Shown piece by piece: positions 1 through 64,000 of a DNA stretch of 64,000 nucleotides. The notes beneath the pieces were generated by a model that made no database searches, was not told the origin of the DNA, and saw nothing but the letters and a program-made list of their open reading frames with translations. Source of the stretch: Convolutriloba macropyga (lineage: Eukaryota); contig NC_134470.1 of assembly GCF_964194025.1 (NCBI RefSeq), positions 17,546,001-17,610,000 on the forward strand, written 5' to 3'. Position 1 is the stretch's first letter; each line of letters starts with the position of its first letter. Both the position numbers and the translations under genes were made by a program.

Positions 1-50
1 GTCGTTATTTTTGGCCCAATCAACAGATTCTATTTTTCACACAATGCATT

Positions 51-614
51 GTGATTGTGTTTGTTACCTTTTTGTGTCTCTACAAGTTATCTAAGAGCGG
101 GTTCTCTGCTCGAAAGAAAGCAACCGCGGGTTCTACAAGTGATGAAACGCACCATTCCTCGCCTTTCCTCTGCGAAGAGAATACGACGTATCTAACTCTG
201 TTGAGCACTTGTATCGGCTATCTCGTGCCTGCTCCGAAGCCAACCACTGAAGTTCACGTTGTTAGAAAGTTGCAGAGAGGTAGTAAAGCTGGCGACTCTG
301 ACATTGATGATGCTGTTGACCAAATAGACGGAGCCGACAGGATTCAAATTGCCAAAGCAGCAAAAACCTCACAGCAGCATAATGTTTGGGAGTTTGTGTG
401 CTGTGCAATAGAAAAAACCCGTGCTACCTTCTATACTCAAATTTTTTTTGTAATTGTGATGGTTTCAATTGCGTGTAGCCAGCTTGCGTTTGCTTCTGAC
501 AATCTCAGTTGTGAGCTAAAAACTGCATATTTTATGATCATTACATATTGTCTGACTTTTTTGTTACCCCCCGTTCACTCCGCAGCACAAGTCAACCACA
601 TGTATGAGCAGTAA
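51..614 (+). CDS. Polinton small membrane protein with two copies of a two-helix hydrophobic module (true start may be upstream of the window)
   Basis: IVFVTFLCLYKLS...YLTLLSTCIGYLVPAP and FFVIVMVSIACSQLAF...YFMIITYCLTFLLPP. Its stop overlaps the ATPase ATG (TAATG). Confidence 0.6.
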   Translation: MIVFVTFLCLYKLSKSGFSARKKATAGSTSDETHHSSPFLCEENTTYLTLLSTCIGYLVPAPKPTTEVHVVRKLQRGSKAGDSDIDDAVDQIDGADRIQIAKAAKTSQQHNVWEFVCCAIEKTRATFYTQIFFVIVMVSIACSQLAFASDNLSCELKTAYFMIITYCLTFLLPPVHSAAQVNHMYEQ

Positions 615-1672
615 TGAATAAATTAATATCAACGAAAGAGCGTGTTTTTATGTGTGTTTGCGGAAGCTCCGGAACTGGAAAAACTCAGCTGATCCTTTCA
701 ATGCTATCAACTCCTACTGTCCTACAGGGAGTTTTCCAACCACCCTTTGAACACATTGTTTACATTTATCGCTACTGGCAACCTGTTTATTACGATTTTT
801 TGAAGACTTTGGGAAAAAGTGTCAAAGTAGAATTCAAGTGCTGCATTCAGTCAAAAAATTTAATCACAAATACCCTTAACAACAGCAGCGGTGCTAGCAA
901 CGAAGAAAATTGTGTTGACGATCTTATTTTGAGTGAGCTTCATGCTATTTCCGAGAAGCACAGCAACATCGGCTACCCACAAAAGAAAAAGCTGCTAATT
1001 TTTGATGACTGCGGTGAGGAAGTTATGGAGAGCAAGGCTTTCGCTACATTGGCGACAGCCGGTAGGCATAAAAACATCTCTACAATTTTCATTAAACACA
1101 ATCTCTATCAACAGGGCCGTTATTCGGTTACCATTGATAAGGGCACAACACATATCGTTCTCACAAAATCACCACGCATTGGTAAGCAATTGAAAATCTT
1201 AGGCTCTGAGCTGGATACTGCAACGCCTGCGTTTCTCAACAGCTGCTATAAGCATTGCATGAGAGTTCCATTCGGTCATTTCCTAATTGACTTGACACCC
1301 ACATGTCCCGATAGTCTGAGATTTTGCACATACATCTGCAATACTACCGTAGGTAGCAAAAAAGATATTTTAATATCATCTGACACGCAATCAAAGCAAA
1401 GGAGAGCAGTCAGTGGTGGTTCCTTTGCAAATGAAACAGATGATCAGTGCCAGTTGTCGTTCGACTCTAGTCAAAAACAGCCGGTACCTCGGCGCGGGGA
1501 TTGCACCCATTTCTTTCTCTCCTTTCAACAAGTCTGTTCGAACAATTTTACCCTACATCAAAACGGCTCTATTCTAGTGGACGAAATACATGGTTCGATC
1601 CGTGAACTTTACCAAAATTGTGCAATCACACTAGCGAGTGTTGGCAAAAGTGATCTGCAAAATGTGAGTTAA
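614..1672 (+). CDS. A32/FtsK-like genome packaging ATPase
   Basis: Walker A GSSGTGKT, Walker B LLIFDD, A32-type motif AGRHKNISTIFIKHNLY, and PFGHFLIDL. Confidence 0.92.
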   Translation: MNKLISTKERVFMCVCGSSGTGKTQLILSMLSTPTVLQGVFQPPFEHIVYIYRYWQPVYYDFLKTLGKSVKVEFKCCIQSKNLITNTLNNSSGASNEENCVDDLILSELHAISEKHSNIGYPQKKKLLIFDDCGEEVMESKAFATLATAGRHKNISTIFIKHNLYQQGRYSVTIDKGTTHIVLTKSPRIGKQLKILGSELDTATPAFLNSCYKHCMRVPFGHFLIDLTPTCPDSLRFCTYICNTTVGSKKDILISSDTQSKQRRAVSGGSFANETDDQCQLSFDSSQKQPVPRRGDCTHFFLSFQQVCSNNFTLHQNGSILVDEIHGSIRELYQNCAITLASVGKSDLQNVS

Positions 1673-1736
1673 ACATTGCATGCACTGGAGCTGAACAAAA
1701 TCCGATAAAATTTTCCCCCTATTTTAACATTTTTTT

Positions 1737-2480
1737 GTGCTTATTGTTATGTCATATCGAGCAAAGCAGGCCTCGTCGAATACAGCGTCACAGTTTATTG
1801 AGTTTGCACTAGTTTCATTGCTGAAAGAACAAGAAGAGCCAAAAAATGCCATTCATACAAATTTGCTGGCAATGCAGCCACTGTCCAAAAGGTCATTTTC
1901 CTCTGTCCCAAAAACAGATAGCTTCAATACAACGGATATCAATAAAGAAGATCACGACAACGAGTCAGCTGCTCACAACAACAGACAAGACAACCTGTCA
2001 ACAAATATTGAAGGAAACTCTTCTTTCGACCCTGTTAGGGAAGAATCAGTTGTCACTTCTTCTTTGAAACAGTTGGATAGAAAAAAGAAAGGAGGTCCAC
2101 GCTCCCAAAAATCAACAGTCAGAAAAAAAGATGGTGCTACGCTGAAACGTTATCGCATGCGAGCTCTTTTGTCTCTGATTGACTCCAATCCCAGTCTTTC
2201 TTTCAGCCAATCTGGTAATCGCTTACTCCTCGGATCTAATTCATTTCAGTCGGGCGATCAAGTTGACATTACAAATTCTGTTAACCTGATACATTTTCTT
2301 AAGAATTTGCAGTTTCATAATAAAAAGTTGAATGGGATGGAACGTCAAATTGTTGAAACATTATTGATGGTGCCGATAACAAAAGAAAAAGTTGATCATC
2401 TAAAGTCCTTGCTCCTAAACAGGTCGGCGATGCAAGTCATTGACAATAAAGTTAGCTCATCCAAGCTAAGTCTTGAGTGA
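1737..2480 (+). CDS. Polinton hypothetical protein
   Basis: 247-codon ORF between the ATPase and integrase on the same strand. No motif recognised. Confidence 0.6.
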   Translation: MLIVMSYRAKQASSNTASQFIEFALVSLLKEQEEPKNAIHTNLLAMQPLSKRSFSSVPKTDSFNTTDINKEDHDNESAAHNNRQDNLSTNIEGNSSFDPVREESVVTSSLKQLDRKKKGGPRSQKSTVRKKDGATLKRYRMRALLSLIDSNPSLSFSQSGNRLLLGSNSFQSGDQVDITNSVNLIHFLKNLQFHNKKLNGMERQIVETLLMVPITKEKVDHLKSLLLNRSAMQVIDNKVSSSKLSLE

Positions 2481-2537
2481 TAGTTATTATTTTGTTCGAC
2501 TCATAATTTCTATATACTGAATTGAAATCTTTAAAGC

Positions 2538-3651
2538 ATGGTTTCTGTTAAAACTACAAAAAAGGCCGGTAAAAAAGCTGAAAGACTCTCAGAAGCTGAG
2601 TATCGTCACTTGAAAGGAATCTATACATCGCTGAACAACCCTGTGGCTTATGGTGGAATTTCTAGTCTGAGAAAAGCCAGCGGGTTACCCCTGTCCAAAG
2701 TGCGAGAGTTTTTGGAGAGTAGTAAAGTGTATACAAAGCTTAAAGCTGCAAGACAAAAGTTCAAAAGACTTAAAGTCAGAAGTCTTGGAGTGAACCATAT
2801 TTGGTCCGTTGATGTCGCTTTTATGAATAAATTTTCAAAGGAAAATGACGGCGTACAGTATCTCCTGATTGCAGTTGATGTGTTAACACGTTTTCTACGA
2901 GTTCAGACAATGAAATCAAAGTCTGCTCAGGCAGCTTTTGATGCTTTTTCAAAGATGATTAATATCAAAAAACAAAACATCAGTGCCCATAAAACTTTGG
3001 ACAGATCAAGGGAAAGAATTAGAGGGATACTTTAGAAAACACTGTGAAGAGCTAGGAGTTGAAGTTTATAGCACTTATGGTGATTCGAAAAGTGCTATTG
3101 CAGAGCGGTTTGTGCGGACGTTGAAAAATGTTTTATACAAATTTTTTGAAGAAAGTGGTTCATGTAGATATTTGGGTCATCTTCAACAATTTGTGAGGCT
3201 GATAAACGCTCGAGTCAACTCAAGCATCGGTTTAGCTCCCGCAGACGTCTCTAAGGAACATGTTAGGAGTCTTGTTCTGCAAAACAGTCCCAATGCTTAC
3301 GATAAAAGACCAAATTCAGGTATGAAGAGTTATCGTACGCCACCAAAACTGTTTGGGCGAAAAAAAATGTTCAGGAAAAAACAAACTGTTCGCTTGTCTT
3401 TTCAGCGAAAGCCCTTCCAGAAAGGCTATAAACAGCGATTTACAGATGAAGTCTTTACTGTTGCAAGAGTGTCCATTCCGCGTAATCGTAGTGAACCTAT
3501 AACCTATGTACTGCATGATAACAAAGGCGAAGAAATTCTGGGACGTTTCTATGCTTCTGAACTAGTTGCTTTTAAGTATGACGAAGATAGACATCGTGGC
3601 CGCCAGCAAGTAGGCTTTGCAGCTGAAGGCCTGGTTAATTGGTCATCCTAA
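2538..3651 (+). pseudogene. Polinton retroviral-like (rve) integrase, split by a frameshift near 2965-2982
   Basis: ORF 2538-3035 has WSVDVAFM and IAVDVLTRF. ORF 2983-3651 has LWTDQGKE, SAIAERFVRTLK and FQKGYKQRFTDEVF. The frame change falls in the A-rich AAAAAACAAAAC. Confidence 0.9.
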
Positions 3652-3790
3652 GAAATCGTTTGTGATCGGGTTGATGGGCAACCTGCAGTTCAGTACTCAT
3701 ATTGATTGTCAAGCGATTCAGTTGTCAACGCCTTGGTTCACTGTCAGCGGGGGAAAGGCAAAAACTTTTTCGTTTGTAGACAGTTCTTGA

Positions 3791-4360
3791 ATGGACGTCA
3801 ATTACCATTCTAATCGCATACTTTCTTCACGAGCAAATCCTAGTTTTTATTCTGGTTCAACAAATCGTCAATACGGCAGTGGGCTGGGTTCTGCGCTGCG
3901 TCTCGGTTTGAAAAGTTTTGTGATACCACTTGCAAAGCGATACGGTCTACCCTTAGCCAAAAACTTGGTACAAAGTGCCGCTCCTGAAGTGCTAGGGATA
4001 ATAGAGGGACGTACAAAACCAAAAGCTGCCCTGAAAAAAACTTTACGCGAAACGGTAAAAAAACAAATTGGAAGTGGTCGCTCGAGAAGAAAAAGAAAGA
4101 GAAGTTCAACAAAAAAGGGGCGACGACGTCTGTCATCGAAACCTAGACGGAGAACCAAAACAAAAAGAAGGACAAAATCAAAGAAAAAACGCTCCCGCTA
4201 CCAGAGAAGAAAATCAAAAGGCTCCACAAGTAAAACGATCAGAAAGCGTTCCACAAGGAAAAAGCGTGTCTTGAGAACAAACCGTAGGCGTACAGCGAAA
4301 AAAAAGAAGAACTATAACAAGCAAGATTTCTTTTCCTCCATCGTCGACGCTGCGACTTAA
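3791..4360 (+). CDS. Polinton basic core/DNA-condensing protein (pVII/pX-like)
   Basis: QYGSGLGSALR...IPLAKRYG amphipathic part followed by a very K/R-rich tail. Lies immediately upstream of the capsid gene. Confidence 0.75.
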   Translation: MDVNYHSNRILSSRANPSFYSGSTNRQYGSGLGSALRLGLKSFVIPLAKRYGLPLAKNLVQSAAPEVLGIIEGRTKPKAALKKTLRETVKKQIGSGRSRRKRKRSSTKKGRRRLSSKPRRRTKTKRRTKSKKKRSRYQRRKSKGSTSKTIRKRSTRKKRVLRTNRRRTAKKKKNYNKQDFFSSIVDAAT

Positions 4361-4373
4361 CTGATTGATTGCA

Positions 4374-5735
4374 ATGTCTCATTCTTTCACCTACGCCGAT
4401 CCCCCAGTTTCAGCAACCAGCTCAATGTTGGACCTCTTTGGTACAAGTCAAGTTTTGGTTGATTTTGTCCGCGCTTACGACGAACAAATTTTCCCGCCAA
4501 CAAACTCTGATGGCCCAGTGTTGGAGTTTGAATTTCAGGCGCCACGTACGGAAATATGTGGAACTGTAGCCGATCTAAACAATATTTTACTCAAAATGGA
4601 ATTATTGTTGATTAAAAAATCATCAGGCGAAGCAGCTGTTAGGAAGAAAAAAAGTGATGGCACAGACGGCGAGCCCCTACCAATTTTTGTGAATAACATC
4701 GCTAATAGTTTATGGCAAAATGTGGAAGTTTTTTTGAATGGCACCATGGTCTCCTCGTCTAGCAATTTGCACCCCTACAAGTCCATCTTAGAGGCTGACC
4801 TCAGTTACGACCTGACAACCAAGCAGAGCATAATGGCAACTCAAGGCTATAGTTTTGAACCAGATCCTTCGGATTTCAACAATTTGAAAAACGATGCTTT
4901 TTCCAGACGGCATGAAATTGTAAACTCGGGGCGTAGCTTTCACACTTATTCCACCATTTCTGACAATTTTTTGAACGGTGTTGACAAGTATTTGATACCT
5001 GGAGTTGAAGTTCGGATCAGACTGACACGTTCCTTGGACAAGTTCATTATGCTTCAGCCCGGAGGATGTCAGGATGCGAGTAGTTTCACAATCAAGGTCC
5101 TAAATGCTTCTCTATTTGTACACTTGTTGGAACTTCGAACGGAGACCTTTATTTCACTGGAGAGAGCTTTAAAGAAAAAAGCAGCTCAATATGAGTGGCA
5201 AGAGTCTCCCATTACTTCTTTTCTAATCACTACAGGCACCAGCGTTTATTACCAGGATGACTTGTTCAATAGAGCTCCAGCTTGCAAATTGGTTGTGGTC
5301 TTGGTACCAGAGAACTCTTTCACGGGAACGTACAAATCTAATCCTTTCAATTTCGATGACTTTGATTTGAGTTCAGTGAGGGTCACACGAGAAGGATCGC
5401 AAGTAGGTGGCACACCCATTGATATCTCTAAAAGCCACGTCCGTCTCTACCACACAACAATGACGGCCTTGGGTCACTCTGTTGGCGGTAACGGAATTAC
5501 TCTAGAAAACTTTGCCAATCATTTTGCGTTGGTCTTCAATCTTACAGCCGATTCCAATTTACGGGACAGCACAATCCGTCCGGAACTTACTGGTGCATGG
5601 TTGGGGATCGAATTTAAATTCAAAACACCAACCAAGCAACCCATTAGAGTCATACTTATGGCTGAACGTCGATCTGTTGCTTTGGTTAATTGCAATAGAG
5701 AAGTTATCAAAAACTCAGCAATTTACAATGGTTGA
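4374..5735 (+). CDS. Polinton major capsid protein (double jelly-roll)
   Basis: About 453 aa with NNIANSLWQNVEVFLNG, HPYKSILE, KYLIPGVEVRIRLTR and GTYKSNPFNF, typical of Polinton capsids. Confidence 0.88.
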   Translation: MSHSFTYADPPVSATSSMLDLFGTSQVLVDFVRAYDEQIFPPTNSDGPVLEFEFQAPRTEICGTVADLNNILLKMELLLIKKSSGEAAVRKKKSDGTDGEPLPIFVNNIANSLWQNVEVFLNGTMVSSSSNLHPYKSILEADLSYDLTTKQSIMATQGYSFEPDPSDFNNLKNDAFSRRHEIVNSGRSFHTYSTISDNFLNGVDKYLIPGVEVRIRLTRSLDKFIMLQPGGCQDASSFTIKVLNASLFVHLLELRTETFISLERALKKKAAQYEWQESPITSFLITTGTSVYYQDDLFNRAPACKLVVVLVPENSFTGTYKSNPFNFDDFDLSSVRVTREGSQVGGTPIDISKSHVRLYHTTMTALGHSVGGNGITLENFANHFALVFNLTADSNLRDSTIRPELTGAWLGIEFKFKTPTKQPIRVILMAERRSVALVNCNREVIKNSAIYNG

Positions 5736-6300
5736 CAACAGTGACATCGATCGTTTTGTCAGTATACACTCTGAGCTTAGCCTGCGTTACCTTGGCTGTT
5801 ATTCTGCTGACAACTTCCCTTTCATTCAGCGAAACAAATTTGTTATTGTTAACAATCAACCATCTTGCTTTTTTGGGGAACACTGGCTTTTGATCGCAGA
5901 CAGTAATGGACAACTACTTTTCTACGACTCCTTCAAAAGAGATCTTCACGAAGTTTTCCCGAGTATTTTTAAAAGACTGCAGAAACTCTACAAAAAAAAT
6001 ACATCTATTAAATTTGTCGAAATTCGTCCATTGTTCAAACAGCTAGCGACAAGTAAACTTTGTGCATTGTACTGTTTATACGTTGCTCACTGTATCTATT
6101 TACCGAGCCGAACTTTTCCCTTTTATCTAACTGAAGAAGAGTTGCTTCAATTTGCTGCTGAAAAATTTAGTATTTCTACAATGAAAATAAATTCTTTGAA
6201 AAGTTGTTTTTTTTGCAAAACGTGTGCAAGCTATCAAAATAAGATTCATTTTTGCAATAATAGGATGGAGTTGATCCGACAGACTGAAAAAAAAACTTAA
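5728..6300 (+). CDS. Adenain-like (C5) cysteine maturation protease
   Basis: YLGCYSAD, IVNNQP...GEHWLLI (His), FYDSF (Asp), QLATSKLCALYCLY (Gln/Cys). The ATG at 5728 overlaps the capsid stop. Confidence 0.88.
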   Translation: MVDNSDIDRFVSIHSELSLRYLGCYSADNFPFIQRNKFVIVNNQPSCFFGEHWLLIADSNGQLLFYDSFKRDLHEVFPSIFKRLQKLYKKNTSIKFVEIRPLFKQLATSKLCALYCLYVAHCIYLPSRTFPFYLTEEELLQFAAEKFSISTMKINSLKSCFFCKTCASYQNKIHFCNNRMELIRQTEKKT

Positions 6301-6368
6301 AAAAAACAAATGAATCAGTAAAATAAACAAACACGCAAACCTAAAAATTTCCGAAAAAGTTATTTAGT

Positions 6369-7600
6369 ATGTCGAGCACCAACTCATGTTTTACTTCTGC
6401 TTCTGCCATGTTAGTCGACTATCCTAACTCGGACAATAACGCGAGTGATGTGTCTATCCCTCCGTCGCCTCAGTTGGAAATGGAGATTGGAGATGAGTTA
6501 GCACTAATGTTTGAAGACGGAAGTGCGCAAACTTCCCTGGAAGATGTGGAAGATAACGATGAGGAGGTCACTTCAATCAACCGGAGGCTCAGATTGAGAC
6601 CTCGACGCCGAGGAGCGCAGTCTATTCTAGACTCCTCGTCCTCCTCCTCCTCGGACGATGATAATGGTACTCGGATGGCCTCGGAAGAAGAAGAGACGGC
6701 AAATACAAGGCCTTTAAGTTCACATCTGTTGCAGTTTTGCCATCTGCTCCGAATAGAGACGGAGAAAGACAGGCTTTAACTCAAGCCTTGGTTTTCCTTG
6801 GGCGTCATGCAGGAGGATATGATGACAGCAATGACGGCTTGCTGAATGAAGCTGCCAGAGTGTTGGAAGAAACAGTATTTCTCTCGTCGCCTGAGTCACC
6901 TGGTGAGGTGTCATATCAGGCACTCGAAAATACCGGGGTATCCGATGATCCACCTCCCACATATGAAGAAAGTGAGGCCGCTGAAATACGGTTCCTTTCT
7001 CCACATGCTCCCAACAGAAATGCTTCACCCAACACGAGGAGAAGAAACAGAGAAGAGAGAGACAGGGTGAGCTTAAATAGTTTTCAATGCATTTTGATCC
7101 TGACTAATGTTGTTGATGTCTTGGGAAAAGCTGATGCGGGCAGTTCTAGTAAAGAATTCTTTGTTTACTTTGTTTTTTGTTTTTTACAGCAAACGGTTGA
7201 TCAGTTCCGCAGCATCTTGAGGCAGGCAGATGATCTCACCGGCCTTGAAGTTGAGCAGGCTGAAGAAATTGGTGACGACGAAGCCCCGTCACAATTGCTG
7301 CGTCGCCTTGAACGGGCTGAAACCCTAAACAACAACAGCCTCATAAAACACGTACACCATATAGGTGGAATTATGAGGAGGTTGCAGCTCCGTGTCAATG
7401 ACCCAGCTACCTTTTATCGGATGCTGCGGGAGGGGAATCTAAATTTTAAAGAACTTCGTGTGCGGCAGTATCTGTCAATTCGGGCTACATGTGAGATGTA
7501 CCCAAGATTGCTGAGCGTGACAGGCTTTCAAAACTCCTCAAGTCTTTTGACGGGATATAAGAAATTGCAGAAAGCCTGCCATGAAGAGTGGGGGAGTTAA
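6369..7600 (+). CDS. Polinton accessory protein, acidic/low-complexity N-terminus, probably spliced
   Basis: Overlapping ORFs 6369-6779 and 6737-7600. In-frame T-rich intron 7067-7189 (GTGAGC...TTTTTACAG). A possible phase-1 intron 6667-6734 would join the two frames. Confidence 0.55.
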
Positions 7601-7935
7601 AGGCGGCTACTAGTTGATAGTCATGCAAACCCTGTCCAGCGAGTGCGGGCGAACTGGTTTGCTGACTATCATTAGTTGAGCTGACCAAAAATAAACTCGA
7701 GTCTTAGTCGTACAAGCCCTGTCTAGCGAGAGCAGACATTCTGGTTTGTAGACTTTGCAAAACACATCTCTTTTTATGTTAAGTATCTTTAGTTTTGTAG
7801 TTTAATTGATTTATACTCTTAAAAATTGTTTAGAGTAAATAAAATATCGAACAAACTGCCAGTTTTGAACCATGGACCCTTGGCGAGCAAGTAAGTTTTA
7901 ATTAAACACGCAGCCAATTCGATATTTGCACTAAG

Positions 7936-8591
7936 ATGTCTAAACTTGTTGTCGTTGGTGCGTCAAATATTGAAAAAGATTATGAGTTGTGCTGGTGTCA
8001 AAATGTGGACCATAAATGTATAAAGGACATTCATTTGCCTGAGTGGGTGGAAGATGTCAAATTTGTGAGCGTGCCTGGTGCTCGTGTAAATCATGAAACA
8101 AAAAGCCTCCAGTAATTTTTTCTTTGTTTTAATATGCAAAATGTTTAATTTTTGACATGTCTGTTTTTGTTTTGTATTTGTTTAGTAATCTTGTAACGGA
8201 GGCAATTAGGCACGCACCAAAAGCTGTTTTAATATGTTGTGATATTGTTGGAAATTCGCTGGAGTACCATAACGGTCATGAAGCGCTGGATGGAAAAAGT
8301 TGCGCAAAGGTAATAGAGGCGCTAGCGAAAAATTATACTGACATCAAATTCGTGGTGATGCACGCGCAGTGGAGAAAAAGTCTCAAGTTGGCTCAAAATG
8401 AAGAAATTGGTTACTTTAATAACATTATCCATAGAACAAGTTGTATTATTGACGTTAAAATTCGAACCAGCGCTAAGTTCACACGAATTGTTGACGAGGA
8501 GACGGGGCGGAAAGAGTCAAACCTGAATGTTCACCACAGCCGTCAAACAGTGTGCTTCAATGTTGGTATTCTTATTAGGAAGGCAAAGTGA
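7936..8591 (+). CDS. Spliced SGNH/GDSL-fold protein in the Polinton (exons 7936-8111, 8186-8591)
   Basis: MSKLVVVGASNI (block I-like), FVSVPGARV (II), DIVGNSL (III), NVHH (V-like). A GTAATT...TTTAG intron at 8112-8185 restores the frame exactly. Confidence 0.6.
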
Positions 8592-10645
8592 GGTTAGTAA
8601 TATTTTAATTTGTTTTTTCTAAAATGAGGTGTTTCTAAAATTAGAACAATTTCATTGTCGGGTAGGCTCCGAAAACCGAGGAAGAATGCATGTGCTGATT
8701 GGGTGCCGAGTATCACCCTATCGGCATATGTATTCTTCTGAGGAAGAAATAACAAAAATGTATCAACCGTTGGTAAAAGCAATATTATCAACAAGAACAA
8801 CAAAAAACAATGTTTTGTTAATAGACTAGCACTCGATGAAGACAAAAACCTTCACTTATCACAAACGAAATTTTGCAAAACTGGGGGAGCAAATAAATAA
8901 AAACAGACAAGAAAGCAGTGAAATTGCTGTTATGCCTGTAACGTTACATTAAAAAAACGTACTGTGTCGGAAATACACATCTATTGACAAAAGTCAGTTT
9001 TGTTTTCACCAACACCTAAAGGATGTCACGAGATAAACAAAAACCTGATAAGGCAACCATTTTGCTTTTACTTAAATGCACGGAAAAAGACTTAGTAGAA
9101 TTAAAATCAATTAATTGATGTTGGCCGGAAATGATAGTGCTAATATTTTGAAAAACACATTGACTCTGTTGATTGAATATTGACAACAATCTCCTAAAAA
9201 TGTAACGTTATGTGAAAGGCAATGGAAAGTCAATGAGAAACAAAGATGGTTTTCTTAGCCAAACAAAATTCTTCGATTCTTTGGTTGAAAACAGAAAAGT
9301 TTGGAGTGAAATGAGTAACAGTAATAACTACCTGGAAAATTATCTCTTGATGAACAACCATTTCCTTGAAATTGGTAGCAGTGCATTGAAAGGGTGAGAA
9401 AGGAAAATTAAATGAACAGAAATGATTCTAAAATACTGGGATATCTTTTAAAATAGTTTGAAGTCGCAATTTACCGCGACTAACTAATCATTTACAGTAA
9501 TAGGTAAAGAATAACATTGGCACCAATCCGTAGTTGAAAAATAGTCGATTAGTTGTAAATATAGTTTAAAAAAATTAGCAGCATTATAAATTATCAATAA
9601 ATTTTGATAAATTTTGATTGGTATCATTTATATTTTAAGTCTCGTATCACTTAAACACTCTTCAACGATATTATACTCCAAGGTTTTAAATTTACTGTAG
9701 ATATTTTGTGTACTCAATAATATGTAAATCAATGTCCTAGGTTATCATAATGATAGGGCGAATGAAAATGGCAGAAACTCCAAATTAGGTAATCATTTTG
9801 TGCTCACCCTTCAGAGTTGGGACATTCTAAATTCTTTTTTTTATTTTCTGATTAATAACCAACGTCAGCCTCTCAAAGACTACTATTAGTCGCTTTCCTT
9901 TTTAAAATTTGTTCTACTTTTTGATCTCGGTTTTTGTTTTACAATAGTCATTAAATTCACGTTTAATTTCTGACTTACCTTAATTACTGTTTCTACTGAA
10001 CGGATTTTCAATCCATTCACTGCGTGAATTAATTAATATTGTGCATATAGTCAAACGGGATAAACCAATAGTGACCGGTAATTAACACTTGGTAGCTGGC
10101 TTTAGTATTAAACTTAATAGCCATTAGTTTAAAAGATTTTTTGCAATTTTGGCTACACTTTTCTGCCTCGGAATGTTTTTTGGTTGTTTTCATTCGTTTT
10201 TCATTCTCAAATTCCGTTTCCTCCTAGCTTTTTCTTATGAGCCCAACGCGAAAAGTACAGAGCCAGACAATATTCTTTATGTTTTTCTCCTATTGAAAAT
10301 TTGGACAATTTCATGCGTTCTTGCATAAACTAATTTATTAAAAATTTTAAATAATTACAGACATCTTATAACGTAATCCATACTCTTGCAAACAGTTTTA
10401 AAAATAATGCAAAAAGGTATAAATATTTGTAAATCAAGGTGAAAGGATGCAAAAATTTGTTATTTTAAGTCAAGTTGCAAGTATTTATAAACATAATGCA
10501 TCTTTTTGCAAACTTTTAAAACTTCTTTACAATTTTTTGTTAATTATTCATTCTAAAATCTTGTTAACCGACTATAATCTTGTTTCAGGATGCCTCAAAG
10601 TTTATATGATTGATTATATTGTTTTAAAATCGGCCGTAAATTCAG

Positions 10646-10880
10646 GTGTTCTACACAAACACTCCTCCTGTGTTGGTGGATGTGGACAATCTGTCCTGCT
10701 GGTACATCTGCAATCTCAAAGAGTGGAGCGACATCTGTGAAAACATGCGTAATAACAACAACGCGCGCCAAAGTGAGCACATCAGCTTTGATCAATTTAA
10801 AACACAGTTGCTGTACAGTTTAACATAACAAAGTGCTGCTATAAGAAACCGCTACAAGTTCAACACCGAGAATCAGTAAC
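10646..10880 (+). other. Possible terminal exon of a host gene or pseudo-exon
   Basis: TTCAG acceptor, then GC-richer coding-like VFYTNTPPVLVDVDNLSCWYICNLKEWSDICE..., with a TAA at 10826. Not identified. Confidence 0.3.
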
Positions 10881-10943
10881 GCCAGTCCGGACATGATGTT
10901 CCAACCGTACAAAAGATAAAAACAACCGTAGAAATTTGAGAAA

Positions 10944-11521
10944 CCCGGGTCGAGGTTTTATCAAAAAATAATGTAAGATTAGCGATGAATAGCGGTGAAA
11001 AAAAACTTTTTTCACCGCAAAGCGCCTTCATTTTTTAGCGTTGAATGCGGTGAAAGCGGTGAATTTTTGTAAGATTTGCGTTGAAATTAGCGGTGAAAAA
11101 ATTTTTGTTCACCGTATTCACAGGATTTCTTACAAAAAAGAACCTGCCGTACACGGGTACGAACCACTCACCTCCCGCATGTCACCAACTTCATAGTCCA
11201 CTGACCCATCTGTCACTTACTTCAATAATATTTCCTGCGAATTTAAGATAACTTAATTTAAGATTTGCGATTTTAGCGATGAAATTTTTTTCACCGCATT
11301 TTGCTGGTAGCGGTGAAAATTTTTTTCACCGCATTCCTCTGGTAGCGGTGAAAAATTTTCTATCACCGCTTATGCGGTGAAAAAAATTTCACCGCTTAAA
11401 ATTTTTTTTCACCGCATTCATCGCATTGAGCGTGAATTTGAGTAAAAAAAACACTTTTACTCAAATTCACCGCAAATCTTACATCTTTTAGCGATTTTTA
11501 GCGGTGACACCTCGACCCGGG
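10944..11521. mobile_element. Non-autonomous CACTA/EnSpm(CMC)-type element, CCCGGGTCGAGG TIRs, 2-bp TSD AA
   Basis: AA|CCCGGGTCGAGGT...ACCTCGACCCGGG|AA, with many subterminal GCGGTGAA/TTCACCGC repeats in both orientations. Confidence 0.85.
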
Positions 11522-11600
11522 AACTTGTTTGAACTTGCTAACCAGTAACTAATAGTATCTGGTAAATCTGCTTCGCTCCAGAATCTTTTTAGTGACAACT

Positions 11601-12005
11601 TGTTATACTTAATCGTATTGAATACTTTAGGATTCGCGTTGCGAATACTTGTGTCGAGATTACGATAGGAATTGCTAGGCGAATACACAATAACTTGTGT
11701 AATACGAATTCTGATTATTGGAGACGCGGCGCGAATCCGTTGTTAAGTCTAACTTAAGATTATGAAGAGCGTTTACAGAGTAACTTGAATTCAGATAACT
11801 AAATGAAATTATGATTACTTATGATAAACTAGTCTGAACAAAATATGAAATAATTTAGTAGACTTACGGGAATATTAATATAGGTGAATAAATAGAAGTC
11901 ATAATTTTTAGTTATAAAATGCATGATATAATTATAGATATAGAGGATAAATAATTTAGTATACATGGGAGTTTCGATATATAATAGGTATCCATACGTA
12001 TCACA
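11601..12005 (-). repeat. 3' LTR
   Basis: Near-identical to 18052-18456 (about 5 substitutions seen by eye). Short purine tract GAGGGAAA immediately upstream on the minus strand. Confidence 0.95.
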
Positions 12006-12815
12006 TTTCCCTCGTGACAAAAAAAAATTTAATGTATTCACAATTTTTTAGATTAACACAAAACATGTAACCGAGTTGGATGAACAAAACTGAACTCAAG
12101 GTTGTAGAAGTACTACGAATGTGAAATTTAAGAATAACTAACAATGAAAATTTTTGCATATGCGAGGCTTATACCTCTCAGAACATTCAATTGCACAAAA
12201 GCTGTGTGAGTTAATGCATATAAATTATCATCACTTGACGGATAATTACAGCACATAGCATTCTCAATGTTTTAATAATTTTGGAATTGCAAAGCGAATA
12301 CGCTTCAAAATTCTGAACATGGAAACTGAGTACATGAAATGAAATAAATTTAGCGCACATACAGTAATGAATGGATTCACAGGGCAAATACTTGAATAAA
12401 TGTAAAACTGACAATAGGAAAGCAAATGTTGTAACATAAAGCAAAGTTAACATTAATTTTAGATTAAAAAGTGGAAACAAGTTTAAATAAGTGAATTAAG
12501 TTTTTGACAGTTTTGTTGAGTTTTTAACTTAAATCTCATTTTCTGCATCCCAAACAGATAGTTCTCTCTCTTGTTCGTATTCATGGTATCGAACTCTAGA
12601 ATCTGGTGGCGAAACGTGGCCGATTTCATTTCCGGTCTTGGGGGAGATGGGATTCTTGAATGTTCCGCATTTTGAATCATGGCTACTACTGTATTTGCGG
12701 TTGCTGCCTCTTGCTTCTCTTTTTTCGATTTACGTTTTTTCTGTTTACCGGAACTGGTAGAAGTCAAGGAACTTGTAGGCGAAATATCCGCGTCCGTGAA
12801 ACCGTAGAATTGGGG

Positions 12816-14360
12816 TCAATTTCGTTTTCGGGTTCCTTGTTGTTTTTGTGGTTCGGGATGTGTGTCTTGAGACTGTTGGTTTTGAGAGGAAGACGTTTGC
12901 GGAGCGGGTACTATTGATATTAATTGTTGTTCCTGAACTGTTGCGTTATCATTGTCGTTGATTGGAGCTGCATTTCGACGACGTTTGGGCTGTGGTTTTG
13001 TAGGTTTGCGTACAGTGAGGGCTCTAGACACGTTTGAATTGACTGAGGAAACAACTGAGGTGGTGTCTCGATGCCGATGTCGAATTTTGATTTCCCCTCG
13101 CTTTTGTTTTTTGATGTCGTTGCTGTGTTTGGCAATCTTTATCTCAGTTGTCTGTTCATAAGGCGCAGGACGCCTTTGTGCGTACGTCCAGAGATTTGTA
13201 GATCTTTCAGCCTTGGTGCCAAACTTTGCCAGATCACTGTCTCTGACTTTGACTGGCGTTCGCCCCGGTTCATTAATTATGGTTGTCGTGGGGGAGGATT
13301 TAGTGACGAACGAACCGGGTTTTAAAACTTCATAAAGCCCAGCAAGTTGTCGTTTCGCCCTCTTTTTGTTTGGTATCTTTCTGGCCAGCTTCACACTTAA
13401 TGATTTTTCTGTTCTCGGAATGGGGTTCCTAAGTTTGGGGTGGATTATGAACCGCGATTCCTTGTCGTCTGAGTCGCGGTACCGGAGGCCTGCGTCTTGT
13501 TGTTCTTTATTCATAGCCGTCTCAATTTCCAGATCGCTTCTCTCCGGGTTGACCCATCCAGCATCATCGAGGTATTTGGCTACAGGAACTGTATCAGCAT
13601 CTAAATAGTGATTAATAATTTTTTCATATGTTAGATTTAAACTTGATGGACATGTGCTAATATTACGCAACGGAGTATTCACCAGACGACCAAAATGAGC
13701 TTCGAATGGAGTTATCTGTGTTGTTTTCTGTCTTGTTATTCGTAAGTCAAAAACTATCTGTTTAATTGCTTTAGATGTAGAAAATGAATCTTTATTTTCA
13801 GTTTTCATACAGGATAACCGCCGTTTAATTGTCTGTACCATTCGCTCCACTAATCCAATTGCTCTATGGTCTCCGACTGGCGCATCGAGAATGTTAATGT
13901 TATTTTCATTACAATAGTTTGTAACTTGTTTACCTACTAAACAAGTAGCTTGATCTAGGCGGATTGTTCGCGGTATTCCATGAGTATAAGCATAATCGCG
14001 GAGAAATTTTACATTTGTCCCCTTTGCATGTTCAAAAATTCGAGCTGTTGGATACTTTGAATAACTATCTATACATGTCAGAAAGTAAATATCTTTATCT
14101 TTATCATTTGTTATCGGGCCCCCAAAGTCAATTTGAATTTCTTCATTTGGTTCTTGACAAGCCTTGTGAGGATACCATTTAGATTTTGGTATAATAGGTT
14201 TCAAATTCTTACCAATATCGGTACACGGACCGCAGTCTGATGCTTTGGCGAGAATCTCTCTATGCATATATGGCCACCATGCATACTGAGATAATGAAAT
14301 CATGCCATAACTACCAGGGTGGGTCATGTGTATGGATTCCAGTACCGCGTCCTTTATCGA
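12816..14360 (-). pseudogene. Gypsy integrase, out of frame with the upstream pol
   Basis: HMTHPG...C..C zinc finger, QIDFGGP, RLDQAT, GLVERMVQTIK. The frame reads SIKDAVLESIH from about 14360. Confidence 0.92.
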
Positions 14361-17300
14361 ATCACATGAAGGTCCTTCCAGAACGAATATATATAGGGGC
14401 TAACTTCCTTACAGCGGTTCTCGTCGTCTTGGAGGACACAATCTCTAATTTCTTTTAATACTGCGTCCTTACTTGTTAGGACGGCTAAGAAGAATTTTGT
14501 AAATAGTTGGTTTAAGTTACTTTCAAAAATTTCCTCTTTGGATAATTCAATGTCTTGTATTTCGGGTGATGATGAAATTGGGGTGTGAATGTTAGGGCTT
14601 GTACTGGTTGTCGCTATAGGGGTGGATTGGGTGCGGAAAGTTACTTTGGGAGCAGTAGTAGGAGTTGGGGGGTTAGATTGAGGCACTTCTTTTGCGGACA
14701 TTGTTATGTGGTTCACTTTATTTTCTGTTTTTGCGGCTGAATTACAATTAAATTTATTTGGCTGGATTCGTGATGCGGATGCAGTAGTGTTTTTAATCAA
14801 TTGATTTGCAAGGCAATTAAAGTTGGAAATGAATTCAGAATTGTAATTGTTTACTTGTGCTCGAGGAATGAGTGGATTAATTGAGGTATTTGAGTTATTC
14901 GTGCTAATGTTAGCAGGTTTGCAACCGTGGACGCGCGTCATGTTTACTTGTTGGTTATAATTACTGGTTATGTGCCGCTTTTGGAAAGGAATTTTATTCG
15001 CGTGACTAAATAAAGATGTAATTGCGTCGCGAATACGGGAAATTGTTGCTACCATGAATTCCTCATCGTATTGATTGACACTTTTAGCGTTTTGATTTGG
15101 TTGACGCGAAATATAATCAACTAAACCCATTCTGGTACCAGGAATATGTTCGATGTTAAAATCAAATGGTAACAAACGATCAATCCATCGTGTTAATCTA
15201 CTGTTGTAGGATTTATTAGAAGGGTGTGATTTTAGAACTGAAAGAAGTGCTCTGTGGTCTGTTAAAACTGTGAAAGTCTTCCCAAATAAATAATATTTAA
15301 AATATTCAATGGCCCACACCACCCCAAGTAATTCGAGTTCATTTACACTATATCGTTCTTCGTTGCTATTAAGAAAACGAGACGCAAAAGCTACTGTTTT
15401 CCACCCTTCACAATCTAATTGTTCAAGCTCAGCGCCTAAACCTTGGCGAGATGCATCGCATTTGATTCGCGTTTCCAGTGTTGGATTAAAATGAGTGTTT
15501 TCCGTAGCGTTTGCAATAATAGTTTTGATGTGTTCAAAATGTAATTGATGAGTTTCATTCCAAATAAATTTTTCCTTTTTCTTTAATAATGGCCGAAGGG
15601 GATGGCATATTTTGGCAAGATTAGGTATAAATTTGCTTAAGTGATGAACACTACCTAAGAATGATCGTAATTGTTTCAATGTTTTTGGAGCTTTGATTTC
15701 CGCAATTGCCGCTGTTTTAGATTCTATAGGTTTAACACCACTTTGTGAGAATGTGAAGCCAAGCCAATTTATTTGATGTTTTGCGAAATGACATTTACTC
15801 AAATTATTTCGGAGGTTATCGGATTCGAGTTTTTGGAGACATTTGTACACGTATTTGAGGTGCGATTCCTTGGTACCTTTGCCAACTACAATTATGTCAT
15901 CCAGAAAACAGTATCTGTTAGTTAGTCCAACCAATGTGTAATCCATTGCCTTTTGAAACTCAGCCGTCATATCCGTAAGGCCATAAAATCCCGTTTTAAA
16001 ACGATATGTGCCAGTTGCATCGCCGCAGATGATATTAAAATTGCAATGACGTGCGGTATCCGGATGCAGTTTTAATTGACTATAGGCATATTTTAAATCA
16101 ATCGTTGAAAAGTAGACATGATCTCCTAGGTTTGAATTATTAATATGTTGTGAGATTGAATCGATAAGACTATCTATATTTGGCATTTGGTACTTGTTTT
16201 TGTGGATCGCTTTATTTAATATTTTTGAATCAAGAGCTAAATTTACAGATTTGTCCTTTTTGACCGTGATTACAATGGGGGAAATGTAGTTTTTATCCGA
16301 ACATTCTTGTAATTTTTCGATGTGTCCTTGTTCAGAAAGTTTCTTCAGCTCAGCAGATACTTTGTCTAGTAAATTTATAGGAACACGACGGCCCTTTTGG
16401 TGGGATGGAGTATAGTGTTTGTGGAATTTTGAACGAACTGTATGTACTTTGGACTTACCAATTCTGGAGATTAGATCGGGATAATCAAAAGCAATCTGTT
16501 TTTTGATTGGGCAATATTCTTGATCTACCTGATTAATTGTTACATTGTTACTTGATTGATGTATTGAGAGTCCAAGAGCTGGAAACAAATCTCTACCCAA
16601 TAGAGAACGATGTCCGTCTGCCACTACTTGAATTTCTATTGGATTTGCGTACCAATTACTGCTTTGAATTGAAGTTTGAAGAATGCCCACCGTATGAATA
16701 GGTTCGTTTGAAAATGTTTTCATTTGTTTAGGATTCGCTTCGCGTATCCACTTCGGTTTTGAATCATGAGAAATGATGGAGTTTGCCAAGGATTCGTTTA
16801 TTATTGTGCATACGCTGCCCGAATCCACCAAAACATTTGTTGATGTTTTACCAAGGATTACGGGAAGATTGATTGCATCCACTGAAGTTGAGGAATCTGT
16901 TGAAGATACTGCTGCTACACAATTATCTTCATCTGAAGAATAGTTTGACTCCAAAACAGGATCAAAATTAGTCGAAATCTGATTGACATCTTCATTTTGA
17001 TCGTCCTTTTCTACGTTATTGACCCGCGGTTTAGGTTTTGGGTAGGAATTGGGATCTTTAGGTTTTCGGCAAACTTTTGCGAAGTGGTTCTCAATACCAC
17101 AGTTATTGCATCTTTTTCCCCGAGCGGGACATTTATTTCGGTGGTCAGAGGTCCAATTGGATCCACAGAAATGACAGGTTGTTGGCTTTTTCCGTGCTGT
17201 TGTATTCATATTGGAGAAAGGGGTAGCATTTGCGATGCGCATCCGTTGTACTTGATTAACAGTTAAATGTGACTCGGTTTTGCTTGCATTCATTTTTAAT

Positions 17301-18052
17301 TGGTTGAGCGTACCCATCTCGATATTGATCGCTATTGCCAATGTTTTTTCCGGGTCGACTGTTTCCTTAAGGAGCTCCTTTTGAATGATTTCATTTTGCA
17401 TGTTTGCGATAAAGACGTCCCGGATGATCGTGTCTCCTTTATCTCCAAGGTCACAGTTTTCCGAAAGTTCTTTGAGATGTCCATAGAATTTCTCAATAGG
17501 TTCTCCCTTTTGCTGTTTTCGGGTGAGGAAGAGGTATCTATCGAAGGTTATATTGTGGATCCGAATGAAGGTTGTATTGAGAATACCCCACAGATCTTTC
17601 GTTGAAATTGTTTCAAGATTGATGGTCGAATTCTTTGAGTTGAATACGCGCCGACCTTCCATGCCTAAGCTCAAGTACATCAAAGAGGATGCTTTTCGAT
17701 CACATAACTTCCACGGTTTATCACCGCAAAGTATACCAACTGCTGTAACTCGTTGACACTGATTCTTCCACGCTGTTTTTGCTTGTTCCTTGCGGGTACG
17801 TCGGTCTCGCTCTGATTGTGCCGTCGGGTTGTCAACTGCATCTTCATATGCTGGTTCAGGAGGTAGGAGGACATGGTCTGGGGGGTCCAATAAGAGGAGA
17901 TCCACTTCAATTCCTTCTCGGGCGAGAATTGCGAGTTTCAATTGTATTCTCCAAAACTCCCAGCGAATTGGAGGTTCTAGTGTTGCCTTTTCCCAAAAGG
18001 GTTGAATTCCAAGTGGGGATTTGCCGCTGTCCTTTGTCGCTGACTGCGCCAT
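14354..18052 (-). pseudogene. Gag-PR-RT-RNaseH polyprotein (single ORF), cut off before the integrase by a deletion/frameshift
   Basis: Zn knuckles CHFCG..H..C and CNNCGIENHFAKVC, protease LVDSGS, RT IDLKYAYSQL and FLDDI, RNaseH CDASRQG and YSVNELELL. Confidence 0.93.
18040..18051 (-). promoter_or_regulatory. Primer-binding site, tRNA-Ser-like
   Basis: Minus-strand TGGCGCAGTC directly after the LTR CA. It is complementary to the GACUGCGCCA 3' end of tRNA-Ser used by 17.6/297-type elements. Confidence 0.75.
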
Positions 18053-18456
18053 GTTATACTTAATCGTATTGAATACTTTAGGATTCGCGTTGCGAATACT
18101 TGTGTCGAGATTACGATAGGAATTGCTAGGCGAATACACAATAACTTGTGTAATACGAATTCTGATTATTGGAGACGCGGCGCGAATCCGTTGTTAAGTC
18201 TAACTTAAGATTATGAAGAGCGTTTACAGAGTAACTTGAATTCAGATAACTAAATGAAATTATGATTACTTATGATAAACTAGTATGAACAAAATATGAA
18301 ATAATTTAGTAGACTTACGGGAATATTAATATAGGTGAATAAATAGAAGTCATAACTTTTAGTTATAAAACGCATGATATAATTATAGATATAGAGGATA
18401 AATAATTTAGTACACATAGGAGTTTCGATATATAATAGGTATCCATACGTATCACA
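18052..18456 (-). repeat. 5' LTR
   Basis: Direct repeat of 11601-12005, followed on the minus strand by the PBS. Confidence 0.95.
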
Positions 18457-20689
18457 CAACTGTTTGAAAAAAAAAACAATTGTAAAACATTTGTAGTCTC
18501 AATTCGATTTTGCCGCCAATAAGGCTACAAATTTTCAATTCAGCGTATCCACTGTTGCGAAAGTAGCCAATTGTCTGTGGATATGGAAAAGAACCCGTTC
18601 GAATTTCATTTTAAAGAACAAGTGTTGTTTTCCACTGTAAAATCAGGTAACAACCTAAAGATAGTTTGTAATGGTTACATATTTTTTCGAATTTCATAAT
18701 GAATTTGGTAACACATGAGGCGGACATTTTTCATGAGATTTTATAATCGCTTCGAAGCGAAAATTGGAAAGGTTGTTTTAGAGGTACTATTTATTTATGA
18801 TCCTGGAAAATTATTTAAGAGATTTGGTATTAATATCCGGTATCTCGTATCCCATTGACGGAAAACAAATTTCTAGAAAATGACATTGAAATAAAAAATC
18901 CAGGTTGCAATTCAACAATATTGAACATCGCATTTGATGTGAATTCGGTACTAGTTTTCTGGTTAATTGTAATAAATTGGTTCATTGTAGTGATTAATTG
19001 TAATGATTAATTGTACTAGTTTTCCGCTAACAGGTGGTGTGCTATGGTATTTTGGGACTGGCATTTTTAAAATCAAATAACTCCTGGGGATAAGGAGAAT
19101 ATTGGTTAAAGATTTGGTCGGCCAGACTACAAAACAGTTTTTGAGCTACCTCAGTTCTCTATGATCAGTGAACTGTGCCGTGCTCCATATTTTAAGTCAA
19201 CAAGTGCCAAAATTTCCTATTCATTAACTTCTTCGGTCTTTAACTGTTATTGAAAAGTTAAGGAATCAGAACGAAGACTACGCTTTAAGTGCTTGGTTCT
19301 GAAAAAAATAGAAATGAACCCGATCAGTTTCAATTTTTTGAATTTCATTTTTTTAACGATTAGAAAGTACGTGTCAACAAGTTCCGGAAAAATTTCAACA
19401 ACTTAAAAATGTACGAATGTTTGTGGCTCTTTCTCAGGTTACTTTAAACAGTTACGTTTCACTTTCAATTGCAATTTTTGCCAAAATCAATTTTCAATTG
19501 GAACAGCTTTAATAGAAGTTTCGTTTAATCTGAAATTTTTGTTCAACTAAATTGAAAGTGTCTCGAAGGTACCTCTTACAACATGAACACTTCCTTAATT
19601 TTACAAGCACAAGGATTAAAAATGCACTTTCAGCAGAATACCAGCATTTAGTAGATAAGTGTGGAAAAATTACTTTGCTATTTCCTACTACAATTACAAA
19701 TTTCGTTTACGCTTAAACCCTTCCGCAGCCTGAAAATCGATGTTACAAAAAACATTGAAATTTCTAGGACTATATGTTTCATCGTCAATTTAGACAATTC
19801 GAGATTTTTCGGATGAATTACATAATTTCTCTTGGGTCTCAAGAACATAGTGTTGCATTTCTGTACAAAACATAATAAACTTTTACTGGTAGTAAACTTT
19901 TGATGAACAAATTCAATATCTTTTTGAAAAGTTGTTTGATTTTTGTCAACGACTGACCATATCTCTCCCGCTACATTAGAAAGTTTTGTTATTTTTATAT
20001 TTTTTACTAGACCCTTGTAGATTGACCTAATGAACAAAAAAGAATTTAGAGTCGTCAATTAGGAAATCAATTTCCAATTCGCGCAAAAAAGTGATAATTT
20101 GGGAATTCGTATTTCTCCAAGGAAACACAAAATACTTATCTGGTAAGATTTATACAAACTTATACTATTATGTACTTTAGTGTCACCATAAATATTTTTC
20201 ATGTCAATTTTCTATAGTATAAGTTCCCAGAATTATTTCTTTTGTATTTTATTTAAAATTTACGAAAGTTTGAAAGAAGTCGTAAGATATCCACATAATA
20301 TGACAAAAAATTTGATTTGTTTGATGCTTACTGGATATATTCAGATATTAAGTTTTGCGATTCTCAGAAAAATTTTGGATATTCATTATACAAATCTTGC
20401 GAAAACATTCCAAAACGGAGCTTTCAAATTAAGTACCTATTCTCAACGAACTTGTACCATTTTACTAGTTGCTTTTCGATTGAACCTAACTGAAGCTTGC
20501 CAGAGAAGAAAGTATTTCCTAACAACTATTGTTAGTACAATTTCTAAATCATACGATTCCTTTCTAAAATTTGACTTTTTTATTATTAGAGAGAAACGAG
20601 AGAAATCTTATAATTTATAAGGTTTATTTCAAATTCTTTGAAATATTTCTCTACGACAGAGTACCACAACATTACGAAAGATTTCTTGT

Positions 20690-21370
20690 CTGGAAACAAT
20701 TCTTTTTCAGACAATCAGTTGTGAATTTGAGCTCCGCGAGAGTATTGAACAACTTCGAGAAAATCGCCGCTGAAATTGCCCACATTGGCATTAAGTAGAA
20801 TCTCAAACCTCCCAGTGCACCAAATCTAGATGGCATATGGGAGACGCAAGTGCGGCTTTTTTAAACGAATACTTTACAACGGCTTCGGTACTCATCGCCT
20901 AACTGATTAAATTTTGAACACTATTTTTTGTCTAGTCGAATACGCACTAAATCCACGCCCTTTAACGTCCCTTCCGTCGCCGACCCGACCAACCAAGGTG
21001 CAAAAAACCTAATCTTTTTCCCCTTGGTAAACAAGCTACCGCAATTCCGTCCGTCTTTGGCGTAGATGTTTGATAACCGTCAGCGGTACGCCCCTGTACA
21101 GTCATAAGCTAACGCTATTTTGTCAGGTTGGATCAAAGAGTACGTCCGGGCACTGAACCGACGTTCTAAGTGGCAAACGCTTGTCGAGCAACACCAAAAG
21201 AACGGTGACTTGGTTTGTGTATTTGAAGAGACCAACCCTACTGCTCTGATCACCAACTCCGTTACGGTGCCGACAGCGTCGCAAGCTCCGCTATCTTACG
21301 CACATCCACCGGATCGCTCGCCCGCCCCTTTGTTAAATTGGTACCTGTTCTCCCAACATCTTCTTCAGGG
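20690..21370 (+). mobile_element. Decayed BEL/Pao LTR-retrotransposon integrase C-terminal fragment
   Basis: PSAPNLDGIWETQVR, ILNTIFCLVEYALNPRPLT and WIKEYVRALNRRSKWQ...GDLV, with stops and frameshifts. Confidence 0.75.
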
Positions 21371-23750
21371 CCGCACGATTATACCGAGTGAATACAAAGC
21401 GACCAATTATTGACCTAATAGATTGGAGTATTCTAATTACGGATTTCAATTGCGTGGGTAATTGCGTCTAATGTACTCAGATTGATCGGAAAATGTTCTT
21501 TTAACGTAATTTCAAGTCAACCTTCTCATAAAATCTATCAAATAAGGCACGAGTCGGCTCTATTTAATTCAGATTTTTGGATTAATCGGTGCAAAATGGT
21601 GACTGGTAATGAAAAGAATCGTGATCAGACAAAATACCGGCCAAATGTGCAACAAAAATTTCCGTCTAAAAACCACTTGTTGGTCCGGTCGTCGTATTCT
21701 TAATACGTTGCTTCATGTTGATTTATGAACACGTCTTTTTTGATCGACTGCTACATGATACGTTTGAATAAGTTGAATCTAAACAAAAGAGTGTTTTATC
21801 ACCTTCATCAGCTATTGTATTTTTTCATATAAGTTTTTGAAAAACTAAAGAGGATAAAAAACTTTTCTTTTTCCGAAATTGGGGTTCAAGAACCGCTTTC
21901 TAGAGAAATTCTTTCCAAATTTTGCAATTAGTTTGCTCAAGATAACAGGTCTACAATGCTGTTTTACTTTTTTTTAGCAATTTTCAAAAACACAGAAGAA
22001 TCATATGAAAAATTTGGAAGCGTGCGTAGCTAATATAACAAAGGGTTATCGGTAACATATTCCGTCAGTTGTACTAACTGTAACTAAATTAATGGTTATG
22101 ATCAAAATTAGCCAGAATTTTGTTAGGAAAGTTCAAATCGTACTAATTTAGCATGATGAGTAATTAACTAATATGTAGGCATTTCGTGAATGAAAATTAG
22201 TAAGGTCTTACAATTTTTTGTAGGCGTTGATAAGAGTTGTACTAAAAACTTTTTTGTTTTTATGACAAGTCCTTGCAAGTTCTCAGCAGGTGGATACTAG
22301 TCTCGGGCTTTATAATAAAACATATGGTCTTTTAAACTATTACTATGAAGGCCAAAACGAAAAAAAAATGACTTAGTGCAAATTAGTAGCACAAACCGTT
22401 CATAAATGCCATTTTGCAATGTCTAGGATTGTAAGAGCTGACAAACGTTCTTTAAAAAAACTCCTTTATGCATACTTTTACACATTAAAAACAAATATAA
22501 TTTGTAGTGGACTGACTCACTTTTTTTCTTATGTTTTACAGAACATCATCGCAATCAAAAATGAAACCTTAGGCTGATCGCACATGGCAATGTTTTCGTA
22601 TCTTTCAGGAAACCCTCTTCCGGCGATGCCGTTCTACGAGCAAAAACACGAGAAAGGTGTACAAACCCATCCATGGTTTAACGAACATCTTGCCAGGTAA
22701 TGTAATTAAAACACAAAGAAGAAGGCTTGATAATGTGCGTTTGCACATCATGGTCCATCAGCGGTCATCCACATTCTCGGCTTAAATCTATAGATTTAGA
22801 AAAAAGGCAAAAAAGTAATAGAGGTTGTTAGATCATGATTTGTAGTTTGAAACTTGATGTATTCTCAAAATAGGATAAACGCATAGGCCAGTGAGGTAAA
22901 TACCAGTCTGGCTAACTTTTTTCACAAGAACCAACGAAATTTAAATTGTGTATTATATTTCTCATTCAGTTGAAAAATAAATCATCGTTATCATCACAAA
23001 AGTTTTGCAGTAGAAAAAAAACAACGCTGTGGTAAAGGAAACACCTAATTGTTCACAAAAGTGAGATTCTAAATTCAGTCAAATTTCCAAATCAGTCTTG
23101 AAACACTATGATTCTTCAGGAAACAAGTTTTTTTATCTATTCGCAGTTAAACCCTATTTAAATTATTTAGATTTTGCAATCTCGAAAATATTTTTTTTGA
23201 GTGGAATTGCAATTTTTTCAATCGATTGGACAAAAACCCAAAAAAACATGCGACAAAATTGAGGTCAAAAACTCAGCGGCAGGGTAATAGAATTCAGCAA
23301 AAAAAAGATCATTGACTTCTTGATGGGTAATACAATGGTCGCATACAAAGTTTGACAAAAGGTTACAAGCACAGGTCCCGAAAATAATTTTAAAATATAA
23401 AGAGCTAATATCCCGTTTTAAAAATTTTGTACGGCAAGGCCGATCACTGATAGTCTGTAAAACTTATGCGGCAGAAATTAAACGTGAAACAAACGAGACA
23501 TAACAAAATTCATTCGGTAGATCAAAATGCGACCGTCGCTCCTTAGTTGCAAATAGTGACAATGTGACAAAAAAGACATCAATGCCAGTAAAAACCAACA
23601 AGTGAAGGTATGATTCAAAAACACAAAAATTAATTAAAATAAATGGTTTCTGTTTATCAAATTTAGTTACAAAATGAAACCCCGGAGCTATCATGACTCA
23701 ACTAGAAATTTGTTGAGACCTCTAATTAATGAGAATAAGCAAGAAAAGAG

Positions 23751-23796
23751 TAGAATAGATAAGAATAGATAAGAATAGATAAGAATAGATAAGAAC
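23751..23796. repeat. (AAGAATAGAT)n minisatellite
   Basis: About 4.5 copies visible. Confidence 0.85.
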
Positions 23797-37528: not shown

Positions 37529-40500
37529 TTAGTATAACCTTGAGGCTTCAACGGGCGTAGGCGCTGGTGTTCCCATTATTAACTTTTCCGCTCCCTTCTG
37601 GGCATTGTTCAGTCCCTTCTTGACTTCGTCAAACGCATCCATAAATACATTGCCCAGGCCAACTTCGGAGTTGTTTGGGTCTAAACAAATACAAGCATTA
37701 GTTTCTATTAACAGACCAGAGCAAAAAATTTTAGGGATATAGTGATTGGTTTTCTGATCTTTATGGTCCTTCATTGTTACTGCTTATCTTAAACTTGGAT
37801 AGTTCCATAATCTGTTACATAACTGTTACAAAATCTTTGTTTTGTTTCAAAAATCAGTCCTCTCTGGTCTTCTCCTTTCTATAAAATTAAACAAAATTCG
37901 CTAAGATGAGTGATTTCAAAACATCAAATATGAACGCGTATTACCCGCCTCCTTGTTCGAACTCCCAGTGTTATCACATAGTGTATTTCGGTACTGAAAT
38001 GTTTATAGGCATTTTTAAAAATTCAAGGAATTTGAATTGTATAAGGCTTGAAATAAGGATACTGGATAGTCTCTGGAAACAATGAAATGATTCTGAAGAT
38101 ACTAATATCACAAATTTTATCAGGATTTTGTTCAAATTTTCAATTGTTTATAAATTTTTATGAAACTCTTGTCATTTTCTGAGTTTCACTATTTTTTCGG
38201 GCCGTCAAAATTTTTTAAATTTCTGCACATGGTTTACTTGACAAAAATCCAGCGACAAAAAATAGTTTTGAACGTATTTTGCTAAAATTAGAAATTTTCT
38301 TTCTAGTTCACACTTTCTGGATTTTTTGAAGTTTTTGTCATTTTCCTCGAGTTTATCTACCTTTACTGGCAAACAAATTTCTTTCAAGGATTCTACTTGA
38401 GTTAATGCGAATAATGAATTGTGTCATATTTGGTATTCAGCGTTAAAGCTTCACGAGTTTTAGCAACGATTACTTTTTGTTTGTTTGAATATTTTAGTTT
38501 CTCTAGTACTTTTTGTCTTTTTGGCTGGGATTTTGCAATTGATCTTCTAGACAGGTACATTAGTTCACAGTTTTTCATTCAATTCTTTGGATTGTATATC
38601 AAGGCTGGTCCTGCTATGTTTCTTAATTTTTGTAAACTACTTTACACTTCTTTTATGACTTTGAGCTTCTAAAACGGGATAAACAGGTAAAGCTCAACGG
38701 GCATCACGTTTCATTAAAGGCCCTTAGCCGCGTTTAAAAGTTCTGCAAGTGCTTAGACCGGTTAAGCTACTGAGAAGACCGGAAATCAAGGTTAAAGGGT
38801 CATTTTTATGTGTTTTGAAGCCCAAAACGTTGCAATTTTTTGACTTTTTGCGAATATCTTGTAAAACCAGTCTAAAATTGAGTTTTGTTAAAGATCTTTT
38901 ACAAGACATATTACTTTTTACGACCATTCTAAGGGCTATATGTTTTGGTACTAAAAACATGCACAAGCAAATTTATACTAATTCTAAAAAAAGTTCAAGT
39001 TTTTTTTGAAAAATTTGGTCACTCTGTGAAGTTTTTGAGCCCTAGAAGTCAAGGAACCTCCTCTAGTGTTTGATAATAGGTTACTGCATAGTTTCGAGTG
39101 GTAATTGAATGGTCTTCAAAACCGAGTTACATCACCAGTTTTAGCAATTCTTTTTTTAAGTCTTTCTATTCCCAGGTGCCTAAAAACCTGCAAGAGATTT
39201 TGATAATGGGTATCTGAAAAGTTTTTATTGGCCATGGAAAGTTTTCAACATTTTAATATCACAAATTTTTAGCAATTTTTTTTTTGAAAATTCATGTTTT
39301 GAAAAATTTTTGTTTTCTCAGGCTTCTTCAGCCTCAAGGTAACTTCAATTAACCACATCTAGAGTTTGATATAGGTTACTGCACAATTTCTAGTTGCAAT
39401 GAAAGATTTTTCCATATTTAATGTCACGAATTTTAGCTTTTTAAAAAAAAAAACTTGCATCACTTTGCTTGATTTTTGAAAATTTTTCAACAGCGAGTTT
39501 TTCCAGCACCATGGGTCCGGGAACCTCCTCTATAGTTTGAAAATAGATTACTGCATAGTTGCTAGAGGTGACGAAATGCTTATAAGTATTTTGGTACCAC
39601 AACTTCTAGCAATTTTTTACCTCTAGCAAAATTTAATTTTTTTTAATTTTCTGAAAATTATTATTATGTTCCGATATTATCGAGCTTTATGAGCCAATGA
39701 AACCAATTAAGACGTCTTTTAGGGATACTATAGAGTCTCTAGCAACAATGAATTGATTCTGAAAATACCAATCTCACTAATTTTAGCAAGATTTTGTAAA
39801 AATTTAGAAACTATGCAAAGCAAGTTTTTAAATTTTTTTTAATAAAATTTTTTTGTCATTTTCTGAGTTGAACAACCTTTACTGGCAACAAATATTTCTT
39901 AAGTCTTGCAAATGGGTTAAGTGACATAGCGCAAGAGACAAAAAAATGGTTTAAACATCATTTATTGTGAAATTTAGAAATTTTCTTTAAATTTGGAACT
40001 TTTCAGTTTTTTTGAACCATTTGTCATAATTCTCCATTTTATCTACTTTAGTTGAAAAATTATCTTTTTCAAGATTTTTGCGTGAGTTAACGTTATAAGT
40101 GTTTTAGCAAAGATTATTTTTTTGTTTAGTTTGTTTGATGATTTTAGTTTCTCAACTTTTGAGATTGTTTTTTTGGCTGGGCTTGTTCAATTGATCTGTT
40201 CGCGCGTTTTTATGATTTTTGCAGTCAATTCGAAATCGTCATTGTGGTCAAGCCGAAACAAGAAGTCGAGCAAGAAGCGAGTGGTTTTGTAGCTTAAAAT
40301 TTTGCACTCTAGATTTATACTAGAGTGAGAAAACAATGTTTGAACCAAAAATTCGTCTTCTCGCTAGTGGTTTTTATTCACACGAGGCAATTTCACTTTG
40401 ATTCTTACTGTTTTTTCAATTTTTTGGATCGGATTCTTTTTGTAATTGGTTTTCCCAATCCATTCATAATTCATTTGTTTTTTGTTAGAACCAAATTTCC

Positions 40501-43500
40501 CTTACTTGCGGCATTTTGACATTGATTTTTATGTTTTTTATCTGATTTTTTCTGGAAATGGTTTTCCCAATTCAGTCATAGTCCGTTCTAAGTCTAGTAT
40601 TTCGATTACTCAAAGAAAATTCTTGGAATTGTACGTCAGGTTGGTTCCGGTTATGTTCTTTTCCTTTTCATTCTTTGATCAGAACAAAATAGAGACTGGC
40701 CTGTTCAAGTCTATTTTTCAGAATTAAAGTTTATTCCAATTTTAAACTGATTTTACTCTGTTAATTGCAAAAGAACATTATTTTATGCGTGAATGACATT
40801 ATCATTCTGTTTTTTTTTACTTTTCAACTTCAACCTTCCTCGGCATCACTTGTTAGCCCAGGTTGAGGCGCCAGACGGATGTGACCTCTGATCAGACCCA
40901 AGTCCAACGCACGGTGTGTTTCCGGACCAAAATAACAGGTTCTGGGATTTATTCGAGCGCACAATAGTATGATCAAAGGTCACTTCAATACTTTTAGAAA
41001 TGGCTTTTCCTTAGATGAATTTATTACTGGAAAAATAAATTTTTATATGAATATATTATACCAAAGTATGAATATATTATTATACCAAAGTATGAATATA
41101 TTATTATATATGAATATATTATACCAAAGTATGAATATATTATACCAATATATTATACCAAATTCATCTAAGGAAAAGCCATGTTCTTTTGCAATTAATT
41201 CGTTCATAGTGAATTGAGTCTGATCAATGGCGATTTCGAGCGCGTAATAGTCTGACCAGAAGTAATTTGGAGCGCACAATCGTCTGGACAATGGTCCGAT
41301 TTCGGTCTGATCAGAGGTCATTTCCGTCTGGCAAGGTCTGATCAAAGACAACTCCGAGCGCACTCGGTGTTTTCAGCTCACTTCAGTCTGATCAATGGAC
41401 TTTTTGGTCTGGGAGGGTCTGATCAGAGGTTACTTTCGTCTGGCACGGTCTGAGCAGAGGTATTTTCCGGATGGGACCTAAACTGGAATGCCCGCTTTAC
41501 GAGCATTTATTAAGCAAACGTAGATGATTCGGCATTGAATACCTTTAGCATGCTTGATGGCAGCCTTCTCGTGATTAACTAGGTTGTTCACGCCCTGCTT
41601 GAGTTCGTGGCCTATCCAGGATGCCTCATCATAAGCATCCACTAATATATCACCCATAGTGACCTTGCTACCATTCACACCTTAAACAATACTTAACCAA
41701 TCAGAACATAACTGGACGAAGTTATCAATGAAATGACATTAGCAATCAGATCATGGTTCGCATCAAATAGATGTTCGCATCTAAAACTGATGACTGATCC
41801 TTTATACTTTTATAAGTTTCGTTTTTTGTCATTAATTTTCATTAGGTTTTTAAATTCAGAGTATCAGCAGACAAAATCTTTTGCTAAGAAATTCTTAATA
41901 GACAGAATTTTGTCTACCGGACATATTTCCATGAATAGATATCAGGTTATTCTGCAAAAAGCCAATATCAGGTTTTTCTGCAAAAAATGTTGATAACAAC
42001 CTGGCAATCAAAAAGTAGATTGGAGACCATTTATGCACTAGAACACCCCTTGTTCCTAAAAACGCGTCCTGTCAAATAAATTATTCTCGTTTATTATTAA
42101 GTGGCATACAAACAATTAATTTGAGAACTACCCGTTTGTTTCAAAAACAAAATGTGTGAGACAATCAACGATTCTAAGCAGGACGCAAAAACTCTCAACG
42201 CAAAGAACTCGGATTTTTACACCTCAAAATTTTTTCAGCAGCCTTAACAAAGATTAAGGAGAATTCTGCACACTAATCCGAAGAATTCCTCTGAAATATT
42301 TTTTAAAAACAAAATATAATTGGCAGAAAACAGCAGCAGTTGTTTTGTCAAATTCTAGTACCAGAATACTCCGGACTTTTGCTCAGGTCACGTGAATCAA
42401 TAATCAAATGGGAAAACGGTAAGAAAAAAGTTAAAACCTCACGAAGCATTCAGACCATGAGCATAGTTTCTAAGCAAAACGCTTTTTAGTCGATAATTGA
42501 ACAAGGCGGCCCGGTAATGTGCGTTCGCACATTAAGTTCCGACCCCGCTCATCTACATTTTTCACTTAATTGTCTACCAAATGAGGAAGAGATAAAAAAA
42601 TTAACATATCAACATATCGTTCAACAAACTACTAACAGAACAAAACAATCTACTCTAGAGGACCTATGAGCCCTGTAGCTACAATAATATGACTACCAGA
42701 AAATACGGCAATAAAATTCAAACAGTTACAAATACTAATTACGAACAAAACTTCTTGTCCATTTTTTGAAAACCACTAATAACCAAATCAAAATGGTATC
42801 AGATAAAATTGATACTAAGAAGATTAACCGGTACATTTTTGGAACAAAATATGGGACTTTTTTTCAATGCGATTTGGCAAAAAGTCGACTAGAAATGAGA
42901 AAAAGGGGCAAAGTTTTTTAAAACATTGCTTTGCTTTAAAAAAAGAATTAAACTCGAACTGATCAGAAAAATTACGCATCAAATGAAATCATTTAGAGAG
43001 TCTATTAAACCTCAATAGAGAGCGACTAAGGCTTTTCATCATCCAGTATATGTCATACGACTACAAAAAGAACGACAAATACAGGCAAAAACGAAAAATT
43101 TGCACGAAAATTTATGCACGAAAACGATGTCCCACCCCAATCAATTAAATATTAAGCTGATCACTAAAAACAATAAAAATCTTCGTTTGCATTTTTGCAG
43201 GTGACAACAATTGTAAATCAAATGAAGCCCATTATTGTGATACTGTGAAAAGAAAACAAAAACCTATAAAAACGGGGCAAATATACGAAAATCACGAAAA
43301 TTGGTTTTATGAAAACTGGTTGTTCCAAGAAGAAAGACCACTTGAGGAAAGTATAACCCTTATGAAGAGCACACTGTATTTCAATAGATAAATGATGTGA
43401 ATTGTATATAGAGATGCTTAGCTACAATTTAACAGAAATAAAATTGGCAGATCTCAAAAATCTATCAATTTTTTGTTAAAAACAAATTTTTCCAAAATTC

Positions 43501-46113
43501 ATAGCCAACAAAAGCTTTCGACTAAGAGAGTAGACACTTTGTCTTGCAACTACTTGGAAAACTAATCGCGACTGTTATTAATGAGACTAAATAATAGGAC
43601 TATAAAAAACATTAAATACAAGCTGAACTAATAAGTTTTACAAACAACTTTGCGAAACCACAGTTTTGAAGCCATTAAACTTATAAGATATAAACCGCGA
43701 GAATATAAAATCTTCATTTGCGTCTCCTTTGATCATCATAACGTCTTTTTGGAAAACGACTATCATAAAATGACAACAAAAAGAGCCACAAAAACTGAAA
43801 AGTAACTAAACTTCACAAAATTCTGCTGAAACAACTTGTCTAAGCCCTGAAGACATCATTTAAAACGTTTAAACAATAGAAAAATTATTCTTTGATTCAA
43901 CAAAACATTAAAAAGAACTCTAAACAATGAGGCTAATTTACGAAAATATTAAAATATAGTAAAATACGAAGAAAAAACGCAAACCAGAACAAAAAGTGAT
44001 AAGTTGAAGAATACTATTAATCTTTTTTTTAAGAAATTTAATTCGAAAGTCAAATTAACCATTAAGTATCTACCGATGTCAAACATTAAATTGATTTGTT
44101 TATCGATAGTTGGCCATTGGGATCTTTAATTACACAATATTTGGCATATGACAAGAAAAATTAACAACAAATAAAGGGCAAAAATAAAAAACTCTACCCA
44201 TTTCTGCAAGAGAACGGTGTCGCAGCCCTTCAAACCATATGTTATGAAAACAAAATATATGTTCAGTTTCAAATTTTGTAAAGCTTTTTTAACTCGATTG
44301 TTAAAAAATTTGACAATTTACAAAAGAAACAAAAACAACAGCAAAAATGGGCAATTATGCATAAAAACCAGAAAATTTTGATTGAAAACTCGTAGTAACA
44401 AAAGCAAGAAAACCTTCTGTTAAAGCAATCGGCCACAAAATTGGTTTTTATTCTATAAGGAGGAAAGGATGGCCTGTTTTTCCTGAGAATAAGCAAAATG
44501 TTGACTAAAATAATACAAAAAATTGACAAGTTCAAAAAATCACAGAAATTTTCTTGAAACAAATACCTTCAATAACATAAGAGACATTAGGTAACAACCG
44601 AATGAATAGAAAAGGTTCACCTGCATCTCTTGAGGAAGAAATTTGGATCATTGAATGGTTAAACTTAAAAATCACACCGCCAAAAGGATAACAATTGAAG
44701 GCAAAGGAAAAGAACTCAGTTAAATTTTACTAAGACTCTTCCTCAAAGCCATAAAAACCCTTTGGTTCTCTGAAAACACACTGTATCTACATTCAACCTC
44801 AAATATACATAAATTGTAGCTGTCATTAACGGAGCCGTGAACATAAAATATTGTCAGTAATTAACATTAAAAAAACAAAAGCAAAATATTTTGAAAAAAG
44901 GCAGCATTAAAATAAAAACCCAAAAGTCTCTGATTCTAAGATTCCATGATATTATCGAAACTCTCCCTATTTTCGTCGCGCGCCCAGCAAATCGACCAAG
45001 TGTTCCAAGTGTTTGTGAATTAGACCAATTGTTGAGTGGAGTTCTTCAAATATTAAAAAAAAACAACGATGCATTTTGTATAATTATCGAGTTAAATCTG
45101 CAAAAAACGGCAAAGTTTTAATTCCAGAAGACTGTCATACGTAATATAATTGCAACTAGCGCTCTTTTTGAGATTATGGAGTCTGTGTTAAGGTTTCTAG
45201 GTCACTAAGTCTGGCAAATTTTAACAAAGTGGACCAAAAATCGTATTTTGTGCCATTTTGATGAAAAAAGTTTGAATTCTGAAAATAATAATCAAAAATT
45301 TTAGCCAAAAAAAACCTCAATCGAACTATTCAGCAACGCTCTTCTATCTCTAACGGTAACAACAACAATCTGCCGCTACAAATTTTAACTTATTCTGAAT
45401 TATATTAGCGAAAATGTACCAAATTTAAGCAAAAAATACTGAAAATGTGAACAAAAACAGTCGAATGTTCACAAAATTTTAAACCTCGATAACTGCCTGT
45501 AAGAAAAGAAAACCGAAACAATCTTTTTAATTCCGCATTCTACGCTGGACGGGCTTTTTAATGATACCACTCACAATTCTCTACGATGAATATATCAATC
45601 GGCCAAAATTGACTGAACAAAAGAAACCCAGTTGAGCATATAGTTCCTCCCTCCCCACTAAAGTGGGGGTCGGAACAATAATAATTGACCTATTTCTAAT
45701 AAAGATGAAACAATCAAACAAAACTTCTAATACTGGTTACGGAATTTAGTGAAGCAGAAGTCTTTTTAGAAACTGCTACATATTAAACTAGGTTATCTTA
45801 AAGATATTCAATGAAGATTGTAAATTTTATTTAACTAAAGCAACTAGCTGCATAATACTGTTTTGATACCTTTCAGTTACAAATCATAAAATTTTTGCTC
45901 ATATCCTTTGTGTCTTCTGTGTGTCTTCAATGTAGTGAAATACATGCACCTAAAAATACTCATAATAAAATGAAACCTTGCAAAATTTGCTGGGACAGTA
46001 AATTAGAGTACGGATCGTCCTCAGATCCAAAATTGGTTTGAATAAAGTAAGAGTAGGGATAATCGGGTTATAAAGGAAATTCTGTTTCTCTGTGCTGAAA
46101 CTCTCTCCTTTTG

Positions 46114-46154
<41 letters not shown>

Positions 46155-46162
46155 ATCTCTCT

Positions 46163-46194
<32 letters not shown>

Positions 46195-47526
46195 CTCTCT
46201 CATTTTTTAATGTATTTTTACAAGTCTATTTTTTGTAGGGGAGACCAAGTTCGGAATTTAAGCGATTCATTTAAATAACGATCATTATTGACACATGTCA
46301 GACTAAATTTCAAATTCACTAACATTAATTGAGCGCTTGGAAATCCTGAATGTTCCCTAGGGTCAAGTAGATCAATTAACAACTGGAAGAACAGCGAAAA
46401 TCTAGTAAGAATACTTCAAAGTGAAACTAGTTAATAACAGAAACCAGAATATCAAATAAAAACTAAAAACCTTTTTTAAAGGATCAACTCAACTTCAACT
46501 AAAACCATTCTGTGAACATAGCCGATAGACTGCCGGATCAATGCCTCAATATAAAAAATTGAGACACTTAGATGAAGTAAAACACCCAAAGCAACGATAA
46601 AAATATACAAATTAAAATTAATTCAAATTACACGTTAATTTCCGAGCAGATTTCCAAATATTAATATTTCTCTATCATAATTCTCAACTTAAATTTTCTA
46701 AGGGCTGGCAAAGTCATTGAATTCAGTAATGTAAGTTATATAAGATTTAAAGATAAAAAACTATCATACCATTGACGTATAAAATTGTACAATGAGAAAC
46801 AAAAAATGGCCTTAATTTCAAACAACCGAAGAAAAACCAACTTTTCCTACTTGGTGTTAGGTAAAATCGTCATAACAAAATTGAGGAAGTCGACAAAATG
46901 AAAATACAACTTGTAAAAAAATGAAATGACTTGAATGGAATGGCCGTTAGATATAAGCTCCAGCAGAATTAACTTTACCTAAGAACTGCAAATTAGAGTT
47001 AATGCTGAATGATATTTTTTATTTTTTATCATCAAAGGTGCAGACAATTTTGTCTCATCTTTTCCGTATTGATGCCAATAATCACGAAAAATTTTGCTGG
47101 GGTTGAGTAGGTGGGGTAAAATCGGGGGGGGGCAAGAACCAGCACAGTTTTGCTAGATAGTTGGAAAGGGGGTATGTGGAGGGCAGAGGACAGTTTTTTT
47201 AGAAACTGCTACAGATTATATTAGTTTATCTTAAAGATGTTCATCGAATGAGATTGCAAATTTAGGTTTAACTAAAGCAACTAACTGTATAATACTGTTT
47301 TAATACATATCATTTACAAATCAAAATTTTTTGCTAAATGGATATCTGTTGGTCTTCAGTGTGGTCTTCAGTGTAAATAAAACTTTGAAATATTTGCTTG
47401 GACAGTAAATTAGAGTACGGATTGTCCTCAGATCCGAATTGGTTTGAATAAGGTAAGAGTAGGGACAATCGGGTTAAGGAAATTCTGTTTTTCTGTGCTT
47501 AAACTCTCTCCTTTTCTTCCTCTCCA

Positions 47527-47587
<61 letters not shown>

Positions 47588-49929
47588 GCGGATTTTTAAT
47601 CATTTTTAATGTATTTTCACCAGCCTATTTTTTGTACAGGTGACCAAGTTCGGAATTTAGTGATCCATTTAAATACTGATCTTTTTTGACACCTGTCAGA
47701 GCAAATTTCAAATTCAAAAACATCAATTCAACGCTTGGATATCCTGATTGTTTACTTCGGTCAATTCGCTCAACCTAACTAAAACCATTTTGTGAACGTA
47801 GCCGATAGACTGCCTGAACATTGCCCCAATATATACCATTGAAACACTTAGATGAAGTAAACCACCGATAGCAAAGATAAAAATATACAAATGAAATTTA
47901 ATTCAGTTGATACGTTAATTTCCCAGCCGATTTCCAAATGTTAATTTCTTTCTATCAATATAACCTTGTAGTTATACAAATTTGACGAGCGCTATTAAAT
48001 TTCATTGAGAGTTTGAATTCTCAGCAAAGTCATTCAATTCAGTACTGTAGGGTACAAAAGATTAAAAGATACAAAACTATAAAACGATTGACGTATAAAA
48101 TTGTACAATGAGAGTAAAAATGGCGTCACTTTCAAGCAACCGAAGGGAATTGAATTTTTCCTACTTAGTGCTTGGTAAAATCGTCATAACGAAAATGAAG
48201 AAGTCGAAGAAAAAGAAAAAAGAACATGTAAAAAAATTGAAAACGGCTCCAAAGGCCGTCAGATATCAGCTCTAGCAGAATTAACTTTACCCCAAAACCG
48301 GAATATCAGAGTTCATGCTGAATGGTATTTCTTTATTTTCTATCAACAAAGTTGCAGACAAACTTATCTCATTTTTTCAATATTGATGCCAATAATCACG
48401 GAAAGCTTTGCTAGGAATGGGTAGGTGGGGGTAATATCGGGGGGGGGGGCAAGAGCTAGCGCAGTTTTGGTAGATAGGTGGGAAGGGGGTAGATGTGGGG
48501 TATGTGTTGGGGAGGGGGTAGTTGGTGGTGGTAGGGGAGGTGGGTGCTGGGGATTGCTGTGGAAGTAGGTGTGGGTAGGATGTTAGTTGGGTGTATGATG
48601 TCCATGGGGTGGGAGGACAGAGGGGGAATAGGTGCGGGGGTAGGTATGGATATAGTAGCTGGAATTGTTCTATAATAAAAAAAACATTCAAGTTAACAAT
48701 TTCTCTTTGGATATTACTATGAGTTTGCTATAGACAATTCATTAGAAGCTTACTAATTACTCTAAATGCCAATGCCCAACGAAAATAAAGAATTCAATGT
48801 TCAAATAACAAAAAAAATACTTGCATCAGCTTAAAAAACATTTTAAAATAATAGAATATAAACAAGATTACAAATACTCCGTCAAAAAAAAACACGATGA
48901 GACGAAAAATAGTCTCGCTATTGCTTTGCAGCTATTACAAAAAGTAAATGACAATACAAAACTGATGGTATCAAAATTTTCTTCTTTTTGTCACTAAATT
49001 AGGTATTGAAGGAATGATCATATAATTCGTTTGAATAAGGTTCGAGTAGAGTTACTCGGATTACTACACAATTTGGTTTTTACTGTACTAATGCATAAGA
49101 GAAGAGAAATTCAAAACAATTTTCCCTCCCACTTGTTTTCTGCCATGCCATTTCAATTCTAGCAAAAGTTACGATATTAGGAGAAGTCGACTCTTTTTTT
49201 ATTATATTTATTAAATTGGTCGTGGAAATCCAGTAATATAGTAATCACGCAGCAACTACAAGCCAATTCTGTTTTAGAAGGCCGCTTCGTCGTGGAGAAA
49301 AATTTGTAATGTAAATATGTAGATGTTGGTGCCAGATTTGGAAATTATTTGTACAGATCAGAATATATTCAAGAAACTGGATAAAAATTGCTTTAACTTT
49401 TTTTTCAAAATTTGGAGCTTATGCAAATAGTCTGCTGTATTGAACGCATAAAATTAATTGCTTATACTATGAAAATCTATTCGTAAATCCTAGTGCTCAT
49501 TTAAAACTTGGTTTTTTATAAAATGAGTGAATGAAACAGGACGCTAATACGTGCTATTTAAACCAAGTTTGTCCCCAACTACTCATTTTGTTATGTTTGA
49601 GCTAATGATCTATGCAGATGTCAAGTTGTAAATTAAAGGTGATCACTACGATTGTAAAAGTGCGGTAGTTTGGGGTAACAAGTAGGGGCTGAATTTTGTG
49701 CCTATCGCCACTGTTGTCAACCATCAATTCTCTCTGCTTTCCTAATAGCCAAAATGCTGAAAAGTGAGCTCTTTTGCAAAAAAAATGCGGTGAAATGTGC
49801 TGAAAATTCATTTTGAGCACAGTTAGTACCTGCGACTAAGCTCAGTACAATGAGCACATTTCTTACACAACTTCCACGGCTAGCTGACTTCGTAGAAAAT
49901 TGTCCTTGTGCACCCGCTGACACATCAAC
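37529..49929 (-). CDS. Probable host gene, exons 49929-49830, 41680-41543, 37680-37529; unknown product with a hydrophobic segment and two related amphipathic repeats
   Basis: All three exons have AG/GT boundaries in compatible phases (0-1, 1-1, 1-stop). Product: ...RNVLIVLSLVAG|VNGSKVTMGDILVDAYDEASWIGHELKQGVNN...|DPNNSEVGLGNVFMDAFDEVKKGLNN... Further exons may be missed. Confidence 0.55.
38000..39900 (-). repeat. Degenerate array related to 33640-34990, inverted orientation
   Basis: GGAACCTCCTCTAG..TTTGATAATAGGTTACTGCATAGTTT is the reverse complement of the 33.6-35 kb unit. Confidence 0.6.
40857..41487. mobile_element. Non-autonomous CCC-terminal TIR element with GGTCTGATCAGAGG subterminal repeats
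   Basis: CCCAGGTTGAGGCGCC...GGGACCTAAACTGG imperfect TIR, and repeated (CCT)CTGATCAGACC in both orientations. Confidence 0.55.
41000..41182. mobile_element. Nested MITE with 22-bp perfect TIRs and internal ATGAATATATTATACCAAAGT tandem repeats
   Basis: ATGGCTTTTCCTTAGATGAATT (41000-41021) and AATTCATCTAAGGAAAAGCCAT (41161-41182). Confidence 0.75.
42500..45680 (-). mobile_element. Helentron-associated (HINE/DINE-1-like) non-autonomous element
   Basis: Minus-strand 5' TTGTTCCGACCCCCACTTTAGTGGGGAGGGAGGAACTATA (subTIR plus inverted repeat). Minus-strand 3' GGGGTCGGAAC, hairpin TAATGTGC-GAAC-GCACATTA, then CTTGTT. Confidence 0.7.
45763..48500 (+). repeat. Old tandem duplication of a ~1.4-kb unit (45763-47190 / 47195-48500), each copy with a (CT)n microsatellite and a G-rich end
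   Basis: Both copies start TTTTTAGAAACTGCTACA and are colinear through (CT)n at 46115-46200 / 47520-47585 and ATTGATGCCAATAATCACG. Confidence 0.85.
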
Positions 49930-50230
49930 CTGAGATGAAAATGATTCAGCATACAAAACCGATATTAGCTAGGAGTTTATTGTTTATTGACAACTTTTCA
50001 TTCTTAACCCGGGCCGAGGCGTACACCCGTATTCCACCGTTATTAAGCGAGAATAAGGATGTAAAGCCAATTCCACTCTTAATTAGCAGGGATAAGAGTG
50101 TAAGAGTGTAATTTTGAGAAAATTACACTTTAATGTACACTCTTTACACTCTTTAATACACCCTTATTACACTTTTAAAAATACACTATAATTACACTCT
50201 TTATTCCACTCTTTATTACACTCTTGAGCG

Positions 50231-53200
50231 AATTAGGTGAAGCAAATGTAGAACTTAATGAAAATCTTTTGTTAATAGCATTTCGAAAAAGACAAGTTAG
50301 AAAGTCTATTTTAGCCCGTTTTGTTGCCCCGATAATACAATTTTTGAAATTGTGTAGAAACAAAAGCAAATAATTTGATTTGTATACAGAATTTTAATGA
50401 AACCTCCAATTAGGTGAAGAAAATGTCGAACTTCATTAAAAACGTTTGTTAACAACTTTTTGAAAAAGACGAATTGAGAAACCTATGTTAGCCCGTTTTT
50501 TGGCCCCGATAATACACTTTTTGAAATCGTGTAGAAACGAAAGCCTATAGTTTAATTTGTATACAGAATTCTCATGAAATCTCCAATTAGGCGAAGAAAA
50601 TGTCGAACTTCATTAAAATTGTTTGTTAACAACTTTTTGAAAAAGACGAACTGAGAAGCCTATGTTAGCCCGTTTTTTGGCCCCGATAATACACTTTTTG
50701 AAATTGTGTAGAAATGAAAGCCAATAGTTAGATTTGTATACAGAATTTTTATGAAATCTCCAATTAGGTGAAGAAAATGTCGAACTTCATTAAAAACGTT
50801 TGTTAACAACTTTTTGAAAAAGACAAATTGAGAAGCCTATGTTAGCCCGTATTGTTGCCTCAATATTGCACTTATTGAAATTGTGTAGAAAAAGAGCCAA
50901 TAGTTTGATTTGTATACAGAATTTTAATGAAATCACCAATTAGGTGAAGAAAATGTCGAAGTTCACTAAAAACGTTTGTTAACAACTTTTTGAAAAAGAC
51001 GAATTGAAAAGTCTATATTAGCCCGTTTTGTTGCCCTGATACTGAATTTTTTGAGATTGTGTAGAAATAAAAGCTAATAGTTTGATTTGTATACAGAATT
51101 TTTATGAAATCTCCAATTAGGTGAAGAAAATGTCGAACTTCATTAAAAACGTTTGTTAACAACTTTTTGAAAAAGACGAATTGAGAATTCTATATTAGCC
51201 CGTTTTGTTGCCCTGATACTGAATTTTTGAGATTGTGTAGAAATAAAAGCCAATAGTTTGATTTGTGTACAGAATTTATATGAAATCTCCAATAAGGTGA
51301 AGAAAATGTCGAACTTCATTTAAAACGTTTGTTAACAACTTTTTGAAAAAGACGAATTGAGAAGTCTATATTAGGCCCTTTTGTTGCCCTGATACTGAAA
51401 ATTTTGAGATTGTTTAGAAATCAAAGCCAATAGTTTGATTAGCCAATAGTTTGATTTGTATACCGAATTTTTATGAAATCTCCAATTAGGTGAAGAAAAT
51501 ATCGAAGTTTGTTAATTACTTTTTGAAAAAGACAAATTGAGAAATCTATATTTTGTCCATTTTGTTGCCCCAATTATGCACTTTTTTAAATTATGTTGAA
51601 ATAAAAGCCAACAGTTTGATTTATATACGGAATTTTAATGAAACCTCCAATTAGGTGAAGAAAATGTAGAACTTTTTAAAATCCTTTGTTAACAACTTTT
51701 TGAAAAAGACGAGTTGAGAAGCCTATGTTAGCCCGTTTTGTTTCCCCGATAATACACTTTTTGAAATTTTGTAGAAATGAAAGCCTATAGTTTAATTTGT
51801 ATACAGAATTCTCATGAAATCTCCAATTAGGCGAAGAAAATGTCGAACTTCATTAAAAACGTTTGTTAACAACTTTTTGAAAAAGACGAATTGAGAATTC
51901 TATATTAGCCCGTTTTGTTGCCCTGATACTGAATTTTTGAGATTGTGTAGAAATAAAAGCCAATAGTTTGATTTGTGTACAGAATTTTTATGAAATCTCC
52001 AATAAGGTGAAGAAAATGTCGAACTTCATTTAAAACGTTTGTTAACAACTTTTTGAAAAAGACGAATTGAGAAGTCTATATTAGGCCCTTTTGTTGCCCT
52101 GATACTGAAAATTTTGAGATTGTTTAGAAATCAAAGCCAATAGTTTGATTAGCCAATAGTTTGATTTGTATACCGAATTTTTATGAAATCTCCAATTAGG
52201 TGAAGAAAATATCGAAGTTTGTTAATTACTTTTTGAAAAAGACAAATTGAGAAATCTATATTTTGTCCATTTTGTTGCCCCAATTATGCACTTTTTTAAA
52301 TTATGTTGAAATAAAAGCCAACAGTTTGATTTATATACGGAATTTTAATGAAACCTCCAATTAGGTGAAGAAAATGTAGAACTTTTTAAAATCCTTTGTT
52401 AACAACTTTTTGAAAAAGACGAGTTGAGAAGCCTATGTTAGCCCGTTTTGTTTCCCCGATAATACACTTTTTGAAATTTTGTAGAAATGAAAGCAAATAA
52501 TTTGATTTGTATACAGAATTTTAATGAAATCTCCAATTAGGTGAAGAAAATGTAGAACTTCCTTAAAAACATTTGTTAATAACTTTTTGAAAAAGACGAG
52601 TTGAGAAGTCTATATTAGCCCGTTTTGTTGCCTCAATAAAGCAATTTTTGAAATTGTGTTGAAATAAAAGCCAATAGTTTGATTTCTATACAGAATTTTA
52701 ATGAAAACACCAATTGGGTGAAGAAAATGTCGAACTTCATTGAAAACGTTTATTAACAACTTTTTAAAAAAGACAAGTTGAGAGTGTATATTAGTCCATT
52801 TTGTTGCCATAATAAAGTAATTTTTGAGTATGTGTGGAACTAAATGCCAGTATTTTCATTTGTTTACAAAATTTTAATGAATTGTCGAATAAGGTGCAGA
52901 AAATGTCCAATTTCGTGGAAAAACCTCTGTCAATAACTTTTTGAAAAAGACGAGTTAGAAAATCTGTGTTAGCCCATTTTGTTGCATTGAAAAAATGCTT
53001 TATATATTTAACAAGTTTGTGTAGATGTAAATGTCAATACTTTGATTTGTTCGCATAATTTTAATGAACCATCGAAATAGGTGAAGAAAATGTCGAAATT
53101 CATGAAAAACCTCTGTTAATAACTTTTTTAAGAAGACGTGTTAGAGAATCTATGTTATCCCTTTTTGTTGTCGTGATAATTTATTCTATGGGTTTATGTA

Positions 53201-54060
53201 GAAGTAAATGCCAATAGTTTGATTTGTTTACAAAGTTTTAATGAACCTTCCAATTAGGTGAAGAAAATGTCGAACTTCATGAAAAACCTATATAAATAAC
53301 TTTTTGAAGAAGACGAGTTAAAAGACTTATATTAGCTCATTCTGCTGCCGTGATAATTTACTTTATGAGTTAGTGTAGAAGTAACTGCAAACATTTTGAT
53401 TTAATTACAAAATTTTAATAAACCGTCGAATTAGGTGAAAAAAATGTTTAACTTCATGAAAAACGTCTGTTACTAACTTTTTGAAGAAGACAAGTTAGGA
53501 GACCTATGTTAGCCCATTTTGTTGCCGTGATAACGTACTTTATGAGTTTGTGTAGAAGTAACTGCAAAAACTTTGATTTAATTACAAAATTTTAAGGAAC
53601 CCTCGAAATAGGTGAAAAAAATGTTTAACTTCATGAAAAACGTCTGTTACTAACTTTTTGAAGAAGACGAGTTAGAAGACCTATGTTAGCCCATTTTGTT
53701 GCCGTGATAACGTACTTTATGAGTGTGTGTAGAAGTAACTGCAAAAATTTTGATTTAATTACAAAATTTTAATAAACCGTCGAATTAGGTGAAAAAAATG
53801 TTTAACTTCATGAAAAACGTCTGTTACTAACTTTTTGAAGAAGACGAGTTAGAGACCTATGTTAGCCCATTTTGTTGCCGTGATAACGTACTTTATGAGT
53901 GTGTGTAGAAGTAACTGCAAAAACTTTGATTTAATTACAAAATTTTAATGAACCCTCGAAATAGGTGAAAAAAATTTTGAACTTCATTAAAAACATTTGT
54001 TAATAACTTTTTCAAGAAGACGAGTTAGAAAGTGTATAATAGCTTATTTTGTTGCCCTGA
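50231..54060 (+). repeat. ~177-bp satellite, ~21-22 copies, with a 710-bp (4-mer) higher-order duplication
   Basis: AATTAGG(T/C)GAAG..AATGT.GAAC at 50231, 50408, 50585, 50762, 50938, 51115 and onward. The variant block at 51421 is repeated at 52131. Confidence 0.95.
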
Positions 54061-55062
54061 TATTGTACTTTCTAGAACGTTTTAGAACCGATCTCGAAAC
54101 TTTTTATTTCTACCCAAAATATCAAGAAAATGGTCGATTCGTGGTCAAAAATTAGTCATTTTTGTCGATTTTGGACAAAATTCTCCCAAATTTTAAGAGC
54201 AAACATATATGTTTTTGGTAGCAAAATAAACTAGAATTTACGCTTCCAACAGCCATATAATTATCTTTTTGAACTATTGCCAAACAAGAGAATGCGAGGG
54301 CAATGTAGAGACCGAAATCAGGGTCGATTTTAGCGAAATTTTCGAATTTTCAAAGTTGTTTAGTTTAATAACTTTTTTGTTACACGACGTTTTTAAAAGT
54401 ATATTATATCATTTTCTTGCCCATTTAATCCTCTTTACGAATATATATGGGTTGAAAAGTTTCGGTTTAATTTCATTGCCTAATTTTTCGATTTTCCAAA
54501 CTTTGTTGAAAATAGGCAAATTTCAGCCAAATTGTCAAAAATCGAGTTTTTATTTCTTTATTTTTTTTAACTTTTTTAACGCCAGGTTGATGCCCCAGTT
54601 CATGCTGATTCCAAAACATATTCATTTTTTAAATTTGGTTCAGTAGTTTTCGAGATATAAGCCTTTTTCGGACGCATACCAGCACCCCCACCGTCCCAGG
54701 GCACCGGGCGCCCACCCGCAAACCTTTTTTTTATGTGTTCCCGTTCGATTTTTGAAAACCATCTTACTTAGTTAGATTCTATATGAAACCAGCTTTCCAA
54801 TGATATACTTTTTAAATTTCAAGTTTTGAAATGCTCACTTCATAGTTGTTCACCATAAAGCAGGGTATGAAAATTTCGTTTGGTGTGTTGCCTCAGAGGT
54901 AACGTGACATGCTAATTGTGAGGCAACACTGGTGGAGACGGCATCACCTGCATCCCCTCACTGAACTGCCATGAATAGAGCATTTGAAATTGCGCAACGT
55001 ATACGAAAGTTCCGAAAGCTCACACAGTAAGCCGGAAATAGTTTAATTATTTCCAATAGGTC

Positions 55063-55220
55063 GATGTACGGCAATAGGTGGAATTGAATGGGTCGATGTA
55101 ATAGGTCGATGCACAGGTCGATGTACGGCAAAGACGATGGGTCGAACGATGGGAGGAACGATGGGCTGGTCGAATTAGTTCCCATAGGTCGATGTACAAT
55201 AGGTCGATGTACGGCAAAGA
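55063..55220 (+). repeat. Short GGTCGATG(TACGGC) repeats upstream of the SGNH gene
   Basis: About 6 copies of GGTCGATG within 160 bp. Confidence 0.75.
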
Positions 55221-55415
55221 CGGAACGGACCCATACAAAAGTTATATCGTTGGAAAGCTCTCGTCAAGACGAAATCGATAGGCTATATGGCAGCACCCAA
55301 TACGAGCTTACTATACTATATCTGTACTATTATACTATTGGTTGGAAGTTTGTGATGTATTAGTCGCTAAGCGTTTATAGTTGGTGTATCGTTTTTAGAT
55401 ATTGCTGTTGAAAAC

Positions 55416-56060
55416 ATGGACCGTAAACGAATCGGCAGACCTTATGCTTCCGCTAATGCACCACCCAAAAAAGCCCTCAAGCCACTTTTCGCGGATGACC
55501 AAATCAATGGCAGGGTGACAAAGTTGCAACCGAACGGGAGGAACGCTGAATTCATTTTTAACAATTTTGTTGGTGAAAGTGTGCATACTGCAATAGTAGG
55601 GGACTCAATCTTTGATAGTGTTTGTATAAGGAACTGCGTCACATATTCATTGTCAGGCGGACGAATCGAACAATTTCATCTGTTACTCGATACCCTCTCT
55701 GTATATAGGAACGTCATCTTAGCTGTCGGTGGCAACAATTTGTCAAATTGGGGTGAACCCGGAGAGGATCCATCAGTTGTTGTTGATAAATAGCTGAGAA
55801 GCTTGTACAATGCCATCAGGGGCCTTGAAAATCGCCCAAAAGTGATAGTGTGCTCAGTGTTGAAAAGGAATCGCAGCCATTGGAACATCCAACGATTCAA
55901 TGCGGTGCTAAGGCACTCGCAGCTGCCCTTCTTTAAACTTCATCAAGAAGTTTGCAAAAGCAATTTGTTTCTGAGCGACGGTGTCCACCTTAATTTGAAA
56001 GGTAGAAAAGCATTGGCTTGTGCAATGAATAAAGTTGTGAGAGAGCATCAGCTGCACTAA
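55416..56060 (+). pseudogene. SGNH/GDSL hydrolase, one in-frame TAG at 55791-55793
   Basis: AIVGDSI (block I), SLSGGRI (II), LAVGGNNL (III), SDGVHLN (V). ORFs 55416-55793 and 55803-56060 are the same frame. Confidence 0.85.
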
Positions 56061-56304
56061 TTTGATTGACTATTGTTTTCGTTGTTTGTGTTCGTGCAGC
56101 AATTTCCTTCAATTTGTTTTATTAAATCTTTGGTGTTTGTTGACAACTAAGTGGATCTTTTACTAATACAATTCGCAATTTCTTGTATATACTCATCAAG
56201 GTTAATTCATCGTCTTACCTGCAAAATTTTTTTCGAGCATCTGTTAATTTAATCGCTTGCTGAAGCCCTGAAAAGTGGGATAATTTTGATGTGGTTTTAA
56301 CATA

Positions 56305-57310
56305 GGATTTTATCCGCTTCGCTTGGTACAAAGATTCAAATTTCAGGCTCGTGTTTGCGGGTGTCTCTGCCTGCATCGGTATGTCCTCTCAGCGGATTTT
56401 ATCCGCTTCGCCCGTTACAAACAGATTCATTAATTAGGCTCGTGTTTGCGGGTGTTTCTGCCTGCATCGTTATGTCCTCTCAGCGGATTTTATCCGCTTC
56501 GCCCGGTACAAAGATTCAAATTTTAGGCTCGTGTTTGCGGGTGTTTCTGCCTGCATCGCTATGTCCTCTCAGCGGATTTTATCCGCTTCGCCCGGTACAA
56601 AGATTCAAATTTTAGGCTCGTGTTTGCGGGTGTCTCTGCCTGCATCGCTATGTCCACTCAGCGGATTCTATCCGCTTCGCCCGTTACAAACAGATTCATT
56701 GATTAGGCTCGTGTTTGCGGGTGTTTCTGCCTGCATCGTTATGTCCTCTCAGCGGATTTTATCTGCTTCGCCCGGTACAAAGATTCAAATTTTAGGCTCG
56801 TGTTTGCGGGTGTCTCTGCCTGCATCGGTATGTCCACTCAGCGGATTCTATCCGCTTCGCCCGTTACAAACAGATTCATTAATTAGTCTCGTGTTTGCGG
56901 GTGTTTCTGCCTGCATCGTTAAGTCCTCTCAGCGGATTTTATCCGCTTCGCCCGGTACAGAGATTCAAATTTTAGGCTCGTGTTTGCGGGTGTCTCTGCC
57001 TGCATCGCTATGTCCACTCAGTGGATTCTATCCGCTTCGCCCGTTACAAACAGATTCATTAATTAGGCTCGTGTTTGCGGGTGTTTCTGCCTGCATCGTT
57101 ATGTCCTCTCAGCGGATTTTATCCGCTTCGCCCGGTACAAAGATTCAAATTTTAGGCTCGTGTTTGCTGGTGTCTCTGCCTGCATCGCTATGTCCACTCA
57201 GCGGATTCTATCTGCTTCGCCCGTTACAAACAGATTCATTAATTAGGCTCGTGTTTGCGGGTGTTTCTGCCTGCATCGTTATGTCTACTCGGCCTATTTT
57301 ATCCGCTGCG
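56305..57310 (+). repeat. Tandem array of mostly alternating 89/91-bp units (180-bp dimer), ~11 monomers, each with palindrome AGCGGAT-TTT-ATCCGCT
   Basis: Unit start AGGCTCGTGTTTGC at 56345, 56436, 56525, 56614, 56705, 56794, 56885 (AGTCTC variant), 56974, 57065, 57154, 57245. Confidence 0.95.
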
Positions 57311-57550
57311 CGCAATAAAAATAGATTGCATAATTAGGCTTGTTTGCGGTTGATTTTGCTTTTTGAAAATTAAATTGTTCTTTCGAGGTTTTTTCCTGTT
57401 GACATTAAATTAAGTGAGAATTAGTGAATCCTTTGGTTTTATGGTTTAATTTAGTTGACTTTTGGTCGTTGAATTTAAATGACTTTGTTACCATGTCTAA
57501 ATGAGACTCGTTCAGCTAATGGTCTAATTCGTTTACTATTAATTTTAGAG

Positions 57551-59290
57551 ATGCCTTTGAAAATTGAGTTTGTGTTCCTTACGGAAGATTGCCAAGTGTT
57601 AAAATTGAGTTTGTTTGATCCTCGGTGGCCCAAAACCCTGCAAATAAATGAGCGTATGAAACTAAATGATGACGATAAAACATCGCTAATGATTGATGGC
57701 TCTGAGGTTGATTGCGTTCTACTGAAGCATGGTCCACCAGGTGCGATGGACGTGGAGTTCAGAAAAAATCAAGAGATCTATGGTGCGTTTGCGGATCAGT
57801 GTAGTGGTAATTTGGACGTCACCCCACGTAAGGGAGCGCGCTGGGCTGGCAGTAGTTTGACACCAGTTGAGAGTTTTGGACCTGAAAGTCCCAGGGTTCT
57901 GGTTAGATCTCTTGCTTTCGTTTTCTTTATTTTCATGAACGGTGTAAAAATAAAATTCTTTTTGCAACGTGGTAGGACTTTGTTCATCAAGTTTTTGTAG
58001 TATCTTGGCCTTAATAAGAAATTTTGTTGCTTTGTTTGATCTCTTTCCAATGTCGGTTACGTTGCCCTGTTTAGAAATGCTCAAATCATGAAAAGATTGT
58101 GGAAGTCCTCAACGAAGACAAACGTATGTTCAATGAACTTCTTCGAGTCTATAAGAAAACAGTACAGGATTGCAATAAAAAATTGGAAAGCCAGCTACAA
58201 CATTTCAAAGAGATTGTGAGTATATGATTTTCACTGGTCTTGTACAAGTTTTTGCTCATAAGCACTTCACAAATGTTCGACTTTAATCTTCAAATATGCA
58301 GTTTGAAATTATTTGGCTGTTCAGATCTGGAAATTTAATTCGATGTGGGTTGTTTTCTGGATGAAATCAATTTCTTATAGAGTTTTTTGACTTTTAGAAA
58401 GAACTCAAGAAATTAGATGACTCTGTGGACGAGGAGACCAGTGAAGTGCTACCTAGTTTCTATGGAGACGTTGATGTTGACAATCTTCCTGTACCCTCAA
58501 CTCCCGATGAGTTCGGAAGAGTGCTAAGAACAGCACTTTGGGGAGAAACGGGTCTTGAGCGAGAAATAATTTCTCCGAGAGAAAGCGAGGTGCGGAAACC
58601 CGCATCTCCGAAAAGAACTAAGCTTTTCAAAGGTATTTACAAGTACTGTTTTTCAAGAAACTTAAAATTTTCAATATGGGTTCCCTCAAAAAATTTGCAG
58701 ACCCTACACGCTCATCAAGGCAAAAAGTGGTACGGAACTTTTAGCAGCTTTCGGATTTTTCGAAAAATTGGATTTTATTGGTTTTCTCTGTCTTCCCCAA
58801 AACGAAGAGCTGAAATTGTTAAGGTGTTTTGTATGTTCAAGGGCTTGTGAAGAAGCATTTCCCCCCTCGTCTGTGGCCTGAGGCTTACAACGACGCCCGT
58901 TCGTCTGCGAATAGATCGGGCATGGATGCACTGCGGTACCGAAAAAGGAAATCGGACCCATTCTGGTGCGCACAAATGAAAGAAAAGGCAATGTCTAAGA
59001 GAAACAAACAGACAAAAAGGCGACCGAATGAGGAGTCTGACGGTCAAAATTTAAGCAATACACAAACTGATGAGAGTGATTCTGAGCCAGGAAATGTTGA
59101 ATGGAGCCTCAAAGTCTGGTGCGCACAAATGAAAGAAAAGGCAATGTCTAAGAGAAACAAACAGACAAAAAGGCGACCGAATGAGGAGTCTGACGGTCAA
59201 AATTTAAGCAATACACAAACTGATGAGAGTGATTCTGAGCCAGGAAATGTTGAATGGAGCCCTCAAAGTCTTTTGCAATTCTCTATTTGA
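57551..59290 (+). CDS. BEN-domain-like protein 1, 4 exons (57551-57901, 58075-58215, 58398-58632, 58842-59290)
   Basis: GT-AG introns join in frame. Coiled-coil, then DEFGRVLRTALWG...ISP...PASPKRTKLFK|GLVKKHFP...AYNDARSSANRSGMD, a BEN-like helical pattern. Confidence 0.7.
58962..59268 (+). repeat. 153-bp tandem duplication in the last exon of BEN-like gene 1
   Basis: TCTGGTGCGCACAAATGAAAG... at 58962 and 59115. WCAQMKEK...NVEWS occurs twice. Confidence 0.95.
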
Positions 59291-59901
59291 TTTGATGACT
59301 TGATATTTTGTGCTGTTATTAGACTTTGATTAATGGCCGCGAAATAATAGCTGAGGCTGTTATTGTCCTTCTCTTGGTTTTTTTTTCGCGTGCGTGACGT
59401 TATCTTTCACTTTTAGGTGAGCGAGTATTTTTGGTCACACGTGATTTTCCTCACTCTCAAATGATTTCCTCGTTATTAAATTGACTTTTCTTTATTTTAA
59501 AGAGATGAGGTAAAATGAGTGTTTGACACACTACTTGAAAGTTACTATAGAACAGTTAATAGCAGGAGCAGCTAATAAATTATACAGATACATAATTAAA
59601 ATTTAACATCCTTTTTCGCGCGGCTGTTTTCTGGCAATCTGCCAGCTATGTTTGGTTTTCTTTTGTTTATTGAATTTTGGATTGACTCTAATTGCAGAAA
59701 ACATTACGATTCCATCTAATGGCTACCTCAAATTTTTAGATTGATTATACTTGACTCATTGTTCGTTTATTCTTCAAACTGGCGGTTAAAACGTTAAAAT
59801 TTAGACTGATTCTAAACATTTTGAAATTTTTGGTTTCTCTATTTCGTTGCAAACACAATCGAACGTAGTAAAATAATTTAAAAGTTTTTAGATCGTTGAA
59901 A

Positions 59902-61540
59902 ATGAAACCACCTTCGAGAACTGATCGCAAGAAAAGCACCAACCTATTTGATTCGGAGGCCGAAAGAGAAGACAGTATCCGATCCAGTATTTTAACAAAT
60001 AACACGGCGTGGCTCTTCGTTGACAATAAAGAGCTGATTTTGATTACTGTAAGCAGCTTTAAATGGCCACCCAAGACTAAGCCATCTGAAAAGCTAAGTC
60101 TAATCGAAGGTGATAGTTTTGACCTGCGATTCAAAGATGGAAATGTGTCCTGTCGTTTGTTGGCAAAAGGAAACATGAAAAAAGTTGAAGAACTCATGAA
60201 CAACTATCAGCAGGAGCTAGATGCAGGTAAACGGCCGTCTGAATTGCGAAAAACAGTGCTGGCGAATCCTAAGGCACCTGTTGTCGATGAGGTTAATTTC
60301 TTGTGTCGAGGACGTGCACCCGTGATGAACAGTACCGTAGTCTCTCTTGGTAAACCAGCAGGCGTCGAAAAGTCAAAAGCCTCCAATTCTGCGTTATCTC
60401 AGCCAGTCATTTCAGCAAAGAAAAAGAACAATACGGTAAAATGTGACCTTTTTTAACTAATTACAAATGGCATCTTAGAGATTGTTAAAGGCCTCTTTGA
60501 AATTGTCGAAAACTATGAGACTGGTAAACGGTAGAAGGGCAAACTGATAAATGTCGTTGCTGTGCTTTGAAATATTTGCGCTTTTTTAGCCTGAGCCCGT
60601 TCTTTCTCAACCTTCTACTTCTGCGATCACCAGCTCAAGCACACTTCCAACCATTGCGGACAACGCAGTCGATTGTGGGCCAAATTGCCGTCTTCTTCAG
60701 GAATATCTAGATGAGCATGTTGTTGAGATGAATAGTTGGATGAAAGCATTTGAGGAGCTGAAGAAAGCGGACGAAAAAAGACGGGCAAACATATGCGCAA
60801 GAATTGACGCTAAGGTACCCCATCGCTCATTAAGTTTTTCTACTTTTTATGAAATGAACCTACTTGCTAGCCTTTTCAAAAGATCTGAAATTCTCAAGCA
60901 TCATAGAGGCTTAAGTTCTTGTGAATAAATTTCACAGAGTTTGTTACCTGTAAATGTTTAGGCTACCCAATTGAAAGAAACTCGCCTCTTAGATATTCAT
61001 GGGTTCCAAAGCATCGATGACTATCCTTCGCGGAGCGCAGGTATCACAGCAGTCATGCACAACGGTGAAGCCTTATGATGATTCACGCTGGCTCAGATGT
61101 CGGAAAGCTGGGTAGAGCATTGTTTGAGAAGTTGTTTCCGGAAAATGAGCGTGGAAATTACATTCTGGCACCAAAAAGACATGAGGCTGATCGTAGACTT
61201 GAAGCTCCCAGTGAAATTCTCGACAAGTTTACGAGTATGTTTTTAAAATTAGACATGAAGCCTTCCTTTCCATTAGCATTTTCAAAAATCCCTCTTGCGC
61301 GTTATTGGCATTTTAAAAAGATCTCTCTTGCGTGTTAAAATTTTAACCTGCAAAAACCAGCACTTCAAGACAGGTAATCGGCATAGAAGTTAATAAGAGA
61401 TTGTCTTCTTGCTTTCAGAGGTTGTGCAGCAGAAGTACCCTGACACTCCTGGGCTCGCTTTTGAGAAAGCCAGAAAATCGGCAAATCAATACGGCAAGGA
61501 TTGCCGAGGCCGACATTCCAATGTAGAAGAAAATGAGTGA
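59902..61540 (+). pseudogene. BEN-domain-like protein 2, 4 coding exons (59902-60435, 60590-60814, 60962-61234, 61419-61540), 1-nt frameshift near 61071
   Basis: GT-AG introns in compatible phases. DVGKLGRALFEKLFP...ILAPKR...LEAPSEILDKFT|KVVQQKYP...AFEKARKSANQYGKDCR. Paralogous to gene 1. Confidence 0.7.
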
Positions 61541-61935
61541 GGATTCTGCCTCAATTGCGAGCATTCTGCCTGAAAATTTCATTTTCCATTAAGGAGTGCT
61601 GTTTTATTTTTAATTGATCTCGAACGAACTTTGTAGCAATTATTGTAAACGCGTTGGTCTCTATGCAAAAATTTTGCTTGAACATTTTGATTTTTTGAGT
61701 GACTTTTACGCCCTTGACTATCTGCGTTTTAAGTGATCATAATTTCTCTCATTCAAAATTTCAAGTTCCTAATTTCAATTGGCGGCAATTTATTGCTGAA
61801 AGTCAAATGATAAGTGCGCCAAAATTGAAAATAATTTTTCACTTTAAATCTTAATAGCGGTTTTTACTAACCTCTAATGATCAGGCTGCAATTTGTAACT
61901 GATTAGAGCTCCCACTAGTTGTTCGAGAGCAATTT

Positions 61936-62058
61936 TCCCGACGTTAGTCAGTTTTGTTTAGTGAACTTGAACTAACCTTTCGTAACTTTCTTATATAGTC
62001 TCCCGACGTTAGTCGGTTATCTTTTGTGAACTTGAACTAACTTTCTGTAACTTTCTTA
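61936..62058 (+). repeat. ~65-bp direct repeat x2 upstream of the SET-transposase ORF
   Basis: TCCCGACGTTAGTC...GTGAACTTGAACTAAC...GTAACTTTCTTA occurs twice. Confidence 0.8.
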
Positions 62059-62253
62059 GATCCAGTTTGTTTACTTTGTTTAAACATTCGCTGTTTTGCC
62101 AGCGTGAGAAAATTTGTATTGTCTATTGATCCTGAATTAAACATTTTATTAAAACAATGATTACGTTTCCATAAAAGAACTTGGTTAAATAGTTTTTCGA
62201 AATTATCTCTATGACGGGCATAACGTAACCACTGGTTAAGTTTTTCAAGTGAT

Positions 62254-63057
62254 ATGATTACATGCGAAGATTTAGTGATTGCGGATGGACAAGTTGTGCG
62301 TCAAGTTTTAACCAGTTTTAATGTCTGTCCTCAAATGATGCTGCCCCTGAACAGCTTCGAACAGTTCGAGAGCCGCATGAAATTCGACAAACAGCTTTCA
62401 AAGGCTTATTTTTCGCTAAAAGAACTATATGAGCTTTGTATTGCGTCAGGTTTTAAAATCTTGCCCGACAACTATGGTGGCTATGGCCTCTTCAACAATA
62501 CGGGAAAGGTATTAAAACCTTCATTGCAACCCCTTAGACCTTTTCCTGTGGGCCCAATTGAAACTGTTCCTCTTGAACTGCAAAATGAGATGTCCGATTT
62601 GTCTGTAATGCGTGGCGAGCGTGAGCAGGATGAAGTAGTACTGCTTGGCCCCATTCGTTTTGCAAATCACTCTTGTTCGCCTAATACAAAGTTTTTCTTA
62701 GGATACACAAGTTCTTTTCTCCCCCACAACAAGTGCGTGTTTCTTCAAGTAATAGACTCCATAGGGCTTGGTGAAGAAATAACTGTGAGTTACGGATCAA
62801 ACTACTTCAAAGACGGTAGTCTTAAATGTAGGTGCCCACATAAGGAAAAGCACGTGCCGCTAAACAGAGAAAATTTAGAACCAACGACTCCTCGATTCCA
62901 AAGTCCTGATGTCCCCACTCAGCTGACATTTTCGTCAAGTACCACAAGTGCAATCTTAGGATCTGGTGAGAGTAGTTCCAACTACACTGCAAGTCAGTCT
63001 AGCATTGGTACACCGACTGATTGTGAACTTTCGGCAAAGAGAAAATTTAGAAATTAA
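62254..63057 (+). CDS. SET domain, SUV4-20/Set9-like (H4K20 methyltransferase family); N-terminal part of a probable SET-transposase fusion
   Basis: SGFKILP, SDLSVM, LLGPIRFANHSCSPNTKF and GEEITVSYGSNYF...CRC parallel SUV420H GFEILP / NDFSVM / LGPAAFINHDCRPNCKF / GEEISCYYG..FF...CEC (recalled from memory, not aligned by tool). Confidence 0.85.
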   Translation: MITCEDLVIADGQVVRQVLTSFNVCPQMMLPLNSFEQFESRMKFDKQLSKAYFSLKELYELCIASGFKILPDNYGGYGLFNNTGKVLKPSLQPLRPFPVGPIETVPLELQNEMSDLSVMRGEREQDEVVLLGPIRFANHSCSPNTKFFLGYTSSFLPHNKCVFLQVIDSIGLGEEITVSYGSNYFKDGSLKCRCPHKEKHVPLNRENLEPTTPRFQSPDVPTQLTFSSSTTSAILGSGESSSNYTASQSSIGTPTDCELSAKRKFRN

Positions 63058-64000
63058 CGGAAAAGGCGGGTCAAAAGAAGAATCTTAGAAGGTTCGAGTC
63101 GCGAAATCAGAACCTTCATACACCAGATAGATGCCACTCGCTCTTCGGAAGTTGAAACTGAGGAAACAGATACACAAGTGAGTTCGCAATGTTCTGCTGA
63201 CGATTACCTTGAAACCGAAGCCTCTTTTGAACCCGAACCTGAATTTGACCTCCCAATTGGAGAAGAATCTGAGGTGACCTCCAATGATTATGACGAAGAT
63301 GATCTTGATGACAGTGATGGCACTGATGTGGCAGAAAGAAGTTTCCAGTTTTCTTCGAATCCGTTAACTTGTAACTCGAATGTAACTGTTCATAATGCGT
63401 CAATGGGTTTATTTGCAGTTGCTGCTCGACATTGTCTACCCGACGAAGCTCTGTTCGATTTGCTGAAATGGCAAAAAATTATTCATCCCCATGACAATGT
63501 GCCTACTCACAATTTTATAAAAAATGAAACCAAGAAATTAACGGATCTCTACGTAAAGGACACAGAAAAAAATGCCAGCGGAGAAGTTATTTTTCTTAAC
63601 TTTGCAGAAAAACTAAAGGAGAAAGTAGAAAAGTACATCAACGAAATTATAGATTACGCTAACCCAGAAACCGAAACGGATCTCAAGCTAACAAGTCTTT
63701 TCGATGACGGGACAATCAACGTGAAACTAATTTTAAACATAGATGGAGTTGAAGTTCGAAAGTCGAGTGATTGCTCAGCCTACCCTGTTTGGGTTGCTCT
63801 TGCTGATCTGCCGCCAAAATTAAGAGCTTCATTTGACAACATCTTTCTTTGCTCATTGTGGTACGGAAAAGGAAAAGTTTTCTGGGACCCTATATTTAAA
63901 CACTACAGATCTAAACTTGCGAAACCCCAGAACATTTGTTACAAAGGGAGACTATACGAAATCAGTTTTACAACAATTTTTCTCGTGGTAGACCTTGTGT
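63058..64000 (+). CDS. CACTA/EnSpm-type DDE transposase, N-terminal half, running off the window; same frame as the SET ORF
   Basis: Open frame absent from the ORF track: RKRRVKRR, acidic linker, ARHCLPDEALFDLL, LILNIDGVEVRKSSDCSAYPVWVALADLPPKLRASFDNIFLCSLWYGKGK (first Asp 63742), and VVDL (second Asp 63991). Confidence 0.88.

Follow-up and report, generated by a model that had tools for sequence, protein, structure and literature searches.

The segment from 50008 to 64000 of the window, that is, of the whole 64,000-nucleotide stretch of DNA analysed here, probably represents the left part of a cut-and-paste DNA transposon in the CMC (CACTA-Mirage-Chapaev) superfamily, with a transposase fused to a SET domain; the element is multi-copy, and this copy spans at least 23,050 bp. 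A 12-bp TIR (CCCGGGCCGAGG) marks each end of the element, insertion generates TSDs of 2 bp, and the layout runs from the left TIR through subterminal repeats, a 5' satellite, an SGNH esterase gene and a mid array to two accessory genes (A and B), the SET-transposase ORF, a 3' satellite, subterminal repeats and the second TIR. The first-pass annotation had described a terminus at 50008 with subterminal repeats, followed by a 177-bp satellite, an SGNH gene, a 180-bp-dimer array, two spliced genes and a SET-transposase, all on the + strand, as a single giant element with its cargo linked to the transposase. This description was borne out: the terminus is exact over 12 bp, the subterminal repeats are present, both arrays were confirmed by repeat period, copy number and identity, the order holds, and a 16,507-bp paralogue is closed by an inverted terminus and a TSD. 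The features, in window coordinates, are as follows.

10944-11521, + strand: sister-family MITE whose TIR is CCCGGGTCGAGG; it has subterminal TTCACCGC repeats and a TSD of AA/AA
28228-28601, + strand: second sister-family MITE, with a TT/TT TSD
37191-37489, + strand: 299-bp MITE with the exact TIRs of the element, the same subterminal motifs and a TG/TG TSD
50006-50007, no strand: AA, presumed left TSD half of the window copy, by likeness to four complete relatives
50008-50019, + strand: left 12-bp TIR, an exact CCCGGGCCGAGG, where homology with loci L003 and L009 begins
50020-50230, + strand: subterminal region with about nine (T)ACACTCT(T) motifs in both orientations
50231-54071, + strand: 5' satellite of 177-bp units, 21.6 copies, 83% identity
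54072-55415, + strand: non-coding spacer with an inverted repeat (54791-54813 and 55237-55259)
55416-56060, + strand: intronless SGNH/GDSL esterase gene with an extra in-frame TAG at 55791-55793
56305-57311, + strand: mid array of ~90-bp units (180-bp dimer), period 180, 5.6 copies, 94% identity
57551-59290, + strand: spliced accessory gene A, exons at about 57551-57898, 58076-58216, 58398-58634 and 58842-59290
59902-61540, + strand: spliced accessory gene B, a paralogue of A, with a first exon from 59902 to near 60435, conserved blocks at 60661-60809 and 60938-61233, and a last exon at 61419-61540
61936-62058, + strand: direct repeat with a 65-bp unit in 1.9 copies, 5' of the SET-transposase gene
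62254-63057, + strand: Suv4-20-like SET part of the SET-transposase ORF (Pfam SET, E 4.7e-8)
63058-64000, + strand: acidic linker followed by the first part of the DDE transposase (CMC-type), in the same frame as SET

The terminal sequence CCCGGGCCGAGG was matched eight times in the window at up to two mismatches, against 0.43 matches expected, and the first C of CCCGGG is the start of homology common to the window, L003 and L009, the upstream flanks being unrelated. Nine ACACTCT-type motifs lie at 50095-50224, and the MITE at 37191-37489 has the same motif cluster, as does L001 at its right end (15442-15743). The closed paralogue is located on ctg35542 (loci L003 and L001), with its left terminus at L003:5288, the inverted CCTCGGCCCGGG at L001:15775-15786 and TT beside both ends; the other three complete relatives are MITEs with matching end dinucleotides AA, TT and TG. 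For the window copy, it had been stated that no closing TIR occurs within 14 kb, and indeed no inverted terminus was found 3' of 50008 in the window or in the 9 kb past its end. Locus L008, an ENA contig from an independent assembly, matches 11,747 bp of the window at 100% identity and continues past it; the copy runs through at least 7.5 kb of 3' satellite and has its right end more than 9 kb past the window. The concern that the 50008 terminus might derive from a short MITE was correct in that such a MITE exists at 37191-37489, its left part being 78-90% identical to the subterminal region of the element, but this MITE does not own the terminus: short MITEs carrying the ends of the element are its deletion derivatives. 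Besides, the ends of the MITE at 10944-11521 match the right end of L006, the source of an intact 1006-aa SET-transposase.

The transposase ORF (L008:10925-13120) contains D189, D272, C291-x2-C294, H507-x3-H511 and E531, and the corresponding D, D, E, C(2)C and H(3)H positions are invariant in the alignment of the transposase family, for which 414 homologues were found. Pfam returned no match for the window-family transposase itself; membership in CMC was assigned because these motifs are conserved and because relatives score above the Transposase_21 and DUF1258 thresholds of Pfam, and SET occurred together with these domains in 18 of 20 long homologues. The element also resembles CMC transposons in that it is large, encodes several ORFs, has short TIRs with repeated subterminal motifs and gives rise to MITEs. 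Counting against this placement, its ends are CC...GG, whereas CA...TG is usual in CMC. CACTA in the strict sense, the label given earlier, was rejected despite the CMC-type transposase, since termini of the form CCC...GGG and a 2-bp TSD fail the hallmarks of both CACTA and Chapaev. Among CMC groups, a 2-bp TSD fits Mirage best. The element further departs from known CMC transposons in the N-terminal SET domain of its transposase and in having its second proteins encoded by separate genes, while TnpA is an alternative splice product. Moreover, it ends in CCC...GGG instead of CACTA or CAC...GTG, and its TSD is 2 bp long against 3 bp in CACTA and 3-4 bp in Chapaev (PMC4079192).

The proposal of a SET-transposase was upheld, as Pfam recognizes SET and the same frame leads into the DDE transposase. 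The intact fusion is an intronless ORF of ~1040 codons; in the window copy a TAA at 63055-63057, which is CAA in other copies, parts SET from the transposase, the frame then being open to the window end and uninterrupted to the window-equivalent position 65373 in L008. No uninterrupted SET-transposase ORF was found in the four copies of the window sub-family that were examined. The family SET profile matches SUV420H1/H2 at E 2e-26 to 3e-24 and the next SET family at 1.5e-10, a difference of 14 orders of magnitude, and no variation occurs at the N..C..N motif, the catalytic Tyr or the Cys residues of post-SET. Judged by its sequence, the SET domain is thus specifically Suv4-20/KMT5B/C-like, which lends some support to the earlier guess that H4K20 may be its substrate.

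The SGNH hydrolase assignment is likewise supported, by GDSL matches in Pfam, weak to threshold-level, by conservation of the catalytic blocks GDS, GGN and D..H, and by the predicted fold. The AlphaFold model (pLDDT 83) matches TesA/GDSL/PAF-AH folds at E 2e-7 and also 4c1b, the esterase of ZfL2-1 ORF1, at E 6e-6, and an uninterrupted ORF of 213 aa lacking the TAG codon is found in L004 and in a cluster of 52 members. Genes A and B had been described as two spliced BEN-like genes; they are real, spliced and paralogous, sharing a GT-AG phase-1 intron at a homologous position, but the BEN assignment was not confirmed: no exon or half-domain set of A or B matched Pfam BEN and PDB profile searches returned no BEN structure. 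Gene A matched no Pfam family and carries an in-frame 153-bp tandem duplication (58962-59271) that is single-copy in L001 and L004. The first-exon ORF of gene B belongs to clusters of 43 and 58 members, and its N-terminal domain model (pLDDT ~90 over residues 21-110) gave no significant match in a fold search.

Comparison with other copies showed the same four genes, together with a mid array, in families between which transposase identity is no more than 31-41%. The order is SGNH, 49-bp array, A, B and SET-transposase in L007; GDSL, 156-bp array, one A/B-like gene and an intact SET-transposase in L006; and array, intact SET-transposase, A, B and SGNH in L005, from another assembly. Between the window family and its sister sub-family L009, the alignment of genes A and B is confined to exons, and introns could not be aligned. 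In the SGNH gene, gene B exon 1, SET and the transposase, pN was 0.16-0.23 and pS 0.71-0.88 (saturated), so that non-synonymous change lies far under synonymous change. These results show that selection has maintained the four genes and a mid array as one module, which is ancestral to the entire element clade.

The non-coding parts are also shared among copies. The 5' satellite is found at the equivalent place in L003 (~85% identity) and L009 (73-81%), and the spacer, which holds ATAGGTCGATGTAC repeats at 55050-55215, is 81% identical to L009 up to 55070. Each mid-array unit carries a palindrome, AGCGGAT-TTT-ATCCGCT, and the motif GCGGGTGTCTCTGCCTGC, which is kept in the L009 and L007 arrays in + orientation throughout, while GCGGGTKTNTYTNCCYGC is found only in the mid arrays of three families, always in one orientation. 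At the position of the 65-bp repeat, L009 has 2.4 copies of a unit bearing the mid-array motif. Between families, non-coding modules are more conserved than synonymous sites, which could reflect recombination instead of function.

Under the preferred reading of a single CMC-type element, recognition of the TIRs by the transposase would lead to its excision and reinsertion, whereas A, B and/or the transposase N-terminus may bind family-specific subterminal repeats or conserved mid-array motifs, the candidates being GCGGGT..CCTGC, of three families, and the palindrome AGCGGR..YCCGCT, of the window and L009 families. Through its link to the transpososome, SET might methylate a local substrate, H4K20 or another, whether at the element, at the donor break or at the target, and such local methylation, if it occurs, would influence chromatin state or break repair. 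The esterase may contribute an accessory step, by analogy with the ORF1 esterases of L2/CR1 retrotransposons.

Chance adjacency, with the 50008 terminus derived from a short MITE or a satellite carrier and the gene cluster being an unrelated neighbour or a host cluster, is extremely improbable. MITEs with such a terminus are frequent, three of them in the window, and the closing TIR of the window copy was not met in the 9 kb beyond it; however, three unrelated loci have the left end, satellite and genes in one order, an inverted terminus with a matching TSD closes the L003/L001 copy, and the genes exist in tens of copies. That the arrays are passive products of slippage or unequal exchange and of recombination between co-resident families, with no role in transposition or regulation, is possible if somewhat unlikely. 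Their size varies several-fold among copies, the mid array being 0.4 kb long in L001 but 4.6 kb in L002 and the 3' satellite ranging between 3 kb and more than 8 kb. No relationship links the 5' satellite to the 3' satellite, and the 174-bp unit of the latter keeps ~80% identity across families with genes that cannot be aligned, as recent exchange predicts. Moreover, L006 and L007 have plain microsatellites at the equivalent places, and their replacement of the window-family satellites in L006 suggests that the outer arrays may be dispensable. Against passivity, an array lies between SGNH and gene A in every family with that order, and a specific motif of ~18 nt (GCGGGT..CCTGC) is retained in units of 90, 98 and 49 bp; array-less MITEs with TSDs indicate only that the arrays are unneeded in cis for mobilisation.

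A role for the arrays in self-directed chromatin control, with A and B binding them and recruiting or cooperating with SET so that H4K20 methylation sets the chromatin state of the element, seems distinctly unlikely. It would agree with the conserved catalytic residues of the Suv4-20-like SET, with array motifs conserved across families whose coding DNA does not align, with the constant position of the array immediately 5' to the A-B-transposase block or, in L005, to the transposase, and with purifying selection on A and B. Nevertheless, Pfam and PDB profile searches recognised no DNA-binding domain in A or B, the L006 mid array carries a different motif, and the gain to the element is doubtful, H4K20me2/3 being usually repressive or repair-linked. 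The alternative in which SET works at double-strand breaks made by the transposase, and the arrays are unconnected with it, appears rather unlikely. H4K20 methylation is a docking mark for 53BP1, so that SET could bias donor-site repair or aid target capture, and the Suv4-20 affinity of the domain fits such a role. Practically every member has SET and transposase fused in cis, an arrangement that would place SET at the transpososome and not as a free chromatin factor. A role at such breaks has been proposed for SETMAR, and a repair precedent for Metnase/SETMAR is described (PMC2847698), but the argument is purely inferential and SETMAR is a domesticated host gene with another SET family and a mariner transposase.

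SETMAR similarly joins a SET methyltransferase domain N-terminal to a DDE transposase in one polypeptide, but it is a single-copy primate gene formed from a pre-existing SET gene and the Hsmar1 transposase, whereas the present element is multi-copy, with TIRs and TSDs, a Suv4-20-like SET and a CMC-type transposase. Chromatin- or DNA-modifying enzymes are maintained in the gene sets of other mobile elements, including SET genes in HarbingerS, oomycete MuDR and Helitrons, SET and a DNA methylase in red-algal Plavaka PAG2, and fungal TET/JBP transposons (PMC12730594; bioRxiv 10.1101/2025.02.11.637652). In those elements the enzyme is described as a separate accessory gene, while the present enzyme is a Suv4-20 family member joined to the transposase and accompanied by the SGNH esterase and two further conserved genes; our literature search, which lay outside Repbase, found no paper on this combination. 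Arabidopsis VANDAL elements offer only an analogy, that of a protein encoded by an element and acting on short tandem motifs of the same element; they are Mutator-type plant elements, and VANC causes hypomethylation. An SGNH-fold esterase is also encoded by ORF1 of L2/CR1-type non-LTR retrotransposons, but these are another transposon class, the present esterase is a stand-alone gene, and TesA, GDSL and PAF-AH structures match it slightly better than 4c1b.

The window copy itself is young, with 96-98% identity to its nearest copy, L004. Recent damage has nevertheless left it defective, each of three genes having a single lesion: SGNH has the extra TAG, gene B has a 1-bp deletion (between 61070 and 61071), and a CAA>TAA change lies between SET and the transposase. 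All three had been overlooked in the first-pass annotation.

All the features that the first-pass annotation had listed for this element (terminus, subterminal repeats, satellite, SGNH ORF, array, two genes and SET ORF) are present in the sequence, and an independent assembly allowed the list to be extended beyond the window.

Features of the element and of related short elements (window positions unless stated otherwise)
50008-50019: left terminus, CCCGGGCCGAGG, read from the sequence
from the terminus up to 50224: about nine subterminal motifs, (T)ACACTCT(T)
50231-54071: 177-bp satellite (5'), 21.6 copies
55416-56060: ORF with SGNH motifs
56305-57311: mid array, period 180, a dimer of ~90 bp
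62254 (start): SET ORF, Pfam SET E 4.7e-8, frame open to the window end
L008:13239-20785 (window-equivalent 65492-73038): 174-bp satellite (3'), at least 7.5 kb
10944-11521 and 28228-28601: short elements with the variant terminus CCCGGGTCGAGG
37191-37489: short element with the exact terminus sequence

The mid array is followed by two multi-exon genes (A and B) and then by the SET-transposase ORF, while neither an inverted terminus nor an inverted cluster of the subterminal motifs was found downstream of 50008 within the window. The spacers contain smaller features: a 23-nt inverted repeat (87% complementary) at 54791-55259 flanks a cluster of ATAGGTCGATGTAC repeats, and L004, another copy of the family, carries a segment of equal length without detectable similarity in place of 54681-55241. 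Besides, 41 bp of the spacer between gene B and the SET ORF (61603-61643) match an unrelated part of the window (35961-36001) in inverted orientation with 90% identity.

Searches with a transposase fragment led to long contigs of one ENA assembly that hold near-identical fragments, and several loci were taken from them. One of them, L008 (contig ctg37959), matches window 52254-64000 perfectly (100% identity, 11,747 bp, no mismatches) and thus represents this very locus in an independent assembly. Since L008 reaches 9,057 bp past the window end, the window copy measures at least 23,050 bp, with a transposase frame that continues uninterrupted to window-equivalent 65373. The predicted right terminus (CCTCGGCCCGGG followed by AA) was not seen in the 9 kb past the window, the contig stopping within the 3' satellite. 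The SET-transposase ORF is intronless, comprises ~1040 codons and has in the window copy a single TAA (63055-63057) where other copies have CAA. Likewise, the SGNH ORF of this copy holds an additional in-frame TAG (55791-55793) that is missing in L004 and in a 52-member cluster of 213-aa proteins, gene B lacks, between 61070 and 61071, 1 bp that the copies L002 and L004 have, and the last exon of gene A contains a near-perfect (99%) in-frame tandem duplication of 153 bp (58962-59271) found in this copy only. The transposase gene has accumulated more lesions in the copies L001, L002 and L004 than in the window copy. Over the single-copy segments that align, these three copies are 88-98% identical to the window, and their parts follow one another as they do there; the SGNH segment is absent from L001, and array lengths vary several-fold among copies.

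Allowing two mismatches at most, the window contains eight occurrences of the terminus 12-mer, compared to 0.43 expected. Six of the seven matches other than 50008 pair into three short elements with matching flanking dinucleotides (AA for 10944, TT for 28228 and TG for 37191), which conform to the definition of MITEs, being short, non-coding and provided with the TIRs and the TSD type of an autonomous partner. A minus-strand match with one mismatch, CCCGCGCCGAGG at 1487-1498, lies without a partner inside a Polinton ATPase ORF and is probably due to chance. The frequency of the 50008 terminus in short elements, together with an identity of 78-90% between the 220 bp to its right and the left half of the MITE at 37191, raised the outcome feared in the first-pass annotation, namely that 50008 is merely the end of a short MITE. 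The other copies sharing this end contradict it. On contig ctg35542, to which both L003 and L001 belong, the left terminus at L003:5288 and an exact inverted terminus at L001:15775-15786 have TT beside both and delimit an element that is complete and measures 16,507 bp. Moreover, homology among the window, L003 and the sister sub-family L009 begins precisely with the initial C of CCCGGG, and the 1.5-kb flanks upstream of it are unrelated. The right end of the 16,507-bp element is nearly identical base for base to that of the 37191 MITE, so this MITE arose from the large element by deletion.

The two remaining MITEs (10944-11521 and 28228-28601) have CCCGGGTCGAGG as TIR and TTCACCGC as subterminal repeats, and their ends match an element of the divergent L006 type (L006:16380-16833), which ends in CCTCGACCCGGG followed by AA and carries the same TTCACCGC repeats. 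These TCGAGG-type MITEs thus have a partner family with an intact transposase gene, and the L006-type family may still be mobile. An internal piece of ~35 bp with a GGTTCGAACCC-like sequence, shared by both MITEs (window ~28385-28400, and ~11160-11175 on the minus strand) and the right end of L006 (~16650-16660), is similar to the T-arm of a tRNA or to a Pol III B box; ARAGORN called no tRNA at this piece, and Rfam and tRNA scans gave no match.

The description of the ORF as a SET-fused transposase was borne out by a Pfam SET domain in frame with the transposase and by its relatives. The search returned 414 transposase homologues at E <= 1e-3, each representing one 50% cluster, and in 18 of the 20 long ones Pfam SET is accompanied by DUF1258, Transposase_21 or both, with scores that exceed the curated cut-offs in several (P0014 with 42 bits for Transposase_21; P0084 and P0125 with 45 and 51 bits for DUF1258), so the fusion is old and widespread. 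The window-copy transposase itself had no Pfam match. An alignment of its ORF (L008:10925-13117) with eight relatives revealed D189, D272, C291-x2-C294, H507-x3-H511 and E531 as invariant, and this series of D, D, C(2)C, H(3)H and E corresponds to the CMC signature as described (PMC12730594). On these residues, which define the superfamily, the transposase is classified as CMC-type.

Assignment within or near the superfamily relied on the ends. The TSD has 2 bp in all four complete elements and the terminus reads CCCGGGCCGAGG, so the name CACTA given in the first-pass annotation does not apply in the strict CACTA/En-Spm sense of CACTA termini and a 3-bp TSD. The termini of Chapaev are invariably 5'-CAC...GTG-3' and its TSD is 3-4 bp (PMC4079192). 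Chapaev was ruled out by the CCC...GGG termini and the 2-bp TSD found here. The combination of TTAA and CCC termini known from piggyBac was also considered, since the flank of the window copy is TTAA, but the flanks of the other copies read GTTT, ACTG, GAAA, AATT and ATTG, and piggyBac was rejected. Mirage, which has a 2-bp TSD in the Repbase classification, is the closest group by TSD, and DUF1258, a C. elegans family matched by the relatives, is presumably linked to Mirage.

The SET domain could be placed more narrowly. In a single-sequence search of the PDB all ten matches were SUV420H1/H2, and a profile built from ten family members retrieved SUV420H1/H2 with E-values of 2e-26 to 3e-24, the next SET family being NSD2 at 1.5e-10. 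N138, C141 and N144 of the NHxCxPN motif, the catalytic tyrosine Y180 and the post-SET cysteines C192 and C194 are invariant in the family alignment; four of ten relatives have another residue in place of the NH-motif histidine. By sequence, the domain belongs to the Suv4-20 (KMT5B/C) family, and membership of this family makes it a putative H4K20 methyltransferase.

The accessory genes fared differently. For the SGNH hydrolase, the label was upheld by both sequence blocks and fold: the GDS, GGN and D..H blocks are conserved across 19 sequences whose identity falls to as low as 22%, the L006 homologue exceeds the Pfam Lipase_GDSL cut-off (25.1 vs 23.6 bits), and an AlphaFold (AF2) model with a pLDDT of 83 gave 157 PDB matches at E <= 1e-3, of which TesA and GDSL lipases were the best and which also included PAF-AH and the zebrafish L2 ORF1 esterase. 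The paralogous genes A and B encode an alpha/beta domain at the N-terminus, then what is probably a coiled coil, and at the C-terminus a domain of ~85 residues whose coding sequence is split in both genes by a phase-1 GT-AG intron at an equivalent position. The C-terminal domain is reminiscent of the BEN pattern. The BEN label itself obtained no tool support, neither from Pfam on the exons and on seven N-half and seven C-half exon translations nor from PDB profile searches with both halves, and database searches for spliced or annotated homologues showed no BEN; these results refer to a domain searched as halves, because the conserved intron splits it and no contiguous reference was available. 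Although the N-terminal domain was modelled confidently, neither the PDB, where the best E was 0.5, nor BFVD gave a significant match to it, and a Tudor-like fold, suggested by low-rmsd matches with a probability of 0.33 or less, is not claimed.

The gene set recurs in three divergent families, confirming that the cargo is linked to the transposase. L007, whose transposase is 41% identical, carries the SGNH gene, a 49-bp array, A, B and the SET-transposase; L006 has a GDSL gene, a 156-bp array, a single A/B-like gene and an intact SET-transposase of 1006 aa; and L005, from a different NCBI assembly, contains an array, an intact SET-transposase of 995 aa, A, B and the SGNH gene. In the comparison of the window family with L009, alignable sequence is confined to exons, ends and arrays, and pN (0.16-0.23) is far below the saturated pS (0.71-0.88) in SET and transposase as well as in the cargo sequences compared (SGNH and gene B exon 1). 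Alignment limited to exons together with pN well below pS indicates that these genes are maintained cargo and not chance captures. Judged from these comparisons, the four-gene module is ancestral and under selection, the fusion being kept alongside three other genes under purifying selection.

Conservation also extends to the non-coding modules. The mid-array units of three families (90, 98 and 49 bp) all retain GCGGGTKTNTYTNCCYGC in one orientation, and those of the window and L009 also retain the palindrome AGCGGR-N3-7-YCCGCT; both motifs are limited to the mid array in the window and most loci, except for a short repeat just 5' of the L009 transposase gene. The arrays of L006 and L005 have different motifs. 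Compared with L009, the left end is 87% identical and the 5' satellite with its spacer 73-81%. No relationship was found between the 5' and 3' satellites, the latter being ~80% identical to repeats of L007 (L007:518-959, ~4600-5200 and 15823-16565), a family whose coding DNA does not align with that of the window family. Non-coding modules are thus better conserved between families than synonymous sites, which may reflect either strong constraint or modular recombination, with exchange among co-resident families, and either would be informative.

Taken together, these results establish a cut-and-paste element with TIRs and TSDs that carries a conserved module of four genes and has given rise to MITEs. 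The transposase would recognize the TIR, and the family-specific subterminal repeats and mid-array motifs are candidate protein-binding sites, for which the products of A and B are the obvious candidate binders. The tethered Suv4-20-like SET domain could then act on H4K20 or a different substrate, methylating it at the element or at breaks, and we rate self-directed chromatin control and a role in repair or integration similarly. It is a rather unlikely reading, in our estimation, that this giant CMC clade writes its own chromatin or repair environment by means of a transposase-tethered Suv4-20-type H4K20 methyltransferase and two proteins recognizing array motifs; if true, a eukaryotic genome, probably that of an animal, would harbour a mobile module that programs chromatin and is self-contained. 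The likeness to VANDAL/VANC, in which an element protein binds its own motifs and alters epigenetic marks, is by analogy alone.

To our knowledge, few transposons encode chromatin enzymes of their own. Genes with a SET domain have been described in HarbingerS, oomycete MuDR, Helitrons and red-algal Plavaka. The fusion of SET and mariner in SETMAR is domesticated, and the SET-transposase reported here, non-domesticated and multi-copy, is its natural counterpart. No description of a Suv4-20-like SET domain fused to a CMC transposase with this gene set was found in the literature, Repbase being outside the search. The existence of intact members (L006 and L005) opens the system to experiment, and it can be asked directly whether an H4K20-type methyltransferase benefits cut-and-paste transposition through silencing control, target choice or break repair. 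Moreover, the element illustrates how transposons carry and spread kilobase-scale satellites and how MITE families originate.

Other mobile elements, a Polinton-like block and an LTR retrotransposon, occupy the left part of the window, and together with the spliceosomal introns they point to a eukaryotic host, probably an invertebrate animal. A Polinton/Maverick-like block on the plus strand (1-8000) includes an ORF (614-1672) matching the Pox_A32 packaging ATPase (38.6 bits) and a split rve integrase (2538-3035 and 2983-3651), its other large ORFs having no Pfam match. The pol region of an LTR retrotransposon lies on the minus strand at 12816-18139, where two long ORFs contain the domains of a reverse transcriptase, an RNase H and an integrase.

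What the first reader, a model, noticed from the sequence alone, without database searches (positions are those of the whole stretch)
62254..64000. SUV4-20-like SET domain in frame with a CACTA transposase: a probable histone methyltransferase-transposase fusion
Seen in sequence: after the TAA at 63055-63057 the same frame stays open to the window end, through a basic stretch and an acidic linker into a CACTA/EnSpm catalytic core (LILNIDG...YPVWVALADLPPKLR...LWYGKGK...VVDL). The stop splits one basic, NLS-like run (AKRKFRN*RKRRVKRR), which suggests a single nonsense mutation in a fused gene. Established: the SET motifs best fit the SUV4-20/Set9 H4K20 family. The familiar SET-transposase fusion, SETMAR, is a domesticated primate mariner gene with a different SET type. 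Inference: a transposon family carrying its own H4K20 writer on the transposase could mark donor or target chromatin or steer repair, since H4K20me2 recruits 53BP1. I do not know of a described example.
Basis: partly seen in the sequence, partly recalled or inferred. Interest (0 to 1): 0.95.

Follow-up and report, generated by a model that had tools for sequence, protein, structure and literature searches.

The report
Transposase fused to a histone methyltransferase
The window ends inside a 20-kb DNA transposon whose transposase gene begins with a Suv4-20-type histone-methyltransferase (SET) domain. This copy is switched off by one stop codon, but near-identical intact copies lie elsewhere in the same genome, so the fusion is a real, selectively kept feature of a mobile-element family.

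Summary
Window 62254-63054 encodes a SET module whose sequence profile, predicted fold and active-site residues are closest to SUV4-20 (KMT5B/C). After the TAA at 63055-63057 the frame stays open for 771 more codons, past the window end, through a RAG1/Transib-like DDE transposase of the CMC (EnSpm/Mirage/Chapaev) group.

Three 99%-identical copies in the same assembly carry CAA (Gln) at that codon and encode one 1039-aa protein. About 20 diverged relatives (25-70% identity) keep the same SET-linker-transposase order. The SET and transposase trees agree, and the SET part is as constrained as the transposase part (pN 0.13 vs 0.14, synonymous sites saturated).

The element is defined. It has 12-nt inverted ends CCCGGGYCGAGG, 2-bp target duplications, a 5' end at window 50008 and a length of 19.9 kb in an intact copy. 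It holds three tandem arrays and a GDSL-like accessory gene. Three small derivatives (MITEs) lie in the same window.

The ends are not CACTA, so the element is Mirage-like rather than CACTA proper. SET genes carried as separate accessory genes by transposons are already published. I found no report of an in-frame SET-transposase in an active family. What the SET domain does is untested.

The parts
50008..50019 (+). 5' terminal inverted repeat CCCGGGCCGAGG of the large element. The flanking AA at 50006-50007 is one half of the presumed 2-bp target duplication.
   Evidence: The motif occurs 8 times in the window against 0 expected, and as +/- pairs elsewhere. The intact copy has an identical 5' end from the first base, with an unrelated flank. 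The inverted copy of the motif ends the element in L008, L009 and L005.
50020..50230 (+). 5' subterminal region with short ACACTCTT / TTCCACCGTTA motifs in both orientations.
   Evidence: Read directly. The same motifs fill the 3' subterminal region of L008 and L009 and of MITE3.
50231..54071 (.). Tandem array, 177-nt unit, about 22 copies.
   Evidence: TRF. The array is present at the same place in the L004, L007, L008 and L009 copies.
55416..56060 (+). Accessory ORF resembling a GDSL/SGNH hydrolase. In this copy it is broken by an in-frame stop at 55791-55793, caused by a 3-nt insertion.
   Evidence: The intact 213-aa versions in L008 and L005 match Lipase_GDSL(_2) weakly, E 1e-4 to 7e-4, below the curated cut-off. 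The ORF is kept between lineages.
56305..57311 (.). Second tandem array, 180-nt unit, unrelated to the other two arrays.
   Evidence: TRF and blastn between the arrays.
57479..61540 (+). Plus-strand ORFs or exons of unknown function. They appear as collinear islands kept at about 68-86% DNA identity with the 71%-lineage copy L004.
   Evidence: No Pfam or PDB match. The GT...AG intron between 61237 and 61419 was read by eye only.
61936..62058 (+). Two 65-nt direct repeats just upstream of the fusion ORF (promoter region?).
   Evidence: Also present in L002, L008 and L009.
62254..63054 (+). SET part of the fusion ORF. Codons 1-200 form a Suv4-20-type module (helical N-domain, SET, post-SET Cys). 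Codons 200-267 are a Ser/Thr-rich linker.
63034..63081 (+). Basic, NLS-like run AKRKFRN(Q/*)RKRRVKRR.
   Evidence: A KR-rich column is kept across the family.
63055..63057 (+). TAA, the private nonsense mutation of this copy (CAA, Gln268, in intact copies).
63058..64000 (+). Acidic linker and the first half of the transposase, cut by the window end. The first catalytic Asp (D497) is at 63742-63744 and the second (D580) at 63991-63993.
   Evidence: invariant columns; RAG1/Transib-like fold.
37191..37489 (.). 299-bp MITE of the same family: 5' end plus 3' end of the large element, TSD TG.
   Evidence: The last 66 nt are 94% identical to the L008/L009 3' end. The first 156 nt are 76% identical to the window 5' end.
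28228..28601 (.). 374-bp MITE of a sister subfamily (TIR CCCGGGTCGAGG), TSD TT.
10944..11521 (.). 578-bp MITE of the same sister subfamily, TSD AA.

Best explanation
SHOWN. Window 50008-64000 is the left 14 kb of a roughly 20-kb (19.9 kb in the intact copy; more than 23 kb here) cut-and-paste DNA transposon of the CMC (EnSpm/Mirage/Chapaev) group. It has 12-nt inverted ends, 2-bp target duplications, three internal tandem arrays and a GDSL-like accessory gene. Its transposase is a single 1039-aa protein with four parts in order: an N-terminal Suv4-20-type SET module, a Ser/Thr-rich and basic (NLS-like) stretch, an acidic linker, and a RAG1/Transib-like DDE core. The core has D497, D580 and E839, a CxxC motif at 599-602 and an Hx3H motif at 815-819. 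The window copy is a young, dead member of this family. It carries a private CAA>TAA change at codon 268, seven further private amino-acid changes, and a stop in the accessory gene. The fusion is old and inherited vertically within the transposon lineage, and the SET part is under purifying selection.

INFERRED (about 0.45). The SET module is an active lysine methyltransferase with a Suv4-20-like pocket. The transposase brings it to the nucleosomes at the element's ends or at the target. There it writes H4K20me2/3 or a similar mark. That mark could channel repair of the excision break, mark new insertions, or restrain the element's own expression.
For: Intact 99%-identical copies. P0185, P0194 and P0195 are 1039 aa with Gln at position 268. 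Codon 268 is TAA here against CAA in L008 and L009, and the ORFs are 99.2-99.5% identical without indels.

Family-wide architecture. P0003, P0006, P0013, P0016 and P0017 are fusions. Nine of ten long representatives found with the SET piece alone carry SET together with Transposase_21 and/or DUF1258. P0084, P0113, P0071 and P0053 pass a curated Pfam cut-off.

SET type. SUV420H2 scores 85 bits against 37 for the next SET family. The AF2 model has pLDDT 86. Foldseek ranks 1-14 are all SUV4-20, with query TM 0.6-0.7 against about 0.4 for other SETs. The equivalents of Suv4-20h2 Ser161, Tyr217 and Cys185 are invariant (S117, Y180, C141). Phe191 is F147 (residue roles from PMC3874154).

Transposase. 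D, D, CxxC, MH, Hx3H and FE(S/N)AN are invariant. The AF2 model has pLDDT 84. The top 45 Foldseek hits are RAG1, RAGL or Transib, E 1e-12, with about 600 columns aligned. This agrees with the published CMC-Transib kinship (PMC12730594).

Selection. Against the 71% lineage, pN is 0.13 for SET, 0.27 for the linker and 0.14 for the transposase, with pS about 0.75. Between the intact copies, L008 has 14 synonymous and 4 non-synonymous private changes. The window copy has 0 synonymous and 8 non-synonymous.

Co-descent. TE-borne SETs form one side of a 100/100 branch against 16 Suv4-20-like proteins that have no transposase. The transposase tree recovers the same major clades (A 97/93, B2 100/100, B1+B2 99/97).

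Mobility. The TIR motif is found 8 times in the window against 0 expected. Four elements with both flanks in hand (three MITEs and the full L008 copy) all have matching 2-bp duplications (AA, TT, TG, TT), a chance of about 1.5e-5 for all four. L008 and L009 are identical up to the TIR and unrelated beyond it. The four 90% clusters examined hold 90-113 ORF fragments each.
Against: No transcript, protein or activity data exist. Catalysis and substrate are inferred from conserved residues only.

In the window's subfamily the fourth post-SET zinc ligand is His (CRCPH), not Cys. In a large sister clade the NH-motif His is Ser (NSDC) and the Phe191 position is Tyr. In Suv4-20h1 that Phe-to-Tyr change strongly reduced activity (PMC3874154). 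Part of the family may therefore not be a Suv4-20-like enzyme.

H4K20me2 favours 53BP1/NHEJ. That would not by itself help a cut-and-paste element regain its donor copy, so the selective benefit is unclear.

The host organism is unidentified. Current activity is inferred from 99% identity and intact ORFs, not observed.

The 'canonical Suv4-20' set in the tree was chosen by architecture, and only two members carry names. The tree is unrooted.
Confidence: 0.85

Rival explanations
1. The SET module is kept as a non-catalytic chromatin tether. It would bind the H4 tail or the nucleosome and steer integration, or retention of the transposase, to particular chromatin, as chromodomains do for chromovirus integrases. 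It would not write a mark.
For: The whole Suv4-20-like module, including the helical N-domain, is conserved. The sister clade has NSDC in place of NH(S/D)C and Tyr at the Phe191 position. In Suv4-20h1 that change greatly lowered activity (PMC3874154). Non-catalytic roles of SUV420H1 on nucleosomes are published (title of 10.1101/2023.03.17.533220).
Against: The residues that position the lysine and line the pocket (S117, Y180, N138, C141) are invariant across 19 diverged members. That is more than binding alone would seem to need. The window's own subfamily keeps NH and Phe.
Confidence: 0.3
2. The SET module methylates a non-histone substrate. Candidates are the transposase itself (autoregulation, as reported for SETMAR) or a host repair or silencing factor.
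For: SET enzymes commonly have non-histone substrates. SETMAR automethylation is published (PMC2566874, listed). The fusion places a Lys/Arg-rich run next to the SET module.
Against: The pocket residues specific to Suv4-20 recognition of H4K20me1 are kept. Nothing found here points to another substrate.
Confidence: 0.15
3. This is not a transposon protein but a host gene. Either it is a domesticated SET-transposase fusion of the SETMAR kind, or a host SET gene lies by chance upstream of a transposase.
For: SETMAR shows that such fusions can arise by exon capture.
Against: The ORF lies inside an element with TIRs and TSDs and has MITE derivatives. It is multicopy, with many decayed copies and several diverged subfamilies in one genome. 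The SET clade is separate from the transposase-less Suv4-20-like proteins. SET and transposase co-diverge.
Confidence: 0.02
4. The stop at 63055 is functional or not real. Either the copy makes a separate SET protein and a separate transposase (or uses read-through), or the T is a sequencing error.
For: A 267-aa SET protein could be made from this copy. A single-base error cannot be excluded from the sequence alone.
Against: All three 99% copies and the 97% copy read CAA. The copy carries seven other private amino-acid changes, no synonymous ones, and a second inactivated gene, which fits decay. The next ATG in frame comes only after the NLS-like run. The contig has about 51x coverage according to its name.
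Confidence: 0.04

Closest known systems
SETMAR / Metnase (primates)
   Same: One polypeptide with an N-terminal SET domain and a C-terminal DDE-type transposase.
   Different: SETMAR is a single-copy host gene made when an Hsmar1 mariner inserted downstream of an existing SET gene, and its transposase is crippled (DDN). Its SET is of another type (H3K36-associated). Here the fusion sits inside a multicopy element with TIRs and TSDs. The transposase is CMC/RAG1-like with all catalytic residues, the SET is Suv4-20-like, and the fusion is family-wide and old.
Transposons carrying a SET gene as an accessory gene: HarbingerS, Phytophthora MuDR, some Helitrons, and red-algal Plavaka PAG2 (DNA methylase + SET)
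   Same: A mobile element carries its own SET-domain protein. Plavaka also belongs to the EnSpm/CMC-related group and is a giant (17-19 kb) element with arrays (PMC12730594; bioRxiv 10.1101/2025.02.11.637652).
   Different: In those elements the SET is, as described, a separate gene. Here it is the N-terminus of the transposase itself. The hosts also differ: oomycetes, red algae and plants there, a probable animal here (a NIDO-domain gene lies next to one copy).
Mirage / EnSpm (CACTA) / Chapaev = CMC transposons
   Same: [quoted passage not shown] Pfam DUF1258 (Mirage) and Transposase_21 (CACTA) matches in family members. A short TSD (2 bp), a large element with subterminal repeats, and more than one gene.
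   Different: The termini are CCCGGG...CCCGGG, not CAC(TA)...GTG. No CMC family with a SET domain on the transposase was found in the searchable literature.
SUV4-20H1/H2 (KMT5B/C), fission-yeast Set9
   Same: Helical N-domain, SET and post-SET architecture. The F/L-S-I/V-M lysine-channel peptide with the Ser161 equivalent, Tyr217, Phe191, and the YG..FF......C.C post-SET signature.
   Different: About 22-25% identity. The TE-borne SETs form a separate clade from the transposase-less Suv4-20-like proteins. They have no C-terminal HP1-binding tail. The fourth zinc ligand is His in this subfamily.
Chromoviruses (Ty3/Gypsy with a chromodomain integrase); KDZ/Plavaka elements with TET/JBP; VANDAL anti-silencing factors
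   Same: A mobile element carries a chromatin reader, writer or eraser that acts on its own chromatin context.
   Different: A different element class and a different module. None of them is a histone lysine methyltransferase fused to a DDE transposase.

Membership tests
CMC (EnSpm/CACTA-Mirage-Chapaev) transposase superfamily | DDE triad on an RNase H-like core | tested here: met
   D497, D580 and E839 (P0185 numbering) are invariant in 18 sequences. The predicted fold matches RAG1/RAGL/Transib over about 600 columns, E 1e-12.
CMC (EnSpm/CACTA-Mirage-Chapaev) transposase superfamily | [quoted passage not shown] | tested here: met
   C599-x2-C602 and H815-x3-H819 are invariant, and E839 follows 20 residues later.
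CMC (EnSpm/CACTA-Mirage-Chapaev) transposase superfamily | Match to Pfam Transposase_21 or DUF1258 above the curated cut-off | tested here: inconclusive
   For the window copy, the 314-aa fragment gives E 0.046 and 0.11, and the full 771 aa give no hit. Relatives pass the cut-off: P0084 (Transposase_21 42 bits against 28.6; DUF1258 38.2 against 33.1), P0113, P0071 and P0053.
CMC (EnSpm/CACTA-Mirage-Chapaev) transposase superfamily | Short TSD (2-5 bp in the CMCT clade, PMC12730594) | tested here: met
   A 2-bp TSD in 4 of 4 elements with both flanks.
CACTA/EnSpm in the narrow sense | Termini 5'-CACTA...TAGTG-3' (or CAC...GTG) and a 3-bp TSD | tested here: not met
   The termini are CCCGGGYCGAGG and the TSD is 2 bp. 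The CACTAG at 61913 is internal.
Mirage group | DUF1258-type transposase (Majorek 2014, PMC3985635) and a 2-bp TSD (the TSD length is my recollection of Repbase, not checked) | tested here: inconclusive
   DUF1258 is the better Pfam hit in 7 of 9 relatives, and the TSD is 2 bp. No reference Mirage sequences were available for a tree.
SUV4-20 / KMT5B-C type SET domain | SET fold with the family's helical N-flank and post-SET region, closest to SUV4-20 among SET families | tested here: met
   Profile against the PDB: 85 bits against 37. Foldseek ranks 1-14, TM 0.6-0.7.
SUV4-20 / KMT5B-C type SET domain | Active-site configuration: Ser161 H-bond donor, Phe160-Met163 channel, Tyr217, Phe191 pocket (PMC3874154) | tested here: met
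   L116-S117-V118-M119, Y180 and F147 in the window protein. S117 and Y180 are invariant in 19 members. The Phe191 position is Tyr in the sister clade.
SUV4-20 / KMT5B-C type SET domain | Orthology with the host's Suv4-20 gene | tested here: not met
   The TE-borne SETs are separated from 16 transposase-less Suv4-20-like proteins by a 100/100 branch. They are a sister or derived lineage, not the host orthologue.
SUV4-20 / KMT5B-C type SET domain | H4K20me1 to me2(/me3) methyltransferase activity | not testable with these tools
   Needs an enzyme assay.
SETMAR-type domesticated host-transposase fusion | Single-copy host gene, no TIRs around it, immobile, transposase under host-type constraint | tested here: not met
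   Multicopy, with TIRs, TSDs, MITEs and decayed copies.
Autonomous DNA transposon | Intact transposase ORF between TIRs flanked by a TSD, and several near-identical copies at unrelated sites | tested here: met
   The L008/L010 copy is 19,933 bp with TT...TT duplications, an intact 1039-aa ORF and an intact accessory ORF. L008 and L009 share the element and have unrelated flanks.

The most novel reading that the evidence does not exclude
An active animal DNA transposon family has made a Suv4-20-type H4K20 methyltransferase part of its transposase. The enzyme that cuts and pastes the element would then also write a histone mark on the nucleosomes it lands on or leaves. This could set repair-pathway choice at the excision break, or install heterochromatin-type marks on new copies as self-restraint. 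It would be the first natural 'chromatin-writing transposase'. It would also imply that SET plus transposase is a functionally favoured combination reached twice, here and in SETMAR.
Probability: 0.35. Interest if true: 0.85.

Novelty: new variant of a known kind. Interest (0 to 1): 0.72.

Why it matters
Transposons are usually seen as targets of histone methylation, not as carriers of the enzymes. A few elements are known to carry a SET gene alongside the transposase. Here the writer is covalently joined to an apparently competent DDE transposase. It has stayed joined through deep divergence (down to about 25% identity) and is as constrained as the catalytic core. This argues that the SET module serves transposition or the element's survival.

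The family offers a tractable natural system: an intact 1039-aa ORF, defined 12-nt ends and ready-made 300-bp MITE substrates. With it one can ask how a local histone mark affects excision, repair and integration. It can also show whether the primate SETMAR combination reflects a general synergy rather than an accident. Finally, it extends the list of chromatin modifiers captured by mobile elements (TET/JBP, DNMT, SET) to a probable animal host.

Tried and rejected
1. CACTAGTTG at window 61913, followed by two 65-nt repeats, looked like a CACTA terminus. I rejected it. Homology with other copies runs 12 kb further upstream, and no inverted partner exists.

2. Finding the 5' end by walking the 97% copy (L002 to L007) failed, because that locus still starts inside the 177-nt array. 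The end was found through a 12-mer shared with the 3' end of L005.

3. The host organism was not identified:
- No source names appear on any family member.
- The accessions are not in the paper library.
- A search with the window's LTR-retrotransposon pol gave only unnamed close hits and hits below 30% to nematodes and Artemia.
- There are no Rfam or tRNA hits in the window.

4. The profile search with the fusion alignment added only two named proteins, both transposase-less Suv4-20 homologues (Adineta ricciae, Diatraea saccharalis).

5. A BAH-like C-terminal domain is hinted at by two weak local Foldseek matches. Profile searches of the last 140 aa against the PDB and Pfam do not support it.

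6. The accessory ORFs at 57479-61540 have no Pfam or PDB relatives. The GDSL-like ORF has no PDB hit by sequence.

7. The apparent SET-less relatives P0010 and P0015 start inside the linker of the clade-A fusions. They are most likely broken copies, not a SET-less sister group. P0245 and P0020 are genuinely SET-less and distant, and served as the outgroup.

8. The three tandem arrays are not inverted copies of one another.
Full report
**Observation**

The ORF 62254-63057 (267 aa plus TAA) exists as described. The same frame has no further stop up to the last full codon of the window. An exact-sequence look-up of the 267-aa product returned the parent contig, a 638-kb contig of ENA assembly ERZ25071359 (L001; window position = L001 position + 52253; identity over the overlap checked). 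On it the frame continues for 771 codons in all and ends ...KHFEHD.

Piece 1 matches Pfam SET (E 4.7e-8). Its best solved relatives are SUV420H2 and SUV420H1.

On its own it is only a borderline match to DUF1258 and Transposase_21 (E 0.046 and 0.11). As a full 771-aa piece it matches nothing in Pfam.

**Is it one gene?**

Yes. A search with the 771-aa piece found a 97% copy that reads ...AKRKFRNQRKRRVKRR... across the stop position. It also found several single ORFs carrying both SET and the transposase region at 29-71% identity.

The 90%-identity cluster of that copy has 101 members. Among the 40 members read are three ORFs of exactly 1039 aa (267 + 1 + 771) on three other contigs. They are 99% identical to the window pieces and have Gln at position 268. 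At the DNA level, codon 268 is TAA here and CAA in L008 and L009. The 3120-nt ORFs differ at only 17-27 positions and have no indels.

Assigning changes to lineages gives the window copy 8 private changes, all non-synonymous. The intact copy L008 has 14 synonymous and 4 non-synonymous changes. The 97% copy (L002) is broken differently, because its two called ORFs overlap in different frames. The window copy is therefore a recently dead member of a young family.

**How wide is the family?**

A full scan of 1.84 billion representatives with the SET piece alone gave 813 hits. Near the top are many proteins of about 1000 aa with the SET at residues 1-200. Nine of the ten tested carry SET together with Transposase_21 and/or DUF1258, and several pass the curated cut-offs. 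Lower-ranked hits with the SET at residues 130-250 and no transposase look like ordinary Suv4-20 homologues.

Sources are ENA assemblies, Logan assemblies of read runs, and one NCBI genome (GCA_013332895.1). None carries a name.

**The SET module**

A profile of 19 family members scores SUV420H2 at E 4e-23 (85 bits). The next family (KMT2C/D) scores 2e-8 (37 bits). The AlphaFold model is confident (pLDDT 86, pTM 0.84). Its 14 best PDB matches are all SUV4-20 structures and cover the helical N-domain as well. Query TM is 0.6-0.7, against about 0.4 for other SET enzymes.

The residues that define the unusual Suv4-20 pocket are known for Suv4-20h2 (PMC3874154). They are the Phe160-Met163 channel with Ser161, plus Phe191 and Tyr217. 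In the window protein they correspond to L116-S117-V118-M119, F147 and Y180 (alignment). S117, Y180, N138, C141, C192 and C194 are invariant in the family.

There are two caveats. This subfamily has CRCPH where Suv4-20 has CxCxxC. A large sister clade has NSDC instead of NH(S/D)C and Tyr at the Phe191 position.

**The transposase**

Invariant columns give D497, D580, C599-x2-C602, D-x-M-H (680-683), E739, H815-x3-H819 and E839. [quoted passage not shown] On that pattern E839 is the catalytic Glu.

The AlphaFold model of residues 362-1039 (pLDDT 84) matches RAG1, amphioxus RAGL and Transib in the 45 best PDB hits. E-values reach 1e-12 with about 600 columns aligned. DUF1258 is the Mirage group and clusters with Transposase_21 (PMC3985635).

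**The element**

Homology with other copies runs far upstream of the ORF, so the CACTAG at 61913 is internal. A 12-mer, CCCGGGCCGAGG, lies at window 50008. It also lies, inverted, just beyond the 3' arrays of a 44%-identity lineage. In the window the motif CCCGGGYCGAGG occurs 8 times against 0 expected. Six of these form three +/- pairs 299-578 bp apart. These pairs are MITEs, each flanked by a matching dinucleotide (AA, TT, TG).

MITE3 is made of the 5' and 3' ends of the large element. The two intact copies end in the inverted motif. They are identical up to it and unrelated beyond it.

Fetching the upstream part of one intact copy gave its 5' end. It is identical to window 50008 onward, with an unrelated flank and a TT/TT duplication. 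The total length is 19,933 bp.

From left to right the element holds:
- the 5' TIR;
- subterminal ACACTCTT-type motifs;
- a 177-nt array;
- a GDSL/SGNH-like ORF (213 aa when intact; weak Pfam support; broken here by a 3-nt insertion);
- a 180-nt array;
- several conserved plus-strand ORFs or exons of unknown function;
- two 65-nt repeats;
- the SET-transposase ORF;
- a 174-nt array;
- subterminal motifs and the 3' TIR.

The window copy runs from 50008 past the window end. It is longer than 23 kb, because its 3' array has not ended at L001 20785.

**Selection and history**

Against the 71%-identity lineage, synonymous sites are saturated (pS about 0.75). pN is 0.13 in the SET module, 0.27 in the linker and 0.14 in the transposase. 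The SET part is thus as constrained as the catalytic core.

In a maximum-likelihood tree the 18 TE-borne SETs sit on one side of a 100/100 branch. On the other side are 16 Suv4-20-like proteins without a transposase. The transposase tree of the same 18 proteins, rooted with two SET-less CMC transposases, recovers the same main clades and sister pairs. The simplest reading is one old capture of a Suv4-20-like module, followed by vertical descent of the fused gene within the transposon lineage.

**What is known**

SETMAR is the textbook SET-transposase fusion. It is a single-copy domesticated gene with a mariner transposase and a different SET type.

Transposons that carry a SET gene are published: HarbingerS and Phytophthora MuDR (Repbase Reports, cited in PMC12730594), some Helitrons, and the EnSpm-related Plavaka elements of a red alga. 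In Plavaka the accessory gene PAG2 has DNA-methylase and SET domains (bioRxiv 10.1101/2025.02.11.637652). In those cases the SET is described as a separate gene.

Four full-text searches found no description of a SET domain fused in frame to the transposase of an active element. Repbase Reports and subscription journals are not in the library, so this absence is not proof.

**Mechanism**

Shown: the architecture, the mobility hallmarks, the conservation and the nature of the lesion.

Inferred: that the SET module is active, and that it acts on H4K20 of nucleosomes at the element's ends or at targets. The benefit is open. H4K20me2 recruits 53BP1 and ORC1, and H4K20me3 marks silent repeats (general knowledge). 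The mark could therefore help safe repair of the excision break, or act as self-restraint. A non-catalytic tethering role and a non-histone substrate remain real alternatives.

**Verdict**

The finding is real and its core interpretation is right. It is a new variant of known kinds: a CMC transposon, and a transposon-borne SET. It is worth experimental follow-up.

Noticed in passing
window 51-8600 (+ strand): A compact run of same-strand ORFs. One of them (614-1669) matches the Pox_A32 packaging ATPase (E 1e-9). This looks like a Polinton/Maverick-type element or a virus-like insertion. The other ORFs have no Pfam match at E 0.001.
   Followed up: partly
window 12816-18139 (- strand): An LTR-retrotransposon pol (RT, RNase H, integrase) in two ORFs of 1260 and 502 aa. 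Close relatives (83-95% identity) sit in clusters of 166-252 members from ENA assemblies. It is therefore a high-copy young family in the same genome.
   Followed up: partly
window 10944-11521, 28228-28601, 37191-37489: Three MITEs with the same 12-nt inverted ends as the large element and 2-bp target duplications. Two belong to a sister subfamily (T instead of C at TIR position 7). A degenerate relative lies at L006 15975-16400.
   Followed up: yes
L001 13239-20785; also L002, L004, L005, L006, L008, L009 downstream of the ORF: The 174-nt array unit is 76-83% identical between element lineages whose transposases share only 44-71% amino-acid identity and whose synonymous sites are saturated. 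It is better conserved than neutral DNA. It could be binding sites, the result of concerted evolution, or a shared satellite. In L005 part of it is inverted.
   Followed up: partly
window 55416-56060: The element's GDSL/SGNH-like accessory gene (GDS, GGNN and DGVH motifs seen by eye, weak Pfam support in intact copies) is conserved across lineages. In this copy it is interrupted by a 3-nt insertion that creates a stop at 55791-55793.
   Followed up: partly
P0185 residues about 900-1039 (beyond the window; L001 about 12700-13117): The beta-rich C-terminal domain of the transposase is conserved (ending FEHD/FEHS). Two weak local Foldseek matches to BAH-domain proteins (ZMET2, SHL; E 0.02-0.08) may concern it, though the query region matched was not reported. 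If so, it could be a chromatin reader next to the writer. Sequence profiles do not support this.
   Followed up: partly
window 62254-64000 and L001 to 13120: All 8 substitutions private to this copy are non-synonymous, counting the nonsense change, and none lies in the SET module. The intact copy L008 has 14 synonymous and 4 non-synonymous private changes.
   Followed up: yes
window 35337-35654: A G-rich 165-nt repeat (about 2 copies) containing a long G run. It coincides with the strongest GC skew of the window (34001-36000, +0.275).
   Followed up: no
window 58962-59271: A 153-nt perfect tandem duplication (99% identity) inside one of the element's unknown ORFs. It repeats the peptide ...SDSEPGNVEWS....
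   Followed up: no
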